NCBI GenBank assembly: GCA_036802945.1
Contig: DAIRVG010000001.1
Span: 97,166-161,165 of the forward strand
Source of the DNA: Vicinamibacterales bacterium
GTDB lineage: Bacteria > Acidobacteriota > Vicinamibacteria > Vicinamibacterales > UBA2999
Length of the DNA: 64,000 nt
Direction of reading: 5' to 3'
Notes under the pieces: generated by a model
What the model was told of the DNA's origin: nothing
The model's database searches: none
Seen by the model: the letters and a program-made list of their open reading frames with translations, nothing else
In this document: one piece after another, positions 1-64,000 of the stretch
Position numbering within the stretch: the first letter of the stretch is position 1
Layout: every line of letters begins with the position of its first letter
Program-made: the position numbers and the translations under genes

Positions 1-2
1 AG

Positions 3-200
3 GCAAACAGCGCGCTCGTCTTTCTCAACTCGTCGGGGGCACACGGCGCATCGATTCCCGCCGACGCGGAGCCCGCCGACCTCGAGCGCTACGCGTACCA
101 GTTCAGAGTTGGTCCGACCCGCGACTCGATCGCCGCGTTGATGAAGCTGCTGCCTCAAGAGCGCCAGCCGGCGTGGGCAGGCAAACTCGTCGAAGCGTAG
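3..200 (+). CDS. 3' end of an upstream gene (about 65 C-terminal codons, product unknown)
   Basis: The frame is open from the window edge to TAG at 198-200. Third positions are GC-rich. No recognisable motif. Confidence 0.3.
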   Translation, partial: ANSALVFLNSSGAHGASIPADAEPADLERYAYQFRVGPTRDSIAALMKLLPQERQPAWAGKLVEA

Positions 201-282
201 CGGTCCACGCCGACCCACGGGGCCATTGTTGCGGCGACGATCCCTGCCGCGCAGAGCTGAGCGGGAGACGCGGGCGTTCGCG

Positions 283-312
283 TTGACAACGCAGATCCCC
301 GTCAGTGACAAT
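283..312 (+). promoter_or_regulatory. Putative sigma-70-like promoter of the regulator/locus
   Basis: TTGACA at 283-288, an 18-nt spacer, then GACAAT at 307-312. It lies about 130 bp upstream of the first gene of the array. Confidence 0.3.
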
Positions 313-318
313 GCCACG

Positions 319-351
319 TTCAGGATCTGAACAGTTTGTTCAGATCTTGAA
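319..351. promoter_or_regulatory. 15-bp inverted-repeat operator candidate
   Basis: TTCAGGATCTGAACA-gtt-TGTTCAGATCTTGAA, with 14 of 15 positions complementary. It sits immediately downstream of the putative -10 element. Confidence 0.45.
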
Positions 352-439
352 CGTCCCAGAGCCCAGCGACCCATCCGACGTCCCCTTGTGACCGAGAGGG
401 CGGTAGCCTGTACGCCGCCCCTTCCCCCTCGCTCGACCC

Positions 440-1054
440 ATGAACGCCGAATCCCAGCGCGATCTGCAGCTCCTCGAAGCTCTCGAGGAACAGTCGACTA
501 TTACCCAGCGCACGCTCGCCGCCCGCCTGGGTATCGCGCTCGGGCTGACAAACCTCTACGTCAAACGGCTCGTTCGCAAGGGATACGTCAAGTGCGTCAC
601 CGTTGCCCCGAATCGCCTCGCGTACCTCGTGACGCCTCAAGGGCTGGCCGTGAAGGCGCGGCTGACCTATGAGTTCATGAAGTACTCGCTCGATTTCTAT
701 CGGGATGTCAGGCGCCATCTCCAGCGAAGCCTGTCGTCGGGCGTCAACGGGCACCAGCGCGTCGCGGTGTACGGCACGGGAGAGGTCGCCGAGCTGGTGT
801 TTCTGTTGCTGAAGGAGATGGGGATCGACCTGGTCGCTGTCTTCAACGACCGCTCAGGTCGCTTCCTGGGCCTTCCAGTAATCGCGATTGCCGATCACCA
901 GGCGTCGGAGTACGACGTATTGATCGTCGCTGCCCTCGAGAAACCGGCCGCCGTGAAGAAGCGGCTGATTGCGGCCGGTGTTCCGGCTGCGAAGCTTCTG
1001 ACGCTGCAGGCAACGACGAATGCCCACGCCGCCGATACACCGACCCGTGTGTAA
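440..1054 (+). CDS. MarR/EPS-locus-type winged-helix transcriptional regulator with C-terminal Rossmann-like domain
   Basis: wHTH block ITQRTLAARLGIALGLTNLYVKRLVRKGYVKCV. C-terminal RVAVYGTGEVAELVFLL block. First gene of the co-directional array. Confidence 0.7.
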   Translation: MNAESQRDLQLLEALEEQSTITQRTLAARLGIALGLTNLYVKRLVRKGYVKCVTVAPNRLAYLVTPQGLAVKARLTYEFMKYSLDFYRDVRRHLQRSLSSGVNGHQRVAVYGTGEVAELVFLLLKEMGIDLVAVFNDRSGRFLGLPVIAIADHQASEYDVLIVAALEKPAAVKKRLIAAGVPAAKLLTLQATTNAHAADTPTRV

Positions 1055-1598
1055 TTCGCGGGGAAGCACGATCTTCCTGACCGGGCTCCCGGCCGCGGGT
1101 AAGACAACGATTGCGGGTGCGCTCGAGCAGTGGTTCGTCGCTCGTGATCTGACGGTGACAATGCTTGATGGCGATGTCGTGCGGACGAGCCTGTCGTCGG
1201 AACTCGGCTTCTCTCGCGTGGACCGCGATCTCAACATCCGTCGCGTCGGATTCGTCGCCGCGGAGGTGACAAGGCACGGCGGCATCGCGATCTGCGCCTG
1301 CGTCGCGCCGTACGACGAGGCGCGCAGGGCCGTCCGCCGGACGATTGAGCAGGTTGGAGCCTTCATCCTGGTGCATGTGGCCACCCGGCTCGACACGTGC
1401 GAAGCACGGGATCCGAAAGGCCTGTATGCCAGGGCCCGTAACGGGTTGCTGCCGCATTTCACCGGCGTCACGGATCCCTACGAGTCTCCGACTGACGCCG
1501 ACGTCGTAATCGACACCGACAAGCTCTCTGTTGACGCTGCGGTGCTCGAGATAGTGAACAGCCTGCGTGAGCGGGCAACCGGAATGGTATGGCCATAG
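1020..1598 (+). CDS. cysC: Adenylylsulfate (APS) kinase
   Basis: P-loop FLTGLPAAGKTT, LDGDVVRTSLSSELGFSRVDRDLNIRRVGF and RDPKGLYARARNGLLPHFTGVTDPYESP. An alternative GTG start at 1047 would remove most of the overlap with the regulator. Confidence 0.9.
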   Translation: MPTPPIHRPVCNSRGSTIFLTGLPAAGKTTIAGALEQWFVARDLTVTMLDGDVVRTSLSSELGFSRVDRDLNIRRVGFVAAEVTRHGGIAICACVAPYDEARRAVRRTIEQVGAFILVHVATRLDTCEARDPKGLYARARNGLLPHFTGVTDPYESPTDADVVIDTDKLSVDAAVLEIVNSLRERATGMVWP

Positions 1599-2740
1599 GA
1601 CGAATCGTTGATGCCACCCTGCGGCGGACCGGTGTGCTGGGTCGCCTGCAGCAGGTGTGGCGCCGTGACCTCGAGCGGGCCTCGACGAAGGACCGCCGCG
1701 ATTCACAGCGGGCGATGAAGCGGCTCGACGACCTCGCGAAAGGCATCACCGAGGAGCAGCGTGCCGGCGATACGCGCCTGCGAGCCATCGAGCGACGACT
1801 GGAGGAGGCGGAGCGTGCCGCCGCCGTGGTGACCGACGCGCGCATATCGGCGATCGAAAAAGGCGTCGCCCAGCTCGCGCTCGTATCCCAGACCAACGAT
1901 CGCCAGGCTCACCTCGTGGCCCAGTGGACGTCGCGATTCGACCCGCGGGATATCTGTGCGCACGTTGCGCGCGCGGTGTCCACCGCTCCGCTGGAGGCGG
2001 CGCCGTGCGCGCACCTGGCGATCGAGGGGCTGTTCCCCGCCGATTTCTACGAGCTCCTGATCGAGAGCCTCCCGACGCCCCAGTTCTTCCCGTCGCGCGA
2101 CCCGATCAAAATGAATCTGCGGCCCGCGAATTTCAAGGTAGTGCCCTCGCTCACGCGGCTGGTGTGGGAGTTCATCGATGCCGACGTCACGCGGACGATT
2201 GCCGAAGCCGCGCTGCAGCGGCTGACTCCTTTCATTCACGCGCGCTATCGCGCGATGTTCGGCGAGGAGGGGGCGGATACCGTCCTCGCGCTGCCGCATC
2301 GTGCGTTTGGCGGGCGGCTGATGTTGCGGCGTCCCGGCTATTCGCAGAAGCCCCACCTCGATCCCAAGAGAGCGTCCGCGACTGTCCTTATCTACGGAGC
2401 CAGACCCGGCGACCCTGAGGCCGTCGGGACGGCGTTGTATGCGCTGGCCAGCCCTGTCGTGCCGGTCGGCACCAGCACCTTCTATCCCCAGGACCATGGC
2501 ATCGCGTGCACGCCGGTCGCACACGTTCCGTTCCGTCCGAATACGGCGGTCGTATTCGTGAACGCGGAAGGTGCGCACGGCGCGGAAATTCCGAAGGACG
2601 TTGCGTCGGACGATCTGCGTCGATACGCGTTCATGCACTACATAGGGCCGGACGTGCCCCAGCTGCTCGAGTTCGTCTCGACCCTGCCTCCCGCCGATCA
2701 GCAGGGATGGCTTGGCCTCGCCGGGTGGGTCGACGAATGA
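1589..2740 (+). CDS. Hypothetical protein: N-terminal coiled coil plus C-terminal domain with a possible HxD...H (2OG/Fe(II)-oxygenase-like) signature
   Basis: Residues ~30-110 are heptad-like and charged (RLDDLAKGITEEQRAGDTRLRAIERRLEEAERAA). The C-terminal part carries KPHLDPK and EGAHGAEIP. Coding-like composition. The stop overlaps the next start. Confidence 0.5.
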   Translation: MAIGRIVDATLRRTGVLGRLQQVWRRDLERASTKDRRDSQRAMKRLDDLAKGITEEQRAGDTRLRAIERRLEEAERAAAVVTDARISAIEKGVAQLALVSQTNDRQAHLVAQWTSRFDPRDICAHVARAVSTAPLEAAPCAHLAIEGLFPADFYELLIESLPTPQFFPSRDPIKMNLRPANFKVVPSLTRLVWEFIDADVTRTIAEAALQRLTPFIHARYRAMFGEEGADTVLALPHRAFGGRLMLRRPGYSQKPHLDPKRASATVLIYGARPGDPEAVGTALYALASPVVPVGTSTFYPQDHGIACTPVAHVPFRPNTAVVFVNAEGAHGAEIPKDVASDDLRRYAFMHYIGPDVPQLLEFVSTLPPADQQGWLGLAGWVDE

Positions 2741-3678
2741 CGCATTTCCTCATCGTGTCGCTCTCGCGCAGTGGTGGGAAGCTGCTTCGGATGCTCCTTG
2801 ACGGTCATCCGAGCCTGAACGCGATCCCCTTCGAACACTGGAACCGATCGTCAAAGGGGGACTTCCCCGCGCGTCGTATCGACGCGTTCGCGCGGTTGTC
2901 GCTCGACCAGAAACTTGCGACGGCCGGTGCGCCGCATGTCGAGCGTAAGTTGCGCCGCTTTCATCCTGACTCACAGGTCGTGGACATCATGAGTCGATGG
3001 CGGGCGGCGAGCGTGGATGCGCAAACGCTCGCGGCGATGTACGAACGCTTCGCGACGAACTATTTCGCTGCTATCGGGAAGGATCCCGCGCGAATCGTTG
3101 TGAACCACTGCGGCAGCCTGTGCCGGTTGTCGCGTGAGCAGCTCGATGCGCTGTACGGGGAGGGACGCCACTTGCTGACGATCCGGGACCCGCGCGCCGT
3201 CTTTGCCTCGATGGAGGCGATGCTGTACCGGAAGTTCACGATCAAGCACGTCCAGAAGAGGAAGGTGTCGGAGACGATGCTCGAGCGGCACATTCAGAAG
3301 CTCGAGCTGATTGATGGCGTATCGACGTACGTGCGCGAGTTCTGTGCCGACTATCGCCACATGATGTCGCACCACGCCGCGCGTGCCGACGTGGTTCGCA
3401 TACGCTTCGAGGATCTGGTGACCTCGCCGGAGGCGGTCACGAAGCAGCTCGCCGCGCAGCTGGCAATCCCCTGGGACAAGTCTCTGTTGAAGCCAACGGA
3501 GTTTGGCGTGGCCCGTGCGGCGAACTCGTCCTTCGGCCGCCAGGGCGTCGGGATTCACAGCCGTGCCGCTGACGACTGGGTCACGCGCCTTTCGCCAGCG
3601 ACACGCCGGTACCTCGAGGAAAATCTGGAAGGCGAGATGGCCGCGCTCGGTTATCAGCCCCTGGCGGCGCAGGTATAG
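2737..3678 (+). CDS. PAPS-dependent sulfotransferase
   Basis: 5'-PSB-like IVSLSRSGGKLL and 3'-PB-like LLTIRDPRAVFAS. ATG at 2737 overlaps the upstream TGA. The longer ORF from 2506 is an out-of-gene extension. Confidence 0.8.
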   Translation: MTHFLIVSLSRSGGKLLRMLLDGHPSLNAIPFEHWNRSSKGDFPARRIDAFARLSLDQKLATAGAPHVERKLRRFHPDSQVVDIMSRWRAASVDAQTLAAMYERFATNYFAAIGKDPARIVVNHCGSLCRLSREQLDALYGEGRHLLTIRDPRAVFASMEAMLYRKFTIKHVQKRKVSETMLERHIQKLELIDGVSTYVREFCADYRHMMSHHAARADVVRIRFEDLVTSPEAVTKQLAAQLAIPWDKSLLKPTEFGVARAANSSFGRQGVGIHSRAADDWVTRLSPATRRYLEENLEGEMAALGYQPLAAQV

Positions 3679-3705
3679 GTCCTCGGCGCCAGCGGCGCGC
3701 GAAAC

Positions 3706-4860
3706 GTGAACACACCTCCGGCCGCGCCACGAATCGTCCTCGGGATGACGCTGCACAACAACGCGCGTCACCTGCGCGAAGCTGCCACGTCTCTCCTTGC
3801 CCAGACACGCACCGATTTCGTCCTGCTGATGCTCGATGACGCCTCGACCGACGCGACGGAAGCGATCGCACGGGAGTACGAACGGCATGACCCGCGCGTG
3901 CGCTACTTCCGGCACGAGCTCCGGCAAGGCATGGTCCGCACGTGGCGTGAGGTGGCTGAGCTGTCCTGGCGCGAATATCCCTCCGCTGAATACTTCGCCT
4001 GGACGAGTGATCACGATCGATGGGAGCCTGACTGGCTTGCCCGGCTCGCGCAGGAACTGGAGAGTCACCAGAACGTGGTGCTCGCATACCCGTTGTGCTC
4101 GTGGATCGACGACGAGGGAGAGCCCGTGGCCAAACGGCCGCGGCAGTTCGCGACACGTGGTCTGGCTGTTCTTCGAGAAAGATGGTCCCACTTCTGCCAC
4201 GACATCGTCGGAGCGGGCGACATGGTTTACGGCCTGATGCGCATCCCGGCGCTGCGTGCCGCGGGCGTCTTTCGCGTGGTCCTGCGCCCGGATCGGCTCC
4301 TCATGGCGCAGATGACCCTGCAGGGGGAGATCAGCCAGACCCAGGAGATTCTCTGGATACGCCGGCAGACGGGTACGGGCAGCGTGACGCGCCAGGGCCG
4401 GACGCTGGTTGCGACCCGGCGTCCGTGGTGGTTCTGGCTGCCTCCATGGACACAGCACGCGTTTGTGTTGTTGCGCGAGCACGGCGCGCCCAATGCCTCT
4501 CCCCGAATACCCCTCGCAACGCTGCTGTGGATGGTGGTCCTGTACCAGGCGACCTATACATGGCGGCACGTCAAGCGTGCCGGCCTTGCGCAGGGCATGG
4601 AGTCGTTCGTCAGCGGCTGCCAGTCGGTGAGGAAGAACGTCAGGCGGACGTATGGCGAGTCGCTGGTGTGGGCGCGTCTCGCTGGCCGCCACGCCGCCGG
4701 CCGGTTGCGCTGGCAGACGCGGCGCGCCCGTCACGAGTTGCCGTTGGCGACACGCGCGATGTCCGCCCGGGTTCGACGTGCCTGTCGCCACCGCGTTCGC
4801 GATGCGCTGGTCCTCACACGTCGTCTCGGTCTCCGGGGCAATTCATCTCCACGAGAATGA
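3706..4860 (+). CDS. Family-2 glycosyltransferase (paralog of the C-terminal half of 9546-11678)
   Basis: IVLGMTLHNNARHL, LLMLDDASTDAT and FAWTSDHDRWEPDWL. GTG start. Arg-rich C-terminal tail. Confidence 0.8.
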   Translation: MNTPPAAPRIVLGMTLHNNARHLREAATSLLAQTRTDFVLLMLDDASTDATEAIAREYERHDPRVRYFRHELRQGMVRTWREVAELSWREYPSAEYFAWTSDHDRWEPDWLARLAQELESHQNVVLAYPLCSWIDDEGEPVAKRPRQFATRGLAVLRERWSHFCHDIVGAGDMVYGLMRIPALRAAGVFRVVLRPDRLLMAQMTLQGEISQTQEILWIRRQTGTGSVTRQGRTLVATRRPWWFWLPPWTQHAFVLLREHGAPNASPRIPLATLLWMVVLYQATYTWRHVKRAGLAQGMESFVSGCQSVRKNVRRTYGESLVWARLAGRHAAGRLRWQTRRARHELPLATRAMSARVRRACRHRVRDALVLTRRLGLRGNSSPRE

Positions 4861-4930
4861 CGCTGCGACTGTACCGCGCCTGTCTCCCAGCACCGCGCTC
4901 GACGCAAGGCGCTGCGCGCCATTGGCACCC

Positions 4931-6097
4931 ATGAGAAAGGTCTGTGTCTTCATCGGCTCACGAGCCAACTACAGCAGCATCAAGTCGGTGATGCGCGCGG
5001 TGCAGCGACATTCGGAGCTTCACCTCCAGCTGATCGTCGGCGCGTCGGCACTGCTCGATCGATTCGGATCCGTCGTCGACGTGATCGAGGCTGACGGATT
5101 CAGGCCCGATGCCCGCGTCGCGATGATCGTGGAGGGGGAGACCCCGGCGACGATGGCGAAATCCACCGGGCTCGCACTCCTCGAGCTGCCGACAATGTTC
5201 GATCTCCTGAAGCCAGACATCGTCGTCTCGGTGGGCGACCGGTTCGAGACGATGGCGACCGCGATTGCCGCGGCGTACATGAACATTCCGGTTGCCCACA
5301 CGATGGGCGGAGAGGTGACCGGCACGATCGACGAGAGCATCCGGCATGCCGTGACGAAGCTGTCGCACGTGCACTTTCCGGCCAACACGGCCGCGGCGGA
5401 ACGGATCATCCGCATGGGCGAGCACCCCGATACGGTGCACCCGGTCGGCTGCCCTCGGATCGATCTTGTCAAGGAGATCGCGAGCGCCAGCGGTGGCTCG
5501 CCGCACGAAGACTGGCTGGAACGCGACGGCGTCGGCGCGCACGTCGACCTGTCGAAACCTTTCCTGCTCGTGAACCACCATCCCGTTACGACCGAATACG
5601 GTCAGGGCAAGGATCAAATCTGGGAAACGCTCTGGGCGCTGAACGAGTTGAAAATGCCGACGATCATGCTCTGGCCCAACGTCGATGCGGGCTCCGAGGA
5701 CATCGCGACCGGCATGCGGACGTTTCGCGAGAAGCTGAAGCCCGACTACATCCGGTTCTACAAGAACTTCCCGATCGAAACGTACGTGCGGCTCATGATG
5801 TTGTGCGCGTGTGCCGCAGGGAACTCGAGCGCGCCCATTCGGGAGGGGGCGTTCCTCGGTGTCCCCGCGGTGAACATCGGCACGAGGCAGACGGGGCGCG
5901 ATCGGGGCCCGAACGTGCGGGACGTCGGGTATTCGCGGGACGAAATTGCAGATGCCATCCGCGGACAGGTCGCGCACGGACGATTTCCATCCGATCAGTT
6001 GTACGGCGATGGACATGCCGGCGTGCGGGTGGCCGACGTGCTCGCACACGTCCCCTTGACGGTGCAGAAGCGTCTCGTGTTCATGCAACCCGCCTGA
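4931..6097 (+). CDS. neuC: UDP-sugar 2-epimerase, hydrolysing (NeuC/LegG type), copy 1
   Basis: KVCVFIGSRANYSS, GDRFETMA and HTMGGEVTGTIDESIRHAVTKLSHVHF. ATG at 4931 within the longer ORF 4652-6097. Confidence 0.85.
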   Translation: MRKVCVFIGSRANYSSIKSVMRAVQRHSELHLQLIVGASALLDRFGSVVDVIEADGFRPDARVAMIVEGETPATMAKSTGLALLELPTMFDLLKPDIVVSVGDRFETMATAIAAAYMNIPVAHTMGGEVTGTIDESIRHAVTKLSHVHFPANTAAAERIIRMGEHPDTVHPVGCPRIDLVKEIASASGGSPHEDWLERDGVGAHVDLSKPFLLVNHHPVTTEYGQGKDQIWETLWALNELKMPTIMLWPNVDAGSEDIATGMRTFREKLKPDYIRFYKNFPIETYVRLMMLCACAAGNSSAPIREGAFLGVPAVNIGTRQTGRDRGPNVRDVGYSRDEIADAIRGQVAHGRFPSDQLYGDGHAGVRVADVLAHVPLTVQKRLVFMQPA

Positions 6098-6801
6098 TGA
6101 AGGTCCTCGGTGTCATTCCTGCGCGCGGCGGATCGAAAGGCGTACCCGGCAAGAATCTGCGCTTCGTCGCCGGAAAGCCGTTGATCGCATACACAATCGA
6201 TGCGGCTCGCGCCAGCCGTCGGTTGAGCCGAGTGGTGTTGAGCACGGACGACCCCGCGATCGCGGACGCGGGGCGGGCGCTCGGCGCCGAGGTGCCGTTC
6301 ATGCGTCCCGCTGAACTTGCGTCCGACGACGCCGCCATACTGCCGGTGCTTCGCCACACGACTCACGAGATGGCGGTGCGCGGCTTCGAGGCGGATGCGG
6401 TGGTCCTGTTGCAACCGACGTCGCCGCTGCGCCGCGGCGAGCACATCGATGCCGCCATCGATCTGCTGGCGCAGACCGGTGCAGATTCAGTGGTGAGTAT
6501 TGTCGAGGTGCCGCATCAGTTCAGCCCCGGATCGCTGATGCAGCTCGACGGTGATCGACTGCGGCCGGTGACGGACGGTCCACTCGTCCTGCAGCGGCAG
6601 CACAAGCCTTCCGTTTATGCGCGCAACGGTCCAGCGGTGCTTGCCGTTCGCACCGCGCAGCTCGCGCGAGGGGCGCTCTATGGGAGCGACACGCGCGCCA
6701 TCGTCATGACCGCCGAAGAATCGCTCGACATCGACGCGCCCTGGGATCTCGAGCTGCTCGAGTTCATTCTCTCGCGCCGTATGGCACGTCATGCCGGCTG
6801 A
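6097..6801 (+). CDS. neuA: Acylneuraminate/nonulosonate cytidylyltransferase, copy 1
   Basis: VIPARGGSKGVPGKN and LLQPTSPLR. The ATG overlaps the neuC stop. Confidence 0.85.
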   Translation: MKVLGVIPARGGSKGVPGKNLRFVAGKPLIAYTIDAARASRRLSRVVLSTDDPAIADAGRALGAEVPFMRPAELASDDAAILPVLRHTTHEMAVRGFEADAVVLLQPTSPLRRGEHIDAAIDLLAQTGADSVVSIVEVPHQFSPGSLMQLDGDRLRPVTDGPLVLQRQHKPSVYARNGPAVLAVRTAQLARGALYGSDTRAIVMTAEESLDIDAPWDLELLEFILSRRMARHAG

Positions 6802-7825
6802 CGCGCTCGACCAACAGGCTACGATGCAGATTCCCTATCGGCGTGTCGCGGAGTACGAGCCGGTCGACGTGACGCAATTGCGGCCCGGAAGCTCGTACCA
6901 GCAGCTGATTGCGAAGCGAACGCACCCGATCGATGAACTGGTGCGCGTGCACGGCAAGATCCCGGAGGCCTTGCTCACTCCGCGCGTGTGTCCGACGTGC
7001 GGCAGCGAGCACGAGAAACTGGAGCTCGAGAAGGATCACATGCGGATCGTGCGGTGCACTGGGTGCGATCTCGTCTACGTCAGCCCGACGTTCGATGAAG
7101 CTCACTACAAGGCGGTGTACGCGTCGGCTGAGTACCAGGAGATCGTGCGCGATCTCGGCGCCAGGAGCCACGAGTACCGCGTCGCGAGGTTCGGTGCCGA
7201 GCGCGTGGCGCTGATGACGCAGCATGTGCGCGGGACGCGACCGCGGTACGTGGACGTCGGCTGCAGCACGGGGTTCGTCGTCGAGGCCGCCCGTGATGCC
7301 GGTTGGGACGCTGTCGGGATCGATCTAAACCCGTCCGCGATCGAGTTCGGTCGTGCACGCGGGCTCGACCTGCGTATCGCGGCGCTCGAGGATGCCGGCC
7401 TGGCGGCAGAGAGCTTTGACGCGGTGTCGCTTTTCGACGTGTTGGAGCATCTCCTCGATCCCGTTCGCACGCTGCGCGCCAGCATCCGCCTCCTGAAGGC
7501 CGGCGGCATCATCTTTCTCTATGTGCCGAACTACGATTCGGCTTCACGGCTGCTCATGGGGAGCGCCGCGCACTTCATCTGGCCGACCCACCACCTGAAC
7601 TACTACACGCCTGTCACGATTCGCGATCTCATGGCCCGTGAAGGGCTTGCGACGGAGTACGTCGCAACCGAGGGGCTCGACATCGTGGACTACCTCTGGT
7701 ACCGCCGTGAGGTTCTCGGCAAGGGAGACGAGGGTGTGGCGGAGATTGCCGACACACTGCAGTTCCTCACGAATGCCGGCGCTTACGGCAAGAATCTTCG
7801 AGTCATCGCCCGCAAGTGCGGATGA
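6791..7825 (+). CDS. Class I SAM-dependent methyltransferase with N-terminal Cys4 zinc ribbon
   Basis: CPTCGS...CTGCDLVYVSP, SAM motif VDVGCSTGFVV and DAVSLFDVLEHLLDP. Confidence 0.8.
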   Translation: MPADALDQQATMQIPYRRVAEYEPVDVTQLRPGSSYQQLIAKRTHPIDELVRVHGKIPEALLTPRVCPTCGSEHEKLELEKDHMRIVRCTGCDLVYVSPTFDEAHYKAVYASAEYQEIVRDLGARSHEYRVARFGAERVALMTQHVRGTRPRYVDVGCSTGFVVEAARDAGWDAVGIDLNPSAIEFGRARGLDLRIAALEDAGLAAESFDAVSLFDVLEHLLDPVRTLRASIRLLKAGGIIFLYVPNYDSASRLLMGSAAHFIWPTHHLNYYTPVTIRDLMAREGLATEYVATEGLDIVDYLWYRREVLGKGDEGVAEIADTLQFLTNAGAYGKNLRVIARKCG

Positions 7826-9549
7826 AGGTCCTCTTCTCGGGTCTGCACTTCGCGTACTTCAGGAACTTCGAATCCGCGATACGCGAGCTGGCTGCGCGCG
7901 GGCACTCGGTACATCTCTCAGCCGATGAGGTCGAGGCCCCGATAAACATGGGCGGCCAGCATCTGGTGGAGTGCCTGGCGGCGCAATGTCCCACGATCTC
8001 ATGGGACCTGGCGCCTTCGCTGGAGCAGGAAACCTGGTTCGATGCAGCCCGGCGTCTGCGGCTTGGCCTGGACTACGTGCGGGTGCTCGAGCCGGCGTAT
8101 GCATCGGCCTCGAAGCTTCGCATGCGCGCGCGCGCGCGCGCGCCGCGTGTCGTCCGATGGGCGGCCGCCGCGCCTGTTATCGGACGTCCGCTGGCGCGTG
8201 CCGGGCTCACAGGCGCCGAACGCGCGCTGCCGGCCAGCGAGGCGCTGAAGGACTACCTGCGGCGTCACGATCCGGACGTCGTCGTGCTCGTCTCGCTGAC
8301 CTATTCACGATCACAGCAGTTCGACCTCCTGAAGGCCGCGCGGGGCCTCGGGATCCCAGTGGCCGCGGCGATCATGAGCTGGGACCATCTGTCCAGCAAG
8401 GCGCTGCTCCACGTGGCTCCGGACATGATCATTGTCTGGAACGACCTGCAGCGTCAGGAAGCGGTGGAGATGCACGGCCTTCCCTCCGACCGCATCGTGG
8501 TCACCGGCGCCCAGTGTTACGACCAGTGGTTCAGCCGCACGCCCGAGCGAAGCCGGGAGGAGTTCTGTCGCGCGATGGGGTTGCGCGAGGATCGTCCATT
8601 CGTCCTGTGGGTGCACTCGGCCATGAGTCCAGTGCCCGACCCGCCTGAGCCCGTGCTCGTCACGCAGTGGCTCGACGCCCTCCGATCGAGTCACGATGCG
8701 CGGTTGCGCGATCTGGGTGTGCTGGTGCGGCCCCATCCCGAGCGATTGAAGGAATGGGCGGGCGTGGATCTGGGGCGTTTCGACAATGTCGTGTTCCGTG
8801 GCGGCAACCCGATCGACGCGCGCTCCAAGGAGGACTACTTCGACGCCCTGTACTACAGCAGGGCGGTGATCGGCCTCGTCACGAGCGCGTTTCTCGAGGC
8901 CGCGGTGGTCGGACGCCCGGTGTTCACGTTCACGCTGCCGGAATATCGCGTCCACCAGGAGGAGATGCTCCACTTCCGCTATCTCACGAGCGTGGCGGGC
9001 GGGCTGCTTTCGACGGCGCCCGACATTCCCACACACCTGGCGCAACTCGCCGATGCGATCGCCGAGCCCGAGGGGCGCGACCAGCGCAACCGGCGTTTTC
9101 TGACGGCGTTCGTTCGGCCCGCGGGACTCGACGTCCCGGCGACGCCCGCATTCGTCGACGCGATCGAGCGGTTGCACCGCGACGGGACGCGCGGCGATCC
9201 AGGTCTTCGTGGTGACTCCTGGATCACGCCCCTCGTGGTCGCCGCCGCGGGGGCGGCGCGGACCGGCGTCGGACGATGGCTGATGCTCGACGTCCGTGGC
9301 GACGAGACCGACGACCATCGCGATCGGAAGCAACGCATCATCAGCGCGCGGGCCGCCGCGAAAGCCACCCGGCAGCACGCAAAAGCGCGGCGGCGCGCCC
9401 GGCGGGCGCGTCGTGATGCCATCCTGCGGGGCGGCAAGGAAGTGAAAAGCGCGCTTCTTCTCATCCGCTATCACGCCGCCGTGGCCGTCCATCGAGCGCT
9501 CGCGCTCACCGGTTTCGATCGGAATCATCCGGGAGCCGGCAAGGAATGA
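7822..9549 (+). CDS. Family A uncharacterised GT-B-like protein, paralog 1 of 3
   Basis: MKVLFSGLHFAYFRNFESAIRELAARGH, MSWDHLSSKALL, VLVRPHPERLKEW and VTSAFLEAAVVGRPV. ATG 7822 overlaps the upstream TGA. Basic C-terminal tail. Confidence 0.75.
   Translation: MKVLFSGLHFAYFRNFESAIRELAARGHSVHLSADEVEAPINMGGQHLVECLAAQCPTISWDLAPSLEQETWFDAARRLRLGLDYVRVLEPAYASASKLRMRARARAPRVVRWAAAAPVIGRPLARAGLTGAERALPASEALKDYLRRHDPDVVVLVSLTYSRSQQFDLLKAARGLGIPVAAAIMSWDHLSSKALLHVAPDMIIVWNDLQRQEAVEMHGLPSDRIVVTGAQCYDQWFSRTPERSREEFCRAMGLREDRPFVLWVHSAMSPVPDPPEPVLVTQWLDALRSSHDARLRDLGVLVRPHPERLKEWAGVDLGRFDNVVFRGGNPIDARSKEDYFDALYYSRAVIGLVTSAFLEAAVVGRPVFTFTLPEYRVHQEEMLHFRYLTSVAGGLLSTAPDIPTHLAQLADAIAEPEGRDQRNRRFLTAFVRPAGLDVPATPAFVDAIERLHRDGTRGDPGLRGDSWITPLVVAAAGAARTGVGRWLMLDVRGDETDDHRDRKQRIISARAAAKATRQHAKARRRARRARRDAILRGGKEVKSALLLIRYHAAVAVHRALALTGFDRNHPGAGKE
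8124..8143. repeat. (GC)10 dinucleotide tract inside family A paralog 1
   Basis: A perfectly alternating G/C run of 20 nt that encodes RARARA. Confidence 0.9.
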
Positions 9550-11678
9550 TGACGGAGGACCCCGCGTTCGCGGCGTATCTGGACGCGCGCGAGGCGGTGG
9601 AGCGAATCAAAGGATCCGGCGCGCCATCCGGGGTCGCCCGCCCGAGCGCCTACTGGCTCGAAGAGCTCGAGCAGATCGACTATCTCGCGGACGCGTCGCC
9701 GCTGATCGTCCGCAAGCTGCGACACCACGCGTTCCACATCACCGGCATCCGTCCTTACGACTATCGTGAAAAGGGAGACGGCCGCAGGCAACGATTCGAG
9801 GGGAGGCTGCAGGCGCTGCGGGCTCTCGACCATGCCGGGTTGATGGTGCCTGAGTCGCCCGCCCTCGGTGGATTCGGCTACGAGATCGACGGCCACCTGT
9901 TCAACGTCGACACGCTGAAGTTCTACGAGGTGTTGATCGCGATGCAGCGCGGCGGCGTGCTCGACGCGATGCGCGGGATCGATCGGCCGCTCGTGTGCGA
10001 GATCGGCGCAGGATGGGGAGGGTTCGCCTATCAGTTCAAGACGCTGTTCCCGCGCGCCACGTACGTCATCGTCGATTTCGCGGAGCTGTTCCTCTTTTCG
10101 GCTACCTACCTGAAGACCGTTTTCCCGGACGCGACCCTCCGCTTCGTCGGCGAAGATTTCGATCTGACGTCCGGCGCCTGGCGCGACGCGGACTTCCTGT
10201 TTGTGCCGAACACGCTCGCGCATCTCGTCTCCTCGTTGCCGCTCGACCTCACGCTCAACATGGTCTCGTTCCAGGAGATGACCGAGGCTCAGGTGCGGAC
10301 GTACGTCGGTATGGCAGCAGACGCGCGGTGCCCGTTGCTTTACAGTCTCAACCGCGAACGTTCGTCATACAACAGCCAGCTGACCAGCGTCTCCGAAGTG
10401 TTGTCGGATCGTTACGAACTTGCTGAGGTGACGGTTCTCGACACTGATTACCCCACCGGACTGAAGAAACCGCCGAAGCCCGGCAAGACCGCCGAGCGGC
10501 CGGATCTTGCCTACCGCCATCAGGTGGGCAGGCTCAGTACGGGACCGGTGCGTTCGCTCGACTCCGCGGCCGAATTCGCCTCTGCACGTCACGCATCACG
10601 AGTCGTGCTCGGGATGACGCTCTACAACAATGCCGAGCACCTGCGGGGCGCACTCGATTCGCTCCTCGCTCAGACATGGCGCGACTTCACGCTCGTGTTG
10701 CTCGACGATGCGTCCAGCGACGACACTGAGCGAATCGCGCGGGAGTACGCCGGGCGTGATGCGCGCGTCCTCTACTTCCGCCACGCCGAGCGCAAGGCGA
10801 TGATCGCCACGTGGCGCGAAGTAGTCGTGCTGGCCGGCGAGGCGAGCCCGTCGGCGGTCTATTTCGCGTGGGTGAGTGACCACGATCGCTGGCACCCCCG
10901 ATGGCTCGAGGCCATGGTTGGCGAGCTCGATCGCGATCCTGGAGTCGTGCTCGCGTATCCCATCACGCGACGCATCGCACCGGATACCGGGATCGAGCTC
11001 GACAAGGGACCGCGGCTTTTCGAGACGATGGCGTTGCACGACGTCCGCAGCCGCTGGTCGTACTTCTGTCGTCACGCCGTGGGCTCCGGCGACATGGTGT
11101 ACGGCCTCATGCGACTGGATGCCCTGCGGCGGGCCGGAATCTTCCGCACGGTCCTGCGTCCCGATCGGTTGCTCATTGCCGAGTTGACGCTCGCCGGCCG
11201 CATACGTCAGGTGCCGGAGGTCCTCTGGTTCCGCCGGCAGTCAGCCGCGACGAGCGTCTCACGGCAGCGGCACACGCTGGTCCTGCCGCAAGAAGCGCCG
11301 CGATGGTTTGCCGCGCCGCCATGGCTCCAGCATGCGCTGGTGCTGTGGCGCGAGTACGTCACGCCCGATCCACGTCCGATTCCGTTGCCGACGTCGCAGT
11401 GGGCGCGGATGGTGGTGCTGTACCAGGTGCGCTACGGTTGGCGCCACCTGCGCAAGTCGGAGACGTCGCACGTCGTCGGCCGCGGTATCGACAACACGAT
11501 CTGGGCAAAGAAGATCACCCGCCACTACTACCATCACGCCATTTACCGCACGCTGGTTGGCACTCGCGCGGCGTGGGGCAAGCTGCGCCGGCTCGCGCGG
11601 CGCGGCGTGTATCACGTGCTCGTGCTCACGCACCGCGTGCGGCATCGCCGGGGCAGCGAGGAAACGCCGATCCGGTGA
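9546..11678 (+). CDS. Bifunctional protein: N-terminal putative sugar O-methyltransferase fused to a C-terminal GT2 domain
   Basis: N-terminal half CEIGAGWGGFAYQF ... NMVSFQEMTE. C-terminal half VVLGMTLYNNAEHL, LVLLDDASSDDT and FAWVSDHDRWHPRWL, co-linear with 3706-4860. Confidence 0.8.
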   Translation: MMTEDPAFAAYLDAREAVERIKGSGAPSGVARPSAYWLEELEQIDYLADASPLIVRKLRHHAFHITGIRPYDYREKGDGRRQRFEGRLQALRALDHAGLMVPESPALGGFGYEIDGHLFNVDTLKFYEVLIAMQRGGVLDAMRGIDRPLVCEIGAGWGGFAYQFKTLFPRATYVIVDFAELFLFSATYLKTVFPDATLRFVGEDFDLTSGAWRDADFLFVPNTLAHLVSSLPLDLTLNMVSFQEMTEAQVRTYVGMAADARCPLLYSLNRERSSYNSQLTSVSEVLSDRYELAEVTVLDTDYPTGLKKPPKPGKTAERPDLAYRHQVGRLSTGPVRSLDSAAEFASARHASRVVLGMTLYNNAEHLRGALDSLLAQTWRDFTLVLLDDASSDDTERIAREYAGRDARVLYFRHAERKAMIATWREVVVLAGEASPSAVYFAWVSDHDRWHPRWLEAMVGELDRDPGVVLAYPITRRIAPDTGIELDKGPRLFETMALHDVRSRWSYFCRHAVGSGDMVYGLMRLDALRRAGIFRTVLRPDRLLIAELTLAGRIRQVPEVLWFRRQSAATSVSRQRHTLVLPQEAPRWFAAPPWLQHALVLWREYVTPDPRPIPLPTSQWARMVVLYQVRYGWRHLRKSETSHVVGRGIDNTIWAKKITRHYYHHAIYRTLVGTRAAWGKLRRLARRGVYHVLVLTHRVRHRRGSEETPIR

Positions 11679-13282
11679 AGATTCTCTTCGTCGCGCGCCA
11701 CTTCACGTACTTCCGAAACTTCGATTCGGTCTTGCGGCTGCTTGCGTCCCACGGGCACGCGATTCACCTCGCGGTTGAGCGGGACGAGACGCAAGGGCTC
11801 GGCGGCGTGGCCCTCGTGGAGCGCCTGGCGGCGGACTATCCATCCATCACTTTCGGCGAGGCGCCGGGTCGAGAACCCGACGAATGGGCCCGGTTGTCGG
11901 CCAAGATCCGCCTGGCGTTCGACTACGTCAGATATCTCGATCCGCAATATGACGGTACGCCGCGGCTTCGTTCGCGCTCCGCGGAGCGCGCACCGGAGTT
12001 TGCGATCCGTTTTGGCCAGACCTCCCTGGCACGGCGCCGGCTGGCGCGCGCGGCGCTGCGACGGGTGCTGCGCGCGGCCGACGGGTCCCTGCCCCCGAGC
12101 AAACAGATCGAGGCGTTTCTGCGCGAGCAGCGTCCGGACGTGATGCTCATCACGCCGCTCATTGGCGTCGTCGGATCGCCGCAGCCCGACTACGTGCGCG
12201 CAGCCCGTGCCCTGGGGATCCCGACCGCGCTTGCCGTCTGGAGCTGGGATCATCTGTCGAGCAAGGCGCTCATCCGGGATCTGCCCGATCGCGTCTTCGT
12301 CTGGAACGAGGTCCAGCGATCGGAGGCGAAGCGGTTTCACGGCGTCCCGCGCGATCGCGTCGTCGTCACGGGCGCGCAGTGCTTCGATCACTGGTTCGAC
12401 CGCAAGGTGTCCCGCAGCCGCATCGAGTTCTGCGCTGACATGGGGTTGCCCGCCGATCGTCCACTGATCATGTACGTAGGGTCGGCGCTGTTTCGCGGCA
12501 GCCCCCCTGAAGTCGACTTCGTCATGGAATGGATCGCGCGCCTCCGCGCTAGCGCCGATCCCGCGCTCCGGAACGCGGCCATCCTGATTCGGCCGCATCC
12601 ACAGCGGATGGATGAATGGCGGAACGTGGACGTCGCGACGTTAGCGGACGTCGCCCTAAGAAGCGCGAACCCGGTGACCGAGGAGGCGCGCGCGGATTAT
12701 TTCGACGCGCTGTTTTTCAGCAGAGCCGTTGTCGGCCTCAATACGAGCGCATTCCTGGAAGCGGGCATCGTGGGCCGTCCGGTATTGGCGATTCTGCCGA
12801 CCGAGTACCACGACAATCAGGAGGGCACGCTGCACTTCCGCTACCTGACCGATGTCTCGGGCGGGCTCGTGCGCGTCAGCCGCTCGCTCGATGAGAACGA
12901 GGCGCAGCTGCGTCCCGTCCTCGCCGCCCCCGATGACGCCGCTGCGGTGCGCCGGTTCGTCGAGACTTTCCTGCGCCCGTACGGTCTCGACGTCCCTGCA
13001 ACGCCGAGATTTGCCGCCGCCGTCGAGGCGTTGCGGGATGTGCGGGTCCGACGCGGCAGTCGAATGCCGTCGCCGCTTGGGCGCGCCGCGCTCAACACGA
13101 TGGTGGCAATTGGCCAGTCTTCGCAGCATCGTGCGTGGATGTTCGACCAGGAAGAGCGCAACTACGAGGAGTGGCGCCGCCGGAAAGGCGAAATCCGCTC
13201 AAAGAACAGACGTGCGGGCCTCACCCCGGAACAGCAAGCCGAGGCCGAGCGAGAAATGCGCGCACATCGGGCGAACCCGTGA
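11675..13282 (+). CDS. Family A uncharacterised GT-B-like protein, paralog 2 of 3
   Basis: VKILFVARHFTYFRNFDSVLRLLASHGH, WSWDHLSSKALI, ILIRPHPQRMDEW and NTSAFLEAGIVGRPV. GTG 11675 overlaps the upstream TGA. Confidence 0.75.
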   Translation: MKILFVARHFTYFRNFDSVLRLLASHGHAIHLAVERDETQGLGGVALVERLAADYPSITFGEAPGREPDEWARLSAKIRLAFDYVRYLDPQYDGTPRLRSRSAERAPEFAIRFGQTSLARRRLARAALRRVLRAADGSLPPSKQIEAFLREQRPDVMLITPLIGVVGSPQPDYVRAARALGIPTALAVWSWDHLSSKALIRDLPDRVFVWNEVQRSEAKRFHGVPRDRVVVTGAQCFDHWFDRKVSRSRIEFCADMGLPADRPLIMYVGSALFRGSPPEVDFVMEWIARLRASADPALRNAAILIRPHPQRMDEWRNVDVATLADVALRSANPVTEEARADYFDALFFSRAVVGLNTSAFLEAGIVGRPVLAILPTEYHDNQEGTLHFRYLTDVSGGLVRVSRSLDENEAQLRPVLAAPDDAAAVRRFVETFLRPYGLDVPATPRFAAAVEALRDVRVRRGSRMPSPLGRAALNTMVAIGQSSQHRAWMFDQEERNYEEWRRRKGEIRSKNRRAGLTPEQQAEAEREMRAHRANP

Positions 13283-13287
13283 CACAG

Positions 13288-15963
13288 ATGAAGATTCTGT
13301 TCTTCGCGAGGCACTACTCGTATTTGCGGCTGTTCGAGTCGGCCATCCTGGAGCTCGCCCAGCGTGGCCACCACATTCACCTTGCCGCGGACCGCGAGGA
13401 AGCCATGGGCGGCCGCCGACTGGCGGAGCGGCTCGCCGAGAAGTACCCGAACGTGACGCTTGGCACGACGCCAGGGCGGGCGCCCGGCGCCTGGGCCGAG
13501 TTTGCGCGTCGTCTCCGCATGGGGATCGACTACCTGCGGTATCTCGATCCGCGGTACGAGGACACACCGCACCTGAAGGCGCGCGCGCGCGAACGCGCTC
13601 CCCGCAGCATCGTGACCCTCGCGGAACGTCTCCGCCCCGGCGGCGGCCGCCGCGCGCTCGCGAGTCTGCTGCGCACACTCGAGCGTGGCATTCCGACCAC
13701 GCGATCTCTCGAGAACTACATCCGCCAGCAGCATCCGGACGTCGTGCTGATCACGCCGCTGGTGGAGCTGGGCTCGCCTCAGATGGATCATCTGGCTGCC
13801 GCGAAAGCCCTCGGGATCCGCACTGCGTTGCCTGTCGCGAGCTGGGATCACCTTTCGAGCAAGGCGCTGGTGCGCAATTATCCAGACCTGCTGCTCGTCT
13901 GGAACGAGATTCAGAAGCGGGAAGCGGTCGAGATGCACGGCGTTGCGCCCGATCGGGTCGTTGTCACCGGCGCGCATTGCTACGATCAGTGGTTCGACCG
14001 CTCGCCGTCGAGGAGCCGCGAGAGCTTCTGCGCTCGCGTCGGGCTCCGGTCGGACAGGCCGCTGGTGCTCTATCTCTGTTCGTCGCTGTTCCGCGGGACC
14101 GCCAGCGAGGCGGCTGTCGTCGAACGCTGGGTCGAAGCAATCCGAACCAGCGACGATCCCCGCTTGAAAGACATCGGCATCCTGATCCGCCCGCATCCGG
14201 CCCGACTCGACGAATGGAAGCACGTCGATCTCTCCGGATACCGAAACATCGTGTTCTGGGGCGCGCATCCGGTCGATGCCGAGGCCAAGGACGACTATTT
14301 CGATTCGCTGTATTACAGCGCTGCGGTCGTCGGCCTGAATACGAGCGCCTTTCTCGAAGCAGCCGTGGTCGGCAAGCCGGTGCACACCGTGCTCGTCGAC
14401 GAGATCTCTCGGGTCAACCAGGAAGGGACAATTCATTTCCACTACCTGATGGAAGTGAACGGCGGGTTGCTGCGCGTCGCGCGGACGTTCGACGAGCATC
14501 TTCTGCTGCTGGCCGACTCGCTCGCGCCCGAAGGCGGCGGCGACACCAAAGCGCAACGCTTCGTCGAAGGATTCATCCGGCCGCTCGGCGCATCGGTTCC
14601 TGCGACGCCTCGCTTCGCGGACGCAATCGAGAGGCTTGCAGCGTCGCCTGCGCCGCATGCGCAGGGTGACGGGATCGTGGAGCGCGCCATCCGACTGGCG
14701 CTCTATCCCGCGGTCGGCGTTCTGCATGCGCTGCTCGCGACGCAGCCGCAACGGAAGCGGGTGCGACTGAAGTTCAGCAAGTGGCACCAGGACGGACGCC
14801 GCCGCGTCTTCGTGAAGCTGAAGCAGTTTGCGCAGAGCCAGCTTGGCGAGAAGGAGTTGACGGCCGCTCCCCTCGGTCCGCCGTCGGCGCTCACTCCAAA
14901 GCCGGGCCGTCAGCGGGATCCCGCGAAGAAGCTGGCCGGCTGGAATCTGCCCGAAGCAGAAGAAACGCGCGCGCTGATCAACTCGCTTGGTCGGGGTGGA
15001 CGACCGATCCTGATCGGACCATGGTTGTCGGAGGCCGGGTTCGAGCTGCTCTATTGGATTCCGTTCCTCGCGTGGGCGAAGGCATACGGCAACCTCGATC
15101 CGTCGCAGCTCGTGGTCATCTCTCGCGGGGGTGCGTTCTCCTGGTATCGCGACATCACGACCCAGTACGAGGATGTGTTGTCCTTCTTCACGCCAGACGA
15201 ATTCCGCGCTCGCAACGACGGGCGCATCATCGAGCAGCGCGGACGGATGAAGCACGTCGAAATCTCCAGCTTCGATCGGGAGATCATTGCGAAGGTGAGC
15301 GAGAAGCGCGGCTTGAGCGGCGTTCGCCTGCTGCATCCGTCGACGATGTACCGCCTGTTCGATCATTTCTGGTTCCAGCGCGTGCCGGTCACACTCATCG
15401 AAGCGTTCACGTCGTTCGGGCCGCTGCCGCCCGTTGAGATCGGCGACCTGCGAAGCCGGTTGCCGGAGCGCTACGCCGCCGCGAAGTTCTACGGCAACAC
15501 CGCGTTGCCGGACACCCCGGAGAATCAGGCGTTCGTGGCGTCGTATCTCGAGGAGTTGACGCGCCACATCGACGTCGTGCTCCTCAACACCGGACAACGG
15601 TTCGACGATCACGAGGACATGGCGCGGCTCAATCGCAGCCGCATTCATACCGTCGATCACCTGATGACGCCCGAGACCAATCTCGACGTCCAGACGCGGA
15701 TTATCGCGGGCGCCGAGGCGTACGTCGGCACCTATGGAGGGTTTTCGTACCTGGCTCCCTTTGTCGGCACGCACGCGCTGACGTTCTACTCGCACATCAC
15801 CGGCTTCCGGTTCGATCACCTCGAGGTGGCCAAGCGCGTCTTCTCCGGACTGCGGGAGGGAAGCTTCGTCGAGATCGATCTTCGCTCGATGGATCTGATG
15901 CGCCTCGGTCTTGGTGGCGCGTCACATACGACAGACGCGCTCGCGGGGGCGAGGCGAGGTTGA
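13288..15963 (+). CDS. Fusion protein: family A domain (about aa 1-450), basic linker, family B domain (about aa 560-891)
   Basis: N-terminal MKILFFARHYSYLRLFESAILELAQRGH, ASWDHLSSKALV and ILIRPHPARLDEW. C-terminal ILIGPWLSEAGFELLYWIPFLAW, LHPSTMYRLF and VGTYGGFSYLAPFVG. Confidence 0.8.
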   Translation: MKILFFARHYSYLRLFESAILELAQRGHHIHLAADREEAMGGRRLAERLAEKYPNVTLGTTPGRAPGAWAEFARRLRMGIDYLRYLDPRYEDTPHLKARARERAPRSIVTLAERLRPGGGRRALASLLRTLERGIPTTRSLENYIRQQHPDVVLITPLVELGSPQMDHLAAAKALGIRTALPVASWDHLSSKALVRNYPDLLLVWNEIQKREAVEMHGVAPDRVVVTGAHCYDQWFDRSPSRSRESFCARVGLRSDRPLVLYLCSSLFRGTASEAAVVERWVEAIRTSDDPRLKDIGILIRPHPARLDEWKHVDLSGYRNIVFWGAHPVDAEAKDDYFDSLYYSAAVVGLNTSAFLEAAVVGKPVHTVLVDEISRVNQEGTIHFHYLMEVNGGLLRVARTFDEHLLLLADSLAPEGGGDTKAQRFVEGFIRPLGASVPATPRFADAIERLAASPAPHAQGDGIVERAIRLALYPAVGVLHALLATQPQRKRVRLKFSKWHQDGRRRVFVKLKQFAQSQLGEKELTAAPLGPPSALTPKPGRQRDPAKKLAGWNLPEAEETRALINSLGRGGRPILIGPWLSEAGFELLYWIPFLAWAKAYGNLDPSQLVVISRGGAFSWYRDITTQYEDVLSFFTPDEFRARNDGRIIEQRGRMKHVEISSFDREIIAKVSEKRGLSGVRLLHPSTMYRLFDHFWFQRVPVTLIEAFTSFGPLPPVEIGDLRSRLPERYAAAKFYGNTALPDTPENQAFVASYLEELTRHIDVVLLNTGQRFDDHEDMARLNRSRIHTVDHLMTPETNLDVQTRIIAGAEAYVGTYGGFSYLAPFVGTHALTFYSHITGFRFDHLEVAKRVFSGLREGSFVEIDLRSMDLMRLGLGGASHTTDALAGARRG

Positions 15964-15982
15964 CGCGTCGCCCGCACCGGAC

Positions 15983-17014
15983 ATGCTGCGCGCGCTGAGA
16001 CGGCCTGTCCGCGAGATGCTGCGGCATCGAGCGGAGCTGCGCGAACAGCTGGACTGGTCGCGTACGGCGTGGCAGGTCGAGCGCGAAATCGACGACATCG
16101 CCGCCGGCAGCCGCACGCTCGTCGTCGGCCCGTGGCTCTCCGAGGTAGGGTACGAGGCCCTCTATTGGATCCCTTTTCTTCGCTGGGTGAAGGCCGCGTT
16201 TCGCATCGATGCGTCACGGGTTGTGGCGGTGTCACGCGGCGGGGTGGGCTCGTGGTACGAAGGAATCGCCGGCCGGTACGTCGAAATCTGGGATGAGTGC
16301 GACCCGGCGGAATTTGCCGTTCGCGCCGCGGAACGGGGCGCCACGAAGCAGCACGAGGTCTCGGCGTTCGATCGCGAGGTCATCGCGGCGGTCGAACGCC
16401 GGCTGGGCGAACGCGTGGATGTCCTCCATCCGTCGCTGATGTACCGGCTTTTCTCTCTGTTCTGGTCCGGTCAGAAGCCGCTGGGCTTTCTCGACGCGCA
16501 TACCCGCTTCGAGCCGGTGGCGCCCCCGCGGATCGTCGATGCCAGCCGTCTCCCGCGCGAATACGTCGCGGTGAAGTTCTATGCGGCGCGCTCGCTGCCG
16601 GATACGCCGGAAATCCGCCGCACGCTCGCGTGGTTTGTCGACAGCCTGGCCGAGCGCACCAACGTCGTGCTGCTCGAGACCGGACTCGTACTCGACGAAC
16701 ACACCGACTACACCTTCGGGTCCTCGGGGCGTGTCATCAGCGCGAAGCCGTGGATGACGCCGGCCAACAATCTGGGGGTGCAGACGCAGGTCATTGCCGG
16801 AGCGCAGGCGTTCCTCGGCACCTGCGGCAGCGTGGCGTGGCTTGCCCCGATGCTCGGTGTGAACACGTCGGCGGTGTACGTCGATCCCAAGTGGCTGCAC
16901 GCGCACCTCGGGGTCGCGCTGCGCGCCTGTCATCGCGCGGGCGCCGGCCGGTTTGCGGCGATGGACCTCCGGGCGCTCGATCCCCTCGGCATCCCGGTGC
17001 ACGTCCGTTCATGA
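15983..17014 (+). CDS. Family B uncharacterised protein (GPWLSEVGYE family), stand-alone copy 1
   Basis: VVGPWLSEVGYEALYWIPFLRW, VSRGGVGSWY, LHPSLMYRLF, YVAVKFY and LGTCGSVAWLAPMLG. The start is chosen as the first ATG after the upstream stop. Confidence 0.7.
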   Translation: MLRALRRPVREMLRHRAELREQLDWSRTAWQVEREIDDIAAGSRTLVVGPWLSEVGYEALYWIPFLRWVKAAFRIDASRVVAVSRGGVGSWYEGIAGRYVEIWDECDPAEFAVRAAERGATKQHEVSAFDREVIAAVERRLGERVDVLHPSLMYRLFSLFWSGQKPLGFLDAHTRFEPVAPPRIVDASRLPREYVAVKFYAARSLPDTPEIRRTLAWFVDSLAERTNVVLLETGLVLDEHTDYTFGSSGRVISAKPWMTPANNLGVQTQVIAGAQAFLGTCGSVAWLAPMLGVNTSAVYVDPKWLHAHLGVALRACHRAGAGRFAAMDLRALDPLGIPVHVRS

Positions 17015-18078
17015 CAGGCATGTCATTCAACTCGCATCCCGCGCTCGCCGGTCTCGGCTCCGGCCGGTGTCTCGTCATCGGCGAGGTCGCGCTCACCCAC
17101 GACGGCAGCCTCGGCCTGGCGCATGCGTTCGTCGATGCGATCGCGGACGCCGGCGCGGACGCGGTGAAATTCCAGACACACATCGCAGCCGGCGAGAGCA
17201 CGCCCTCGGAGCCCTTCCGCGTGAAGTTCAGCCGCCAGGACGAGACCCGCTACGACTACTGGAAGCGGATGGAGTTCTCCGAGGACCAGTGGCGCGGACT
17301 CGCGGATCACGCGCGCCACCGCGGCATGCTGTTTCTCTCGTCGCCCTTTTCGGTGCAGGCGATCGAGCTGCTCGATCGTATTGGCATGCCGCTGTGGAAG
17401 ATCGCATCGGGTGAAACCTCGAATATGATGCTGCTCGATCGCGTTCTCGACACACGCAAGCCCGTGCTGCTCTCGACCGGCATGAGCCCGATCGCGGAGA
17501 TCGATTCGGCGGTCGCCCGCGTGCGCGCGCGCGACGTCGACGTCGGGGTGTTCCAGTGCACGACCGCCTATCCATGCCCGGCGGAAAAGATCGGCCTCAA
17601 TCTCATCCCGTTTTACAGGGAGCGATATGGGTGCTGGGTGGGGCTGTCGGATCATTCGGCGACGATCTATCCGGGCCTCGCCGGGGCGGCGCTCGGCATG
17701 GACATGCTCGAAGTACACGTGGCGCTTTCGCGAGAGATGTTCGGACCGGACGTGATCGCGTCGGTCACCACCTCTGAATTGCGCCAACTGGTCGACGGTG
17801 TGCGCTTCATCGAGCGCATGCGCGCCAACCCGATCGACAAGAACGCGTCGGCGCAGGAAACCGCGCCACTGCGCAAGCTGTTCACCCGGAGCCTCGTGGC
17901 AAGCAGGGATCTGCCCGCGGGCACCGTCATCACGCGCGAACATCTGGCGGTCAAGAAACCGGGTACCGGTCTCTCGCCGGATCGCCTCGAGGAGCTCATT
18001 GGCCGGCGCCTTGCGCGCCCCGTTATTGCAGATCAACTCCTTGCGGTGGAGGATATCGAAGGACCCGCCCGCTCTTGA
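17011..18078 (+). CDS. neuB: N-acylneuraminate/nonulosonate synthase (bacterial NeuB/LegI type)
   Basis: VIGEVALTHDGSLGLAHAFVDAIADAGADAVKFQTH, KIASGE, GLSDHS and a C-terminal SAF-like LVASRDLPAGTVITREHLAVKKPG. The ATG overlaps the upstream TGA. Confidence 0.85.
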   Translation: MTGMSFNSHPALAGLGSGRCLVIGEVALTHDGSLGLAHAFVDAIADAGADAVKFQTHIAAGESTPSEPFRVKFSRQDETRYDYWKRMEFSEDQWRGLADHARHRGMLFLSSPFSVQAIELLDRIGMPLWKIASGETSNMMLLDRVLDTRKPVLLSTGMSPIAEIDSAVARVRARDVDVGVFQCTTAYPCPAEKIGLNLIPFYRERYGCWVGLSDHSATIYPGLAGAALGMDMLEVHVALSREMFGPDVIASVTTSELRQLVDGVRFIERMRANPIDKNASAQETAPLRKLFTRSLVASRDLPAGTVITREHLAVKKPGTGLSPDRLEELIGRRLARPVIADQLLAVEDIEGPARS

Positions 18079-19232
18079 CCAAACGAAAAATCTGCGTCGT
18101 CGTCACCGCCCGCCCCAGCTACTCCCGTATCCGCAGCGCCCTCAAAGCCGTCAACGAGCATCCCGATCTCCAGCTCCAGCTCGTCGTAGCCGCGTCCGCG
18201 CTGCTCGACCGTTACGGCAATGCGATCCAGGCGATCGAACGCGACGGGTTCGCGATCGAGCAGCGCGTCTACATGGTGCTCGAGGGCGAGAACCTCGTGA
18301 CCTCCGCAAAGTCCACAGGTATCGGGCTCTCGGAGCTCGCGACGGTGTTCGACAACCTCAAGCCGGACGCGGTCGTCACGGTCGCGGATCGCTACGAGAC
18401 GCTCGCGACCGCCGTCGCCGCGTCGTACATGAACATTCCCGTCGTGCACGTGCAGGGCGGGGAGGTGACCGGGTCGATCGATGAGAAGGTGCGCCACGCC
18501 GTCACGAAGCTCGCGAACCTGCACCTAGTGTCCACTCAGCTCGCCGCGGAGCGTGTCCGCCGACTCGGTGAGGAGCCCGACAGCATCTTCGTCACCGGAT
18601 GTCCGTCGATTGACATTGCTGCCGAAGTCGCGGCGCGGCCCGCAATGGATTTCGATCCGTTCGTGAAGTACGGGGGCGTCGGGCCGACCACCGACCTGTC
18701 CAGGGGTTACGTGGTGGTGATGCAGCACCCCGTGACGACTGAGTACGAAGAGGCGCGGCAGCAGGTCGACGAGACGCTGTATGCGGTGAAAAACTTCGGC
18801 GTGCCGGTGCTCTGGTTCTGGCCGAATGTCGACGCCGGATCGGACGGGACATCGAAAGGCATCCGCGTGTTCCGCGAGAAGGAAGATCCACCAAATTTCC
18901 ACCTGTTCCGCAACATGTCCCCGGAAGATTTCCTTCGCCTCCTTTGCGGCGCGACGGCGATTGTCGGCAACTCGAGCGTCGCAATCAGGGAATGCTCGTA
19001 CCTCGGCGTGCCGGCGGTGAACATCGGTAGTCGACAGCTTGGACGCGAACGCGGGCAGAACGTGATCGACGTTGACCACGATCGCAAGGAGATCTCCGAC
19101 GCAGTCCAGACCCACATCAGGCGCGGCAAGCCGACGCGCGATCTCCTGTACGGCGACGGCAAGGCGGGAGGCCGCATCGCCGATTGCCTCTCGAAAGTCG
19201 AGCTGAAGATCGAGAAGAGGTTGACGTATTGA
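18075..19232 (+). CDS. neuC: UDP-sugar 2-epimerase, hydrolysing (NeuC/LegG type), copy 2
   Basis: KICVVVTARPSYSR, ADRYETLA and HVQGGEVTGSIDEKVRHAVTKLANLHL. The TTG start overlaps the neuB stop. Confidence 0.85.
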   Translation: MTKRKICVVVTARPSYSRIRSALKAVNEHPDLQLQLVVAASALLDRYGNAIQAIERDGFAIEQRVYMVLEGENLVTSAKSTGIGLSELATVFDNLKPDAVVTVADRYETLATAVAASYMNIPVVHVQGGEVTGSIDEKVRHAVTKLANLHLVSTQLAAERVRRLGEEPDSIFVTGCPSIDIAAEVAARPAMDFDPFVKYGGVGPTTDLSRGYVVVMQHPVTTEYEEARQQVDETLYAVKNFGVPVLWFWPNVDAGSDGTSKGIRVFREKEDPPNFHLFRNMSPEDFLRLLCGATAIVGNSSVAIRECSYLGVPAVNIGSRQLGRERGQNVIDVDHDRKEISDAVQTHIRRGKPTRDLLYGDGKAGGRIADCLSKVELKIEKRLTY

Positions 19233-19240
19233 CCGTCACC

Positions 19241-20176
19241 ATGTCGTCGGATCGTCGGGCGCGGATCACTGCGCTCGACTACAACTACGCGTCACAGCCG
19301 AAGCTGGCGGTGACGTCCTGCAATTTGTGCGGGGCATCGGAGTTCGTCGTCCTGGCGCATCGCGATCGCTACGGCTATCCAGCCCAGGCGCACGCGTGCC
19401 GCCGCTGCGGCCTCGTCTTTCTCAATCCCCGGATGACGGCGGAGTCGTACGGCCGCTTCTACAACGGCATCTATCGTCCGCTCGTGAGCGCCTTCCACGG
19501 ACGCCTGATTGACGCCCAGACCATACAGGACGAGCAGCGCGAGTACGCCGCCGAGCGTGCCGAATTCATCCGCTCGTTCATGGCGAAGCCAGGCGGCAGG
19601 ACGATGCTCGACATCGGGGGGTCGACCGGTGTGGTCGCCCATCACTTCGCGCGTGAATTCGGCCTCAACAGCACGCTCATCGACCCCGCTCCGCTCGAGG
19701 TTGAACAAGCGGGGCGCCTTGGCCTCGAGACGATCACAGGGCTCGTCGAAGAACATGACTTCGGCAGCCGCCGCTTCGACGTTGTCATCATCTGCCAGAC
19801 GGTCGATCACCTCCTCGACGTCGCCGGCACGCTCGGGCGCGTGCGCCAGTTGTTGTCGGACAACGGTCTTTTCTTCATCGACATTGTGGACTTCCGCGCC
19901 GCGTACCTGCGCAACTGGTCGGTCGAGGACGCAGTGAAGATCGACCATCCGTACTACCTGACCGAGTCGACGATGGTGGCGTATTTGAGGAGCTCGGGGT
20001 TCGAGGTCCTCCGCAGCGACTACGCGGCCGATCATCTGCATGTGAGCTACGTCTGTCGATCCGGCACTGCGGACGCGGACGTCATGCCCGCGGCTGCTTC
20101 GGTCGACGAGTTGTTGCGCGAGGTTCGGTTTGTGCAGAACACTCGCGGACCTGAAAGGTCCGCGCCGCGTCCGTAG
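19241..20176 (+). CDS. Class I SAM-dependent methyltransferase with N-terminal Cys4 zinc ribbon (paralog-like to 6791-7825)
   Basis: CNLCGAS...CRRCGLVFLNP, LDIGGSTGVVA and VVIICQTVDHLLD. Confidence 0.75.
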   Translation: MSSDRRARITALDYNYASQPKLAVTSCNLCGASEFVVLAHRDRYGYPAQAHACRRCGLVFLNPRMTAESYGRFYNGIYRPLVSAFHGRLIDAQTIQDEQREYAAERAEFIRSFMAKPGGRTMLDIGGSTGVVAHHFAREFGLNSTLIDPAPLEVEQAGRLGLETITGLVEEHDFGSRRFDVVIICQTVDHLLDVAGTLGRVRQLLSDNGLFFIDIVDFRAAYLRNWSVEDAVKIDHPYYLTESTMVAYLRSSGFEVLRSDYAADHLHVSYVCRSGTADADVMPAAASVDELLREVRFVQNTRGPERSAPRP

Positions 20177-20193
20177 GTTCGCGCCGCATCTGA

Positions 20194-20886
20194 ATGTCTC
20201 TCGTCCTTGGAATCGTTCCGGCGCGTGGCGGATCGAAGGGTGTGCCGGGCAAGAACGTGCGGCCGCTCGCCGGGCTGACGCTCCTTGAGTACACCGCGCG
20301 CGCCGCGCGTGAGTCTGGCGTTCTCGATCGCGTGATCCTCAGTACAGATTCGGCGGAGATCGCCGACACGGGACGACGGGCGGGACTCGACGTCCCGTTC
20401 ATGCGGCCCGTGATGCTCGCCAGCGACGACACGCCGATGCTGCCGGTGATCCAGCATGCACTCGAGTCGCTTGCGCGCGACGGCTGGTCGGCAGACATGA
20501 TCGTCCTCCTCCAGCCGACGTCTCCGCTGCGGCGGCCGGATCACATCCGGGCCGCCGTCACGACGCTGCGCGACACCAAGGCGGATTCAGTCGTGACGGT
20601 TGTCGAGATTCCTCGACACCTGTCGCCGGACTACGTGATGCGCATCGACGGAGGGCGTCTCCAGCCGTTTCTGCCGGAAGGCGCGCGCGTGACGCGCCGC
20701 CAGGACGCACGTCCTGCGTACTGTCGCGATGGCACCGTCTACGCGTTCTGGCGCGCGACGATCGAGCGGTTCGGTGGTATTTACGGCGAGGATTGTCGCC
20801 CGCTGTTGATCGACGCGCGCGAATCGCTGAGCATCGACTCACCGGCGGACTGGGACGCGGCCGAACGGCTCCTCGCAGGTCGCTAG
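20194..20886 (+). CDS. neuA: Acylneuraminate/nonulosonate cytidylyltransferase, copy 2
   Basis: IVPARGGSKGVPGKN and LLQPTSPLRR. Confidence 0.85.
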   Translation: MSLVLGIVPARGGSKGVPGKNVRPLAGLTLLEYTARAARESGVLDRVILSTDSAEIADTGRRAGLDVPFMRPVMLASDDTPMLPVIQHALESLARDGWSADMIVLLQPTSPLRRPDHIRAAVTTLRDTKADSVVTVVEIPRHLSPDYVMRIDGGRLQPFLPEGARVTRRQDARPAYCRDGTVYAFWRATIERFGGIYGEDCRPLLIDARESLSIDSPADWDAAERLLAGR

Positions 20887-20903
20887 CGATGTCCATCGAG
20901 ACA

Positions 20904-20973
20904 GGCCACGGAGGCACGCAGGCACGGAGGACAATTGTGATTCCTAGCTCCGTGTCTCCGTGTCTCCGTGGCC
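20904..20973. repeat. Intergenic palindrome built from 3+3 tandem 8-mers
   Basis: Left arm GGCCACGGAGGCACGCAGGCACGGAGG, a 17-nt loop, right arm CTCCGTGTCTCCGTGTCTCCGTGGCC. About 23 of 26 positions are complementary. Confidence 0.8.
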
Positions 20974-20980
20974 CGTCGCA

Positions 20981-22021
20981 GTGACATCGTTTCGACATCT
21001 GATTCCGCGGCCGCTGCGCCTCGCCGCAAGCGCATATCTCGCGCGGCGCCACAGCGCGCAACTCCAGCGCGATCTCGCGGCGATCGCCGCTCGGCGGACG
21101 GTCATTGTCGCGGGACCATGGCTCGGCGAGGTGGGGTTCGAGCTGCTCTACTGGGTCCCGTTTCTCCGCTGGTTTGCCGAGCGCTTCAACGTGTCCCCGG
21201 AGCGCCTTATCGTCGTGTCCCGCGGAGGGACGTCGTCCTGGTATCGACCGTTTGCTGCGCAGTATTTCGACGCGTTCGACCAGGTAACCCCGGACACCTT
21301 CCGTGGCCAGCATGATGCACGCGTACGCGATCTCGGCGAGCAGAAGCAGACGCGCCTCACTGAATTCGATCGCGAGCTGATCGACGGCGCTACGCGGAGG
21401 GCGAATGTCTCCGACTGGTCACTGCTGCACCCCTCGCGCATGTACGACGTGCTCAACCCGTACTGGTGGGGCCACCTGTCGAGCGGCTGGGTGCATCAAC
21501 ACACGCGCTATGCGCGGCTGTCTGAGCCTGATCGCATGGCTGACGTCGACTTTCCGGAGCGGTATGTGGCGGTGAAGTTCTACTTCAACGATTGCTTCCC
21601 GGCCAACGCCCAGAATCGTGCGTTCGTGCGCGATGCCCTTCGGACGCTTGCGGGCCGTGGACCGGTCGTCGCGCTTTCGACCGGGTTGAACATAGACGAC
21701 CACGGCGGCATGCGCCTCGATGAGTACGGCGTGCGGCATCTTCCCGAAGGGATTGATCCGGCGCGCAACCTGCACGTACAGAGCACGCTGGTCTCACGCG
21801 CGCTGGCGTTTGTCGGTACTTACGGCGGGTTTTCCTACATGGCACCGTTCTACGGCGTCAGATCCCTGGCGTTCTACAGCGACCCGTCAGGCTTTTCGCA
21901 GAAGCATCTTCACATGGCGCGATCCGCGTTCGACGCGATCGGAACGACCGGCCTGCTGGACGTCCGCGATGCCGCGGCGGGTGCCGAAGCCGTGGATCAC
22001 GCGTGGGCGGCCGGCGCGTGA
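20981..22021 (+). CDS. Family B uncharacterised protein, stand-alone copy 2
   Basis: VAGPWLGEVGFELLYWVPFLRW, VSRGGTSSWY, LHPSRMYDVL, YVAVKFY and VGTYGGFSYMAPFYG. The GTG at 20981 is preferred because the 20960 start lies inside the repeat hairpin. Confidence 0.7.
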   Translation: MTSFRHLIPRPLRLAASAYLARRHSAQLQRDLAAIAARRTVIVAGPWLGEVGFELLYWVPFLRWFAERFNVSPERLIVVSRGGTSSWYRPFAAQYFDAFDQVTPDTFRGQHDARVRDLGEQKQTRLTEFDRELIDGATRRANVSDWSLLHPSRMYDVLNPYWWGHLSSGWVHQHTRYARLSEPDRMADVDFPERYVAVKFYFNDCFPANAQNRAFVRDALRTLAGRGPVVALSTGLNIDDHGGMRLDEYGVRHLPEGIDPARNLHVQSTLVSRALAFVGTYGGFSYMAPFYGVRSLAFYSDPSGFSQKHLHMARSAFDAIGTTGLLDVRDAAAGAEAVDHAWAAGA

Positions 22022-23271
22022 CTGAACGCGGCTGGGCGGCGGTCGACGCACGCGCCCGGACGGCGAAGCGCGCGGCATTCGCGGAGACCAAGCGCGGATT
22101 CAAGCTGGTACGGGAGCGTCTTCGCAACGCGATGATCGCCGCTGTCAACCTTTCGGCGAAGCAGCTGCGGCGCGCATCGTGGTTCGGCGCGCGTGTGCAG
22201 AAGCAGGTGCTCGAGCTCGGTGAAACGAAGAAACGCGTCGATACGTACCGCGCCGAGTGGGCGATCGAGCGCGACATCGCGCGTGTCGTTTCTGGTTCTG
22301 ATCCGATCATCGTCGGGCCGTGGCTCTCGGAAGTCGGGTACGAGGTTCTGTATTGGGTGCCGTTCGTGCGGTGGGTTCAGGCGGAGTTCCGGATTCCCGC
22401 CTCGCGCCTGGTCGTGGTGACGCGAGGAGGGGCCGCATCCTGGTATTCGGACATCACGACGAAGACCGTGGAGCTGTTCGATCTGATGACACCGGACGAC
22501 TACGCTTCGCGCAACGCGCAGCGCAGCGCCGAGGATCGCGGCACGCTCAAGCAGTTCGGCGTCTCGCCGATGGATCGCGAGATCGTCGCGGAGGTCGAGC
22601 GGCGGATTGGCGCAAGCCGGACGCGCCTCCTCCATCCGTCTCTGATGTACCAGCTGTTTCACCAGTTCTGGCTGGGACACCGGTCGCCGTCATTCCTCGA
22701 GAGGCGAACCAGATACCGGCTCATCTCGCCGCCCGATGTCGCGCTTCCGCCGCTTCCCGCGCAGTTCGTTGCGGTGAAGTTTTATACGGCTGCCTCGCTG
22801 CCGCCAACCGATCCGGTGCGCCGCGCGCTGAGATCGATTGTCCTTGGCCTGGCCGAGCAGATGCCTGTCGTGATGCTCGACACCGGGCTGGCGCTGGACG
22901 ACCACGAGGACTATTCGTTTGCGACCGCGTCGCGTATTCACAGCGTTCGCGAGTCGTTCCACCCGCGCGACAATCTCGCGGTGCAGACGGCGATCATCGC
23001 TCGCGCCTCGTCATTCGTCGGCACCTGCGGCGCGCTCGCATGGCTGGCGCCGATGCTTGGCATCGACACGACCGCCGTGCTCGCCGACGCGCGGTTCCTG
23101 CATGGACACCTGCAGGTCGCCCGCCGGGTCTACCAGGTGATAGAGGGCGGACGATTCTCGCCGCTCGACATTTCCGCGTTCGATCAGCTCGGCATCGAGC
23201 TGTCGCGCGCCAGGGGCTCCATGACCGAAGACCGTAGACCGCAGACCGTAGACGGCGGGAGCCGACCATGA
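22018..23271 (+). CDS. Family B uncharacterised protein, stand-alone copy 3
   Basis: IVGPWLSEVGYEVLYWVPFVRW, VTRGGAASWY, LHPSLMYQLF, FVAVKFY and VGTCGALAWLAPMLG. GTG 22018 overlaps the upstream TGA (alternative ATG at 22003). Confidence 0.7.
   Translation: MTERGWAAVDARARTAKRAAFAETKRGFKLVRERLRNAMIAAVNLSAKQLRRASWFGARVQKQVLELGETKKRVDTYRAEWAIERDIARVVSGSDPIIVGPWLSEVGYEVLYWVPFVRWVQAEFRIPASRLVVVTRGGAASWYSDITTKTVELFDLMTPDDYASRNAQRSAEDRGTLKQFGVSPMDREIVAEVERRIGASRTRLLHPSLMYQLFHQFWLGHRSPSFLERRTRYRLISPPDVALPPLPAQFVAVKFYTAASLPPTDPVRRALRSIVLGLAEQMPVVMLDTGLALDDHEDYSFATASRIHSVRESFHPRDNLAVQTAIIARASSFVGTCGALAWLAPMLGIDTTAVLADARFLHGHLQVARRVYQVIEGGRFSPLDISAFDQLGIELSRARGSMTEDRRPQTVDGGSRP
23229..23256. repeat. Tandem heptamer tract AGACCGY x4 inside the 3' tail of the family B gene
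   Basis: AGACCGT AGACCGC AGACCGT AGACGGC. It encodes the non-conserved tail RRPQTVDG. Confidence 0.8.
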
Positions 23272-24404
23272 GCATTCGTGACGTGCTCGTCACCGGTGGC
23301 GCCGGGTATATCGGCTCACACCTCGTCGACGCCCTCGTCGCGCGCGAGTACCGCGTGACCGTGCTCGACAACCTCGAGCCACAGGTACATCGCTCGGGCA
23401 CCTGGCCGTCCTACGCCAACCCCAAGGTGAAGTACGTGAAGGGCGACGTGCGCGATCGGTCGGTCTTCGAGCCGCTCGTCCTGGCGTCGCAGGCGGTCGT
23501 GCATTTCGGCGCCGCGGTGAGTATCGGCCAGAGCATGTACCAGGTCGATCGCTACGTGGACGTGAACACGCGCGGCACCGCGCTCCTGCTGGACATCCTC
23601 ATCAACACGAAGCACAAGGTGGAGAAGGTGCTCGTCGCGTCCTCGATCGGCGTGTACGGCGAAGGCGCGTACACATGCGCGACGCACGGTGCGGTCGCGC
23701 CGACAATCCGCCCGGAGCAGCAGCTCGCCTCGCGAGACTGGGAGCAGCACTGCCCCCAATGCGGCACACACGTGACATCGATCCCGACGCCGGAAGACAA
23801 GGCGCTCTACCGCGACAACATCTACTCGATGACGAAGTATCACCAGGAAGAAATGGTCCTGCTCATCGGAAAGACCTACGGCATCCCCTCGGTGGCGCCG
23901 CGCTTCTTCAACGTCTACGGCCCTCGCCAGAGCCTGAGCAATCCTTACGCGGGCGTCGCGGCCATCTGGTTGAGCCGGCTGTTGAATGGGAAACAGCCGG
24001 TTGTCTTCGAGGACGGCGGCCAGCTGCGCGACTTCGTGTCGATTCACGACGTGGTCGATTGCCTGATCCTGATGCTCGAGAAGCCCGGCGCCGATTACCT
24101 GCCGGTCAACGTCGGTTCTGGACAGACGGTGACGATCCTGGAGATCGCGAACATTCTCAGACGCCTGCTTGGGTCCTCCATCGAACCGCAGATCACGCAG
24201 AGCGGGCGCAAGTTCGACATCCGCCACAACACAGCCGACATCGCCCGCGCGCGCGAGACGCTCGGCTTCGCGCCCAGGGTCACACTCGATCAGGGCTTCT
24301 CCGAGTTGATCGAGTGGGCCAGGACGACGCCGGACGTGGCCGTCGATTTCTTCGACAAGGCGCTGCAGGAATTGCAGGACAAGGGACTCCTGGTCAAGTC
24401 ATGA
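23268..24404 (+). CDS. NAD-dependent nucleotide-sugar epimerase/dehydratase (extended SDR) with a Cys-containing insert
   Basis: VLVTGGAGYIGSHL and YSMTKYH (YxxxK). The insert reads CATHG...CPQCGTH. Confidence 0.75.
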   Translation: MSIRDVLVTGGAGYIGSHLVDALVAREYRVTVLDNLEPQVHRSGTWPSYANPKVKYVKGDVRDRSVFEPLVLASQAVVHFGAAVSIGQSMYQVDRYVDVNTRGTALLLDILINTKHKVEKVLVASSIGVYGEGAYTCATHGAVAPTIRPEQQLASRDWEQHCPQCGTHVTSIPTPEDKALYRDNIYSMTKYHQEEMVLLIGKTYGIPSVAPRFFNVYGPRQSLSNPYAGVAAIWLSRLLNGKQPVVFEDGGQLRDFVSIHDVVDCLILMLEKPGADYLPVNVGSGQTVTILEIANILRRLLGSSIEPQITQSGRKFDIRHNTADIARARETLGFAPRVTLDQGFSELIEWARTTPDVAVDFFDKALQELQDKGLLVKS

Positions 24405-24411
24405 GCGTTCT

Positions 24412-24858
24412 GTGATTCTCGAGTTCGAGCAGCTGAAGAACTACCGCAAGACAGTCGCAATGGTGGACGGCGCGTTCGATCCGCTGCACCGGGGGCACAT
24501 CGAGTATTTTCGCGCCGCTGCCGGGCAACTCGACGTGCCGCTGCTCTGCAACGTCGCCTCCGATCGCTACGTGCGGACCAAGCATCCACCGCTGCTTCCC
24601 GAGGACCATCGAGCGGCGGTGGTCGACGCCATCCGGTTCATCAGCTACACGCACATCAACCAGTTCGACACCGAGACGATCCTGCGCGAGCTGCAGCCGA
24701 AGTACTACGTCAAGGGTCGGGACTGGGAAGGACGCCTTCCACCCGACCAGCAGCGCATCTGCGCCGAGCACGGCATCCAGGTCGTCTACCTCGATACCGT
24801 CATCGATTCCTCGAGTCGAATTCTCAAGAACTACACGGAGCAGCAGATCCAGCGATGA
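24412..24858 (+). CDS. Small HxGH cytidylyl/adenylyltransferase-like nucleotidyltransferase (TagD / RfaE-domain-II type)
   Basis: VAMVDGAFDPLHRGHIEYF. 148 aa. GTG start. Confidence 0.7.
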   Translation: MILEFEQLKNYRKTVAMVDGAFDPLHRGHIEYFRAAAGQLDVPLLCNVASDRYVRTKHPPLLPEDHRAAVVDAIRFISYTHINQFDTETILRELQPKYYVKGRDWEGRLPPDQQRICAEHGIQVVYLDTVIDSSSRILKNYTEQQIQR

Positions 24859-25520
24859 ACATCACCGAGTTCGAACAGCGCGTCATCGATCAGAGACCGG
24901 TCGCATCTGGCCACTATGATTCCGAGTACTTCACCGGCGACTGGCGCGCCGAGGGGAACAATTACAACCTCGAAACACGCCGGCAAATTGAGGCGAGAAA
25001 CCCATTCCTGATCAGGGACGTCTTCCAGCCGAAAAAAGCGCTGGACCTCGGATGCGGTCCCGGCGCGTTGATGCACCTCCTATGGGAGCTCGGCGTCGAC
25101 GTCGAAGGGATCGACTTCGCCGAGAGCAGCAGGCAGCTTGCGACGCCGGAGGTCCGCGATCGCATCACCGTCGGCTACGTTGGAGACCCGACGGTGAAGC
25201 CCGCCAACAGCTACGACCTGGTCATCTGCCGCGAGGTGCTCGAGCACCTCACTGTGCTGCAGGTGAAGCAGACCGTCGCCAACATGGCGCGGATGACATC
25301 GAAGTTCATCTACGTGACGACGCGCTTTCATCCGAGCCCGGATGGCCTCCTCGACTTCACCACGCAGTTCGACGTCGATCCATCGCACATCACACTGCTG
25401 AACAAGGACATGCTCCGCCTGATGTTCGTGCTCGAGGGCTGCCGCTCGCGCCCGGACCTCGAGGGACGGATGGACTGGGGAAACAAGGGGCGCGTGCTCG
25501 TGCTCGAGAAGCTGTCGTAG
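24855..25520 (+). CDS. Class I SAM-dependent methyltransferase
   Basis: ALDLGCGPGALMHLL and DLVICREVLEHL. The ATG overlaps the upstream TGA. Confidence 0.8.
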   Translation: MNITEFEQRVIDQRPVASGHYDSEYFTGDWRAEGNNYNLETRRQIEARNPFLIRDVFQPKKALDLGCGPGALMHLLWELGVDVEGIDFAESSRQLATPEVRDRITVGYVGDPTVKPANSYDLVICREVLEHLTVLQVKQTVANMARMTSKFIYVTTRFHPSPDGLLDFTTQFDVDPSHITLLNKDMLRLMFVLEGCRSRPDLEGRMDWGNKGRVLVLEKLS

Positions 25521-25522
25521 AC

Positions 25523-28249
25523 ATGACCGCGGACGAGCCTGACTCGGCACGTCGTCTCGCCATCAATGTCGCGCTCGGGATCGCGGCGGTGATGGTCTGG
25601 ACGCTTCTGTCGCTCGTCACGGGCCGCATCAACGTCCACGACGGCCTCGGCTTCGACGGCGGCGAGTTCTCGTCGATGATCCGGGGCTTCACGCTCAAGG
25701 GCGGTGACCAGGCCACGCGCGTGTCTCCGTTGTTCCCCGCGCTTGCGTGGCTTCCGTACGCGCTCACCGGGGACGTCATTCGCAGTCTTGCCGTCGTCAA
25801 CGGCCTGTCGATCGCCGTGCTCGTGTTCGCCGCGTGTGTGCTCATGGACGGCCGGCGCAGCGAGACACCGTGGAAGGTCTTTGTCGCGTTGAATCTCACT
25901 CTGGCGATCGCGTTCAGCAAGGTGGCGGCGTTCGTACCGGGAAGCGCCGAGCTGTGTGCCATGGCGGCGCTGACGCTGGCGGTCGCCGCGTGTTCGGCTT
26001 CGCGGCCTCTTGTGACGGCCGGGACGCACGTTGCCGCGGTGATGGCGCTGCCGATTGGCCTGGTGGCCCCCCTCTACGGCGTCGTGCGGGCGACGCGACT
26101 GCGCGTGTCCGCGGCACGTACGGCGGTCATGTTCGCCCCGGCGGTTCTGATGTGGGTGTTCGTGCAATGGTGGGCGCGAGGAGGTGTCGCAGGTGCAGTC
26201 GAGGATTTCACGCCGCACGACCTGTTCGGCTCGACCGGCGTGTGGCTTCAGCCGCTGTTCCTCGCGATCGCCGCGTATTTCCTTGCGACGTCGGCCGGTG
26301 GGCTGAGCATCGTCGCCCTCGCGCAGCGGCACGCGTGGGGGCAGTTGGCGCGCCACTCGCCGGAGGCGATTGTTCTCCTCTGCGGCGTGCTGGCGTATGC
26401 GTTCGTCGCTGCTCCCGCCGCGCCCCTGGTCTTCGGGTTTCTGGCCCCGGTCTGGACTCTGCTCTGCGCCGAGTGGAGCCGCACGATCGATGTCCGCGCG
26501 CGATGGCAATGGTTCGCTGCCGGAGCGCTGTTGCTGCTGATCACCCAGCGTCCGCTCGCTCACATGGACCTGATGTCGTACTTCGTCGATTGGCATCCAT
26601 ACGACGTCTACCGTGGAAGCGCACCGGTGCAGTACGGGCAGCTGTGGGAGCATTGGATCCCCCGCTTCCTCGTCACGGCGGTCGCGGTCTGGATGATGTC
26701 GCTCGCGGCACGTTCGCGGGGGGCATTCGTCTCAGGCACTGCGCCCCCTGATGATGTGTTGCCGGGGCCCGCATCGCCGGAAGCGCCGCATCGTCAGGCC
26801 CGGACCGCGCGTACGTTCGCGTTGACGATCGCTCGCCGATGGATCACCCCCGTCGCGTACGTGTATGCCGTGCTGGTTGCTGCGGCCGCCGCGTACTTCC
26901 TGTTTGGCTTGCCGATCCAGCTTTCCGACAGCTTCGGGAATCTCCTCGCAATTCAGTCAGACTCCGTGTGGGAGGTGTTCAAGCGACAGCTCAGTCAGAG
27001 TGCTTACCTCCGGCCCCTGCTCCACGTCCAGCTGAAGATCGTTTACGAGCTCGCCGCGGGCAACTATTTCGGCTGGTTCAGAGGCCTGCAGGCCTTGCAG
27101 GTACTCGCTGCAGCTCTATTGACGGTCCGGCTGTTGCGGCCGCGCCGCGCGTCAGACCTGATGGTCGTCCCGTGCTGTCTCGCAATGGTGCTCGGTCTTC
27201 ACACGTTTGCCGGCGCTATCCGCGAGGCGTTTCCCATCAACACTTTTCTGACGCTCGTGCTGTGCTGCCTGGCCGCCGCCAACCTGGCGCAGACACGAGG
27301 GGGCTGGCTCGTCGAGGCGACCGCGGGAATGCTTCTGGCCTTTTCCCTCCTCACTCTTGAAACGGGGGTGCTGGTCTGGGTGATCTTCGTCGCCGCATAT
27401 CTGGCTGGATACAAGGGCGTATCGCGGCGGGGCCTTCTCGTCACGACCGCGGTTCTTGCCGCCTATTTCGTTCTGCGCGTGACTTTCCTGCACGTCGGCG
27501 CGCCAGCATTCGACGAGCGGTCGAGCGGATTCGGCTTTGCAGTCCTCGAGCCGTCGGAGCTCGTCGCACGCTTCAGCGGCAACCCGCTGCCTCTGTACCT
27601 CTATAACTACGCGTCCGCCGTTCTGACGGTCCTGTTCGCCGAACCCAGAGGCGGCGTCTGGCAGTTCGTTTCGGGTATCTCGCAGGGTTCGTTGCAGACG
27701 TGGAGCGTCGTCAATGTCCTCACTTCCACGCTGACCACCGCCGCGCTCGGCTGGTACGTGGCAGGTCGGGCGCGTGACTGGCTGCGCGGCAGCATTGCCG
27801 ACGACGATCGACCCGTGCTGCTGTTCCTCGCGATACTGCCCGCGAATGCGCTCCTGTGCGTCGTGTATGTCAAGGACGTTGTCATGAGCCCTGCGGGCGT
27901 GTTCTACGCATTGGCCGCGGCTGTCGCCTTGCGGGAGTGTGTCCAGAGAGCCACGCGAATGATGCCAGCACGGACGTCGATCTGGACCGTGGCCATGCTC
28001 GCAGTCATCTCGGCCGGATGGGGATGGAGGCTGCTTGGGATTCACTACAGCCTTCGCGCGGCGGCAGCGGATGTGCGCGCGGAATGGGCGTTCGAAGACG
28101 AATGGGAAGCCGCGAGTCACACCAGGATTAACACTCCGGAAGGGGTCTCGCTGAAGCAAACGCTGCTCGATGACGCCCTCTGGAGACGGCCGGCGCCGCC
28201 CCGGCTCGGCTTGCGGTGGCCGGAACACGCGTTCGATAAAACGCAATAG
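25523..28249 (+). CDS. Very large polytopic membrane protein (908 aa, two multi-TM modules), a GT-C / polymerase-like candidate
   Basis: Many hydrophobic helices are visible in both halves, for example INVALGIAAVMVWTLLSLV and VAYVYAVLVAAAAAYFLFGL. ATG 25523 follows the upstream stop by 2 nt. The 25052 extension overlaps the upstream gene. Confidence 0.65.
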   Translation: MTADEPDSARRLAINVALGIAAVMVWTLLSLVTGRINVHDGLGFDGGEFSSMIRGFTLKGGDQATRVSPLFPALAWLPYALTGDVIRSLAVVNGLSIAVLVFAACVLMDGRRSETPWKVFVALNLTLAIAFSKVAAFVPGSAELCAMAALTLAVAACSASRPLVTAGTHVAAVMALPIGLVAPLYGVVRATRLRVSAARTAVMFAPAVLMWVFVQWWARGGVAGAVEDFTPHDLFGSTGVWLQPLFLAIAAYFLATSAGGLSIVALAQRHAWGQLARHSPEAIVLLCGVLAYAFVAAPAAPLVFGFLAPVWTLLCAEWSRTIDVRARWQWFAAGALLLLITQRPLAHMDLMSYFVDWHPYDVYRGSAPVQYGQLWEHWIPRFLVTAVAVWMMSLAARSRGAFVSGTAPPDDVLPGPASPEAPHRQARTARTFALTIARRWITPVAYVYAVLVAAAAAYFLFGLPIQLSDSFGNLLAIQSDSVWEVFKRQLSQSAYLRPLLHVQLKIVYELAAGNYFGWFRGLQALQVLAAALLTVRLLRPRRASDLMVVPCCLAMVLGLHTFAGAIREAFPINTFLTLVLCCLAAANLAQTRGGWLVEATAGMLLAFSLLTLETGVLVWVIFVAAYLAGYKGVSRRGLLVTTAVLAAYFVLRVTFLHVGAPAFDERSSGFGFAVLEPSELVARFSGNPLPLYLYNYASAVLTVLFAEPRGGVWQFVSGISQGSLQTWSVVNVLTSTLTTAALGWYVAGRARDWLRGSIADDDRPVLLFLAILPANALLCVVYVKDVVMSPAGVFYALAAAVALRECVQRATRMMPARTSIWTVAMLAVISAGWGWRLLGIHYSLRAAAADVRAEWAFEDEWEAASHTRINTPEGVSLKQTLLDDALWRRPAPPRLGLRWPEHAFDKTQ

Positions 28250-28254
28250 GCCTC

Positions 28255-28788
28255 ATGCCCCTGGCCTCGGTAGTCGTCGCCTCGACAGGAGCCGATCGTG
28301 AAGATCGAGTCGCGCTCATTCCGGCTGTGGCACTTGCTGTTCCAGTGGTTTTGGCTTTCCTCGTCCTTGGTGCATTCGTGATCGCGGAGGCTGCCGGAGC
28401 GCGACCCTTTGCGGTGGCACCGGATGCGAACGTCGCGGAAGCGACGGCATTCGGGGACGCCGGGCAGGCGCTGGCGTTTATCGCTTCAGGACAGGATCCG
28501 AATCACCGCTGGACGGTGCGGCAGGACCTGGTGGATTCGCGCGGCGCATTGAACCTGACGGCCATACAGGCGGCGATCCTGGCGCGGCGCCCTGAACTCG
28601 TCGAACTCCTGCTGCGCCACGGTGCTCGCGCGGACGATCCGGAAGGGCTGGCGTGTCTCGCGCAGGCTGTCGGCAAGGGCGCCGAGCTACTCCCGTCCGT
28701 CTTCGGCGCAACGAACACCGACTACTATCACGGACCGCCGATCGGCGGCAGGGAGGCGCTCGCGCAGTGTGGCTTTCCGTTTGACTGA
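28255..28788 (+). CDS. Membrane-anchored protein with ankyrin-like repeat(s)
   Basis: TM segment IPAVALAVPVVLAFLVLGAFVI. Ankyrin-like LTAIQAAILARRPELVELLLRHGARADD. Confidence 0.45.
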   Translation: MPLASVVVASTGADREDRVALIPAVALAVPVVLAFLVLGAFVIAEAAGARPFAVAPDANVAEATAFGDAGQALAFIASGQDPNHRWTVRQDLVDSRGALNLTAIQAAILARRPELVELLLRHGARADDPEGLACLAQAVGKGAELLPSVFGATNTDYYHGPPIGGREALAQCGFPFD

Positions 28789-28795
28789 GGACCGC

Positions 28796-30508
28796 GTGGC
28801 TGACCAACGGGGACACGCTGGGGCCGATGTTGATGCTCGAAAGCCGCGAGTGGTGCGTTGGGGCACCTGGGCCACGGCAATCGTCCTGGGTGTCATCACC
28901 GCGATCGTGAGATTCCTCTCCGTCGTCGGGTTTCCCAACGATCACTACCTCCATCTGGCGGGAGCGCAGCAGATACTGTTCGGCGAATGGCCGACCCGCG
29001 ACTTCGTCGACCCGGGGATGCCCCTGATGTACGCCGCCTCTGCTGGTGCCCAGCTCCTGATAGGGCGCTCGCTCCTCGCCGAGGCCGTTCTCGTGAGCGT
29101 GGCGTTCGGGCTGGCAACCGCGCTTACCGTGTTCGCGGCGCGCCGGCTCTCGGGATCGCTGGCGATTGCGGTGCCGGCGGCCCTGGCGCAGCTGCTGATT
29201 TTTCCCCGCTCCTACGGCTACCCGAAGCTGCTGTTCTACGCGGCGGCGCCGCTCGTGGCGTGGTGGTATGCGGCCCGGCCATCCGTCGCGCGGCTCGCCG
29301 CGCTGTCGGCTCTCGTCGCGATTGCGTTTCTCTTCCGCCACGATCATGGGGTCTTCCTGGGTGTGGCCGCGTTCGTCGCGGTCGCGCTGACGCATGCGGC
29401 ACTCGGTCCGTGGCGCGCGCTGGCAAGAGCCGGCCTCATGGTGGCGTTCACGGTGCTATGGCTCGCGCCGTACGGACTCTACGTGATGCGTTATGCCGGT
29501 CTCGTTGACTACGTGCGCGTGGGCGCGGCCTACAGCCGGGCCGAGGCGGATCGGACGCGCATGGACATGCCTCGGCTCGTGCTTGGCGACGGCCTTACCG
29601 AGGCATGTGGCAAGGAGGGCGGCGGCCTGGCGTTCGCCAGGTGTGCAGCCAGGCACAACGCGGATGCGTGGATGTTCTACGGCTTCTACGCGCTGCCGCT
29701 CGCGGCGCTCGCGGTGGTGGGCGTTGCCGCCGGGCGGCGACGCGACTGGGACACTGCGGCGCTCGTGGCGCCCGTTGCGGTGCTGGCCCTGCTCGTAGAC
29801 TGGAGCTTCCTCCGCGATCCATTGGAATCGCGGTTGCCCGACGTGATCGTGCCAGCGGTGCTGCTTTTTGCGTGGCTTGCCGGCCGAGCCGTCCGTGTGG
29901 CTCCTTTCGTAGCGCGGCTTGTGCCTGTTGCCGGGCTCGCCCTCCTTGCGACGATCAGCGCCGAGGCGATCGCCGTTGTCGGCGACACCTATGAGCAGCT
30001 GGATCGGACCGGCCTGGCCGAGCACCCGGGGCGGGCGGCGGAGTTCGTGCGCGCGAAGTGGGCCGAGTTCGGCGATCCGTATTCACGCGAGCAGATGCCG
30101 GACGGCCGTGTCGAGCCGCTGGTGCCGTTCTTCCGCTACCTCCAGCGGTGCACGACACCCGACCAGCGTCTCCTCGTGACCGGAAACGCCCCCGAGCTGT
30201 ACGTCTTCGCCCGGCGCCCGTTCGCTGGAGGTCTGATCAGCTGGTTTCCAGGCTATTACGCAGCTGCGGACTCCGCCCTTGCGCAATCGCGGCTCGACGC
30301 GCAACGCGTCGCGTTCGTGCTGGTTCTCACCGACTGGTACGGCGAGTGGGTGCGCGCTTTTCCGCCTGTCGCCGCGTGGGTCTCTTCCCGGTTTATGCCG
30401 ATGACCGACATCCGGGTGAACGACGAGCGCACCGTCCACGTGCTCGTACATCGTGACTTTCTGGGCGCGGACCCCGACGCCAGCACCGGGTGGCCGTGCG
30501 CGCACTGA
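28796..30508 (+). CDS. Polytopic membrane protein, GT-C (ArnT/PMT)-like candidate with C-terminal soluble domain
   Basis: Multiple TM helices in the first ~400 aa, followed by a non-hydrophobic ~170-aa C-terminus. The GTG at 28796 is the first in-frame start after the upstream stop, so the start is uncertain. Confidence 0.55.
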   Translation: MADQRGHAGADVDARKPRVVRWGTWATAIVLGVITAIVRFLSVVGFPNDHYLHLAGAQQILFGEWPTRDFVDPGMPLMYAASAGAQLLIGRSLLAEAVLVSVAFGLATALTVFAARRLSGSLAIAVPAALAQLLIFPRSYGYPKLLFYAAAPLVAWWYAARPSVARLAALSALVAIAFLFRHDHGVFLGVAAFVAVALTHAALGPWRALARAGLMVAFTVLWLAPYGLYVMRYAGLVDYVRVGAAYSRAEADRTRMDMPRLVLGDGLTEACGKEGGGLAFARCAARHNADAWMFYGFYALPLAALAVVGVAAGRRRDWDTAALVAPVAVLALLVDWSFLRDPLESRLPDVIVPAVLLFAWLAGRAVRVAPFVARLVPVAGLALLATISAEAIAVVGDTYEQLDRTGLAEHPGRAAEFVRAKWAEFGDPYSREQMPDGRVEPLVPFFRYLQRCTTPDQRLLVTGNAPELYVFARRPFAGGLISWFPGYYAAADSALAQSRLDAQRVAFVLVLTDWYGEWVRAFPPVAAWVSSRFMPMTDIRVNDERTVHVLVHRDFLGADPDASTGWPCAH

Positions 30509-30597
30509 CCCGACCGGTGCTTCGGGGATGCGTCACGTTCGTTTCGCGCACCCGGCGGCGCTCGCGCCCGCGCCGACGTGTCCGGTAAGGAGTGCGA

Positions 30598-31068
30598 GTG
30601 GCCATTGCATCATCGGTTCGTCTCGGCAAAGATGTACAGATCTTCCAACCGGACCTCGTCAACCTGTACGGCTGCGAGGTCGGAGACGGCACGAAGATCG
30701 GCGCGTTCGTCGAGATTCAGAAAAATGCGTCGATCGGACGGCTGTGCAAGATTTCATCGCATACATTCGTGTGCGAAGGCGTGTCGATCGAAGACGAAGT
30801 GTTCATCGGTCATGGTGTGATGTTCATCAACGATCGTTTTCCGCGCGCAACGGCGGCCGGCGGGCTCCAGACCGAGTCGGACTGGCAGGTGGTACCGACG
30901 CGCGTACGCAGGGGTGCATCGATCGGCAGCGGTGCCGTCATCATGTGCGGCGTCACGATTGGCGCGCGGGCCATGGTGGGCGCGGGCGCCGTCGTCACCC
31001 GCGACGTTCCCGACGATGAGGTCGTGGCCGGTGTGCCGGCACGCGTCCGCGCAAGGGAGTCGCGGTGA
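30598..31068 (+). CDS. Left-handed beta-helix N-acetyltransferase (WbpD/WlbB/QdtC-like, 3-amino-sugar type)
   Basis: Hexapeptide repeats IGSGAVIMCGVTIGARAMVGAGAVVTRDVP. AAGGAG lies 5 nt upstream of GTG 30598 (the ORF track start 30592 overlaps the SD). Confidence 0.75.
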   Translation: MAIASSVRLGKDVQIFQPDLVNLYGCEVGDGTKIGAFVEIQKNASIGRLCKISSHTFVCEGVSIEDEVFIGHGVMFINDRFPRATAAGGLQTESDWQVVPTRVRRGASIGSGAVIMCGVTIGARAMVGAGAVVTRDVPDDEVVAGVPARVRARESR

Positions 31069-32102
31069 TCAATGTCGGCGTGATTGGTTACGGATACTGG
31101 GGCCCGAACCTCGTTCGCAATTTCGTGGAAACCGCCGGGGCGCGCGTCGGGTTCGTCAGCGAGACGCGGCCCGAACGCCTCGCGCAGGTGACGCTGCGCT
31201 ATCCGTCAACGAAGGTGTCGACGGACTACCGCGATCTGATCGCCGATACAGCCGTGGACGCCGTGGCGATCGCCACGCCCGTCTTCTCGCATTTCGACCT
31301 CGCGATGTCCGCGCTTCGCGCGGGCAAGCACGTGCTGGTCGAAAAGCCGATGACCGCGACGTCGGAGCAAAGCCAGCTGCTGATCGACGAAGCGGAGCGG
31401 CGGGGACTCGTCCTGATGGTCGACCATACGTTCGTCTACACGAACGCGGTCGCCAAGATTCGCGAACTGGTGGACGCCGGAGACCTCGGCGACATCTATT
31501 ACTTCGACTCGGTGCGCATCAATCTCGGTCTCTTTCAGCACGATGTCAACGTGCTCTGGGATCTCGCCGTTCACGATCTCTCGATCATGGATTTCGTGCT
31601 GGCGCGTTCCCCGGTGGCGGTTTCCGCGACCGGACTCTCGCACGTTCCCGGGACGCCGGAGAACATTGCCTACATGACGATGTTCTTCGAAGGCCGCCTG
31701 ATCGCGCATGTGCACGTGAACTGGCTCGCACCCGTCAAGGTGCGGCGCACGCTGCTCGGCGGCAGCCGGCGGATGATCGTCTTCGACGACCTCGAAGCCA
31801 GTGAGAAGATCAAGGTCTACGACCGGGGGATCTCGGTGAACCCGAGCCCCGAGAACGTGTACCAGATGATGGTTGGCTACCGGGCGGGCGACATGTGGGC
31901 GCCGCAGCTGGGCATTGCCGAGGCGCTGCACACCGAGGCGAAGCACTTCATCGAGTGCATCGACAAGAGGGCGACGCCCCGCAGCGACGGCCATGCCGGT
32001 CTTCGGGTGGTGCGGCTCCTAGAAGCCGCGACGCAATCGATGGCGCGACAGGGCCGCCCGATCCCGATCGCCGCGGCGATATCCGCCCCGTCTGGCACGT
32101 AA
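31065..32102 (+). CDS. Gfo/Idh/MocA-family nucleotide-sugar oxidoreductase (WbpB/WlbA-like)
   Basis: INVGVIGYGYWGPNLVRNF and VLVEKPMTAT. The GTG overlaps the upstream TGA. Confidence 0.8.
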   Translation: MINVGVIGYGYWGPNLVRNFVETAGARVGFVSETRPERLAQVTLRYPSTKVSTDYRDLIADTAVDAVAIATPVFSHFDLAMSALRAGKHVLVEKPMTATSEQSQLLIDEAERRGLVLMVDHTFVYTNAVAKIRELVDAGDLGDIYYFDSVRINLGLFQHDVNVLWDLAVHDLSIMDFVLARSPVAVSATGLSHVPGTPENIAYMTMFFEGRLIAHVHVNWLAPVKVRRTLLGGSRRMIVFDDLEASEKIKVYDRGISVNPSPENVYQMMVGYRAGDMWAPQLGIAEALHTEAKHFIECIDKRATPRSDGHAGLRVVRLLEAATQSMARQGRPIPIAAAISAPSGT

Positions 32103-32117
32103 CGCCGGCACTTATTC

Positions 32118-33218
32118 ATGATTCCGTTGGTCGACCTTCGGTCCCAGCTCCGCACCATCAGGAGCGAGATCGACGCCGCGATCGGGCGCGTGCTCGAGAG
32201 CACCCAGTTCGTCCTCGGGGATGAGGTCGCCGGCTTCGAGCGGGACTTCGCCGGGTACTGCCAGGCATCGGAGTGCGTGGGCGTGAACTCCGGCACGAGC
32301 GCCCTGCATCTCGCGTTGCTGGCCTCGGGCATCGGCGCCGGCGACGAGGTCATTACTGTTCCGTTCACCTTCGTCGCGACCGTCTCGGCTATCTGCTACA
32401 CCGGTGCGCGGCCGGTGTTCGTCGACATCGAACCCGAGTACTTCACGATCGACCCGGCGAAGATCGAAGCGGCCATCACTCCCCGGACCCGCGCCATTAT
32501 GCCCGTGCATCTGTACGGCCAGCCTGCCGACATGGATCCGATCGTCGACATCGCGCGCCGCCACAACCTGACGGTCATCGAAGACGCGTCGCAGGCGCAC
32601 GGTTCGGAGTACCACGGCCGTCGATGCGGATCGCTCGCGGAGGTGGCAGGTTTCAGCTTCTACCCGGGCAAGAACCTCGGCGCGTACGGCGAGGGCGGGG
32701 CGGTTGTCACGTTGCGCGCGGACGTCTCCGCGACCTGCCGGGCGCTCCGTGACTGGGGGCAGGAGACCCGGTACGTGCACCGCTGGAAAGGCTTCAACTA
32801 TCGAATGGACGGCATTCAGGGCGCGATCCTTCGCGTCAAGCTGCGCCACCTCGAGGCATGGACGAAGAAGCGGCGCCAGGTCGCCTCCTGGTACGGGGAG
32901 ACGCTGGACCGGGAAATCGTCCGCCTGCCGGAGGCGCGGCCGGGCTGCCGGCACGTCTATCACGTGTATGTCGTGCGCACCGACGACCGTGAGCGGTTAC
33001 GCGATGCGCTCGGGAGGCACGGCATACAAACGGGCATCCATTACCCGATACCCGTACATCTGCAGCCCGCTCACGCGGATCTCGGCTACGGCGCTGGCGA
33101 TTTTCCGCATGCAGAAGCTGCGGCGCGCGAAGTCTTGTCGCTGCCGCTGTTTCCAGAGATGACGCGCGATCAGGTCGAGACGGTGGCGGCCGGCGTGTCC
33201 GCCGCGGTGCGCGTCTGA
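32118..33218 (+). CDS. DegT/DnrJ/EryC1/StrS-family PLP aminotransferase (WbpE-like)
   Basis: ALHLALLASGIGAGDEVITVPFTFVAT, EDASQAHG and FSFYPGKNLGAYGEGG. Confidence 0.85.
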   Translation: MIPLVDLRSQLRTIRSEIDAAIGRVLESTQFVLGDEVAGFERDFAGYCQASECVGVNSGTSALHLALLASGIGAGDEVITVPFTFVATVSAICYTGARPVFVDIEPEYFTIDPAKIEAAITPRTRAIMPVHLYGQPADMDPIVDIARRHNLTVIEDASQAHGSEYHGRRCGSLAEVAGFSFYPGKNLGAYGEGGAVVTLRADVSATCRALRDWGQETRYVHRWKGFNYRMDGIQGAILRVKLRHLEAWTKKRRQVASWYGETLDREIVRLPEARPGCRHVYHVYVVRTDDRERLRDALGRHGIQTGIHYPIPVHLQPAHADLGYGAGDFPHAEAAAREVLSLPLFPEMTRDQVETVAAGVSAAVRV

Positions 33219-33233
33219 TCTCCTCCTTCAACG

Positions 33234-33926
33234 ATGACATCACCCGGCGCGCGCATTGTTCCGGCGATTCACGGGGTGAAGCCCGTCGAGCGCGACCCTG
33301 ACGCCGAGCTGACGCTCAGCGACGATCTCCGGCGATCGCATTCGCGCGATGCGTTGCTGCAGCTCGCGTCGCATCACGCGATCGGGGAGACTGATCTGGA
33401 CGCGCGGATGCGCCGGGCCGTGTGGCGCGCCCTTGCCAGGAGTTTCGGCCACGGAGTCAAAGTGGGGCGCGGGGCGATCGCCACCCATCTGGAGACATTC
33501 GAGATCGGCGATGGCGTGTTCATCGGTGAGCAGGCCTTCATCCAGGGCCGGTTCGAGGGACGATGCGTCATAAGCGATCACGTGTGGCTTGGCCCCCAGA
33601 GTTATCTCGATGCTCGGGACCTCGTGATCGAGGAGTACGTCGGATGGGGGCCCGGAGCGAAGGCCCTCGGATCGGAGCACACCGGTCATCCGCCTCACGT
33701 GCCTATCATCCAGACGGACCTGGAGATCAAGCCCGTCCGGATCGGCGCCTGGGCTGATATCGGGGTCAACGCCGTGATTCTTCCGGGCGTGACCGTTGGC
33801 AAAGGCGCGGTCGTTGGCGCAGGCGCAGTGGTCTCGCGGGATGTCGATCCGTTTGCCGTTGTGGCAGGCGTACCCGCGAGGTTTTTGCGGTGGCGCGACG
33901 GCCACGAGCCTTCACGGCCAGCATGA
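33234..33926 (+). CDS. Left-handed beta-helix acyl/acetyltransferase, second copy
   Basis: IGAWADIGVNAVILPGVTVGKGAVVGAGAVVSRDV. Confidence 0.7.
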   Translation: MTSPGARIVPAIHGVKPVERDPDAELTLSDDLRRSHSRDALLQLASHHAIGETDLDARMRRAVWRALARSFGHGVKVGRGAIATHLETFEIGDGVFIGEQAFIQGRFEGRCVISDHVWLGPQSYLDARDLVIEEYVGWGPGAKALGSEHTGHPPHVPIIQTDLEIKPVRIGAWADIGVNAVILPGVTVGKGAVVGAGAVVSRDVDPFAVVAGVPARFLRWRDGHEPSRPA

Positions 33927-35152
33927 GCCTTCCTATCGCGGCGCAGAATCTCGCGCGTGTTCTCTGGAACCGCACGGCGAAACTGTACCGACGTGGCCGC
34001 CATTGGACCCGCCGTCGGGCGAAGGACGTGCGAGAATCGGGCAAGCACGCGCGAGCACAAGTGAAGTCCGGCGGCGATCGCGGCCTCGACGCAGCGCACA
34101 CCGCCTACTCGGGCGTCATCCGCACGTCGAGATACTGGGACCGCCTGACCCGCCGGACATGGCCCGCGATCGCGCGCGACGTGGCGGTGCGGCGAACGTT
34201 GCGCTCGGCGGCGCGCGGCAACAATCGAATCTTCCTCGGGCCGTGGCTCTCGGAGGTCGGATACGAGACGCTGTACTGGGTGCCGTTCGTCCGGTGGTTC
34301 GTCAGGCACTACGATCTCGATCCCGATCGGATCGTCGCGATGTCGCGCGGCGGCGTGTCCGCCTGGTACGGAGGCATCGCGTCACAGTACGTTGAACAGT
34401 TCGAACTGTTTACACCTCAGGAATTTGCGGCGCGCAACGACGCCCGGCGCCGTGACACTGACCAGAAGCAGCTGGAACTCTCCGCCTTCGATGAGGAGAT
34501 CCTCGCTCGCACCCGCGCGCATCTGGCCGTCGACGGCGCGAGCGTCTGTCATCCCTCGACGATGTTCCGGCTGATGCGGCAGTTCTGGCTCGGCAATGAT
34601 TCGCTGCAGAGCGTGCTCGATTACACGGAGTACTCGCCCGTGACGACGATCGCGCCGGTGGGCCTTCCACCGCTGCCGAACGAGTTCGTCGCGGTGAAGT
34701 TCTACACGGGTCGCGCGTTGATGGATACACCTCGCCACCGCGAGCTGCTACGCGCATTGGTCGAGCGAATCAGCCGGCGGTATCCGATCGTGACGCTGAA
34801 CACGAACCTCGCGGTCGATGAGCATGAAGACTACGTGTTTCAGAACATTCCCGGCCTGATCACGCTCGATCGCTGGATGACCCCGCAGAACAACCTGGGC
34901 GTGCAGACCGAGGTGATCCGCCGGGCGTCGCGGTTTGTCGGAACGTGTGGAAGCCTGGCATGGCTGGCGCCAATGCTTGGCACCGAAACTCTCGCGGTAT
35001 ACGCCGACGATCATTTCCTCACATCACACCTGTATGCGGCGCGCCACGCGTACGCCTCAATGGAGGCCGCGCGCTTCACTACGTTGGATCTCGCGCTGCT
35101 CGATCAGATCGACGTGTTCGACCGTGCGGAAGGGTGGGTCTCCCGATCGTGA
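33923..35152 (+). CDS. Family B uncharacterised protein, stand-alone copy 4 (fifth family B domain in the window)
   Basis: FLGPWLSEVGYETLYWVPFVRW, MSRGGVSAWY, CHPSTMFRLM, FVAVKFY and VGTCGSLAWLAPMLG. ATG 33923 overlaps the upstream TGA. Confidence 0.7.
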   Translation: MSLPIAAQNLARVLWNRTAKLYRRGRHWTRRRAKDVRESGKHARAQVKSGGDRGLDAAHTAYSGVIRTSRYWDRLTRRTWPAIARDVAVRRTLRSAARGNNRIFLGPWLSEVGYETLYWVPFVRWFVRHYDLDPDRIVAMSRGGVSAWYGGIASQYVEQFELFTPQEFAARNDARRRDTDQKQLELSAFDEEILARTRAHLAVDGASVCHPSTMFRLMRQFWLGNDSLQSVLDYTEYSPVTTIAPVGLPPLPNEFVAVKFYTGRALMDTPRHRELLRALVERISRRYPIVTLNTNLAVDEHEDYVFQNIPGLITLDRWMTPQNNLGVQTEVIRRASRFVGTCGSLAWLAPMLGTETLAVYADDHFLTSHLYAARHAYASMEAARFTTLDLALLDQIDVFDRAEGWVSRS

Positions 35153-35222
35153 CGCGCCCTTCGTTCCCAGCCTGTGTGGACCATCACGCTGTGGCGGCCG
35201 AAACGGTCAGAGTGAGGATCAT

Positions 35223-36236
35223 GTGAGCGCCCGAGGGATCACCGTTGTGACGGGCGGGGCCGGGTTCATCGGCTCGGAACTGGTTCGCCAGCTGGCGGAG
35301 CGCGGCGCGCGCGTGGTCGTCATCGACAATCTGGTGAACGGGAGGCGCGACAATCTCGCTGGCCTTCCAGCCGATCGGGTCACGCTGCTCGAATACGACA
35401 TCCGCGACCTCGCCGCGTACGCTGCGCTTTTGCGCGAAGCCGACGTGGTCTATCACCTCGCGTGCCTCGGCGTCCGGCACGCTTTGCATTCGCCGATCGA
35501 GAACCACGAGGTGAACGCCGCCGGCACCTTGCGGCTCCTCGGCGCCAGCCGCGGAGCCGGCGTTCCGAAGTTCGTCTACATTTCGAGCTCCGAGGTGTAC
35601 GGCACCGCGCAGTGGGCGCCCTTGAACGAGGATCACCCGACGTTTCCTTGCACCGTGTACGGCGGTTCAAAGCTCGCGGGTGAGGCGTACGCGCGCGCCT
35701 TCCACCGGAGTTACGGATATCCCACGGTGGTAGTGCGTCCGTTCAATACCTACGGGCCACGGAGCCATCACGAAGGGGACAGTGGTGAAGTGATACCGAA
35801 GTTCCTGCTGCGATGCCTGGCGGGGAAGCCGATGGTGATCTTTGGTGACGGCACGCAGACCCGCGACTTTACGTACGTGTCCGACTCGGCGCGCGGCATC
35901 ATCCTCGCGGGCACGGAAGCCGCGGCGATCGGTCGCACGATAAACCTCGGGAGCGGCGCCGAAGTAACCGTCAACAATCTTGCCCGCGCGGTCGCGCAAA
36001 TCGCTGGGCGTGCGGATGCCGAAATCGTCCACGACGAGGGGCGTCCAGGGGACGTGTTGCGGCTGTGCGCCGATATGTCGACAGCTCGCACCCTGCTCGG
36101 CTACGAGGTGCTCGTTCCGCTTGCTGAAGGGCTGTCGCGGCTGCTCGAGTGGTATCGAGCGCAAGGCGTATCACCCGAGGAGCTGTTGCAGGACGAGGTC
36201 GTTCGCAACTGGGATGTGAAGCCGTTAGCGCAGTGA
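35223..36236 (+). CDS. NAD-dependent nucleotide-sugar dehydratase/decarboxylase/epimerase (extended SDR)
   Basis: VVTGGAGFIGSEL, YGGSKLAGE and FGDGTQTRDFTYVSD. GTG start 4 nt after GAGGA. Confidence 0.8.
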   Translation: MSARGITVVTGGAGFIGSELVRQLAERGARVVVIDNLVNGRRDNLAGLPADRVTLLEYDIRDLAAYAALLREADVVYHLACLGVRHALHSPIENHEVNAAGTLRLLGASRGAGVPKFVYISSSEVYGTAQWAPLNEDHPTFPCTVYGGSKLAGEAYARAFHRSYGYPTVVVRPFNTYGPRSHHEGDSGEVIPKFLLRCLAGKPMVIFGDGTQTRDFTYVSDSARGIILAGTEAAAIGRTINLGSGAEVTVNNLARAVAQIAGRADAEIVHDEGRPGDVLRLCADMSTARTLLGYEVLVPLAEGLSRLLEWYRAQGVSPEELLQDEVVRNWDVKPLAQ

Positions 36237-37438
36237 CCGTTCACACGACGATTCCGGTGGCGCGTCCCTGGATGGACGATCGTGAAGCCGAGGCGGCGCG
36301 CCGTGCCATCCTGTCCGGCTGGGTCACGCAAGGGCCAGAGGTTGCCGCCTTCGAGCGCGAGTTTGCCGCCGCGGTCGACGCCGATCACGCGTGTGCCGTC
36401 TCCAGCTGCACGACGGCCCTCCATCTGGCGCTGCTGTCGCTGGGCGTGGGCGCCGGTGACGAGGTCATCACCGTCAGCCACTCGTTCATTGCCACCACGA
36501 ACGCGATCCGTTACTGCGGCGCCACGCCAGTGTTTGTCGACGTCGAGCTGGCGACGTTCAACATCGATCCCGCGCTGGTCGAGGCGGCAATTTCTCCCCG
36601 CACGAAGGCGATCCTGGCCGTTCACCAACTCGGATTGCCGTGCGATCTCGCGGCGCTGATCTCGATCGCGAAGCGTCGCGGAGTGCCGGTTGTCGAGGAC
36701 GCCGCCTGCGCGATCGGCAGCGAGATCAACTGGCAGGGCGAGTGGGAGCGGATCGGCAGGCCGCGCGGCGACGTCGCGTGCTTCTCGTTCCATCCTCGCA
36801 AGCTGCTCTCGACCGGCGACGGCGGCATGCTGACGACGAGCAACCCCGAGCTCGATCGCACATTCCGACTCCTGCGGCAGCACGGCATGAGCGTCCCGGA
36901 TGCCGTTCGGCACGCGTCGGACCAGGTGATCTTCGAGGGGTATCCGGTGGTCGGCTACAACTACCGGATGACGGACATTCAGGGGGCCATAGGCCGCGAA
37001 CAGCTTCAGCGGCTCCCGGCGATCGTGGCAAGGCGACGTGAGCTTGCCGCCCGCTACGAGCAGCGCCTGCGGTCGATCGACGGCATCATCGTCCCGCGCG
37101 AGCCGCAGTGGGCACGCACCAACTGGCAGAGTTATGCGGTGCGCGTCGGCGCGTGGATCGACCAGCGCACCGTGATGCAGCGGATGCTTGATGCCGGCAT
37201 CGCCACCCGCAGGGGCGCTATGAACGTCCACCGGGAAGCGTCGTATCCACCGGGCACCTGGTATTGCGGCGTATCGATCGCTGCCTGTGAATGCGGAGGC
37301 CCTGGCGGCTGCGCCTGCCTGCGCCACGGCGAAGAAGCGCAGGAAACGGCGATCGTCCTGCCGCTCTACCATCAATTGACCGAGGCGGATCAGGATAGGG
37401 TGATCACGACGCTGGAAACGACCATTCGTGGTTTGTGA
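36233..37438 (+). CDS. DegT-family PLP aminotransferase (ArnB/LegC-like)
   Basis: ALHLALLSLGVGAGDEVITVSHSFIAT, EDAACAIG and FSFHPRKLLSTGDGG. The GTG overlaps the upstream TGA. Confidence 0.85.
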   Translation: MTVHTTIPVARPWMDDREAEAARRAILSGWVTQGPEVAAFEREFAAAVDADHACAVSSCTTALHLALLSLGVGAGDEVITVSHSFIATTNAIRYCGATPVFVDVELATFNIDPALVEAAISPRTKAILAVHQLGLPCDLAALISIAKRRGVPVVEDAACAIGSEINWQGEWERIGRPRGDVACFSFHPRKLLSTGDGGMLTTSNPELDRTFRLLRQHGMSVPDAVRHASDQVIFEGYPVVGYNYRMTDIQGAIGREQLQRLPAIVARRRELAARYEQRLRSIDGIIVPREPQWARTNWQSYAVRVGAWIDQRTVMQRMLDAGIATRRGAMNVHREASYPPGTWYCGVSIAACECGGPGGCACLRHGEEAQETAIVLPLYHQLTEADQDRVITTLETTIRGL

Positions 37439-37483
37439 TTCGTGATTGGCGATTCCAATCACCATTCACCGATCGCTAATCGC
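37435..37483. repeat. Intergenic imperfect palindrome built from about 7 heptamers
   Basis: GTGATTC GTGATTG GCGATTC CAATCAC CATTCAC CGATCGC TAATCGC. The core stem is GTGATTGG-cgatt-CCAATCAC at 37442-37462. Confidence 0.75.
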
Positions 37484-37491
37484 TCATCCTC

Positions 37492-38424
37492 ATGCTCTCC
37501 ATCCTGACTCCCGCGTTCAACGAGGCGACCAATCTGCCGGCGCTGTACGCCCGCCTCGTCGAGACGATGGGCGCGATCGGCGGCGAGTGGGAGTGGATCA
37601 TCGTCGATGATCACTCGCGCGACGAAACATTCGCGGTGATCGAAGGCCTCACATTGCGCGATGCGCGTGTGCGCGGGCTCAGGCTTGCACGCAACTCGGG
37701 CTCACACGTCGCGATTACGTGCGGGCTCCATCACGTGGATGGGGCCGCCGCGGTCATGATGGCGGCGGATCTCCAGGACCCGCCGGAGACGCTTACGGCG
37801 ATGCTCGACAAGTGGCGCAGGGGGGCGCAGGTGGTGTGGGCAGTCCGTCGCGCACAGCCGGGCCGGAAGTCGCACGCGGGATTCGCCGCGTTCTACTACT
37901 GGATCATGAGGCACGTGGTCGGCATGAAGGAGATGCCGGCGCGCGGCGCCGACTTCTTCCTCATCGATCGCGCGGTGATCGAGGCGTTCCGCCGATTCCC
38001 GGAGCGCAACGTCAGCGTGCTCGCGCTCATCACGTGGCTCGGCTTCCGCCAGGACTCCGTCGAGTACGACAAACAGCCGCGGGCGGCGGGACAGTCAGGA
38101 TGGACCCTGGCGCGAAAGATCACGCTTGTCATCGATTCAGTGACGTCGTTCTCCGACTTTCCGATCCGGCTCTGTGCGTACGGCGGCGCCTCGCTCATCG
38201 CGATCGCGCTGGTCATCCTGATCGTGTCGCTCATCCTTCTTCCGACCCTGCTCGCAGGTCTGCTGTTCGTGCTGTCGGTGCTCATCGGACTGGCAGGGCT
38301 TCAGCTGCTGGCGCTGGGGATCGTCGGCGAGTACGTGTGGCGCGCGCTCGATGAGGCACGGCGACGCCCAGCGTATCTGATCGAAGCGGTCGCGGGCCAG
38401 CCAGAACCCGCCAAGCTGCAGTAG
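37492..38424 (+). CDS. Polyprenyl-phosphate glycosyltransferase, GT2 (ArnC/GtrB/DPM1 type) with two C-terminal TM helices
   Basis: LSILTPAFNE, IIVDDHSRDET, MAADLQDPPE and a C-terminal LIAIALVILIVSLILL ... LLALGIVGEYVWR. Confidence 0.85.
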   Translation: MLSILTPAFNEATNLPALYARLVETMGAIGGEWEWIIVDDHSRDETFAVIEGLTLRDARVRGLRLARNSGSHVAITCGLHHVDGAAAVMMAADLQDPPETLTAMLDKWRRGAQVVWAVRRAQPGRKSHAGFAAFYYWIMRHVVGMKEMPARGADFFLIDRAVIEAFRRFPERNVSVLALITWLGFRQDSVEYDKQPRAAGQSGWTLARKITLVIDSVTSFSDFPIRLCAYGGASLIAIALVILIVSLILLPTLLAGLLFVLSVLIGLAGLQLLALGIVGEYVWRALDEARRRPAYLIEAVAGQPEPAKLQ

Positions 38425-38547
38425 AATGACGACTTCCGTTCGCCCGCACGGCTGGGCTCGAGCGGGTTTCCCTCAACTTGACGCTCTGACTGGCGACAGG
38501 AGCCGAGGTTTTGCCAAGGTTCGGTCCCTGAGCCCTGAGGCCTGTTT

Positions 38548-39471
38548 TTGATCGACTGTATCGCCGGGTATCACCTGAATCCATGGACGTGCGGCATCGC
38601 GAAGTTCAACGCGATTCTCGCGCGGCGTCTCGATGTGCCCGTCGTCGGGATCGGCACGGTGGACCTGAACGGTTACAAGCGACCACTCTTGTCGCTGAAG
38701 ATGTCCGAGTTCTCGGCGGAACATGCGCTTGCGCTCGATACGTGGATTGATCGTCACGCCGGCGAGTTCGAGCTCTTCCTGCACGCGTTCGACAACAGTG
38801 CGCTCGAGAAGCGGATGCTGGCGGCGGCGGCCAGGGTCTGCTGCGGAAATCGCGAGCTGTCCGAACAGCTGAAGCCGGCGCGTCCCGATATCGTCGAGCT
38901 ATTCTGCCCGGGAACGCTGCTCAATCCAGAGCGTTTCGACAGGACCGAGCTGTCCGTGTTCACCTTCGGCATGGCGCACAAGATTCGCGTGCCCCTCTAT
39001 CGGCGGCTCCGGGATCTGCTGGACGCAACGGGCAAGACCTACTCGGTCTACGTCTCGACGGCGCTTCACGAGAACACGAGCTTTGACGATTCGTTCGTCG
39101 TCCGGTTCGAGGAGCTGCAGTCGATTTTCAACCGGCAGGTATATTTCATGGGCTACCTGTCGGACACGGCGGTCTTCAATCATCTGGTCGACTGCACATT
39201 CGTCGCGGCATTCTTCGAGAAGGGGTTGCGCGCGAACAACACCACGGTTAACGCGGCGATGGAAGTCGGGTGCGCCGTCGTTACGAACCTCGACGATCAC
39301 TCGCCCGAGGGCCTCGTCCACATGAGGAACGTGATCGACATCAACCGGTGCGATCGCCTGCCAGAGGCGGCGGAGGCGGAAACAATTGGCCGCGCGGCGC
39401 GCGAGATCGCGCACGCGGACTACGGGTGGGACCAGCTCGTCGCGCAGCTGCGTCCCGTCGTTCAGATATAG
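38548..39471 (+). CDS. Hypothetical protein, possibly a divergent GT-B (GT4-like) C-terminal fold
   Basis: 307-aa ORF with a TTG start. The block YFMGYLSDTAVFNHLVDCTFVAAFFEKGLRANNTTVNAAMEVGCAVVT resembles a GT-B donor-binding region but lacks a clear EX7E. Codon third positions look less GC-biased than in the neighbours. Confidence 0.45.
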   Translation: MIDCIAGYHLNPWTCGIAKFNAILARRLDVPVVGIGTVDLNGYKRPLLSLKMSEFSAEHALALDTWIDRHAGEFELFLHAFDNSALEKRMLAAAARVCCGNRELSEQLKPARPDIVELFCPGTLLNPERFDRTELSVFTFGMAHKIRVPLYRRLRDLLDATGKTYSVYVSTALHENTSFDDSFVVRFEELQSIFNRQVYFMGYLSDTAVFNHLVDCTFVAAFFEKGLRANNTTVNAAMEVGCAVVTNLDDHSPEGLVHMRNVIDINRCDRLPEAAEAETIGRAAREIAHADYGWDQLVAQLRPVVQI

Positions 39472-39526
39472 GCGGGGCGCAAAGCCCCCGCCCTACATGT
39501 GTAGGGCGCCCCTTTACGGGGGCGCC
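39471..39526 (+). terminator. Three consecutive GC-rich stem-loops (terminator/processing-site candidate, no U-tract)
   Basis: GGCGGGG-cgcaaagc-CCCCGCC, CCTACA-tg-TGTAGG and GGCGCCCC-tttacg-GGGGCGCC. Confidence 0.4.
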
Positions 39527-39542
39527 GTGGGGAGACACGCCA

Positions 39543-40619
39543 TTGGCAGGGACTATCAGAATCGGCACCCACGAGATCGGCGACCACACCAAGTGCTATG
39601 TGATTGCCGAAATCGGCCACAACCACCAGGGCAGCCTCGAGAAGGCCCGAGAGCTGTTCCGCGAGGCGAAGCTGGCCGGCGCCAACGCGGTCAAGCTGCA
39701 GAAGCGCGATAACCGTGGCCTCTACACGCGAGCGGCGTACAACAAGCCGTACGACAACGAAAACAGCTTCGGGTCGACCTACGGCGAGCACCGCGAGTTC
39801 CTCGAGTTCGGCCTCAAGGAGTACCGCGCGCTGCAGGCGTACGCGCGCGAGCTCGATGTCGATTTCTTCTCGACCGCGTTCGATGTCGCCAGCGCCGATT
39901 TCCTGCGGCAGCTGGACGTCCCCGCCTACAAGATCGCGTCCGGCGATCTCAAGAGCACGCCGCTGCTGAAGCATGTCGCGAGGTTTGGCAAGCCGATGGT
40001 CATCTCCACCGGCGGCGCCGTGATCGAGGACGTGCAGCGCGCGTACGACACGATCATGCCAGTCAATCCGCAGCTGGCCATCCTGCAGTGCACCGCCGGG
40101 TATCCGGCAGCGTTCGAGGAGCTCGACCTGCGCGTCATCGACACGTACCGCGCGCGGTTCCCGGGCGCGGCGATCGGCTTCTCCAGCCACGACAACGGCA
40201 TTGCGATGCCGGTGGCCGCTTACATGCTCGGCGCGCGTATTGTCGAGAAACACTTCACGCTGAATCGTGCGATGAAGGGGACCGACCACGCGTTCTCCCT
40301 CGAGCCGGTCGGCTTGCGCAAGATGGTGCGCGACCTCGATCGCACGTACAAGGCGCTTGGCAATGGCATGAAGAAGATTTTCGACAGCGAGAAGGCGCCA
40401 ATCATCAAGATGGGCAAGAGCCTCGTCGTCGCGCGCGATCTTCCGGCCGGCCACGTGATTGGCGCGAATGACATCGTGATGAAGTCGCCCGCTGGCGGCA
40501 TTCCACCGTACGAGTTGAACAAGGTGATCGGCCGCGTGACGCTCAAGCCGCTGATGCAGGACGATTTCCTCACCTTCGAGGTGCTGAGCAAGCCCGACGC
40601 CGAGCTCGCCCGCTCGTGA
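39543..40619 (+). CDS. NeuB-family synthase of the NANS / sugar-phosphate-using type (ulosonate-9-phosphate synthase candidate)
   Basis: YVIAEIGHNHQGS, NKPYDNENSFGSTYGEHREFLEF, KIASGD, FSSHDNG and a C-terminal SAF-like LVVARDLPAGHVIGANDIVMKSP. The only in-frame start after the hairpins is TTG 39543, preceded by GGGGAGA. Confidence 0.8.
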   Translation: MAGTIRIGTHEIGDHTKCYVIAEIGHNHQGSLEKARELFREAKLAGANAVKLQKRDNRGLYTRAAYNKPYDNENSFGSTYGEHREFLEFGLKEYRALQAYARELDVDFFSTAFDVASADFLRQLDVPAYKIASGDLKSTPLLKHVARFGKPMVISTGGAVIEDVQRAYDTIMPVNPQLAILQCTAGYPAAFEELDLRVIDTYRARFPGAAIGFSSHDNGIAMPVAAYMLGARIVEKHFTLNRAMKGTDHAFSLEPVGLRKMVRDLDRTYKALGNGMKKIFDSEKAPIIKMGKSLVVARDLPAGHVIGANDIVMKSPAGGIPPYELNKVIGRVTLKPLMQDDFLTFEVLSKPDAELARS

Positions 40620-41425
40620 GCGGACGCTTCAGCCTCGATCACCAGATCGCAGTCGTCACCGGTGCGTGCGGCAGGCTTGGACCCATATGGGTCGAGGCGC
40701 TGCTCGACGCCGGTGCCCGCGTTGCGGCGCTTGAATTACCGGGCGCCCCGGTCTCGGCGGCGTTCCTCGCGCTCGCGGAACGGTCGCCGCTCACGCTCGA
40801 GCGGTTCGATTGCGACATTACCAGGCGCGAGTCGATTGAACGCGCGGCGGCGGCCGTGGCAAGCCGCATGGGCGCCGCCAGCGTGCTCGTCAACAACGCT
40901 GGCGTCGATCAGCCGCCCGACGCGGGCGGCAATCGATCGATCATCGACGATCTTCCAATCGAACAATTCCGGAAGATGATAGAGGTCAACCTCCTCGGCA
41001 CCTTCCAGGTGACCCAGGTGTTTGGCGGACAGATGGCGGCGCGCGGACACGGCTCGATCATCAACATCGGCTCGCTGTACGCATCGGTGTCGCCCGATCA
41101 GCGGTTCTACGATCACCTGCCCGGGGATGCGCCGTTTCTCAAGTCGCCGGCCTACGGCGCATCGAAGGCGGCGGTGGTCAATATGACGAAATACTTTTCG
41201 ACGCTGTGGGGCCGGCAGGGGATTCGCGTGAACACGTTGTCTCCCGGCGGCGTACTGGGCGGCCAGGACGACCAGTTCAGGTCGAAGTACGGCGCGCGGG
41301 TGCCGCTCGGGCGGATGGCGCAGGCGGACGATCTGAAAGGGCCTCTCGTGTTCCTCGCTTCGCCTGCGTCATCGTACGTCACGGGTCACGAGCTTCGCGT
41401 CGACGGAGGCTTCACGGCGTGGTGA
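40616..41425 (+). CDS. Short-chain dehydrogenase/reductase
   Basis: AVVTGACGRLG, NNAG and YGASKAAV. The GTG overlaps the upstream TGA. Confidence 0.8.
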   Translation: MSGRFSLDHQIAVVTGACGRLGPIWVEALLDAGARVAALELPGAPVSAAFLALAERSPLTLERFDCDITRRESIERAAAAVASRMGAASVLVNNAGVDQPPDAGGNRSIIDDLPIEQFRKMIEVNLLGTFQVTQVFGGQMAARGHGSIINIGSLYASVSPDQRFYDHLPGDAPFLKSPAYGASKAAVVNMTKYFSTLWGRQGIRVNTLSPGGVLGGQDDQFRSKYGARVPLGRMAQADDLKGPLVFLASPASSYVTGHELRVDGGFTAW

Positions 41426-41440
41426 ATCCGAATGTCTGTC

Positions 41441-41486
41441 GGGTTTGCTTGGGTTTTGGGTTTTGGGATTTGGGTTTTGGGGTTTG
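41441..41486 (+). repeat. Tandem TTGGGTT heptamers (x5) with a G-quadruplex-competent motif on the sense strand
   Basis: GGGTTTGCTTGGGTTTTGGGTTTTGGGATTTGGGTTTTGGGG holds six G3+ tracts with 4-7-nt loops. It ends 4 nt before the ALDH ATG. Confidence 0.85.
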
Positions 41487-41489
41487 ACG

Positions 41490-42995
41490 ATGATCACGAC
41501 TTCAGCGTCAAGGAGTAGCTCGATCGACCTGTCGTCCATCCCAGCCACAATCTCGAATCAGATCGGTAGCGACGAGATGCCGTCTGTGGACGGACGCACG
41601 TTCCGCAAGATGGATCCGGCGACCGGCCGAGCGCTGTGCGAGGTTGCGCGATCCACCGCCGCGGACGTGGAGCTCGCGGTCACGAAGGCGAAGGCGGCGC
41701 AGCCGGCGTGGGCCGCGCTGACGGTGGTCAAGCGCGGAGACATCCTGCGGCAGATTGCGCTGCTGATGCGCGAGCACCGCGACGCGATCGCGGCGCTCGT
41801 CGCAATGGAAACCGGCAAGTCCAGAAAGGACGCGCTGGGTGAGACCGACGCCGCGATCGAGATGGGCTTCTTTGTCGCCGGCGAAGGCCGCCGCTTCTAC
41901 GGCCAGACGACAACCAGCGCGGTGCCGAACAAGTCCGCAATGGTTGTTCGCCAGCCGCTTGGCGTCGCGGGCCTCATCATTGCGGCGAACACGCCGATCG
42001 CCAATGTGGCCTGGAAGGCGTTCCCCGCCCTGCTGTGCGGCAATGCGGCGATTCTGAAGGCGGCCGAGGATACGCCGCTCTCAGCGTGGGCGTTCGGGAT
42101 CCTCGCGCGCGAGGCAGGGGTTCCCGACGGCGTCTACACGACGCTTCACGGATTCGGTGAGGAGGCGGGTGCGCCGCTCGTCCAGCATCCCGAGGTGTCG
42201 GTCATCAGCTTCACCGGCTCGTGCGAGGTCGGCCGCTGGATCGCCGAGACTGCGGGCCGTCGGCTTGCGAAGGTCTGCCTCGAGCTCGGCGGCAAGAATC
42301 CGTTGATTGTTTGTGATGATGCGGATTTGCAGAATGCCGTGACGTGGACCGTGGGATCGGCGTTCAGCAACGCCGGTCAGCGGTGCGCGGCCGGGAGTCG
42401 CATCATCGTGTTCGACGCCGTGTACGACCAGTTCAAGTCGATGCTCGTCGAAGCCACCAGGAAGCTGAAGGTGGGGACGGGCGACACCGATGACTACGGA
42501 CCGGTCATCAACCAGGAGCAGATGACCAACATGCTTGCGGCCGTGGAGCGCGCGAAGCAGTCGGGGGCGGCAGTGCTCACCGGCGGCGAGCGGTTGACGG
42601 GCACGAGCTACGGGGACGGCTACTTCGTCGCGCCGACAATCGTGGAGCATGTCGGGCCGAACGATGACATCACGCGCAGCGAGCTGTTCGGGCCGATCAC
42701 CTGTCTCTACCGGGTCAAGGATTTCGAGGAGGCGATTACGCTGGCCAACGACTCGCCCTTCGGCCTGACGGCCTCGATTCACACGCAGAACATCAACCGG
42801 GCCATGACGTTCATCGGCCGGATCCAGTCGGGCGTGGCTGTCGTGAATGGCGGTACCTATGGCAGCGAACCACACCTGCCGTTCGGCGGCCTTCGTCACT
42901 CGGGCAACGGCTGGCGCGAGGCGGGGACGCAGGCGCTCGACGTGTACTCGGATCTCAAGACCGTTTACATCAATCACAATCCGCAGGCTGTATGA
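41490..42995 (+). CDS. NAD(P)-dependent aldehyde dehydrogenase
   Basis: FTGSCEVGRWI, ELGGKNPLIV and NAGQRCAAGSRIIV. ATG 41490 is preferred because the 41445 start would translate the repeat. Confidence 0.85.
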   Translation: MITTSASRSSSIDLSSIPATISNQIGSDEMPSVDGRTFRKMDPATGRALCEVARSTAADVELAVTKAKAAQPAWAALTVVKRGDILRQIALLMREHRDAIAALVAMETGKSRKDALGETDAAIEMGFFVAGEGRRFYGQTTTSAVPNKSAMVVRQPLGVAGLIIAANTPIANVAWKAFPALLCGNAAILKAAEDTPLSAWAFGILAREAGVPDGVYTTLHGFGEEAGAPLVQHPEVSVISFTGSCEVGRWIAETAGRRLAKVCLELGGKNPLIVCDDADLQNAVTWTVGSAFSNAGQRCAAGSRIIVFDAVYDQFKSMLVEATRKLKVGTGDTDDYGPVINQEQMTNMLAAVERAKQSGAAVLTGGERLTGTSYGDGYFVAPTIVEHVGPNDDITRSELFGPITCLYRVKDFEEAITLANDSPFGLTASIHTQNINRAMTFIGRIQSGVAVVNGGTYGSEPHLPFGGLRHSGNGWREAGTQALDVYSDLKTVYINHNPQAV

Positions 42996-43028
42996 CGCCT
43001 TCACACTTCGTGGTTCTCGCTTCTCTGT

Positions 43029-43116
43029 GTGTTCATGTTCGGTTCAGCGTTCGCGGTTCCTGGTTCCGCGTTCGCTTCGAACAATGAACGTCGAACCGCG
43101 AACCGAACATGAACAC
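43029..43116. repeat. Intergenic long imperfect hairpin built from GGTTC-type heptamers
   Basis: GTGTTCATGTTCGGTTC (43029-43045) is exactly complementary to GAACCGAACATGAACAC (43100-43116). Additional GCGGTTC/GAACCGC pairs lie inside. Confidence 0.8.
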
Positions 43117-43140
43117 GAACTGAGCACGTAGAAGGCAGAA

Positions 43141-43914
43141 GTGCGAACACCACGATCTCCGAGCGCCGTCGCCCTTGTCCCCGCACGACGAGGTTCCAAG
43201 CGGATCCCCGGAAAGAACGTCCGTCTGCTGCAAGGTCATCCGATGCTGGCGTACACGATCGCGCCAGCCATCGAGAGCGGCGTGTTCGACGCAGTGATAG
43301 TGTCAACCGACTCCGACGAGACCGCGGCGATCGCGCGCCACTATGGCGCCGAAGTGCCGTTTCTGAGGCCGGAGGAGTTTGCAGGCGACAGGTCGCCGGA
43401 CATCGAGTGGGTGCAGTACACGCTCGGAGAGCTGAAGCGCCGAGGCCGCAGCTGGGATTGTTTCTCGCTGCTCCGACCGACGAGTCCGTTTCGCACCGCG
43501 GACACGATCCGCCGGGCTTGGGAACGCTTTACGGCGCAGGACAGCGTGGATTCGCTGCGCGCCGTCGAGAAATGCGGGCAGCATCCCGCCAAGATGTGGG
43601 TTGTGCAGGGCGATCGGATGGTTCCACTGCTACAGCCGTCGGATCCGGCCGCGCCGCCGTGGCACAGCATGCCGTACCAGGCGCTGCCGCCGATTTATGT
43701 GCAGAATGCGTCACTGGAGATCGCTTGGACGCGTGTCGTCTCGGAGAAACGGACGATCGCCGGCGACGTGCTGGTGCCGTTCATCACGCAAGGCTACGAG
43801 GGGTTCGATGTCAACGACCCGCACGACTGGATGATTGCCGAGCGCCTGCTCGTGGATGGCACGGTCACGTTACCGCGCGTCGCGCAGGAGCCGTACGGCG
43901 CGGTGCGAGCGTGA
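43141..43914 (+). CDS. NeuA/KdsB-family cytidylyltransferase, copy 3
   Basis: ALVPARRGSKRIPGKN and LLRPTSPFR. GTG start. Confidence 0.8.
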   Translation: MRTPRSPSAVALVPARRGSKRIPGKNVRLLQGHPMLAYTIAPAIESGVFDAVIVSTDSDETAAIARHYGAEVPFLRPEEFAGDRSPDIEWVQYTLGELKRRGRSWDCFSLLRPTSPFRTADTIRRAWERFTAQDSVDSLRAVEKCGQHPAKMWVVQGDRMVPLLQPSDPAAPPWHSMPYQALPPIYVQNASLEIAWTRVVSEKRTIAGDVLVPFITQGYEGFDVNDPHDWMIAERLLVDGTVTLPRVAQEPYGAVRA

Positions 43915-43995
43915 CAACTCCCAACCTCCAACGCCCAACTCCCAAGAAGCCTCGCTTCGGGGCCTTGGGAGTTGGGATTTGGGTCTTGGGAATTG
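43915..43995. repeat. Intergenic hairpin with 4+4 heptamer arms; the G-rich arm is G4-competent
   Basis: CAACTCC CAACCTC CAACGCC CAACTCC CAAG, a 17-nt loop, then CTTG GGAGTTG GGATTTG GGTCTTG GGAATTG. Confidence 0.85.
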
Positions 43996-44004
43996 AATTG
44001 ACGA

Positions 44005-45960
44005 ATGGGTGATTTACAGACAGACCAAGGCGAAAGTCTAGACCTTCGCTACGTGCCCGTGTCGGAGTTCACACGGGTCGTGGGTGCCAAGGCTGATGCG
44101 GCCGCGCGTGCGGAGGCATTCGCGGCGCTCGCGCGGATCAATACGCTGTACATGATCGCAGGCGCATGGTCGGGTCACATCGGGACGAGTTTCAGCTCGA
44201 TCGAGATCATGAGCTGGCTGTTTCTCAACGAATTGCGCGACCTCGGAAAGGGGCCCGACGACTGCGATGTCTTCTTTTCATCAAAAGGTCACGACGCGCC
44301 GGCCCTCTATGCGGTCCTGATCGGCCTCGGCCTGCTTCCTGCCGATAAGCTCCATCAGCTTCGGCGGCTTGGCGGACTTCCCGGACATCCGCACGTCGAG
44401 ACGCCGTACATCCAGGCGAACACCGGGTCGCTCGGCATGGGAATCTCGAAGGCGAAGGGGATGGCGCTGGCGAACCGTCTGGCCGGCAGGCCGCGCCGCA
44501 TTTTCGTGCTGACGGGCGATGGTGAGCTGCAGGAGGGGCAGTTCTGGGAGTCGCTCGGCTCCGCGGCGAACATGGGGCTCGGTGAGATCGTCGCGATTAT
44601 CGACCACAACAAGATCCAGTCGGACACGTGGGTCAGGAAAGTCAGTGACCTCGGCGACATCCAGGCCAAGCTGAGCGCCTTCGGCTGGCACGTGAGCCGC
44701 TGCGACGGCCACGACGTGCGCGCGCTCGAGCGCACGTTCCGCGCGCTTGACGCCGTTACGGATCGCCCGAAAGTCATCATCGCGGACACGGTAAAAGGTC
44801 GAGGTGTCTCGTTCATGGAAGGTCCCGCCGCGCTGAAGGCGAGCGATCTGTACCTGTTCCACTCAGGCGCGCCGCCCGAACAGCAGTACCTCGATGGCTT
44901 CCAGCAACTGCTGGCGATCGCCGAGCGCGCGTGTGCTGGTCTCGGGCTCGGTTCGCTGAAGACAGAAACGCGAACGCGCAATCCGCGCCGCGAGCCGCGT
45001 GACACGCAGAACCTCGTGGCGGCGTACGGGAAGGCGCTCGTGCAGCAGGCCGATCGCCATCCCCGGCTGGTCGTGCTCGACGCGGACCTGATCAAGGATT
45101 GCGGTCTGCTCGAGTTCGCCGCGAAGTATCCGCAGCGCTTCATCGAATGCGGGATTGCGGAACAGGACATGGCGTCGATGGCGTGCGGCATGGCGCGCCG
45201 CGGTGTGCTTCCAGTCGCGCATTCGTTCGCGTGCTTCCTCTCTACGCGGCCGAACGAGCAGATCTACAACCAGTGCAGCGAGGGGTCGAAGGCGATCTAC
45301 GTCGGGTCGCTTGCAGGCGTCCTGCCTGGCGGCCCCGGCCACTCGCACCAGTCAGTCCGCGACATCAGCGCGCTGAGCGCTGTGCCGAACCTGCTGATGG
45401 CTGAACCCGCGGCGGAAGCCGAGGTGCAGGCGGTGTTCGAGTACCTCGTGAACGACGCGACGGAGAGCGCCTACCTGCGACTCGTGTCGGTGAAATGGCC
45501 GCTGCCGTTCTCGTACCCGTCGAGCGTTCGCGTCGAGCCCGGCAAGGGATGGATCGTCCGCCCGGGAAACGACGCCGTGGTCTTCGGGTACGGACCGTGG
45601 ATGTTGTCCAACGCCTGGCACGCTGCCGAAGAGATTGAGCAGACGACCGGCTCTCGGCTGCGCATCGTCAACCTGCCGTGGCTCAATCGAGTGGATGCTG
45701 CGTGGCTGAAGGAAACGATCGGCCCTTGCCGCGCGATCATCACGCTCGATAACCACTACCTCCACGGCGGGCAGGGGGAGATGCTCGGCGCGGCGGTCGC
45801 GGAGCTCGGCCTCGATCCGGCGGCGCGCGTCTCGCGCATCGGCGTCACCGAGCTGCCCGAGTGCGGCACCAACGACGAAGTGCTCGCATATCACGGGCTC
45901 GACATCGCCGGGCTCGTCCGGCAGTTCAGCGCCGCCATGCGGCAGCACACTTTTCAATGA
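44005..45960 (+). CDS. Transketolase-family ThDP enzyme, N- and C-terminal halves fused in one chain
   Basis: SGHIGTSFSSIEI, VLTGDGELQEGQFWES, IIDHNKIQ and a C-terminal FIECGIAEQDMASMACGMA. Confidence 0.85.
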   Translation: MGDLQTDQGESLDLRYVPVSEFTRVVGAKADAAARAEAFAALARINTLYMIAGAWSGHIGTSFSSIEIMSWLFLNELRDLGKGPDDCDVFFSSKGHDAPALYAVLIGLGLLPADKLHQLRRLGGLPGHPHVETPYIQANTGSLGMGISKAKGMALANRLAGRPRRIFVLTGDGELQEGQFWESLGSAANMGLGEIVAIIDHNKIQSDTWVRKVSDLGDIQAKLSAFGWHVSRCDGHDVRALERTFRALDAVTDRPKVIIADTVKGRGVSFMEGPAALKASDLYLFHSGAPPEQQYLDGFQQLLAIAERACAGLGLGSLKTETRTRNPRREPRDTQNLVAAYGKALVQQADRHPRLVVLDADLIKDCGLLEFAAKYPQRFIECGIAEQDMASMACGMARRGVLPVAHSFACFLSTRPNEQIYNQCSEGSKAIYVGSLAGVLPGGPGHSHQSVRDISALSAVPNLLMAEPAAEAEVQAVFEYLVNDATESAYLRLVSVKWPLPFSYPSSVRVEPGKGWIVRPGNDAVVFGYGPWMLSNAWHAAEEIEQTTGSRLRIVNLPWLNRVDAAWLKETIGPCRAIITLDNHYLHGGQGEMLGAAVAELGLDPAARVSRIGVTELPECGTNDEVLAYHGLDIAGLVRQFSAAMRQHTFQ

Positions 45961-46682
45961 CTATTCTGTTTTGGGATATCGACGGGACACTGCTCACGAC
46001 CGGCAAGGCCGGTGTGCCCGCCTGGGAAGGGGCCGTTCGCGAGACAACGGGGAAGGAATTCCAGTTGTCGTCGATTCGCGTGCCCGGGCTGACGGACTAC
46101 CAGATCGCGGCGCGAACCTTCGAGTTGCTGGGCGTCCCCACGACCGGCGACGTGCTCAAGCGGATGGTGACACGCTATGAGGAGCTGCTGCCCTCGACGC
46201 TTCCCTTGAAGCAAGGGCACGTGCTGCCCAATGTGCGCGAGATTCTCGAGGCGCTGCGCGCGAGGACGGACATCCGTTCGTACTTGTTGACCGGCAACAC
46301 GCGCGCGGGCGCGCGGGCAAAGCTGACACACTACGACCTGTTGAAATACTTTCCCGACGGAGGGTTCGCCGAGGATCAGGGAAACCGGTCGACGATCGCG
46401 AAGCGCGCGCTGGAACTGGCGCGCCGCAGCGGTCCGGTGACGGCCGATCGGATCTTCGTGATTGGCGATACGCCGCACGACATCGAGTGCGCGGCGCCGA
46501 TCAACGCCCGCACGATCGCGGTTGCCACGGGCGGCTTCACCGTCGAAGAGTTGTCGGCATATCACCCCTGGCGCGTATTCGCCGAACTGCCGCCGCCGTC
46601 TGAGTTCCTGCGGCTCATCGAAGAGCCCGCTCAAGCCGGCCCCCATGTACCGTCGATGCCCGCTGATCCCGTCCGCGCATGA
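45957..46682 (+). CDS. HAD-superfamily phosphatase (capped, HAD-IA-like)
   Basis: LFWDIDGTLL (DxDxT), LLTGN and VIGDTPHDI. The ATG overlaps the upstream TGA. Confidence 0.8.
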   Translation: MTILFWDIDGTLLTTGKAGVPAWEGAVRETTGKEFQLSSIRVPGLTDYQIAARTFELLGVPTTGDVLKRMVTRYEELLPSTLPLKQGHVLPNVREILEALRARTDIRSYLLTGNTRAGARAKLTHYDLLKYFPDGGFAEDQGNRSTIAKRALELARRSGPVTADRIFVIGDTPHDIECAAPINARTIAVATGGFTVEELSAYHPWRVFAELPPPSEFLRLIEEPAQAGPHVPSMPADPVRA

Positions 46683-48415
46683 GGCACTTCATCCGGCACT
46701 TCCCGGCGCTCTGGCGGGCGAGCCGGCTTGCGCGCCGGTGGTATTACGCCCGGCGGAACGCCTACCCGGACTGGCGGCAGGCATTGGCTGCGGATCGGGG
46801 TTTGTGGGACTCGGCCCGCAACGCGGCACAGGGCGGGCCGCGGGTGCTGATGGCAACCGCGATTGGGTCATATGCGCATGCTGTGACGCTCGAGAGCGCG
46901 CTTGCGGCCGCGTTGACGTTCCGTGGCGCGGAAGTGCACGCGCTGCTGTGCGACGGCACCATGACCGCCTGCGCCGAATGCGAGGCGTCGCTGTATCCGA
47001 ATCTTCGCCATTTCGTTGATCACGGCCCTTCGCGCGATCTATGCCGCGACTGCCGGTGGCCCGCCGAGCGTGTCTATCAGCAGCTCGGGCTGAAGGTGCA
47101 CCTCATGGGCGACTCGTTGACGCCCGCCGATCGTGCCGAGGCAAGCCGCATCGCATCGTCATTGCCGCTGGATCAGATCGAAGACTTCGTCCTGGACGGA
47201 CTGGCGATCGGCGAGCATGCGCACGCCGGTGCACTGCGATTTTTTGCGACCGGTTCATTGGACCAAGAGCCCCACGCGGAACCGATCCTGCGCCGCTACC
47301 TGGAATCGGCGTTGCTGACGGCGTCTGCCACGCGTCGCCTGATGCGCGAGGTGCAATTCTCGTCGGCGGTCTTCACGCACGGCATCTACGTGCCGTGGGG
47401 AATTGTCGGCGAGGTTGCGCGCCACGAGGGCGTGCGCGTGTCCAACTGGAACGTTGCCTACCGCAAGCGGCGGTTCATCTTCAGCCACGGCCACACCTAC
47501 CATCACACGCTCCTGAGCGAGCCGCGCGAACACTGGGAACATCTCGACCTCTCGGCGTCACGGGAGCGCGAGCTGATGCAGTACCTCGCGAGCCGTCGCG
47601 AGGGGATGTTCGACTGGATCGTCTTCCATCGCCCTACGAAGCAGGACCCGCAAGAGATCGCCAGGAAGATCGGCCTCGACCCGTCGAAGCCCGCCATCGG
47701 CCTGCTCACCAACGTTGCGTGGGACGCGCAGCTTCACTATCCGGCCAACGCGTTCCCCAACATGCTCGAGTGGCTCGTGCAGACGTGCGAGTACTTCGCC
47801 ACGCGGCCGGATTTGCAGCTGCTGATCCGGGTCCACCCCGCGGAAATCAGCGGCTTCCCGCCGTCGCGCCAGCCGATCCTCGCCGAGCTTCGCAAGCGCC
47901 TCCCGCGCCTCGCGTCCAACATCATCGTCGTCCCCCCCGAAAGCGGCCTCGGCACATATGCGCTGATGTCGCTCTGTAACTCTGCCATCATCTACGGCAC
48001 CAAGATGGGCGTAGAGCTGACGAGCGTCGGGCTGCCAGTGATCGTCGCCGGCGAAGCGTGGATCCGCAACAAGGGGATCACGCTGGATGCGAGCACGCCT
48101 GACGAGTATTTCCGGCTGCTCTCGCTGCTGCCGTTCGCCGAACGCCTCTCACCGCCGCAGCTCTCGCGAGCGAGGCGCTATGCGTACCACTTCTTCTTCA
48201 ATCGCATGATCCCGCTGCCGTTCATCGAGCCCAAAGCGGGCTATCCGATCTACCGGCTGAAGCTCGAGCGGCTGCAGCAGTTACTGCCTGGCGCCTCACA
48301 CGGCCTGGATACGATCTGCGACGGCATCCTTGCACAAGGGCCCTTCGTTCTGCGCGACAAGGCCAGCAGGACCCCGGCCATCATCGCGGCGCCAGAACCG
48401 TCCGCGGTTCAGTGA
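46679..48415 (+). CDS. Capsule-synthesis (KpsC/KpsS)-like GT-B transferase candidate with an N-terminal Cys cluster
   Basis: LLIRVHPAE, AIIYGTKMGVELTSVGLPVIVAG and the Cys cluster CDGTMTACAECE...CRDCRW. The ATG overlaps the upstream TGA. Confidence 0.55.
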   Translation: MRHFIRHFPALWRASRLARRWYYARRNAYPDWRQALAADRGLWDSARNAAQGGPRVLMATAIGSYAHAVTLESALAAALTFRGAEVHALLCDGTMTACAECEASLYPNLRHFVDHGPSRDLCRDCRWPAERVYQQLGLKVHLMGDSLTPADRAEASRIASSLPLDQIEDFVLDGLAIGEHAHAGALRFFATGSLDQEPHAEPILRRYLESALLTASATRRLMREVQFSSAVFTHGIYVPWGIVGEVARHEGVRVSNWNVAYRKRRFIFSHGHTYHHTLLSEPREHWEHLDLSASRERELMQYLASRREGMFDWIVFHRPTKQDPQEIARKIGLDPSKPAIGLLTNVAWDAQLHYPANAFPNMLEWLVQTCEYFATRPDLQLLIRVHPAEISGFPPSRQPILAELRKRLPRLASNIIVVPPESGLGTYALMSLCNSAIIYGTKMGVELTSVGLPVIVAGEAWIRNKGITLDASTPDEYFRLLSLLPFAERLSPPQLSRARRYAYHFFFNRMIPLPFIEPKAGYPIYRLKLERLQQLLPGASHGLDTICDGILAQGPFVLRDKASRTPAIIAAPEPSAVQ

Positions 48416-50199
48416 TTTACTCTTCCCTCGCATTTCTGATGTCGATGCTGGCGTGCGTGGCGCTGTGCGCGCTCGTCCGCCGGACGGCACCGGCGATCGG
48501 CGCGGTCGTGCCGCCTCGCGCCGATCGCTGGCACAGCGAGCCGACGCCGACGATGGGGGGTGTCGCGATCGCGGCTGCGGCGGTGCTGGGGTCCGGAGTC
48601 ATCGTCGGCCAGGCGCACGCGGTGATTCCTCCCGCCGCGTGGCTGCCGATCCCGCTCGCCGCGATCGCGATGTTCGTCGTCGGCGTCCTCGACGATCGGT
48701 TCCAGCTGTCGCCGCTCGCCAAGCTCGTCGCGTCGCTCATCATCGGCGCCTTTCTGGTGTTTTCGCTGACGAGAAGTCCCGGCACGGCGCTGCCATGGAC
48801 CCATACGCTGGTCGCGACGATCTGGTTTGCCGGTGTGTGCCACGCCTTCAACCTGCTCGACAACATGGATGGTCTCGCCGCCGGCGTGGCGTTGATTGCG
48901 GCGGGATTCATGGCATGGCTGCTCGCCCCGTGGCTCGGCGCGCCTATCGCGCTGTTGCTCGTCGCCTTGTGCGGGGCGCTGCTTGGGTTTCTGTACTGGA
49001 ACCGTCCACCCGCGCGGCTCTTCATGGGCGACTGTGGGAGCCTCTTTGTCGGGGCTGTACTTGCCGGCGCATCGCTGATGCCGGTGCTGCAGGAGCGTAC
49101 CGTGTTTCCGTGGACGTCCGTGCTGGTGGTGCTGATTCTCGTGGTCCCGCTGTTCGATACCGGTTTCGTGCTCGTCCTTCGGAGGTTCGCGGGCCGAAGC
49201 GCCACGCGAGGCGGCACGGACCACGTGTCGCACCGCCTCGTGTCGCTTGGCTTCTCCGAGCGGAGCGCGGTGCGGATCCTGTATCTCCTCGCCATCATCG
49301 GCGGATGCGTGGCGTGGGCGCTGGTCAACGGCGGCATCGAGCAGATGTTTCCGCTGGCCGCGCTTCTGGCTGTTGTGGTCACGCTCATTGGCATCTACCT
49401 CGCGCGTGTACCCGCGTACAACGCGCAGGATTTCACCGCGCTCGAGAGCTCGTCGTTTGCTCCGCTGCTCAAAGACCTGACGTTCCGCTGGCACGCCGGC
49501 GAAGTGATGCTCGATCTGGTGCTGATCGCGGCGTGCTACTACTTTGCGTACCGCTTGCGGTTCGAAGGCGAGAGTCTCGATCACTTCCTGCCATACTTCA
49601 CGGCGTCGCTTCCGGTTGTGCTCGGCTGCAAGCTCGCTTCGCTGTACGGCTCCGGGCTGTATCAGCGGTCGTGGGAAACGTTCGGTCTTCGTGACGTCAG
49701 CGTCGTCCTTCGCGGTGTGGTGATGGGTTCCCTCTTGTCGGTGCTGGCGGCAGCATACTTCTACCGGCTCGAGGGTTTCTCACGCGTGGTGTTCATGCTG
49801 GATGCATTGCTGCTCACGGTAGCGATCATCGGCACGCGGGCATCGTTTCGGAGCATGAGCCTCATCGCCGCGTCGCGCAGCAAGCGGAGCCGCCGCGTGC
49901 TCGTGTATGGCGCCGGGGCGTACGGCCAGATGATCGTGCGCGAGATGCGGGCCAACCCCCAATGGCACATGAACCCCGTTGCGTTCATCGACGACGACCC
50001 GATGAAAGCGCACCGCTGGATCCTGGGTGTGCCCGTCCGCGGCACCCTGGAGCAGCTGGACACGACGATGCGCCGCTACTCTGTGGACGAAGTCATCCTC
50101 AGCAGCCCGCTGATCAACGGTCAGATTGAACACCGGATTCGCGAGGTGTGCACCGATCTCGATCGTCCCGTGCGGCGGCTGCACATGAGCATCCAGTAA
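48412..50199 (+). CDS. WecA/MraY-family polyprenyl-phosphate N-acetylhexosamine-1-phosphate transferase fused to a C-terminal 4-TM + Rossmann-like module
   Basis: DDRFQLSPLAKL and NLLDNMDGLAAG. The C-terminal RVLVYGAGAYGQMIVREM...VAFIDDDP...VDEVILS resembles the N-terminal module of WbaP/PglF-type proteins. Confidence 0.8.
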   Translation: MIYSSLAFLMSMLACVALCALVRRTAPAIGAVVPPRADRWHSEPTPTMGGVAIAAAAVLGSGVIVGQAHAVIPPAAWLPIPLAAIAMFVVGVLDDRFQLSPLAKLVASLIIGAFLVFSLTRSPGTALPWTHTLVATIWFAGVCHAFNLLDNMDGLAAGVALIAAGFMAWLLAPWLGAPIALLLVALCGALLGFLYWNRPPARLFMGDCGSLFVGAVLAGASLMPVLQERTVFPWTSVLVVLILVVPLFDTGFVLVLRRFAGRSATRGGTDHVSHRLVSLGFSERSAVRILYLLAIIGGCVAWALVNGGIEQMFPLAALLAVVVTLIGIYLARVPAYNAQDFTALESSSFAPLLKDLTFRWHAGEVMLDLVLIAACYYFAYRLRFEGESLDHFLPYFTASLPVVLGCKLASLYGSGLYQRSWETFGLRDVSVVLRGVVMGSLLSVLAAAYFYRLEGFSRVVFMLDALLLTVAIIGTRASFRSMSLIAASRSKRSRRVLVYGAGAYGQMIVREMRANPQWHMNPVAFIDDDPMKAHRWILGVPVRGTLEQLDTTMRRYSVDEVILSSPLINGQIEHRIREVCTDLDRPVRRLHMSIQ

Positions 50200-50275
50200 T
50201 GCAAAATGCAAAAGTCAAAATGCAAACGCTGACGCCGCAAACGCATTCTGTTTGCATTTTGCATTTTGCATTTTG
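50200..50275. repeat. Intergenic hairpin with 4+4 TGCAAAA heptamer arms
   Basis: TGCAAAA TGCAAAA GTCAAAA TGCAAAC, a 22-nt loop, then GTTTGCA TTTTGCA TTTTGCA TTTTG. Confidence 0.9.
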
Positions 50276-51397
50276 AGTTACACGAGCACGCTCCGCATCG
50301 GATTCGACGGTCACGGCTTCAGCTCCCCCGCCGCCGGCATCCGCCGCTATTCGATCGAGCTGGTTCGCGCGCTCCGGTCGCTCGGAGAGCCGATCGAGAT
50401 CATCGCGCTCGGGGGCAGGCGGGAGTGCATTCCCGCCGGCATCGAGCGCGTGTCCGAGTCGGCCCATCCCCGCAGTAACGCCGGCTGGGCGCTGGTCGGG
50501 CTGCCGCGCACCGCGTCGCGCGCACGCGTCGATCTCATTCACGCCCCCGCCTACACCGCCCCTTTCTGGGCCGGCGTTCCCGTCGTGCTCACGATCCACG
50601 ACGTCAGCTACGAAATTCATCCGGAGTGGTATCCGTACCGGCGCGACTGGCTGCGGCGGTACTTTTACCGGCGCAGCGCAACCGCCGCGGCGCGCGTGTT
50701 GACCGTCTCGGCGTTTTCCGCGTCGGAGATTGCGTCCGCGTATGGCGTCGAGCGATCGCGGATCACGGTCACCCCGCTCGGGGTACACGCGACGTTCGGG
50801 GCGGGAGACCCGAACCTGGCGCCGGACCTGCCGGCAAATGTGACGACGCCGTTTCTCCTGCACGTCGGCGACCTGCACCAGCGGCGCAACTTGCCGATGC
50901 TCGTCGATGCGATGCTGGCCGCGCGCCGTCATTTCGGCGCAGTTGCCGCGCTGTCGCTCGTGGTGGCTGGCGTCGACCGGGGCGTCAGCGACGGCTTGTG
51001 CGCGATGGCTGCGGAGGCAGGGGCGCCCGACGCGGTTGTCGTGCTTGGCGTAGTCGACGAGGACCGGCTCCGCGCGCTCTACCGCGGCGCCATGGCGTTG
51101 GTGTACCCGTCCTTGTACGAAGGATTTGGGTTGCCGCTGATCGAAGCGATGGCCAGCGGCACGCCGGTGCTGGCCTCGCACGAAGCGTCGATCCCTGAGG
51201 TGCTCGGCGGCGCCGGCTTGCTGCTCGACCCTCATGATGTATCCGCATGGCGGGACGCGATCATCCGCGTGGTTAACGACGAGTCGCTGCGTGACGACCT
51301 GCGCGCGCGCGGGCTCGCGCGCGCGGCTACCTTCACGTGGCAGCGCACGGCGCGGCTGACGCTTGAGGTCTATCGAGAGGCGATCCGTGCAGCCTGA
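50273..51397 (+). CDS. GT4-family (GT-B) glycosyltransferase
   Basis: LRIGFDG and [18 protein letters not shown] (EX7E). The start is uncertain. TTG 50273 is used because 50252 lies within the hairpin arm. Confidence 0.75.
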
Positions 51398-52388
51398 CGT
51401 CTCTATTGTGATCGTGTCGTGGAACGGGCGGCAACACCTCGAGCCGTGCCTCGCGGGCGTGGCGGCTCAGACCGGCGTGGCGAGCGAAACGATCCTCGTT
51501 GACAACGGTTCTTCCGATGGCACGGGGGAGTTCGTGCGCGAGCGATTTCCATGGGTCAGGCTCGTGCAGCTTCCGGAGAACCTGGGCTTCGCCGGGGGGA
51601 ACAATGCGGGCGTCCGGCATGCTCGCGGGCGCTACGTCGCGCTGCTCAACAACGACACCTCGGCGGATCCCGGATGGCTGCGCGCGTTGCTCAGCGGCGT
51701 CGACGAGGGCGCCGGCTACGTGCTCACGACGTCGCGCATCGTCTACATGCACGACCCCGAGGTGATCGACAGCGCGGGCGACGGCCTTCTGCGGTGGGGT
51801 GGCGCGTTCAAGCGGCACCATGGTGAGTCCGCATCGGCCGCGGCCGTGACCGAAGAGGTCTTCGGCGTCTGCGGCGCCGCCTGCCTGATGCCGAAAGCGG
51901 TGTTCGACGAGCTTGGCGGCTTCGACGAAGAGTTCTTTGCGTCGCACGAGGACGTCGACCTCTCGTATCGCGCGAGGCTTCGCGGATACCGCTGTCGCTA
52001 TGTCGCCAACGCGGTCGTCCGCCACGTCGGCAGTGCGACGCTCGGCACCGTGAGTCCGTTCTCCGTGTTCCACGGACAGCGCAACCTGGAATGGGTGTAC
52101 GTGAAGGACACGCCGGCGAGTCTCCTGGTTCGGACGCTACCCGGCCACGTGGTCTATGACATCGCGGCGGCAGTGCATTTCGCGCGTATCGGCATGCTGC
52201 GTCCGTACATCCGCGCCAAGGCCGCGGCGTTTGCGGGGCTGCCGCGGATGCTCGGAAAGCGCGCCGCGATTCAGCGCGGCCGCCGCGTCGGCGCTGCCGC
52301 TATCGCTCCACTGCTCGATACGCGCTGGCTCTCCACGAAGTTGCGCGAGAAGCGCTTCGATGGGCGACTGGCGGCGGGGGCGCCATGA
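51387..52388 (+). CDS. GT2-family glycosyltransferase
   Basis: VSIVIVSWNG, LVDNGSSDGT, ENLGFAGGNN and LLNNDT. Confidence 0.85.
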   Translation: MQPDVSIVIVSWNGRQHLEPCLAGVAAQTGVASETILVDNGSSDGTGEFVRERFPWVRLVQLPENLGFAGGNNAGVRHARGRYVALLNNDTSADPGWLRALLSGVDEGAGYVLTTSRIVYMHDPEVIDSAGDGLLRWGGAFKRHHGESASAAAVTEEVFGVCGAACLMPKAVFDELGGFDEEFFASHEDVDLSYRARLRGYRCRYVANAVVRHVGSATLGTVSPFSVFHGQRNLEWVYVKDTPASLLVRTLPGHVVYDIAAAVHFARIGMLRPYIRAKAAAFAGLPRMLGKRAAIQRGRRVGAAAIAPLLDTRWLSTKLREKRFDGRLAAGAP

Positions 52389-53260
52389 ATCCCCCCGAGA
52401 TCGCGGCGATCCTCGTGAACTACAACGCCGGTGGCGAGCTCGCGCGGGCCCTTCGATCGATCGCCGATGAGATGGTCGGCCGTTCGTGGGAAGCGTTCGT
52501 CGTCGACAACGCCTCGAGTGATGGGAGCGGGGCATCGGTCGCCGACTATGCGCCGATGGTGAAGCTCGTGCAGAACACGGCAAATGTCGGCTTCTCGCGC
52601 GGCGTCAACCAGGGGCTTGCCGCATCGACGGCACCGCTCGTCCTCATCATGAATCCCGACTGCAGGCTGGTCGCGGGGGCGGTCGCTACGCTGCGTAGCG
52701 TCCTCGACGCGCGCCCGGACTGCGCGATCGTCGGACCGCGGATTCTCAACCCGGACGGATCGGTGCAGGGAAGCGCGCGTGGCGATCCCGACATGTTGAC
52801 CGGCCTTTTCGGGCGCACGGCGCTGCTGGGCAGGCTCGTGCCGTTCCTCCCGGTCGCGAAGCGCAACGTCGTCGCAGAAGAGGCCATCCGGAGCGGGGAA
52901 CAGAGCGTGGTGGTGGACTGGCTGTCTGGCGCGTGCATGCTCGCTCGTCGGACGGCGCTCGAACAGGTGGGCGGCTTCGACGAGCGGTTTTTCCTGTACT
53001 GGGAGGATGCGGACCTATGCCGGCGGTTGAGATTGCGCGGTCATCACGTGCGGTATGTGCCGCCCGCGACCGCCATCCATCGCGTAGGCCAGTCGAGCCG
53101 CACCGCGCGGACGTTCGCGATCCGCGCGTTCCACAGGAGTGCGTATCTGTACTACGCGACGCACGTGGCGCCGGCGCCGCTGAACCCGAAGCGCGCGCTC
53201 GCGCGCGCCATTCTGAATACGCGGTGCTGGCTTCAGGTGGTTACGGATGGATTCCGGTGA
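52385..53260 (+). CDS. GT2-family glycosyltransferase
   Basis: IAAILVNYNAG, VVDNASSDGS, ANVGFSRGVN and WEDADLCRR. The ATG overlaps the upstream TGA. Last gene of the plus-strand array. Confidence 0.85.
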   Translation: MNPPEIAAILVNYNAGGELARALRSIADEMVGRSWEAFVVDNASSDGSGASVADYAPMVKLVQNTANVGFSRGVNQGLAASTAPLVLIMNPDCRLVAGAVATLRSVLDARPDCAIVGPRILNPDGSVQGSARGDPDMLTGLFGRTALLGRLVPFLPVAKRNVVAEEAIRSGEQSVVVDWLSGACMLARRTALEQVGGFDERFFLYWEDADLCRRLRLRGHHVRYVPPATAIHRVGQSSRTARTFAIRAFHRSAYLYYATHVAPAPLNPKRALARAILNTRCWLQVVTDGFR

Positions 53261-53557
53261 TCTTCATCGCCGCGGCCAGCACCCGATCGCGCGTTGATTG
53301 TCAGCGTCCGCGCACGTCGTGCCTGCTTCTGAACCTTCTTGAAAACTCCCTCCCCGCCCTGGTCAGCCCACAACTTCCGTGAGGTAGCGGAAGCGAATCG
53401 TTCCTGCCTGCGTCTCTGAAAATCGTCGGCCAGGATCGCGCAAACCGGCCGGCCCGATAATTGCCGCTTCGATGAATACTCCAGGTTGGTACCGACGACG
53501 GCGGAGCTGTGACAGGGCACGTTCGAAGTACCCTGCTCTGGAACGTCATCGATCGCG

Positions 53558-54652
53558 TTACTGCAGCAGTTCGTCGACCAGCCGCGCCACCTGCTCCCCG
53601 ATGGCGAGACAGGCGGTGAGTCCCGGTGATTCAATTCCCGCGGCCTGGATCAGTCGTGGACACGCTTCGTCTCTGCCAATCAGAAAGTCAGCGAATGTCG
53701 TCTCGGGTCCATGAAGCTTGGGACGGATACCGCTGCCGCCAAGGCGGAGATCCGAGAGTTGCAATGAGGGAAGGAGCCGCCGCGCCGGGTCGAGAAAGGC
53801 ATCAACAGGAAGACGCGCGTCTTCGTAGTCGTCCTTGCGACTCTGAAATCGCGTGGTCGGTCCGAGTGTCACGTTGCCGTGAATCGTCTTGCTCAAGTGC
53901 GTGCCGAGGCTGTGGGTGTGGGGAAGCGGATAGACGAGGCCGTTGACCAGCGCGCGTTTCGACGGCACGAGTTCCGCGTATTCACCCCGGCACGGAAAGA
54001 TGCGAAATGACGATCCTCCGAGTGCCGTAGAGATCTCGTCGGCATAGAGGCCGGCCGCGTTGACGACGGAACGAGCGTCGATCCGCTCCGACGCAGTCGC
54101 GATTTCGATCGAGCGGTCGCGCTGTTCGGCGCCTGTCAGCTCTGTTCCGGGCAACAGGAAGACACCTTGTTCTGCGCCGAGGCGCGCGAGCGTCCTGACA
54201 AGTGCTTCCGCTTCGAGAATCCCCGTATTCGGCGAGATGAGCGCGGCCACGGCCTGGACGTTCGGCTCGCGTGCGCGGACGTACGCGGCGTCCACCACCT
54301 CGAGGCCTTGAACGCCATTCGCGATCCCTTTGGCACGCAATCCTTCAAGCGCCGGGATTTCCGTGTCGTCGTGCGCGACGATCAGCTTCCCGCAGCGGCG
54401 GTGCGGCACGCCATGCGCCGCGCAGAATTCGTATAGCAAACGCGCGCCTTCCACGCAGTGTCTCGCCTTGAGCGACCCGGGCGGATAGTAGATGCCCGCG
54501 TGAATCACCTGGCTGTTGTGCGTGCTGGTGCCCATGCCGGGGCGCGGCTCCCTTTCGAGGACGCACACGCTGCGCCCCCGTCGCGCCAGGGCCAGGGCCG
54601 CGGCAAGTCCGACGACGCCCCCTCCGATGACCGCCGTATCGATCTGTTCCAT
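53558..54652 (-). CDS. FAD-dependent oxidoreductase (L-2-hydroxyglutarate oxidase/DAO-like)
   Basis: [20 protein letters not shown] and [15 protein letters not shown]. Confidence 0.75.
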
Positions 54653-54759
54653 CGCTCAGCCAAGGCGGGCCGTTCCATCCGGCCCTGCGTTGTGCATCAC
54701 CAGGTCATGAAGTACGATCGTCGATTGTGCGCGCGCCGCAGGTTCACACCGACGAACAG

Positions 54760-55865
54760 ATGCAGGTTCCGTTACTTGATCTCCAGCTCCAGTACGCGTC
54801 GATACGCGAGGACATCCTGTCCGCTGTCACGCGCGTCTGCGATTCGCAACAGTTCATTATGGGACCGGAGGTGGAACGGTTGGAATCGGAGGTGGCGGCT
54901 GTCATCGGCGTTCCACATGCCATCGCGGTATCGTCGGGGACCGACGCGCTGCTCGTCGCGTTGATGGCTCTGGGCATCGGTCAGGGCGACGAGGTGATCA
55001 CGCCGACGTTCTCGTTCTTCGCGACGGCCGGGTCGGTGGCGCGCCTGGGCGCGCGACCAGTGTTTGTCGACGTCGATCCCGAAACACTGATGCTGGACAT
55101 CGACCGTGTGCGCACCGCGATCACGCCGCGCACCAGGGCAATTATGCCGGTCCATTTGTACGGTCTCTGTGCCGACGTCGATGCGCTCAAGGCGGTGGCG
55201 GGTCCTGGCGTTCACATCATCGAGGATGCTGCGCAGGCGATCGGCGCCACCTATCATGGTCGTGCCTCTGGGACGCTCGGGACCATCGGGTGCTTTTCGT
55301 TTTTTCCGACGAAGAACCTTGGCGGGTTTGGCGACGGCGGTCTCGTGACGACGACCGACGCGGCAATCGCCGACCACGTGCGACTGCTTCGAAATCACGG
55401 CGCGCATCCGAAATACGTCCACCGGGAGATTGGCGGCAATTTCAGGCTCGACGCGCTCCAGGCGGCGGTCCTGCGCGTGAAGCTTCCTCACCTGAGCGAA
55501 TGGAACTCGAAACGGCGCGCAAACGCCGCACGCTACCGCGAACTGTTCACGAAGGCGGGTCTCGCCGGCCTCATCGGGCTTCCCGTGGAACCTCCTGGGC
55601 GAACGCATGTGTACCACCAGTTCGTGATCCGCGTGCCCGATCGTGACGCCGTGCGCGCGCATCTGGCGACGAGAGGCGTCGGAACGGAGGTGTATTACCC
55701 GGTTCCGTTCCATCGACAGCAGTGCTTTGCAAACCTGGGGCACGCGCTCGACGCATTTCCGAATGCCGACGCCGCGGCGTCCGACGTACTCGCGCTCCCG
55801 ATCTATCCCGAGCTGACACGCGAACAGCAAGAATACGTGGTGGCAAGCATCGCTGAGCGCGTCGC

Positions 55866-55869
<4 letters not shown>
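54760..55869 (+). CDS. DegT-family PLP aminotransferase (perosamine-synthase-like)
   Basis: [35 protein letters not shown] and [19 protein letters not shown] 54760 lies within the longer ORF from 54727. Confidence 0.85.
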
Positions 55870-57735
<1,866 letters not shown>

Positions 57736-57750
57736 AACATCGGAGAGAAC

Positions 57751-59043
57751 TTGGATCTCAAGGACAAGATACGAAACCGCCAGGCCCGGATCGGCATCAT
57801 CGGTCTCGGGTATGTCGGCCTGCCGCTCGCCGTGGAGTTTTCAAAAGCGGGCTTTGAAGTCACCGGCTTCGATGTCGATCTCGCCAAGGTCGACGCCATC
57901 AACAAGGGCCACAGCTACATCGGCGACGTGAGCAGCGAGGATGTCTCCGCGGCGTCGAAGGCGGGTAAGTTGTCGGCGACCGCCGACATGTCCCGTCTCC
58001 ACGACATGGACGCGATCGACATCTGCGTGCCGACGCCGCTCCGGAAGACGCGCGACCCGGACCTCTCCTACGTCGTGCTCGCGGTCGACGCCGTGCGCGC
58101 CCAGCTGCGCGCCGGACAGCTCGTGATTCTCGAGTCCACGACCTACCCCGGCACGACGGACGAAGTCGTCCAGCCCGCGCTTGAGGAGAGCGGTCTCAAA
58201 GCGGGGAAGGACTTCCATCTCGCGTTTTCGCCGGAGCGCGTCGATCCGGGGAACGTCACGCACACGACGCGCAGCATCCCGAAGGTGGTCGGGGGGGTCA
58301 ACGAGGCGAGCACCGAGCTGGCAGCGGAGCTGTACGGGTCGATCATCAGCACAATCGTGCCGGTGAGCTCGACGCAGGTCGCCGAGATGGTGAAGCTGCT
58401 GGAGAACACTTTCCGCGCCGTGAACATCGGCTTGGTCAATGAGATCGCGTTGATGTCGCACCGGATGAACATCGACGTATGGGAAGTGATCGAGGCGGCC
58501 AGCACCAAGCCGTTCGGGTTCATGCCGTTCTACCCGGGGCCTGGTCTCGGTGGCCACTGCATTCCGATCGATCCGTTCTATCTGTCATGGAAGGCGCGGC
58601 AGAACGGCTTCGAGTGCCGCTTCATCGAGCTCGCCGGCCATGTCAACGGCTCGATGCCCGCCTTCGTCGTCGAGCGGGTTGGCGAGGCGCTCAATTCGCA
58701 GAAGAAATCGATCAACGGATCGCGCATTCACGTGTTTGGCGTGGCCTACAAGAAAGACGTCAGCGACATGCGCGAGTCGCCCGCGCTCGACGTCATCGAG
58801 CTGCTGCACCGCCGTGGAGCCGTGCTCAGCTACACCGACCCGCATGTGCCCACGCTCGACCACGGCGGGCTCACGCTCAAGTCGGTGCCCGAGCGCGACG
58901 CCGCCAAAAAAGTCGACTGTGCGGTGATCTGCACCAATCACGCAGTGTTCACCTATGCCGATATGCCCAAGCGGTTTCCGCTGGTCGTCGACACACGCAA
59001 CGCGCTCAAGGGCATGGCCGGCGAGAACATCTTTCGGTTGTAG
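57751..59043 (+). CDS. Nucleotide-sugar 6-dehydrogenase (UDP-GlcNAc/ManNAc dehydrogenase-like, WbpA/WecC type)
   Basis: IGIIGLGYVGLPLA and GLGGHCIPIDP. TTG start. Confidence 0.85.
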   Translation: MDLKDKIRNRQARIGIIGLGYVGLPLAVEFSKAGFEVTGFDVDLAKVDAINKGHSYIGDVSSEDVSAASKAGKLSATADMSRLHDMDAIDICVPTPLRKTRDPDLSYVVLAVDAVRAQLRAGQLVILESTTYPGTTDEVVQPALEESGLKAGKDFHLAFSPERVDPGNVTHTTRSIPKVVGGVNEASTELAAELYGSIISTIVPVSSTQVAEMVKLLENTFRAVNIGLVNEIALMSHRMNIDVWEVIEAASTKPFGFMPFYPGPGLGGHCIPIDPFYLSWKARQNGFECRFIELAGHVNGSMPAFVVERVGEALNSQKKSINGSRIHVFGVAYKKDVSDMRESPALDVIELLHRRGAVLSYTDPHVPTLDHGGLTLKSVPERDAAKKVDCAVICTNHAVFTYADMPKRFPLVVDTRNALKGMAGENIFRL

Positions 59044-59065
59044 ACGAGACGGCTGTCTTGCTTAA

Positions 59066-60331
59066 TTACGCCCGTTTTCCGATGGCTGCGTAATCGAGGT
59101 AGGTGAACAGCAGGCGGTTGATCTTTTCGACGTTCTCGTTCAGCGTGGCGACCAGATTCTCAAAGCCGGCTGGCGGCTGCGCTGCAAGCGACTGCAATTT
59201 ATCGCTCTCCGGATAGGGCGCCCGATACCGAATCTCCACGTGCTGAAAGCCCGTGGCGATGAGCAGGTACTTCAATGTGTCTGGATGGACGGGACGCACG
59301 TGCGTCAGGTCGCGGATGTAGCTTTCGAAGAACGCGAACCAGCAGGCGGGATTGATCGTCTCGAGCACGATCGGCGCCCCCGGACGCAGCTTGTCGAACG
59401 CCGCATCGAGCAGCTGCATCAGGTAGCGCGGTTCGAGATGCTCGACGACCTGGGCCGCAAACAATCCCCCTAACGATCCGTCCGGCAGGCCGCGCAGGTA
59501 CGTGAGCGCGTCAGCGGTGACCGCATCGAGCCCGTGCGCGCAGCACACGTCCACCATCGCGGGGTTCACATCGATGCCGCGGGCGGTGATGCCCTGGTCG
59601 CGGAGCAACTCGAGGAACTCGCCGCGGCCGCAGCCGACGTCGAGGACGTCGCTCGCTTTGATCCCCGATCCCTGATCCCCGATTCCCAGGAACATCGGCA
59701 GATACTCGGCGACTCGCCGCTGGATATCTTCGGGCGAGCCACGGAACTGATCCTCGAAGCCGACGTACTTGTGGCTGTCGAGGTCATCGAACTGGTTGCC
59801 AGGGACTGTGTCGGCGGCGCTGCCAGGTGCGGCGTTCGCCTTGGGAGTTGGGAGTTGGGAATTGGAAGCTGGCGGCGCACCCGCTGCCAGCCTGGAGACC
59901 TCGCGTTTCAGGTTCTGTGCCGCCTGCTGCAGCACGCTGACGGCGGAGCGTAGCTCGTCGTGCTGTGCCGCAAGCGCGGCAATCGAGGTGTCGTTGCGCC
60001 GGTCGCGCGCTAGCAGGCTTTCGGTATGCCGGCGGATTCCGTCCCACTGGTTGATCGCGCCGCCAATCCACTCGATCGTCCTGAGGCTGGCCTCGTGGGC
60101 CTCGACCGCGACGGCTGCGTCGCGATTGAGGTGATCGACCAACGCGGCGTTGAACTCCTGCTGGCGTGACAGCACTCGTCCCAGGAGGCGCCGCGCCGTC
60201 GACGCCAGCCGGGACTTCAGCCCGCCTCCAGCCGGCGCATCGATGATTTGATACAGGCTGTTGAGGCGCTCGATCTGGTGGCGATCGGGTTGCGGAATCG
60301 GCGAAGGCTGCGGTCCCGTACGGTCGGACAT
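59066..60331 (-). CDS. Coiled-coil + class I SAM-dependent methyltransferase
   Basis: VLDVGCGRGEFL and LFAAQVVEHLEP. The N-terminal ~170 aa are helical and heptad-like. The linker is encoded by heptamer repeat tracts. Confidence 0.75.
   Translation of the reverse strand: MSDRTGPQPSPIPQPDRHQIERLNSLYQIIDAPAGGGLKSRLASTARRLLGRVLSRQQEFNAALVDHLNRDAAVAVEAHEASLRTIEWIGGAINQWDGIRRHTESLLARDRRNDTSIAALAAQHDELRSAVSVLQQAAQNLKREVSRLAAGAPPASNSQLPTPKANAAPGSAADTVPGNQFDDLDSHKYVGFEDQFRGSPEDIQRRVAEYLPMFLGIGDQGSGIKASDVLDVGCGRGEFLELLRDQGITARGIDVNPAMVDVCCAHGLDAVTADALTYLRGLPDGSLGGLFAAQVVEHLEPRYLMQLLDAAFDKLRPGAPIVLETINPACWFAFFESYIRDLTHVRPVHPDTLKYLLIATGFQHVEIRYRAPYPESDKLQSLAAQPPAGFENLVATLNENVEKINRLLFTYLDYAAIGKRA
59660..59687. 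repeat. Tandem heptamer tract GATCCCY x4 inside the methyltransferase CDS (G4-competent on the sense/minus strand)
   Basis: GATCCCC GATCCCT GATCCCC GATTCCC. The minus strand reads GGGAATCGGGGATCAGGGATCGGGG and encodes GIGDQGSGI. Confidence 0.85.
59842..59869. repeat. Tandem heptamer tract TTGGGAG x4 inside the methyltransferase CDS
   Basis: TTGGGAG TTGGGAG TTGGGAA TTGGAAG. This is the same heptamer as the right arm of the 43915-43995 element. It encodes SNSQLPTPK on the minus strand. Confidence 0.85.
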
Positions 60332-60335
60332 CGGA

Positions 60336-61118
60336 TCAGCGGCCGACGAGACCTTCAGCCGGGCTGCTCGCCGTCGCGTACATCTTCTTCGGAATGCGTC
60401 CGGCGAGGTGCGCGAGCCGGCCCGCGATGACGGCGTGCTTCATCGCGTCGGCCATGGCGACCGGTTCCCGGGCGCCGGCAATCGCGGTGTTCATCAGCAC
60501 CCCATCGGCGCCGAGCTCCATGGCCAGCGCCGCATCCGACGCCGTGCCGACCCCTGCGTCGACGATGACCGGGACGCGCGAGAACTCGCGGATGATGCGG
60601 ATGTTGTTGACGTTCTGGATGCCGAGGCCCGAGCCGATCGGCGCGCCGAGCGGCATGACCGCCGCCGCGCCCGCATCCTCGAGCTTCCGGCACGCGATCG
60701 GATCGTCGTTGGTGTAGGGCAGCACGACAAAGCCTTCTTTGACGAGCACGCGGGTTGCTTCGATCAGCGCCTCGTTGTCGGGGAAGAGCGTGCGCTCGTC
60801 GCCGATGACCTCGAGCTTGACCCAGTGCGACAGGCCTGCCTCGCGCCCGAGCCGCGCGGTGCGGACGGCTTCGTCGGCGGAATAGCACCCTGCGGTGTTC
60901 GGGAGGATGAACATCCGCGCCGTGTCGATGTAGTCGAGCAGTGACTCGCGTGTGCGATCGGAGATGTTCACGCGCCGCACCGCGACCGTCACCATGTCGG
61001 CGCCCGAGGCCTCGTGCGCCTGCGCCATGACGGCGTGCGACGAGTACTTGCCGGTGCCGACGATCAGCCGCGACCTGAACGTGCGGCCCGCGATCGTGAA
61101 AGGGGTATCAATTGCCAC
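60336..61118 (-). CDS. thiG: Thiazole synthase
   Basis: [25 protein letters not shown] and [14 protein letters not shown]. Confidence 0.9.
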
Positions 61119-61158
61119 AACGCGCCTCTGTGTTTCTGTGTCTGGGTGGCCGTCTCCG

Positions 61159-61359
61159 CTAGCCGCCGCCGACGAAGTTCACGATCTCCACGCGGTCGCC
61201 ATCGCCGACGAGCGTGGCGGCGAACGCGTGGCGCTTGAGAATCACGAGATTGTGCTCGACGGCGACGCGCCGCGGATCGATCGCGAGCCTCTGCAGCAAT
61301 TCTTCGACCGACAACGGCTGGTCGAGCTCGAAGGATTCCCCGTTGAGCGTGATGAGCAC
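61159..61359 (-). CDS. thiS: Sulfur-carrier protein ThiS
   Basis: 66-aa product [14 protein letters not shown]...[10 protein letters not shown] with a C-terminal GG. The GTG start lies within the longer 99-aa ORF. Immediately upstream of thiG. Confidence 0.75.
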
Positions 61360-61433
61360 CGGCGTGGCCGCGCAGAATTGTACCTGAGTCTGGCACTGCG
61401 ACGCGCGGCACGCAATTGGCGTCTCAGTGACGT

Positions 61434-62792
61434 ATGCTCCGAAGTATCTCGACAGCACCTCCAGCGTTCAATCGGTCCGCGGCCCTCGATCGGTTCCGCC
61501 GCGCGCGCGCACGGACTCGTGCGCTGTTCGACCTGCTCGATCCGGCGGCCTATTTCGAGAAGCCGATCGCGCTGCGCAATCCCATCGTGTTCTACGAAGG
61601 CCATCTCCCCGCATTCGCGGTCAACACATTGATCAAGAAAGGGCTTGGCCGTCCCGGTGTGGACGATCACCTGGAAACGATCTTCGCTCGCGGCATTGAT
61701 CCCGAGGCGGAAGCGGCGGCCGTCGCGCGCGGCAACCCGGCCTGGCCCGGCCGCGATGTCGTCCTCGCGTACGCCCGCGCGGCGGACGCACTCCTCGAGG
61801 ACGCTATCGCCGGCGGCGACCTGGTGCGGGACGATCATCCGTTGCTGCGCGACGCGCAGGCAGTATGGGCGATCGTCGAACACGAAGAGATGCACCAGGA
61901 AACGCTCGCCTACATGTGGCATCGGCTCCCGTATCGATCGAAGTCGAAACCGGAGCACTATCTCACGCTGCCTCCACGGCTGTCGGCGGGTTCGCCGCGA
62001 GCAGGGCGCGTCAGGATCCCGGAGGGCACCGCGCCGCTTGGGACCCGCGTCGACGCCAGGACATTCGCCTGGGACAACGAGCTCCCTGCGCATCGCGTCG
62101 ACGTTCGGGCATTTGAGGTTGACGTCCTCAACGTCACCAATGCCGATTTCATGGCGTTTGTCGACGCCGGCGGCTATGGTGATCCCCGCTGGTGGCGTGA
62201 GGAAGACTGGGCCTGGGTGCAGGAGGAGCGCGTCATGCACCCGGCGTTCTGGGAGCGCGATAGCGCCGGGTGGCACTGGCTCGCCATGTTCGAGCGTGTG
62301 CCGCTGCCGCCAGACTGGCCCGTGTACGTCACGTGGGCGGAGGCTCACGCCTACGCGCGATGGCGTGAGAGGCGGTTGATGACCGAAGCAGAGTTTCATC
62401 GCGCGGCATTCGCGACCCCTGCGGGACGCGACCGCCGGTTCCCCTGGGGCGAGACGCTCGATCGCGCGGCGGAACACGGCAACTTCGACTTCGCCCGCTT
62501 TGATCCGCTGCCGGTCGGTGCCTTTCCGGGCGGTGCCAGCGCATTCGGTGTTCAGGACCTCGTCGGCAACGGATGGGAGTGGACCTCGGATGTCTTCGCG
62601 CCGTTCGATGGCTTCACGCCCCTTCCCTCGTACCCTGAATACTCTGCCGATTTCTTCGATGGTCAGCATTTCGTGCTCAAGGGTGCGTCACCGATGACTG
62701 CGCGGGGGCTCGTGAGGCCCGGCTTTCGCAATTGGTTCCGGCCGCGATATCCCTACGTCTACGCCACGTTCCGCTGCGCGCAGGACGCCTAA
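61434..62792 (+). CDS. egtB: Ergothioneine-pathway sulfoxide synthase (EgtB-like: DinB-type N-domain + FGE-sulfatase-like C-domain)
   Basis: VFYEGHLPAF, HEEMHQETL, YVTWAEAHAYARW and GNGWEWTSD, ending in RCAQD. Confidence 0.8.
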   Translation: MLRSISTAPPAFNRSAALDRFRRARARTRALFDLLDPAAYFEKPIALRNPIVFYEGHLPAFAVNTLIKKGLGRPGVDDHLETIFARGIDPEAEAAAVARGNPAWPGRDVVLAYARAADALLEDAIAGGDLVRDDHPLLRDAQAVWAIVEHEEMHQETLAYMWHRLPYRSKSKPEHYLTLPPRLSAGSPRAGRVRIPEGTAPLGTRVDARTFAWDNELPAHRVDVRAFEVDVLNVTNADFMAFVDAGGYGDPRWWREEDWAWVQEERVMHPAFWERDSAGWHWLAMFERVPLPPDWPVYVTWAEAHAYARWRERRLMTEAEFHRAAFATPAGRDRRFPWGETLDRAAEHGNFDFARFDPLPVGAFPGGASAFGVQDLVGNGWEWTSDVFAPFDGFTPLPSYPEYSADFFDGQHFVLKGASPMTARGLVRPGFRNWFRPRYPYVYATFRCAQDA

Positions 62793-63766
62793 TGCAGCCG
62801 ACGCCCGCTCTCGACGATCGCGCCGCGTTCACCGCTGCATTTGCCGCCGACCTTGCCGACACCCTCCGCCGGCAGCCACGGCAGATTCCGTCCAAGTACC
62901 TGTACGACGAGCTCGGCTCAGCGCTGTTCGAAGCGATCTGCCGATTGCCGTGGTACCGGATCACGCGCGCGGAATCGTCGATGCTCGTTCGCTACTCCCG
63001 CGAGATTTTCCGTCCGCTCCGGCGGCCGGTCAGCCTCGCCGAGCTCGGGTGCGGCAGCGGAGAAAAAATCGCGCTGCTGGCGAGCGCGGCAGGTGAGCGG
63101 TTCCCGCTCATTCAGCTGATCGACATTTCGCAGGCCGCGCTCGATATGGCGCGCTATCGCCTCGAGGCGATCGGGATGCGCGCCGTGCTCGCGCACCATG
63201 TGCCCTATGAACAGGGAATCGTCCTGGCGGCACAGCAGCGGCCTCGCGAGGGATCGCTCGTGATGCTGTTTCTCGGATCCAACATCGGGAATTTCACGCC
63301 CACCGTGTCGCGCGATTTGCTCGCGCGCATCCGGCGTTCGTTGCGTCCTGGTGACGCGCTGCTCCTTGGCGCCGACCTCGTCAAACCGGAGCGTGAGTTG
63401 CTGCTCGCGTACGACGATCCGCTCAAGGTCACCGCGGTGTTCAACCGGAATCTGCTTCGGAGGATCAACGACGAGCTCGGTGGAAACTTCAATCTCGACG
63501 GGTTCACCCACCACGCGACATGGAATGCCTCGGAGCGACGTGTCGAGGTGCATCTGGTCAGCGTCAGAGCCCAGCGGGTCACCATCCCGGCAGTACCGAT
63601 CGAGTTCGACTTGAATGAAGGTGAAGCGATCTGGACCGAGAGCTCGCACAAGTATGAGCCGGCGCAGGTGCTGGAGGAAGGCATCGCCGCCGGGTTCAGC
63701 GGCGGTGAGCAATGGATCGATCAGGATGCGAAGTTTGCGTTGACGCGCTTCAGCGTGGCTGAGTAG
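62792..63766 (+). CDS. egtD: L-histidine N-alpha-methyltransferase
   Basis: KYLYDELGSALFEAICRLPWYRITRAE, ELGCGSGEK and FLGSNIGNF. The ATG overlaps the egtB TAA. Confidence 0.85.
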   Translation: MQPTPALDDRAAFTAAFAADLADTLRRQPRQIPSKYLYDELGSALFEAICRLPWYRITRAESSMLVRYSREIFRPLRRPVSLAELGCGSGEKIALLASAAGERFPLIQLIDISQAALDMARYRLEAIGMRAVLAHHVPYEQGIVLAAQQRPREGSLVMLFLGSNIGNFTPTVSRDLLARIRRSLRPGDALLLGADLVKPERELLLAYDDPLKVTAVFNRNLLRRINDELGGNFNLDGFTHHATWNASERRVEVHLVSVRAQRVTIPAVPIEFDLNEGEAIWTESSHKYEPAQVLEEGIAAGFSGGEQWIDQDAKFALTRFSVAE

Positions 63767-63789
63767 TGCCGCGCACGACCTTCCCAGTC

Positions 63790-64000
63790 ATGACTGTGGG
63801 GCTGCTGATCGCATCGACCGCCCTCTGCTTCATCTCGATCTGGATCGTGCTTCCACCGCCGCACGCGAGCCTGCTGCCGCTTGCGGTTGGCGCGCCCGAG
63901 CTCAGCCCATGGCTCCTGCTCGTGTCGCTGATCCTGTGCGCGATTGCTTTCCGCACGACCGGCGTTGATGTCACGGCGCGAGTGGTCTTCAGCCTTGCCG
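63790..64000 (+). CDS. 5' fragment of a gene for a membrane or secreted protein (truncated by the window end)
   Basis: ATG at 63790. The frame is open to the window end. Two hydrophobic segments, LLIASTALCFISIWIVL and WLLLVSLILCAIAF. Confidence 0.4.
   Translation, partial: MTVGLLIASTALCFISIWIVLPPPHASLLPLAVGAPELSPWLLLVSLILCAIAFRTTGVDVTARVVFSLA

Follow-up and report, generated by a model that had tools for sequence, protein, structure and literature searches.

What is made by the three related, unnamed proteins encoded among nonulosonic acid genes at this locus, and do they use the CMP-nonulosonates that their neighbours are predicted to produce? The window, that is, the whole stretch of 64,000 nucleotides analysed, was originally predicted to carry three tandem paralogs of an unassigned GT-B-like protein, here called family A:

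7822..9549, + strand: A1, family A copy 1 (575 aa; translation, alignment and BLASTP)
11675..13282, + strand: A2, family A copy 2 (535 aa; the copy used for the AF2 model)
13288-15963, + strand: A3, a fusion protein of a family A module and a family B module (891 aa)
13288..14652, + strand: family A module of A3 (aa 1-455 of 891; alignment, with an HMM match over aa 1-453)

The open reading frames lay at the predicted coordinates, and BLASTP confirmed the paralogy of three products: those of 7822-9549 and 11675-13282, and the part of the 13288-15963 product encoded by its first ~455 codons. Identity was 52% between A2 and A3 (456 aa, E 4e-157), 51% between A1 and A3 (454 aa, E 7e-142) and 44% between A1 and A2 (525 aa, E 9e-132). 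The end of the A3 module, first placed at 14640, agrees with ~aa 455 (nucleotide ~14652). There are indeed three paralogs, but they are not strictly tandem because the gene at 9546-11678 separates A1 from A2. A1 starts with ATG at 7822 (a GTG lies further upstream at 7816), scored 650 bits against the family-A HMM and consists of a GT-B-like core (aa 1-455) followed by a basic helical tail. A2 starts with GTG and overlaps the stop codon of the preceding gene by 4 bases. A high third-position GC content (0.77-0.80) supports the view that these are real coding sequences. Further, an identical protein (P0001) was found in a public metagenome.

All motifs originally quoted for the three proteins could be located, though a few residues differ: GIR replaces GIP in A3, which also has ASWDH and has VVTGAHC for GAQC, and A1 has VTSAFLEA for NTSAFLEA. 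The three-way alignment contained ~150 invariant columns. Across the family, about 58 columns were invariant and 87 near-invariant; H308 was at least 90% conserved, and P309 and E362 were invariant. Many of the invariant residues are Arg, His or Lys, which fits with anionic substrates. No transmembrane segments were predicted in family A.

The genes around these copies were assigned as follows:

4931-6097, + strand: NeuC-type hydrolysing UDP-GlcNAc 2-epimerase (TIGR03568, 376 bits, above cutoff)
6097-6801, + strand: CMP-nonulosonate synthetase (PF02348)
6791-7825, + strand: SAM methyltransferase (PF13489)
9546..11678, + strand: fusion of an N-terminal NanM-type sugar O-methyltransferase and a C-terminal GT2 (TIGR04371, PF00535)
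17011..20886, + strand: downstream nonulosonate module 2 (NeuB-like synthase, NeuC, methyltransferase and CMP-nonulosonate synthetase)
24310-24858: cytidylyltransferase-like gene

The tight, overlapping genes of 4931..7825 make up the upstream nonulosonate module 1. The downstream module was recognised by PF03102 plus SAF, TIGR03568 (377 bits), PF13489 and PF02348, and the locus encodes two bona fide NeuC enzymes. The methyltransferase-GT2 gene (TIGR04371, 78 bits against a cutoff of 44; PF00535, 72 bits) overlaps its neighbours at both ends and therefore belongs to the same operon. The cluster also contains genes for other activated sugars (GDP-mannose dehydratase, UDP-glucose dehydrogenase, RmlD-like and DegT).

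Family A was searched against profile libraries using A1-A3 and 60 members. Neither Pfam nor NCBIfam gave an above-cutoff match, in line with its description as unassigned, and every one of more than 3,894 homologs of A2 was labelled 'hypothetical'. Clustering at 50% identity divides the family into about 6,400 clusters, nearly all from uncultured Acidobacteriota (Vicinamibacterales); a tblastn search of A2 against 72,556 plasmids gave no match. The specific resemblance to TagF-, KpsC- and KpsS-type enzymes suggested earlier gained no support. Glyphos_transf (PF04464) matched none of A1-A3 at E<=1 and one of the 60 homologs at E 0.097, and Capsule_synth (PF05159) matched neither A1-A3 nor any of the 60 members. 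An hhalign comparison with one Capsule_synth protein, taken from a related locus, likewise lent no support to kinship with KpsC/KpsS (2.7% probability). PDB sequence and profile searches with family-A profiles of 3 and 60 sequences returned chance matches only, with KpsC absent. The R-x-HP and NTS..E blocks are generic nucleotide-binding elements of a GT-B C-domain that do not identify the donor. No sialyltransferase family in Pfam or NCBIfam matched A1-A3 at E<=1; of the features of these enzymes, family A shows HP but no evident D/E-D/E-G. A GT4 assignment would call for two domain models above their gathering scores, Glyco_transf_4 and Glycos_transf_1. The N-domain model Glyco_transf_4 (PF13439) matched 19 of the 60 members weakly (best 20.2 bits, cutoff 28.5) and MGDG_synth matched four, while Epimerase_2 (PF02350) matched none of the 60 and the C-domain model Glycos_transf_1 (PF00534) had no family A match. 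With weak matches to Glyco_transf_4, some to MGDG_synth and none to Epimerase_2, the sequence tends towards transferases and away from epimerases.

The AF2 model of A2 (pLDDT 91.8, pTM 0.88) displayed alternating strands and helices in both halves, and the best 50 of its 285 Foldseek matches in the PDB at E<=1e-3 were all GT-B enzymes. Thus, as judged from the model, family A has a GT-B fold, consistent with the two-Rossmann layout proposed from the letters. Among the matches listed, the best structural neighbours were UDP-GlcNAc 2-epimerases, WaaG, MshA, MurG and macrolide glycosyltransferases, at 12-16% identity to A2; these too differ from the TagF/KpsC/KpsS proposal. Epimerases including NeuC came first (E 8e-11, target-normalised TM 0.67-0.69), followed by true glycosyltransferases (E 2e-9, TM up to 0.68). 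TagF, KpsC (GT107), GT99, GT118 and GT140 were absent from the best 50 of the 285 matches.

One annotated family recurred in the searches. The BFO_1060 model, NF046086, was matched by all 60 family A members (best E 2.7e-9) and was the sole NCBIfam model matched consistently. A1 (E 5.7e-8), A2 and A3 scored 32.3, 25.4 and 33.7 bits, and all 60 homologs were sub-threshold; the curated cutoff is 200 bits for the whole protein and a true member scores 433 bits, so family A, at 25-34 bits, falls outside NF046086 membership. The match was specific to family A, because the window's five family B proteins, GT4 and NeuC gave none at E<=1. We then aligned family A by hhalign with a 40-sequence BFO_1060 alignment. 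The result was collinear over 210 columns, spanned both domains and paired WSWD with WGWN, TGAQCFDxW with SGGVGFDxY, RPHP with KEHP, and NTSAFLEA with ESTTAxEA; the HP and S-T...E motifs of the BFO_1060 C-terminal domain were thereby both found in family A. The score of 33.3 exceeded those of reversed alignments (14.8-15.5) and of 30 column shuffles (<=25.9), but it corresponded to 9.4% probability and was only slightly above the generic score of 29.4 between the GT-B proteins of families A and B. Against a single BFO_1060 protein, a template of low power, the probability was 0.4%. In the profile alignment, the D/E-D/E-G sialyl motif of BFO_1060 (SEGNF block) lay opposite a 16-column gap in family A. 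A self-built BFO_1060 HMM ranked A1-A3 first of the 49 window proteins at E 0.12-0.2, so the case for homology depends chiefly on the NCBIfam model, which is broader. BFO_1060 thus appears, by a weak sequence link, to be the closest and only consistent annotated relative of family A. In T. forsythia, the BFO_1060 family is genetically needed for Pse/Leg derivatives to be transferred (PMC5420450). This relative, which the original prediction did not name, points independently to ulosonic-acid transfer.

The second half of A3 belongs to a different family, which recurs in the window:

14977..15963, + strand: family B module of A3, covering aa ~564-885 (a further unassigned GT-B-like domain)
15983..17014, + strand: standalone family B paralog (343 aa; BLASTP and family-B HMM)
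20960-22021 and 22003-23271, + strand: two family B paralogs (BLASTP and family-B HMM)
33758..35152, + strand: fifth family B paralog (BLASTP and HMM), inside the second nonulosonate pathway block

The A3 module was 38-42% identical to the four standalone paralogs by BLASTP. It scored 468 bits against a clean family-B HMM, built from standalone sequences with fusion proteins left out, which matched neither A1 nor A2. The AF2 model of the 15983..17014 product (pLDDT 84.8) gave weak GT-B/GT9-like Foldseek matches. All 59 fused A-B copies from other genomes were nearest to A3, and in a comparison of positional orthology around the GT2 gene, made with crude stop-to-stop ORF boundaries, the A-B fusion group alone was clear-cut. 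The presence of two GT-B-like modules in A3 suggests that a single protein carries out two transfers in succession.

To place these genes in context, we surveyed related loci 15 kb or longer, 48 in all, and scored nonulosonate genes within 10 kb. Family A averaged 4.8 copies per ~21 kb, with at least two copies in 43 loci, and family B occurred in 41. A gene for NeuB, NeuC or CMP-synthetase lay within 10 kb in 36 of the 48. The predicted association with CMP-nonulosonate genes is thus real, although the counts are not phylogenetically independent because the loci come mostly from one order, Vicinamibacterales. Three loci (L015, L022 and L027) contained NeuC, CMP-synthetase and several A genes without B. 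A lone A gene with no nonulosonate gene within 10 kb was found in five loci. In a synteny check, the lone-copy loci had no neighbours in common with L014. A GT2 gene adjoins family A genes in many related loci, both A-A and A-B fusions occur among family A proteins, and a more distant member (P0031) showed the same nonulosonate/family A arrangement. A literature search on nonulosonic acids in Acidobacteria or Vicinamibacter gave nothing relevant.

From these results we propose, with a probability of about 0.5, that family A proteins are soluble or peripheral cytoplasmic GT-B glycosyltransferases with CMP-nonulosonate donors, each paralog making one linkage of a complex acidic glycan. The donors would be sialic-acid-like sugars, probably O-methylated, supplied by the adjacent NeuC, NeuB and CMP-synthetase genes, and a lipid carrier may be the support on which the glycan is assembled step by step. 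If family A works like other GT-B enzymes, the nucleotide would sit in the C-terminal Rossmann domain, where two elements are candidates for this role: the RPHP loop that follows C-strand 2 and the NTSAFLEA loop-helix that follows C-strand 4. The sugar would meet the acceptor in a cleft lined by the hinge and by two invariant N-domain loops, WSWDHLSSK and TGAQCFDxWF, where D192 or H193 is the expected catalytic base. In A3, the A and B modules may act one after the other. Against this assignment, family A has a gap where the D/E-D/E-G motif would align, and the best structural neighbours among those listed use UDP, TDP or ADP donors. By position, family B and several GT2 genes could just as well encode the nonulosonate transferases, and B lies even nearer to NeuB and CMP-synthetase.

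In a rival explanation, which we consider rather unlikely, family A would be ordinary NDP-hexose-dependent GT-B enzymes (UDP-, GDP- or ADP-sugars) that build the non-ulosonic backbone of this glycan, to which family B, GT2 or another protein adds the nonulosonates. The UDP/TDP-dependent enzymes among the best Foldseek neighbours (WaaG, MshA, MurG and macrolide glycosyltransferases), the weak Glyco_transf_4 and MGDG_synth N-domain matches, the direct flanking of NeuB and CMP-synthetase by family B in a conserved gene order, and the other activated sugars made by the cluster all favour it. However, neither the Glycos_transf_1 C-domain nor other NDP-sugar glycosyltransferase families were matched, the sole annotated family with a specific link to family A consists of nonulosonate transferases, and L015, L022 and L027 combine NeuC, CMP-synthetase and several A genes with no B.

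It is improbable that family A proteins are TagF/TagB-like phosphotransferases making a teichoic-acid-like phosphodiester polymer from CDP-polyols or sugar-1-phosphates. In favour of this reading, motifs of the TagF family look similar to the RPHP and NTS..E blocks, a likeness to which the original prediction pointed for R-x-HP, one of the 60 members matched Glyphos_transf (E 0.097), and a cytidylyltransferase-like gene is present at 24310-24858. BFO_1060 proteins have themselves been called TagB-like (PMC5420450). However, the single Glyphos_transf match was not significant and was missing in 59 of the 60 members, TagF was absent from the best 50 of the 285 structural matches, the cytidylyltransferase-like gene at 24310-24858 scored best as an RfaE domain II-type heptose-1-P adenylyltransferase and not as TagD, and the genes conserved alongside family A are those for NeuB, NeuC and CMP-synthetase.

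That family A proteins are non-transferases, either GT-B-fold sugar-nucleotide epimerases/hydrolases or non-catalytic scaffolds, is very improbable: the epimerases that top the Foldseek list lead true glycosyltransferases by a small margin at 12-16% identity, Epimerase_2 is unmatched, two bona fide NeuC are already present, the presence of some five diverged copies at each locus, with fusions of A to A and of A to B, fits linkage-specific transferases better, and the invariant and near-invariant columns argue for catalysis.

Returning to nonulosonate transfer, family A proteins, present in several copies beside genes for sialic-acid-like sugars, are good candidates for a new class of nonulosonate-attaching enzymes. 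We tentatively extend this proposal, with somewhat less confidence, to families A and B together: they may form an unrecognised enzyme system for oligo- or poly-nonulosonate glycans, perhaps methylated and sulfated, in soil Acidobacteria (Vicinamibacterales), defining one or two new CAZy GT families with about five linkage-specific paralogs per locus. Few transferases are known for the nonulosonic acids of bacteria, among them sialic, legionaminic and pseudaminic acids; GT118 was defined in 2024 and GT140 in 2026. If family A transfers nonulosonates, it would be among the largest untapped enzyme sources for glyco-engineering, and abundant uncultured soil Acidobacteria would be seen to devote much effort to surface glycans with sialic-acid-like sugars. 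Even without this, a new family model is justified, giving a name to thousands of 'hypothetical proteins'.

Among known systems, the closest solved folds are those of the UDP-GlcNAc 2-epimerases (WecB/NeuC, PF02350) and GT4/GT28 (E 1e-10 to 1e-8, target-normalised TM 0.6-0.69), but the invariant motifs of family A differ and Epimerase_2 and Glycos_transf_1 are unmatched. The HP motif in the C-domain is shared with GT38 polysialyltransferases, GT52 and GT80, and the A-B fusion resembles the two-GT-B-module Neisseria W/Y capsule polymerases (GT4 + GT97), polymer-building enzymes beside neuABC. Unlike these, family A has no sialyltransferase profile match and lacks D/E-D/E-G at the expected place.

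GT107 (KpsC), GT99 (WbbB), GT118 (KpsS1 pseudaminyltransferase) and GT140 (KrkA) are retaining ulosonic-acid GT-B families; they are GT-B-derived and often multi-module, use CMP-activated ulosonic acids and make acidic polymers. Further families of the kind continue to be described (PMC12887879). Family A has no detectable sequence or profile similarity to these four; a weak KpsC match came only from the BFO_1060 profile and was not significant (E 0.16).

The BFO_1060 family is exemplified by Tanf_01245 / TFUB4_00887 of Tannerella forsythia, Pse-/Leg-derivative transferases of a general O-glycosylation system. Family A proteins are ~90 aa longer than these, carry a basic tail at the C terminus and an inserted helical segment at aa ~96-137, occur at roughly five copies per locus, fused to family B or to one another, and come from Acidobacteriota, whereas the BFO_1060 family is found in Bacteroidota and others. 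Like BFO_1060, however, they are soluble two-domain GT-B-type proteins encoded beside CMP-nonulosonate biosynthesis genes, with the collinear motifs W-x-W-D/N, G-x-x-x-F-D-x-W/Y, HP and S/T-S/T-x-x-x-E.

The window contains three ORFs of family A, a GT-B-like protein family without an assigned name; in A3, the family A module (aa 1-455) is fused to a module of family B, a second unnamed GT-B-like family.

7822-9549: A1, 575 aa
9546-11678: NanM-type sugar O-methyltransferase (TIGR04371, above cutoff) joined to a GT2 domain, between A1 and A2
11675-13282: A2, 535 aa, GTG start
13288-15963: A3, 891 aa

BLASTP aligned A2 with A3 at 52% identity over 456 aa (E 4e-157), A1 with A3 at 51% over 454 aa (E 7e-142) and A1 with A2 at 44% over 525 aa (E 9e-132). 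The ORFs are paralogs (44-52% identity) located where the original prediction placed them, and each motif that it quoted was found in the three-way alignment (~150 invariant columns), with slight departures in single copies. They were also described as tandem, which is not strictly so because the gene at 9546-11678 separates A1 from A2. Third-position GC of 0.77-0.80 indicates that the ORFs are coding sequence (window GC, 65%), and start and stop codons that overlap throughout indicate one operon. The GT2 part of the interposed fusion has a standalone paralog at 3706-4860 (50% identical), and a GT2 gene holds a fixed slot between family A genes in many related loci.

The AlphaFold2 model of A2, calculated from a 60-sequence alignment, was confident (pLDDT 91.8, pTM 0.88). 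Both of its halves are Rossmann-like; residues ~96-137 form a helical insertion, and a basic helical tail follows beyond aa ~460. All 50 PDB matches listed by Foldseek were GT-B enzymes; therefore the fold of family A, as modeled, is GT-B, in agreement with the layout predicted from the sequence. Sequence-profile searches of the PDB with family A found nothing, and no transmembrane segments were predicted in it. The family was predicted to be unassigned, and a Pfam search of A1-A3 and 60 homologs accordingly yielded no model at threshold; Glyco_transf_4 scored 20 bits, short of its cutoff of 28.5, with weak matches in 19 of the 60 homologs.

When all 1.84 billion representatives were scanned with the HMM, 6,405 family A clusters scored at E ≤1e-3, of which 2,052 reached E ≤1e-30; among them were A-A fusions as long as 1,546 aa. 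In the representative library, P0241-P0255 (1,000-1,546 aa) contain two or three tandem family A modules. All homologs bear the source name "hypothetical protein". Of 206 relatives in species-representative genomes, nearly all come from MAGs of Acidobacteriota/Vicinamibacterales, the group from which the window itself most probably derives; the few others are from Acidimicrobiia and other MAGs.

One co-directional glycan cluster spans approximately 1-59,000 of the window. It encodes two NeuC equivalogs, two NeuB-like synthases, three CMP-nonulosonate synthetases, three methyltransferases, a Leg/Pse-type pathway (dehydratase, aminotransferases and acetyltransferases), five GT2 domains, one GT4 and a WecA-like initiating transferase. 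Our literature search yielded no publication that treats nonulosonates in Acidobacteria. Further features are as follows.

1020-1598: APS kinase, head of the cluster
1589-2740: 383-aa protein without family assignment, head of the cluster
2506-3678: Sulfotransfer_3 protein, head of the cluster
14977-15963: family B module of A3 (C-terminal ~330 aa)
15983-17014: standalone family B paralog
20960-22021: standalone family B paralog
22003-23271: standalone family B paralog
24992-28249: polytopic membrane protein, ~14 predicted TM segments, no Pfam match
28559-30508: polytopic membrane protein, ~10 predicted TM segments, no Pfam match
30589-46682: second Leg/Pse-like nonulosonate pathway
33758-35152: standalone family B paralog
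38539-39471: cluster gene without family assignment, 310 aa
46667-48415: cluster gene without family assignment, 582 aa
61431-63766: EgtB-like (DinB_2 + FGE-sulfatase) and EgtD-like (histidine-specific methyltransferase) genes

The APS kinase and Sulfotransfer_3 genes suggest that the glycan is sulfated. The two large membrane proteins account for the strongly negative AT skew there, and each is a candidate polymerase, ligase, flippase or oligosaccharyltransferase for the glycan. The second pathway comprises LegB-like, PseC/LegC-like, NeuB-like and PseF-like enzymes, two hexapeptide acyltransferases and a GFO oxidoreductase; its SDR, aldehyde dehydrogenase, transketolase-like protein and HAD hydrolase hint at N-acyl or side-chain modification of an unusual kind. 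The genes at 61431-63766, for ergothioneine-type biosynthesis, mark the end of the cluster.

The C-terminal part of A3 thus has four standalone paralogs in family B (36-48% identity). Family B matched no Pfam or NCBIfam model, and its at least 1,793 homologs are all named "hypothetical". Its AlphaFold2 model (pLDDT 84.8) was weakly GT-B-like, nearest to GT9 heptosyltransferases (E 2e-5, TM ~0.45), and A3 would thus be a protein of two GT-B modules.

We surveyed 48 loci, each ≥15 kb long, with HMMs at the ORF level: two or more family A copies were present in 43 and family B in 41, with means of 4.8 family A and 2.7 family B genes per ~21 kb. The proximity to nonulosonate genes that the original prediction pointed out extends to related loci, as 36 of the 48 contained NeuB, NeuC or CMP-synthetase. 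A recurrent order, also seen in the window, was NeuC - CMP-synthetase - (MTase) - A - GT2 - A - A-B - (B) - NeuB - NeuC - MTase - CMP-synthetase - B - B. The survey included 60 A-B fusions, and all 59 scorable fused copies were nearest to A3, indicating that the fusion is old. Neither family B nor nonulosonate genes occurred in five loci of the survey that have a single family A gene. A distant family A member (P0031) lies directly 5' of an Epimerase_2 gene and a CTP_transf_3-methyltransferase fusion. In another Acidobacteriota MAG (L002, 8299-12694), an A-B fusion immediately follows a Capsule_synth (KpsS/KpsC-type) gene and a HAD hydrolase, and NeuB/NeuC genes are absent from the 22 kb; some members may therefore have Kdo-type chemistry.

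Going beyond fold, homology and context, we infer as the best supported reading, with a probability of about 0.5, that family A proteins are cytoplasmic CMP-nonulosonate transferases, with one linkage per paralog. The C-domain, with RPHP and NTS..E, would hold the nucleotide, the catalytic site would lie in the cleft that WSWDHLSSK and TGAQCFDxWF line, and A3 would perform two transfers in succession. The main rival, rather unlikely in our estimate, has NDP-hexoses as the donors of family A and leaves the addition of nonulosonates to family B or the GT2 enzymes: family B flanks NeuB and CMP-synthetase in related loci. Readings other than those named here are, taken together, improbable. A specific likeness to TagF or KpsC, originally predicted, was not supported, and TagF-like phosphotransfer is quite improbable: Glyphos_transf matched one of the 60 homologs (E 0.097), Capsule_synth matched none, and Foldseek of the A2 model against the PDB singled out neither TagF, KpsC nor sialyltransferases. 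A non-transferase role is highly improbable; UDP-GlcNAc 2-epimerases were the top listed Foldseek matches of A2 (E 8e-11, 12-16% identity, TM 0.67-0.69 normalised to target), WaaG, MshA, MurG and macrolide glycosyltransferases were close behind among those listed, and Epimerase_2 matched none of the 60 homologs.

All 60 homologs matched NF046086, "BFO_1060 family glycosyltransferase" (best E 2.7e-9), with scores of 25-34 bits against a cutoff of 200. No other NCBIfam model was matched consistently by them, and the window's five family B copies, a GT4 and NeuC did not match NF046086 at E ≤1. In Tannerella forsythia, BFO_1060, Tanf_01245 and TFUB4_00887 are genetically required for transfer of pseudaminic- or legionaminic-acid derivatives onto the O-glycan (PMC5420450). 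We recovered a true BFO_1060 member (433 bits on NF046086) from metagenome contigs searched with a primer published in PMC5420450, and compared the profile of its homologs with that of family A. The alignment (E 0.0034, probability 9.4%) covered 210 columns across both domains, with blocks in the same order: WSWD/WGWN, VWN/QWS, TGAQCFDxW/SGGVGFDxY, RPHP/KEHP and NTSAFLEA/ESTTAxEA. The D/E-D/E-G block of BFO_1060 lies opposite a gap in family A. The score was 33.3, compared with 15 for reversed alignments and at most 25.9 for 30 column shuffles; since family A against family B already scored 29.4, the signal is little above generic GT-B similarity. With a narrower BFO_1060 HMM built here, A1-A3 ranked top among 49 window proteins, not significantly. 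The BFO_1060 alignment also matched PDB 6mgb_A (KpsC GT107 module) weakly and not significantly (E 0.16), the match taking in the HP and S..E motifs. Judged from these profiles, family A appears to be a distant relative of BFO_1060 and not a member. Its fold class and general enzyme kind are already known; family A itself lacks annotation, is very large, has been amplified to an unusual degree and is plausibly a candidate new CAZy family, a class of enzymes in which families such as GT118 and GT140 are still being discovered (PMC12887879).

What the first reader, a model, noticed from the sequence alone, without database searches (positions are those of the whole stretch)
13288..15963. Rosetta-stone fusion linking the two unknown families (A-B) in one 891-aa protein
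The N-terminal ~450 aa belong to family A and the C-terminal ~330 aa to family B. The two are joined by a ~110-aa basic linker (KRVRLKFSKWHQDGRRRVFVKLKQF...). Both families also occur as separate genes immediately up- and downstream. A natural fusion of two otherwise separate paralog families is strong genomic evidence that they act together in one complex or on one substrate. One possible arrangement is a dual-domain polymerase analogous to bifunctional capsule polymerases.
Basis: partly seen in the sequence, partly recalled or inferred. Interest (0 to 1): 0.75.

Follow-up and report, generated by a model that had tools for sequence, protein, structure and literature searches.

The report
Two-module glycosyltransferase fusion in glycan cluster
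One 891-residue protein of a soil Acidobacteriota bacterium joins two uncharacterised sugar-transferase-like modules that also occur as separate neighbouring genes, and the same two modules recur, fused or adjacent, in at least three named phyla, so it is a real building block of a surface-glycan assembly line, not an artefact.

Summary
ORF 13288-15963 is continuous. Residues 1-452 are family A and about 555-870 are family B. A basic linker of about 110 residues joins them. Stand-alone A and B genes flank it directly.

The fusion is not an assembly error. Full-length orthologues occur in more than 120 protein clusters. A-B fusions make up 41 of the 150 best family-B representatives. One is in the cultured Thermosulfuriphilus ammonigenes.

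Both modules are predicted GT-B folds with no Pfam or PDB sequence match:
- A is a generic GT-B with an invariant His-Pro motif and a weak hit to the Tannerella nonulosonic-acid transferases.
- B is a Pfam orphan, structurally closest to GT9 heptosyltransferases.

The modules are shuffled freely: A-A, A-A-A, A-B-A, A-A-B, B-A-B, B-B, GT2-B, B-sulfotransferase and ABC-ATPase-B.

Across phyla the constant neighbours are an RfaE-domain-II-like nucleotidyltransferase, a methyltransferase and a 307-residue unknown protein. Outside Acidobacteriota an ABC transporter is also adjacent. In this window the setting is a large sialic-acid-like sugar cluster.

Best reading: a membrane-associated bifunctional transferase within a modular glycan assembly system. 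This is a new variant of a known kind. Donors, acceptors and product are unresolved.

The parts
13288..15963 (+). A-B fusion gene (891 aa)
   Evidence: Continuous ORF. 100% identical cluster P0001 and more than 120 full-length orthologue clusters. GC3 periodicity is uniform along the ORF.
13288..14643 (+). Family A module (aa 1-452), GT-B fold
   Evidence: 51-52% identity to A1 and A2. In the AF2 model the per-10-residue block pLDDT is mostly 77-97, with three blocks at 66-67. Foldseek matches GT-B proteins: NeuC/WecB epimerases, MshA, WaaG. Weak hit to NF046086 (E 2e-8). Invariants SWD..K, RPHP and NTS..E are kept.
14644..14949 (+). Linker (aa 453-554): long helix 463-518 with a hydrophobic stretch at 467-484 and a polybasic stretch at 486-510, then a disordered segment
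   Evidence: AF2 secondary structure and low pLDDT for residues 519-547. Net charge +12. Length is 56-138 aa and charge is net positive in 32 of 33 divergent fusions. Hydropathy and hydrophobic moment.
14950..15897 (+). Family B module (aa 555-870), GT-B fold, GT9-like
   Evidence: 40-42% identity to B1-B3. The B1 model has pLDDT 87. Best Foldseek hits are GT9 structures 3tov, WaaC, TibC and WaaF. hhalign against E. coli GT9 gives probability 70%. All 27 family invariants are kept.
7816..9549 (+). Stand-alone family A paralogue A1 (577 aa)
   Evidence: blastp E 2e-149 to the fusion. Invariants are kept apart from two substitutions, S266A and N351V.
11675..13282 (+). Stand-alone family A paralogue A2 (535 aa), directly upstream of the fusion
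   Evidence: blastp E 9e-158. It is fused to the A-B gene in P0043, giving A-A-B.
15983..17014 (+). Stand-alone family B paralogue B1 (343 aa), directly downstream of the fusion
   Evidence: blastp E 2e-74. Orthologues found. AF2 model.
20960..22021 (+). Family B paralogue B2
22003..23271 (+). Family B paralogue B3
33890..35152 (+).
   Evidence: tblastn E 1e-68. Invariants kept.
24412..25520 (+). CTP_transf_like nucleotidyltransferase (24412-24858, best match RfaE domain II) plus SAM methyltransferase (24855-25520). These are the cross-phylum conserved partners of A and B.
   Evidence: Pfam. NCBIfam. They form one fused gene in L027 and L030 and lie directly downstream of a B domain in L027, L030 and L032. 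Co-occurrence table.
38548..39471 (+). 307-aa protein of unknown family, conserved next to A/B in other phyla
   Evidence: 37-50% identity to genes adjacent to A/B in L027, L030 and L032. No Pfam, NCBIfam or PDB hit.
17002..20886 (+). NeuB-like synthase, NeuC, methyltransferase and CMP-nonulosonate synthetase-like genes between B1 and B2
   Evidence: Pfam and NCBIfam. Synteny is conserved in Acidobacteriota loci.
4931..7825 (+). Second NeuC, CMP-synthetase-like gene and methyltransferase, directly upstream of A1
9546..11678 (+). Sugar O-methyltransferase (NanM-like) fused to GT2, between A1 and A2
   Evidence: Conserved in related loci.

Best explanation
The 891-residue protein is a genuine bifunctional enzyme made of two different GT-B-fold transferase modules. 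Its middle segment is hydrophobic and then polybasic, and I infer that this segment holds the protein at the cytoplasmic face of the membrane. Each module is inferred to add one kind of residue to a growing lipid-linked glycan. Fusion places two consecutive steps on one polypeptide.

The protein belongs to a modular system in which active A modules (3 in this window) and B modules (5 in this window) occur as single genes or in many fused combinations. The system works with an RfaE-domain-II-like nucleotidyltransferase plus a methyltransferase, which probably supply a special activated donor, most likely for the GT9-like B modules. In this genome it also works with several CMP-nonulosonic-acid (sialic-acid-like) pathways. 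In other phyla the same modules lie beside a Wzm/Wzt- or Kps-like ABC exporter, the hallmark of processive polysaccharide assembly. In this Acidobacteriota window no ABC exporter is present, so the export route is open.

Shown: ORF continuity, domain homology, predicted folds, conservation of the fusion, conserved neighbours, and retention of invariant polar residues.

Inferred: catalytic activity, donor and acceptor identity, membrane association, polymerase versus oligosaccharide-building role, and physical coupling of stand-alone A and B.
For: The fusion is real and conserved.

A and B are distinct families. hhalign of A against B gives probability 0.7%.

Both are confidently modelled GT-B folds. 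B1 has pLDDT 87 and pTM 0.87; the fusion has pLDDT 82.5. Foldseek gives GT-B hits with probability 1.0.

B is GT9-like. Its top Foldseek hit is the GT9 structure 3tov, followed by WaaC, TibC and WaaF. hhalign against E. coli WaaC/F/Q/U gives P 4e-5, against probabilities of 1% and 0.2% for the GT4 and GT30 controls.

A has weak but significant similarity to the genetically proven Tannerella Pse/Leg transferase family NF046086 (E 2e-8; PMC5420450). It has an invariant R-P-H-P. Its relatives give GT4 N-domain hits in 24 of 40 cases.

All invariant polar residues are kept in every A and B copy of the window and in cross-phylum copies.

The modules are shuffled: 41 A-B, plus A-B-A, B-A-B and B-B; 95 A-A, plus A-A-A and A-A-B; GT2-B, B-sulfotransferase and ABC-B.

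Conserved neighbours are the CTP_transf_like gene, the methyltransferase, the 307-aa protein and an ABC transporter.

The NeuB/NeuC/CMP-synthetase context is seen in the window and in most Acidobacteriota-type loci long enough to show it.

The linker is net positive in 32 of 33 fusions, and most have a hydrophobic stretch.

There is precedent for glycan-polymerase modules variably distributed between single and multimodule proteins (PMC11231755), for NmW GT4-spacer-sialyltransferase polymerases (PMC6048754), and for TagF-like/GT-B polymerases (PMC5974469).
Against: - There is no biochemical evidence for any member of either family.
- Neither module reaches any curated family threshold.
- A profile of 33 fusions finds nothing in PDB sequences.
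- The relative orientation of the two domains is not confidently predicted (pTM 0.57), so intramolecular cooperation is untested.
- No ABC transporter is found in the 64-kb window, so the polymerase analogy rests on distant relatives.
- In the Planctomycetota locus no nonulosonic-acid genes lie within 10 kb, so neither family is necessarily a nonulosonic-acid transferase.
- The best Foldseek hits of A are epimerases, not transferases.
Confidence: 0.6

Rival explanations
1. Teichoic-acid-like polymerase. Module A would be a TagF/TagB-like phosphotransferase that transfers a polyol- or sugar-phosphate from a CDP-activated donor made by the neighbouring CTP_transf_like enzyme. Module B would add a sugar. 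The product would be a poly(glycosyl-polyol-phosphate), as made by the Cps3D/Cps7D capsule polymerases.
For: - A CTP_transf_like gene is the most constant neighbour across phyla, and it lies beside an ABC transporter in L027, L030 and L032. This is the TagD/TagF/TagGH logic.
- The Tannerella NF046086 family that A weakly matches was described as TagB-like.
- Glyphos_transf (PF04464) is hit weakly by 5 of 40 A relatives, best E 3e-4.
- The capsule multi-enzyme polymerase 8qoy is among the Foldseek matches of the fusion.
- A minimal Planctomycetota cluster has no sugar-precursor genes other than the nucleotidyltransferase and methyltransferase.
Against: - The nucleotidyltransferase scores far better against RfaE domain II (67-73 bits) than against TagD (19-29 bits).
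- The window's own A proteins give no PF04464 hit at E below 0.1.
- Hits to the GT4 N-terminal domain are much more frequent (24 of 40).
- The nucleotidyltransferase always lies next to a B domain, not an A domain.
Confidence: 0.2
2. Module A is not a transferase. It would be a UDP-sugar 2-epimerase-like or hydrolase enzyme, so the fusion couples precursor synthesis to a B transferase.
For: The best Foldseek matches of the A half are NeuC/WecB-type UDP-GlcNAc 2-epimerases (TM about 0.66 on the target, E 3e-10). Epimerase_2 is hit weakly by 4 of 40 relatives.
Against: - The window already has two bona fide NeuC genes above the NCBIfam cutoff.
- A occurs as A-A and A-A-A tandems with every copy keeping the invariants, which is typical of polymerase modules and not of epimerases.
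- Hits to GT4 and to the nonulosonic-acid transferase family are more frequent and stronger.
- Epimerases and GTs share the GT-B fold, so the structural match is not specific.
Confidence: 0.07
3. In the fusion, module B is a non-catalytic glycan-binding or scaffolding domain that positions A on its substrate.
For: B domains fused to ABC-transporter ATPases and to GT2 have lost several invariants of the C-terminal half. So degenerate B domains, possibly binding-only, do exist.
Against: The B domain of this fusion and of the T. ammonigenes A-B fusion keeps all 27 family invariants, identical to the stand-alone B enzymes.
Confidence: 0.06
4. The fusion is an assembly or sequencing artefact that joined an A gene to a B gene.
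For: Stand-alone A and B genes flank it. Some long-read MAG loci show the gene in pieces (L021-L024).
Against: - Full-length fusions occur in more than 120 clusters from JGI, ENA, NCBI and Logan assemblies.
- The fusion is present in complete genome CP048877.1.
- GC3 periodicity is uniform.
- The fragmented loci show the same breaks in several other genes of the cluster, such as NeuC and the methyltransferases, as expected from indel-rich assemblies.
Confidence: 0.01

Closest known systems
Multimodule glycosyltransferases of ABC-transporter-dependent O-antigen and capsule assembly (e.g. Klebsiella O4/O7 enzymes, WbdA, WbbB; PMC11231755)
   Same: - Several transferase modules are variably distributed between single-module and multi-module proteins.
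- Relatives of A-B lie next to ABC2_membrane and ABC_tran genes and next to methyltransferases.
- There is a long helix between the modules.
   Different: - Neither module belongs to a curated GT family.
- The window itself has no ABC transporter.
- No terminator or molecular-ruler function has been identified.
- The constant partner is an RfaE-II-like nucleotidyltransferase plus a methyltransferase.
Neisseria meningitidis serogroup W/Y capsule polymerase (GT4 hexosyltransferase, intervening sequence, GT97 sialyltransferase; PMC6048754)
   Same: - Two different transferase domains on one chain, separated by a spacer.
- Genomic context of sialic-acid-type (NeuB/NeuC/CMP-synthetase) genes.
- The A N-domain is weakly GT4-like.
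   Different: - B is GT9-like, not GT97.
- It is not known which module, if either, uses a CMP-nonulosonic acid.
- The linker is hydrophobic and polybasic.
- Many paralogous single modules accompany the fusion.
GT9 heptosyltransferases (WaaC, WaaF, TibC; PF01075)
   Same: - B has its best structural matches to GT9.
- The C-terminal nucleotide-binding region aligns: GTYGGfSYLAP against vDtGlsHlaAA.
- B is paired with an RfaE-domain-II-like nucleotidyltransferase, as GT9 is paired with ADP-heptose synthesis.
- From my own knowledge, WaaC glycosylates an ulosonic acid (Kdo).
   Different: - There is no Pfam GT9 match (1 of 60 relatives, at E 0.15).
- Identity is 10-16%.
- The WaaC residue at D261 aligns to T/Y in B.
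- No GmhA, GmhB or heptose-kinase genes were seen.
Tannerella forsythia Pse/Leg transferases (BFO_1060 family, NF046086; PMC5420450)
   Same: - Significant local similarity over about 135 residues of A's N-terminal domain (E 2e-8).
- GT-B type.
- HP motif present.
- Located in nonulosonic-acid clusters.
   Different: - The score is 34 bits against a cutoff of 200.
- No D/E-D/E-G motif upstream of HP.
- A also occurs in loci without nonulosonic-acid genes.
TagF-like capsule polymerases (Cps3D, Cps7D, Bcs3; PMC5974469, PMC10299916)
   Same: - Multi-domain GT-B/GT-B architecture.
- A neighbouring small cytidylyl/adenylyl-transferase-family gene.
- An ABC transporter in relatives.
- 8qoy is among the Foldseek hits.
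   Different: - No PF04464 hit for the window proteins.
- No TPR domain.
- The nucleotidyltransferase is closer to RfaE-II than to TagD.

Membership tests
GT-B fold superfamily | Two Rossmann-like domains facing a cleft, with structural similarity to solved GT-B proteins | tested here: met
   B1 model: pLDDT 87, and 47 PDB matches at E of 1e-3 or better; the 50 listed are all GT-B proteins. Fusion model, A half: TM about 0.66 on the target to WecB/NeuC, and matches to MshA and WaaG.
GT9 heptosyltransferase (PF01075), for module B | Match to the Pfam model at the gathering score | tested here: not met
   No hit for the window B proteins at E of 0.1 or better. Only 1 of 60 relatives hits, at E 0.15.
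GT9 heptosyltransferase, for module B | Profile-level or structural homology to GT9 | tested here: inconclusive
   The top Foldseek hit is 3tov (E 1e-5, probability 1.0) but TM is only 0.43. hhalign against four E. coli GT9 proteins gives probability 70%, P 4e-5, over 87 columns only.
GT9 heptosyltransferase, for module B | ADP-heptose donor and conserved catalytic Asp residues (WaaC D13 and D261, from my own knowledge) | tested here: inconclusive
   The position of D261 aligns to T/Y in B. An invariant E-x-G-x-E follows strand 1, where GT9 has G-D (alignment by eye). The donor cannot be tested with these tools.
BFO_1060 nonulosonic-acid transferase family (NF046086), for module A | NCBIfam score at or above the cutoff of 200 | tested here: not met
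   Scores are 33.7, 32.2 and 25.5 bits for the three window A copies.
Bacterial GT-B sialyltransferase-type enzymes, for module A | HP motif (His-Pro in the nucleotide-binding domain; PMC5420450 citing Freiberger 2007) | tested here: met
   R301-P302-H303-P304 is invariant in 33 divergent fusions and in all 13 A domains checked. It follows strand 297-301 of the C-terminal domain.
Bacterial GT-B sialyltransferase-type enzymes, for module A | D/E-D/E-G motif upstream of HP | tested here: not met
   No such motif appears among the invariant columns. The conserved acidic residue of the N-terminal domain is in S-W-D-x-L..K.
TagF-like glycerophosphotransferase (PF04464), for module A | Pfam match, and the two catalytic histidines of TagF (H444, H584; PMC5974469) | tested here: inconclusive
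   The window A proteins give no hit. Five of 40 relatives hit weakly (best E 3e-4). A has invariant H217, H303 and H383, but their equivalence to the TagF histidines was not established.
Bifunctional capsule or O-antigen polymerase | Two transferase modules on one polypeptide | tested here: met
Bifunctional capsule or O-antigen polymerase | Encoded with an ABC exporter (Wzm/Wzt or KpsMT) | tested here: inconclusive
   Met in relatives L027, L029, L030 and L032. Not met in the 64-kb window or in the Acidobacteriota loci.
Bifunctional capsule or O-antigen polymerase | Processive synthesis of a repeat-unit polymer | not testable with these tools
   This needs in vitro reconstitution or the glycan structure.

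The most novel reading that the evidence does not exclude
A and B would be two new glycosyltransferase families forming a widespread, phylum-spanning glycan assembly system. In it, the GT9-like B modules would use a previously unknown methylated, ADP- or CDP-activated donor made by the fused nucleotidyltransferase-methyltransferase. A degenerate B domain attached to the Wzt-type ATPase would act as a pseudo-glycosyltransferase that recognises the polymer end. That would be a new way of coupling chain completion to export. In soil Acidobacteriota the same modules would have been recruited to build glycans rich in sialic-acid-like sugars.
Probability: 0.2. Interest if true: 0.7.

Novelty: new variant of a known kind. 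Interest (0 to 1): 0.45.

Why it matters
Vicinamibacterales and other Acidobacteriota are among the most abundant soil bacteria, and their surface glycans are essentially uncharacterised. This locus encodes three A and five B modules together with several sialic-acid-like sugar pathways.

Knowing that A and B are cooperating GT-B transferases gives a starting point for three things:
- assigning about 1,400 family-B clusters at 50% identity, and at least as many A-containing proteins, that are now labelled hypothetical;
- finding transferases for nonulosonic acids, of which few are known (PMC5420450);
- testing in a cultured organism (T. ammonigenes) how modules, donor-supply genes and an exporter carrying a degenerate transferase domain work together.

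As a gene-fusion observation by itself it is ordinary. Fused transferase modules are common in polysaccharide assembly.

Tried and rejected
- Sequence searches against the PDB, with the single protein and with a profile of 33 divergent fusions, found nothing.
- Pfam and NCBIfam at default and lenient thresholds gave no family for B and only sub-threshold hits for A.
- tblastn of A and B against 72,556 plasmids gave no match.
- hhalign of A against E. coli GT9, GT4 and GT30, and of A against B, gave no meaningful similarity.
- The genome-contig scan was run with the single protein and returned only close Acidobacteriota relatives. The metagenome scan with the B alignment kept only the 80 best matches, which were again mostly close relatives. 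Cross-phylum context therefore came from five encoding-contig look-ups.
- The listing of cluster members gave no taxonomy for distant representatives.
- The 307-aa conserved neighbour could not be assigned. Its GT4-like C-terminal motif is only an impression from reading the sequence.
- A single-pass transmembrane reading of the linker was considered and rejected. It would put the two nucleotide-sugar-dependent domains on opposite sides of the membrane, and stand-alone B proteins have no signal or transmembrane segment.
- The frameshift artefact was rejected.
- The 885-codon minus-strand ORF 13162-15819 is treated as a high-GC shadow ORF.


Full report
**1. Observation**

The window is 63-68% G+C. 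ORF 13135-15963 (+) is open throughout, and its ATG at 13288 gives an 891-residue protein.

All-against-all BLAST of the local proteins and tblastn of the window show two families.
- Family A: residues 1-450 are 51-52% identical to two stand-alone genes, 7816-9549 (A1) and 11675-13282 (A2).
- Family B: residues about 564-883 are 40-42% identical to 15983-17014 (B1), 20960-22021 (B2) and 22003-23271 (B3).

A2 ends five bases before the fusion gene, and B1 starts 20 bases after it. GC3 is 0.70-0.90 in the same frame along the whole gene, including the linker.

**2. The fusion is real**

A search of 5.8 billion proteins found full-length relatives of 885-912 residues in more than 120 clusters, down to 63% identity. 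They come from JGI, ENA, NCBI and Logan assemblies, and the named ones are Vicinamibacterales or Acidobacteriota MAGs.

Twenty-five genome loci carry the fusion with the same gene order: A1, methyltransferase-GT2, A2, A-B, B1, sometimes another A, then NeuB, NeuC, methyltransferase, CMP-synthetase, B2, B3, epimerase, nucleotidyltransferase, methyltransferase. A few long-read MAGs show the gene in pieces, but several other genes of the cluster are broken there too.

**3. What the modules are**

Neither half reaches any curated family threshold.
- The fusion and the B proteins have no Pfam hit. One A protein has only a sub-threshold Glyco_transf_4 hit.
- The fusion has no PDB relative by sequence, whether searched alone or as a profile of 33 divergent fusions.

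AlphaFold2 models are confident.
- Stand-alone B1 has pLDDT 87 and pTM 0.87.
- The fusion has pLDDT 82.5. The A domain is residues 1-452. A long helix spans 463-518, a disordered stretch spans 519-553, and the B domain is residues 555-870. Its pTM is 0.57, so the mutual orientation of the domains is undetermined.

Module B:
- Foldseek places B in the GT-B fold. Its best matches are GT9 heptosyltransferases (3tov, WaaC, TibC, WaaF) and UDP-GlcNAc 2-epimerases, at 10-16% identity.
- A local hhalign of a 152-sequence B profile against E. coli WaaC/F/Q/U gave probability 70% (P 4e-5) over the C-terminal nucleotide-binding region. The GT4 and GT30 controls gave probabilities of 1% and 0.2%.
- Sixty B relatives scanned one by one against Pfam gave no consistent hit. 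B is a true orphan family with a distant GT9 affinity.

Module A:
- A is a generic GT-B. Foldseek matches NeuC/WecB, MshA and WaaG, and the multi-enzyme capsule polymerase 8qoy at rank 39.
- Its relatives weakly hit Glyco_transf_4 (24 of 40), MGDG_synth, Glyphos_transf and Epimerase_2.
- All three window copies weakly but significantly match NF046086 (best E 2e-8, far below the cutoff). That family contains the Tannerella forsythia pseudaminic- and legionaminic-acid transferases, which were defined genetically (PMC5420450).
- A has an invariant R-P-H-P, the HP motif of bacterial sialyltransferases. It lacks the D/E-D/E-G motif.

A and B are unrelated at the profile level. Every A and B copy in the window, and cross-phylum copies, keep the family's invariant polar residues apart from minor substitutions such as S266A and N351V in A1. 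All are therefore probably active.

**4. Distribution and architecture**

Family B has 1,439 representatives at 50% identity (E of 1e-3 or better) among 1.84 billion representatives.

| Source | Architecture | Count |
|---|---|---|
| Best 150 B representatives | B alone | 105 |
| | A-B | 41 |
| | B-B | 2 |
| | A-B-A | 1 |
| | B-A-B | 1 |
| 111 newly retrieved proteins, profile search with divergent fusions | A-A | 95 |
| | A-B | 9 |
| | A-B-A | 4 |
| | A-A-A | 2 |
| | A-A-B | 1 |

- The window's own A2 and A-B genes are fused in P0043.
- B is also fused to GT2, to a sulfotransferase and to ABC-transporter ATPases.
- Named sources include Acidobacteriota, Actinobacteria, Planctomycetota and the cultured Thermosulfuriphilus ammonigenes (G4V39_08775, complete genome CP048877.1).

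A-B is thus one frequent arrangement in a freely shuffled module set. [quoted passage not shown]

**5. Conserved partners**

Outside Acidobacteriota:
- In three of the five loci examined in detail (L027, L030, L032), the A and B genes lie beside ABC_tran and ABC2_membrane genes. They also lie beside a CTP_transf_like nucleotidyltransferase plus a SAM methyltransferase, which are one fused gene in L027 and L030. A protein of about 307 residues of unknown family is also adjacent.
- L029 has the ABC genes only, and L031 has none of these partners.
- All three non-ABC partners have homologues in the window: 24412-24858, 24855-25520 and 38548-39471, at 37-65% identity.

Further details:
- The nucleotidyltransferase matches RfaE domain II (67-73 bits) better than TagD (19-29 bits). 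Both are below their cutoffs.
- In these loci it lies directly downstream of a B domain. In Acidobacteriota only an epimerase intervenes.
- A KpsS/KpsC-like (Capsule_synth) protein, a transketolase-like protein and a CMP-synthetase-like gene of T. ammonigenes also have window homologues at 46679-48415, 44005-45960 and 43141-43914.
- The window and the Acidobacteriota loci lack an ABC transporter. Most of them have NeuB, NeuC and CMP-synthetase-like genes instead. The window has two NeuB-like, two NeuC (above the NCBIfam cutoff) and three CMP-synthetase-like genes, plus aminotransferases, dehydratases, an acetyltransferase and many methyltransferases.
- The Planctomycetota locus has no nonulosonic-acid genes within 10 kb. 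Neither family is therefore tied strictly to such sugars.

**6. The linker**

In 33 divergent fusions the inter-domain segment is 56-138 residues long and poorly conserved. It is net positive in 32 of 33 (mean +13). Most contain a moderately hydrophobic stretch of about 19 residues, often with a proline.

In the window protein this stretch is AIRLALYPAVGVLHALLA (467-484). A segment with charge up to +7 follows it (486-510). The same R..L.P.A motif plus basic tail follows each A domain in A-A proteins and in A1. Stand-alone B proteins begin with a basic helix.

The linker is therefore A's tail joined to B's head. I infer that it is a peripheral or re-entrant membrane anchor. A membrane-spanning helix would separate two domains that both need cytoplasmic donors. 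It could also be a coiled-coil element. Neither reading is tested.

**7. Mechanism proposed**

Shown: a conserved two-module protein, predicted GT-B folds, retained invariants, and conserved partners.

Inferred:
- Each module adds one residue to a lipid-linked glycan at the inner face of the membrane.
- The fusion hard-wires two consecutive steps.
- B probably uses the donor made by the RfaE-II-like enzyme and the methyltransferase.
- In this genome one or both families handle CMP-activated nonulosonic acids or glycosylate them. From my own knowledge, GT9 enzymes glycosylate Kdo.

It remains open whether the product is a repeat-unit polymer or a long defined oligosaccharide. The paralogue count (3 A, 5 B, several GT2, one GT4) is compatible with either.

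**8. Rivals**

- A TagF-like phosphotransferase role for A (confidence 0.2).
- A as an epimerase-like enzyme (0.07).
- B as a binding-only domain in the fusion (0.06).
- An assembly artefact (0.01).

The evidence for and against each is in the rival section of this report.

**9. Comparison and novelty**

The closest known systems are:
- multimodule transferases of ABC-transporter-dependent glycan assembly (PMC11231755);
- the NmW/Y GT4-spacer-sialyltransferase polymerase (PMC6048754);
- TagF-like/GT-B capsule polymerases (PMC5974469).

This protein works like these in architecture and context. It is not a member of GT9, NF046086, PF04464 or any curated family tested. I rate it a new variant of a known kind. 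The fusion itself is unremarkable for glycan enzymes. The interest lies in two widespread orphan GT-B families with a distinctive conserved partner set. Interest 0.45.

Noticed in passing
L027:6394-8337 (T. ammonigenes), L029:2652-4517, P0385: ABC-transporter ATPases carry a C-terminal family-B domain. It keeps most invariants of B's N-terminal half but has lost several of the C-terminal, nucleotide-binding half (Y200, H240, N263, T280, H308). It looks like a pseudo-glycosyltransferase sitting where Wzt proteins usually have their carbohydrate-binding domain (PMC9445017). The GT2-B protein P0353 is similarly degenerate.
   Followed up: partly
window 24412-25520: An RfaE-domain-II-like nucleotidyltransferase and a SAM methyltransferase overlap by 4 nt. 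They are a single fused gene in T. ammonigenes (L027) and in L030. They are the most constant neighbours of A and B across phyla and always lie just downstream of a B domain.
   Followed up: partly
window 38548-39471: A 307-aa protein with no Pfam, NCBIfam or PDB hit is conserved (37-50% identity) next to A/B in T. ammonigenes, L030 and a Planctomycetota MAG. By eye, its C-terminal FFEKGLRANNTTVNAAMEVGCAVVTN resembles the EX7E region of GT4 enzymes.
   Followed up: partly
window 46679-48415: A 578-aa protein is 49% identical to a T. ammonigenes protein that passes the Pfam Capsule_synth (KpsS/KpsC-like) threshold. The window copy itself scores only 12.7 bits. It sits with transketolase-like, HAD, aldehyde dehydrogenase, SDR, second NeuB-like and third CMP-synthetase-like genes (39.6-48.4 kb), a block partly syntenic with T. 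ammonigenes and L030.
   Followed up: partly
window 25535-28249 and 28622-30508: Two large proteins (904 and 628 aa), hydrophobic and probably polytopic membrane proteins judging by eye from the translation, have no family hit. The first is conserved in related loci and is weakly similar to a 613-aa protein next to an A-B-A gene (L029). They are candidate export, ligase or GT-C-like components in a cluster that lacks an ABC transporter.
   Followed up: no
window 9546-11678 and 3706-4860: A NanM-like sugar O-methyltransferase is fused to a GT2 domain between A1 and A2. The stand-alone GT2 at 3706-4860 is a paralogue of its C-terminal half (48% identity through a relative in L031). A sulfotransferase gene (2734-3678) lies next to it, and elsewhere B is found fused to such a sulfotransferase (P0259).
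   Followed up: partly
P0043 (1406 aa; contig of 1.3 Mb): In one relative the genes corresponding to A2 and A-B are fused into a single A-A-B protein. A-B-A proteins of about 1430-1500 aa also exist (P0393-P0396); P0394 and P0396 carry a precomputed hit to the helicase-associated domain PF03457.
   Followed up: partly
window 13162-15819 (- strand): An 885-codon ORF lies antisense to the fusion gene. It is the long shadow ORF expected at about 65% G+C and was not treated as a gene.
   Followed up: no
L033 (Ga0137452_1000095) and P0001 (JGI contig of 54,435 bp): Public JGI metagenome contigs carry 100% identical copies of B1 and of the fusion protein. The window probably derives from the same or a near-identical metagenome population. 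The closest genome loci are Acidobacteriota/Vicinamibacterales MAGs at 86-88% identity.
   Followed up: no
window 62732-63766: A histidine-specific SAM methyltransferase (Methyltransf_33, E 1e-79) lies at the far end of the window and appears unrelated to the glycan cluster. From my own knowledge this is the EgtD type of ergothioneine biosynthesis.
   Followed up: no

Follow-up and report, generated by a model that had tools for sequence, protein, structure and literature searches.

Five paralogous domains of predicted GT-B fold, interleaved with CMP-nonulosonate genes in Vicinamibacterales, form a candidate new glycosyltransferase family

Introduction

What is the role of a protein family that is repeated five times around the genes for CMP-nonulosonate synthesis? 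This question is raised by a stretch of 64,000 nucleotides from a Vicinamibacterales bacterium, hereafter the window. The host setting is that of soil Acidobacteria, and the locus is a sugar-coat locus. A sequence-only reading had pointed out the repeated family, which we call Family B, and proposed that its members are the missing nonulosonate transferases, with some other repeated glycan-assembly step as a fallback. Here we describe the family, its structural relatives and its genomic partners, and find the fallback to be the better reading.

Family B consists of five old paralogues

When an HMM built from 104 members is run against the six-frame translation of the window, exactly five matches are obtained, with 405-427 bits. 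The same count holds for the motif GPWL[SG]E[VA]G[YF]E. The number of copies is thus as first proposed, and the coordinates given then were essentially right:

14899..15963, + strand: copy A, C-terminal part of ORF 13288-15963, a fusion of two GT-B domains (alignment; HMM match 14899-15942, 427 bits)
15983..17014, + strand: copy B, a stand-alone gene that could also start at TTG 15911 (AlphaFold2 GT-B topology; Foldseek GT9)
20960..22021, + strand: copy C, the most divergent of the five (alignment, BLASTP, HMM)
22003..23271, + strand: copy D, start at GTG 22003 or ATG 22135 (alignment, HMM)
33890..35152, + strand: copy E, start at GTG 33890 or ATG 33920 (alignment, HMM)

The paralogous domains are about 320 residues long and share 35-48% pairwise identity (36-48% by BLASTP, E-values 1e-58 to 1e-111), with 54 invariant columns in the five-way alignment. 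Judged from these alignments, the similarity is far beyond chance. Transmembrane segments are absent from all five copies. In D and E the N-terminus is extended by an Arg/Lys-rich stretch, helical in D and long in E. Across Vicinamibacterales, copies A, B, C and D have one-to-one orthologues in the same order, and the copies are therefore old, individually conserved and specialised paralogues.

All the conserved blocks described earlier are found, with small corrections: the LP..Y block is FP in copy C, the final D of (D/E)(D/E)H.D is G in the same copy, and FD.E(I/V) also permits L. Further, 18 residues are invariant among 104 diverse relatives and are kept by 5/5 window copies, including the divergent copy C. 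In the numbering of copy B these are G49, P50, E54, G56, E58, W62, R85, G86, Y92, K122, P191, Y200, D238, H240, N263, Q267, G282 and H308.

The predicted fold is GT-B, with GT9 as the nearest family

The motifs were said to match no familiar glycosyltransferase or sialyltransferase signature, and this holds: searches of Pfam, NCBIfam and PDB sequences all gave no match. A true protein family without a curated model, Family B is a candidate new glycosyltransferase family.

A GT-B type of fold had been suggested as well, and modelling bears this out. The AlphaFold2 model of copy B (pLDDT 95.5, pTM 0.92) starts with a long N-terminal helix and has GT-B topology, with one alpha/beta half spanning residues 43-185 and the other 190-335. 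In this model most of the 18 invariant residues are found in loops that follow beta-strands or close to the starts of helices, where the active sites of Rossmann-type folds usually lie.

Foldseek returned 59 PDB matches at E <=1e-3, and the best 50 of the 59 are all GT-B proteins. The best are GT9 enzymes (3tov, WaaC, WaaF, TibC) and UDP-GlcNAc 2-epimerases, at E-values of 8e-6 to 1e-4; global TM-scores against the GT9 matches are low, 0.3-0.43 (0.36-0.43 for the top ones). In profile comparisons, scores are obtained with GT9 alone. Against an alignment of four sequences (WaaC/F/Q/U) hhalign gave 43% (E 2.4e-4), limited to the C-terminal, donor-binding half, and among 12 single GT-B proteins WaaC reached 9.4%, WaaQ 4.4% and WaaF 2.0%, with the others at <=0.7%. 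Glyco_transf_9 (PF01075) is the most recurrent sub-threshold Pfam match in the 104 members, although it is never significant: 5/104 relatives match, with a best E-value of 0.03, and 0/5 window copies match at E <=1.

Family B and GT9 (WaaC, WaaF, WaaQ, TibC/BAHT) share the two-Rossmann GT-B fold, and their donor halves can be compared block for block. A strand is followed by Lys (VAVKFY in Family B, ..K.WP in GT9), an acidic residue follows strand 2 (DDH and HEE), and NL.VQT..I..A.AFVGTYGG.SYLAP..GVP stands against L.....L...A...V.VDTGL.HLAAAL..P. By inspection there is also a Gly-x-acid loop after beta-1, G56-x-E58 in Family B and G12-D13 in WaaC. However, the N-terminal halves cannot be aligned by sequence, the long N-terminal helix is extra, and GT9 enzymes are not known in tandem fusion with a second GT-B domain. 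Nor is the conserved set of GT9 catalytic and donor residues (WaaC D13, K192, D261) present: D261 aligns with the Cys/Tyr of GT(Y/C)G, while E58 and K199 correspond to D13 and K192 by inspection only, in a region that is not aligned. In sum, the model supports a GT-B fold, and model and profiles point weakly to the GT9 (ADP-heptose) heptosyltransferases as the nearest family and putative remote relatives.

In the Foldseek results, the UDP-GlcNAc 2-epimerases, NeuC included, rank equal to GT9. Family B could thus consist of non-transferases, either epimerases or hydrolases of GT-B fold (NeuC/WecB/PseG-like) or inert scaffolds for the partner domain described below, but we regard this as highly improbable. 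The likeness is at fold level only, as there is no Pfam match to Epimerase_2 in Family B and hhalign puts E. coli K1 NeuC at 0.1%. Further, the window already has two bona fide NeuC genes, and five separately kept paralogues with alternating multi-domain fusions would be unexpected for an enzyme of a precursor pathway. That the 18 invariant residues are mainly polar or Gly/Pro speaks against an inert scaffold.

The copies are embedded in nonulosonate genes

Gene assignments by Pfam and NCBIfam confirm the proposed interleaving with neuB/neuC/neuA at 17023-20886, and neuB and neuA each have a Family B gene as immediate neighbour. The gene groups of the window are:

17023..20886, + strand: CMP-nonulosonate module 1 (Pfam, NCBIfam)
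17023-18078, + strand: NeuB
18075-19232, + strand: hydrolysing NeuC, above the TIGR03568 cutoff
19184-20176, + strand: methyltransferase
20194-20886, + strand: CMP-NulO synthetase
4652..7825, + strand: CMP-nonulosonate module 2, immediately upstream of the first partner-domain copy
4652/4937-6097, + strand: NeuC
5803-6801, + strand: CMP-NulO synthetase
6791-7825, + strand: methyltransferase
23268..25520, + strand: SDR/nucleotidyltransferase/methyltransferase group, immediately after copies C and D
23268-24404, + strand: SDR epimerase/dehydratase
24412-24858, + strand: small RfaE-domain-II-like nucleotidyltransferase
24855-25520, + strand: methyltransferase
39270..46682, + strand: third ulosonate module
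39270-40619, + strand: NeuB2
40616-41425, + strand: SDR
41445-42995, + strand: aldehyde dehydrogenase
43141-43914, + strand: CMP synthetase
44005-45960, + strand: transketolase
45861-46682, + strand: HAD

Altogether the window holds two NeuB, two NeuC, three CMP-synthetases and many methyltransferases, as well as APS kinase and a sulfotransferase, five GT2, one GT4 and an initiating phosphoglycosyltransferase. As a further difference from GT9, an ADP-heptose pathway (GmhA, heptose kinase) was not found within the window. At a related locus, L081, the gene set of the third module adjoins a Family B protein.

The small nucleotidyltransferase suggests another role. A homologue lies at or near Family B in three gene orders: in the window, at locus L083, where it is fused to the methyltransferase homologue directly after a Family B gene, and at L081, near a protein with three GT-B domains. 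Its closest solved relatives are ambiguous (ECT, HldC, TagD) and include ethanolamine-phosphate and glycerol-3-phosphate cytidylyltransferases, and TagF-type enzymes are GT-B-like. Family B might then transfer phospho-alcohols, as TagF does, or other non-glycosyl groups, from a CDP-activated donor (glycerol-P, ethanolamine-P or similar) made by the adjacent cytidylyl/adenylyl-transferase. This is improbable in our view. In NCBIfam the best-ranking model for the nucleotidyltransferase is the RfaE domain II heptose-1-P adenylyltransferase (67 bits, cutoff 181), TagF structures are absent from the top 50 Foldseek matches of Family B yet appear among those of the partner domain, and five specialised paralogues with tandem fusions suit the addition of backbone sugars better than that of decorations.

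A partner family is the better candidate for nonulosonate transfer

A second amplified GT-B family, missed by the sequence-only reading, is present in three copies and brings the unassigned GT-B domains of the window to eight. We refer to it as N-dom:

7816..9549, + strand: N-dom copy 1, stand-alone (identity; NCBIfam BFO_1060, E 5.8e-8)
11669..13282, + strand: N-dom copy 2, stand-alone (identity, HMM)
13288..14958, + strand: N-dom copy 3, N-terminal GT-B domain of the fusion ORF, with the HP motif IRPHP (AlphaFold2; BFO_1060, E 2e-8)

Copy 1 is 44-51% identical to the other two, and the AlphaFold2 model of copy 3 (pLDDT 90) has a GT-B fold. KpsS and KpsC (Capsule_synth) are beta-Kdo transferases of GT-B type that use a CMP-activated ulosonic acid, and an HP motif is typical of CMP-ulosonate transferases. 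With a deep N-dom profile, KpsS is the best hhalign match (23.6%, E 8.6e-4): ILVRPHP of N-dom aligns on LVIKHHP and AVVGLNTSA on AVVTINSTA, so that HP and NTS pair with HP and NST, and the HP motif lies in the C-terminal half of both proteins. N-dom also provides the sole matches to the NCBIfam family BFO_1060 (NF046086); these are partial (profile positions 40-179 of 365), and their 33.7 and 32.2 bits are far below the curated cutoff of 200 bits. By these scores N-dom is related to the BFO_1060 family and is not a member of it. The BFO_1060 family comprises genetically validated Tannerella Pse/Leg transferases; Tanf_01245/TFUB4_00887 of Tannerella forsythia transfer Pse/Leg derivatives, and BFO_1060 uses CMP-activated ulosonic acids (PMC5420450).

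Because of the BFO_1060 matches and the KpsS profile match with its aligned HP motif, N-dom may be a CMP-ulosonate enzyme, and is more likely than Family B to be the CMP-nonulosonate transferase. With 33 against 200 bits and 23.6% to KpsS, the support for this assignment is weak. BFO_1060 and KpsS/KpsC resemble N-dom and not Family B. For Family B, hhalign against E. coli K1 proteins gives 0.2% for NeuS, 0.4% for KpsS, 0.4% for KpsC and 0.1% for NeuE, with GT9 scoring highest, and the polysialyltransferase structure 5wcn ranks 34 in its Foldseek list. Family B as the missing nonulosonate transferases is thus not the best reading.

Still, Family B may be a new GT9-like, sialyltransferase-type family that transfers CMP-activated Neu-, Leg- or Pse-type sugars, with N-dom doing another transfer, for example of a Kdo-like sugar or a hexose. 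We consider this possible but rather unlikely. There are three CMP-ulosonate synthetases and eight unassigned GT-B domains in the window, and therefore both families could use CMP-sugars; the three copies of N-dom, however, equal the synthetases in number. GT-B enzymes that transfer Pse/Leg are known, for example FlmG (PMC7591256; bioRxiv 10.1101/2022.03.25.485807), and bacterial sialyltransferases carry HP and D/E-D/E-G motifs (PMC5420450). The invariant HPS and the (D/E)(D/E)H of Family B are superficially like these, and H240, in DDHxD, may lie at roughly the place in the topology that the HP-motif His has in N-dom, though no Pro follows it. However, HPS (residues 149-151) lies in the N-terminal half, the C-terminal half beginning at about 190, and the HP motif in the C-terminal domain that marks KpsS/KpsC and the sialyltransferases (GT38/GT52/GT80) is not found in Family B. 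The motif order is also reversed relative to Pasteurella PmST1, where DDG precedes HP.

The genomic associations can be read in the same manner. Homologues occur in sugar loci, usually beside neuB/neuC/neuA, in line with what was first proposed. A neuB gene lies within 10 kb of Family B in 59/78 loci, and also in L081, while the tightest partner is N-dom, co-located in 75/78. The two are also fused, in the orders N-B, B-N-B (the L081 protein) and N-B-N; B-B proteins occur as well, many relatives of about 850-920 residues carry the same N-B fusion as ORF 13288-15963, and in one relative Family B is fused to a sulfotransferase. Family B is so far almost exclusively found in one order, Vicinamibacterales, from which nearly all of this context evidence comes, so that it is phylogenetically non-independent.

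Discussion

Paralogy, fold, nearest relationship to GT9, coupling and fusion with N-dom, and locus context are the ground on which a role can be proposed. Transferase activity is inferred from fold, conserved loop residues and context, and we lean towards Family B adding another residue, in alternation with N-dom, during glycan assembly. Two different transferase modules in one polypeptide from a nonulosonate locus have a precedent in SiaD of Neisseria meningitidis W/Y, a bifunctional two-domain capsule polymerase with a hexosyltransferase and a sialyltransferase. The alternating module order (N-B, B-N-B, N-B-N) likewise suggests that two types of residue are added in turn. In sequence, however, the systems are unrelated, and SiaD is one polymerase, whereas here there are many separate specialised paralogues of two uncurated families.

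The Family B proteins would be soluble enzymes on the cytoplasmic side, each paralogue presumably specific for a particular acceptor or linkage, and the basic extensions of copies D and E and the N-terminal helix of the modelled copy would fit proteins that attach peripherally to the membrane or pair with a partner. Their place would be in the stepwise building of a lipid-linked surface glycan, probably O-methylated, sulfated and rich in nonulosonic acids. In this obligate alternation, the KpsS/BFO_1060-like N-dom, with its HP motif, would transfer the CMP-nonulosonate, and Family B would then supply the intervening residue from a nucleotide-activated donor, for which the product of the adjacent RfaE-II-like nucleotidyltransferase is a candidate.

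More tentatively, Family B and N-dom may represent a previously unrecognised two-module system, so far mainly of Acidobacteria, in which alternating GT-B modules, as free-standing paralogues or as fusions, would build a heteropolymer containing nonulosonate. Family B would then found a new CAZy family, and might possibly be the first GT9-like fold acting on CMP-nonulosonate.

Five paralogous domains in one locus

Family B consists of five paralogous domains of about 320 residues each, as seen from translation and alignment of the window. They are listed here by position.

Copies of Family B, all on the forward strand (+), identified by translation, alignment and HMM
Copy A: C-terminal domain of ORF 13288-15963, +
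Copy B: 15983-17014, +
Copy C: 20960-22021, +
Copy D: 22003/22135-23271, +
Copy E: 33890/33920-35152, +

The copies share 35-48% identity and 54 invariant alignment columns, and pairwise BLASTP gives E-values from 1e-58 to 1e-111. In a six-frame translation of the window the family HMM matches exactly these five copies, and the motif GPWL(S/G)E(V/A)G(Y/F)E is also found five times. This bears out the five paralogous domains described in the sequence-only reading. The sequence blocks given there are correct overall, with small deviations in copy C. The interleaving with neuB/neuC/neuA holds as well: copies B and C are separated by genes for a NeuB, a hydrolysing NeuC, a methyltransferase and a CMP-nonulosonate synthetase.

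Across Vicinamibacterales, paralogues A, B, C and D can each be paired with a distinct orthologue; the gene order is kept, identities are 60-90% and the score margins are large. This indicates that the duplications are old and the copies specialised, and it rules out a recent tandem amplification. The idea of membrane-embedded enzymes is rejected too, since none of the five copies contains a hydrophobic segment.

Family B is a GT-B family nearest to GT9

No match to the Family B domain is found in Pfam-A or NCBIfam for any of the five copies, and the complete set of PDB sequences gives no significant match to a 5-member or a 104-member profile. The family is large: among 1.84 billion representative proteins its profile finds 1,676 clusters at 50% identity, 875 of them at E <= 1e-30. 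The public homologues, including the cluster names of NCBI, JGI and ENA members, are all called "hypothetical protein". A genome scan confirmed Family B in 345 stretches, and 78 loci were retained, nearly all of them from metagenome-assembled genomes of Vicinamibacterales / Acidobacteriota subgroup 6; the taxonomic range may be wider, because the scan patterns favour close relatives. Searching 72,556 plasmids with copy B (tblastn) gave no match, and the literature searched on nonulosonic acids (NulO) in Vicinamibacter or Acidobacteria, and on GT9 together with NulO, held nothing relevant.

In the AlphaFold2 model from the 104-sequence alignment (pLDDT 95.5, pTM 0.92), residues 2-41 form a long N-terminal helix, and two Rossmann-like halves come after it. 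In the PDB, the closest structures by Foldseek are GT9 enzymes (3tov, WaaC, WaaF, TibC) and UDP-GlcNAc 2-epimerases, with E-values from 8e-6 to 1e-4 and TM scores of 0.3-0.43, as is typical when GT-B proteins with differently opened domains are compared. Eighteen residues are invariant in 104/104 sequences, the five window copies included. In the model they lie mostly just past beta-strands or close to helix starts, a placement that fits a functional active site between the domains.

Profile comparisons point in the same direction. Against the E. coli WaaC/F/Q/U profile, Family B reaches 43% probability (E 2.4e-4) over the donor-binding half, with AFVGTYGGfSYLAP..GVP aligned on the GT9 pattern V.VDTGL.HLAAAL..P. 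In a comparison with twelve E. coli GT-B proteins taken singly, scores come only from the GT9 members (9.4, 4.4 and 2.0%), while NeuS, KpsS, KpsC, NeuE, NeuC, WaaG, WaaB and WaaA each give at most 0.7%. When the 104 members are compared with all of Pfam, Glyco_transf_9 is the only recurrent sub-threshold match that is not a coiled coil (5 members, best E 0.03). At the position of WaaC D261, however, Family B has Tyr or Cys.

Family B is therefore a GT-B family with GT9 as its nearest known relative, and it falls outside GT9 on every membership criterion tested. The fold, the Foldseek neighbours, the profile comparisons and the lack of a Pfam or NCBIfam match all support the earlier structural proposal of a novel GT9-like family. 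It is a new sequence family inside a well-known fold class and mechanism. We regard a non-glycosyl or non-transferase role as improbable.

A large glycan locus rich in nonulosonate genes

The window has a G+C content of 65%, and between about 400 and 59,000 nearly every gene is on the forward strand. It is one very large glycan locus, whose end seems to lie before about 59 kb.

Selected features of the window
1020-1598 and 2506-3678: APS kinase and Sulfotransfer_3 protein, upstream end of the locus
5803-6801, 20194-20886 and 43141-43914: CMP-ulosonate synthetases
9546-11678: NanM-like putative sugar O-methyltransferase (passes the TIGR04371 cutoff) fused to a GT2 domain
25517-28249 and 28622-30508: large polytopic membrane proteins with about 14 and about 10 hydrophobic segments, coding strand strongly T-rich
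60336-61118, -: ThiG, past the locus
61434-62792: DinB_2 + FGE-sulfatase (EgtB-like), past the locus
62732-63766: Methyltransf_33 (EgtD-like), past the locus

NulO precursors are represented by two NeuB, two hydrolysing NeuC and the three CMP-ulosonate synthetases. Genes for diamino sugars are also present (a GFO/IDH/MocA oxidoreductase, three DegT aminotransferases, two hexapeptide acyltransferases and a UDP-sugar dehydrogenase), together with RmlD-like and GDP-mannose-dehydratase-like genes and at least five SAM methyltransferases, the NanM-like enzyme of 9546-11678 being one of these. The transferases include five GT2, one GT4 and an initiating transferase of the WecA type. From the APS kinase and Sulfotransfer_3 protein it follows that the glycan is probably sulfated. 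Neither of the two polytopic membrane proteins matches Pfam or NCBIfam; as candidate functions for them in this glycan we consider GT-C-type transferase, polymerase or ligase.

The NulO precursor genes lie at 4652-6801, 17023-20886 and 39270-43914; NeuC, synthetase and methyltransferase form a trio at two places, each with its own gene order. The GT2 part of 9546-11678 shares 50% identity with a GT2 encoded on its own at 3706-4860. At 39270-46682 there is a set of NeuB, SDR, aldehyde dehydrogenase, CMP-ulosonate synthetase and transketolase, which suggests a pathway toward an unusual ulosonic acid; the set recurs in a distant locus (L081, 5705-19013), and the window copy additionally has a HAD phosphatase. 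Neither Pfam nor NCBIfam matches three soluble proteins, 1589-2740 (383 aa), 38548-39471 (307 aa) and 46679-48415 (578 aa); in L081 a homologue of the second adjoins a nucleotidyltransferase. The pair past the locus, 61434-62792 and 62732-63766, resembles ergothioneine biosynthesis.

A second family with nonulosonate-transferase signals

An all-against-all comparison of the window proteins reveals a second family, N-dom, with three copies that are 44-51% identical to one another.

Copies of N-dom, from the all-against-all comparison
Copy 1: 7816-9549
Copy 2: 11669-13282
Copy 3: 13288-14958, the N-terminal 557 aa of ORF 13288-15963

Thus eight GT-B domains of two uncurated families stand amid precursor pathways for several unusual sugars. 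The AlphaFold2 model of N-dom (pLDDT 90) has a GT-B fold, with 2-epimerases, GT4 enzymes and TagF as structural neighbours. The only NCBIfam match for either family comes from N-dom and is to NF046086 (BFO_1060 family; E 2e-8 and 5.8e-8), at about 33 bits and far under the cutoff of 200. In Tannerella forsythia, deletion of members of this family (Tanf_01245, TFUB4_00887) removes the terminal Pse or Leg derivative of the O-glycan (PMC5420450). Against the same twelve GT-B proteins, a 201-sequence N-dom profile finds E. coli K1 KpsS best (23.6%, E 8.6e-4): ILVRPHP aligns on LVIKHHP of KpsS, and AVVGLNTSA on AVVTINSTA in the loop after it. HP is among the motifs described for nonulosonate and sialyl transferases of bacteria (PMC5420450); in N-dom it reads IRPHP.

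By these weak sequence signals N-dom looks like a CMP-ulosonate transferase, while Family B does not. The three N-dom copies are probably the actual CMP-nonulosonate transferases here. Between the two families hhalign gives 1.6%, that is, no detectable relation beyond the common fold.

The two families are coupled

Family B and N-dom occur together in 75 of the 78 genome loci, and NeuB in 59 of the 78, but these loci are largely syntenic and not independent observations. Domain architectures are stronger evidence. Fusions of N-dom and Family B like ORF 13288-15963 have many representatives, of about 850-920 aa. Other proteins carry two Family B domains (P0121, P0154), a Family B-N-dom-Family B arrangement (P0124) or N-dom-Family B-N-dom (P0146), and alternating multi-module proteins reach 1,429 aa. 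The layout of these four proteins resembles a modular polymerase. In one further relative (P0131) Family B is fused to a sulfotransferase, and an ABC-2 permease adjoins.

The pairing also recurs in three loci of differing gene order. L081 (70% GC) has a Family B-N-dom-Family B protein (10001-13549) beside NeuB, CMP synthetase, aldehyde dehydrogenase, SDR, a split transketolase and a small nucleotidyltransferase, and also holds methyltransferases, a sulfotransferase, a Capsule_synth protein, GT4 and Wzy_C. L084 (413-8593) has N-dom-Family B, N-dom, double Family B and single Family B genes, with GT2 and an ABC ATPase. In L083 (54% GC) the end of an N-dom gene is followed by a Family B gene and directly after it, at 1436-2218, by fused homologues of the window's nucleotidyltransferase (24412-24858) and methyltransferase (24855-25520). 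For the divergent representatives only L081 and L084 are informative; the contigs of P0254, P0154 and P0168 are 1-3 kb and that of P0131 is 4.7 kb, and give little context.

A possible division of labour

What the window shows is a NulO-rich glycan locus in which five conserved GT-B paralogues, with GT9 as their closest known family, are tied both physically and in evolution to a second GT-B family that resembles KpsS and BFO_1060. We propose that the enzymes of both families are transferases working in the cytoplasm, probably as peripheral membrane proteins, and would extend a lipid-linked glycan. N-dom would add CMP-activated nonulosonate residues and Family B the residue in between. Two-domain capsule polymerases are known, such as the meningococcal W/Y SiaD, and by analogy the alternating fusions may mirror alternating additions. 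We favour this cytoplasmic, alternating model, with slightly better than even confidence.

The donor of Family B could be the product of the adjacent RfaE-II-like nucleotidyltransferase, a UDP/GDP-sugar made in the locus, or a CMP-nonulosonate. The nucleotidyltransferase (24412-24858) has heptose-1-P adenylyltransferase as nearest NCBIfam family (67 bits against a cutoff of 181), and its nearest relatives of solved structure are divided among ethanolamine-P cytidylyltransferase (ECT), HldC and glycerol-P cytidylyltransferase (TagD). Its candidate substrates are of the heptose-1-P, glycerol-P or ethanolamine-P type; GmhA or a heptose kinase was not found in the window. The gene order at 23268-25520 is SDR, nucleotidyltransferase, methyltransferase, and the SDR matches Pfam/NCBIfam in two parts (residues 6-135 and about 183-351) with an unmatched Cys-containing stretch between them.

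With a CMP-nonulosonate donor Family B itself would be a nonulosonate transferase, and the sequence-only reading had suggested that its copies are "the missing nonulosonate transferases" or serve another repeated step of glycan assembly. Their place among the neu genes agrees with the former, but the CMP-ulosonate-transferase signals are carried by N-dom and not by Family B. A nonulosonate-transferase role for Family B is therefore possible but not the best-supported reading, and we consider it rather unlikely.

Implications

Only a small number of transferases for bacterial NulO (Pse, Leg, Neu and their derivatives) are known, and these are not well defined (PMC5420450). Around the three CMP-ulosonate pathways of this locus, two uncurated GT-B families have been amplified together and joined in fusions. 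The finding stays inside the GT-B paradigm and so extends known biology rather than overturning it. Assignment of donor and acceptor for both families would yield one or two new CAZy families. Glyco-engineering could gain new enzymes from it, and surface-glycan assembly in these Acidobacteria would come into view for the first time. Family B is a good candidate both for founding a CAZy family and for studying NulO-glycan assembly in these organisms.
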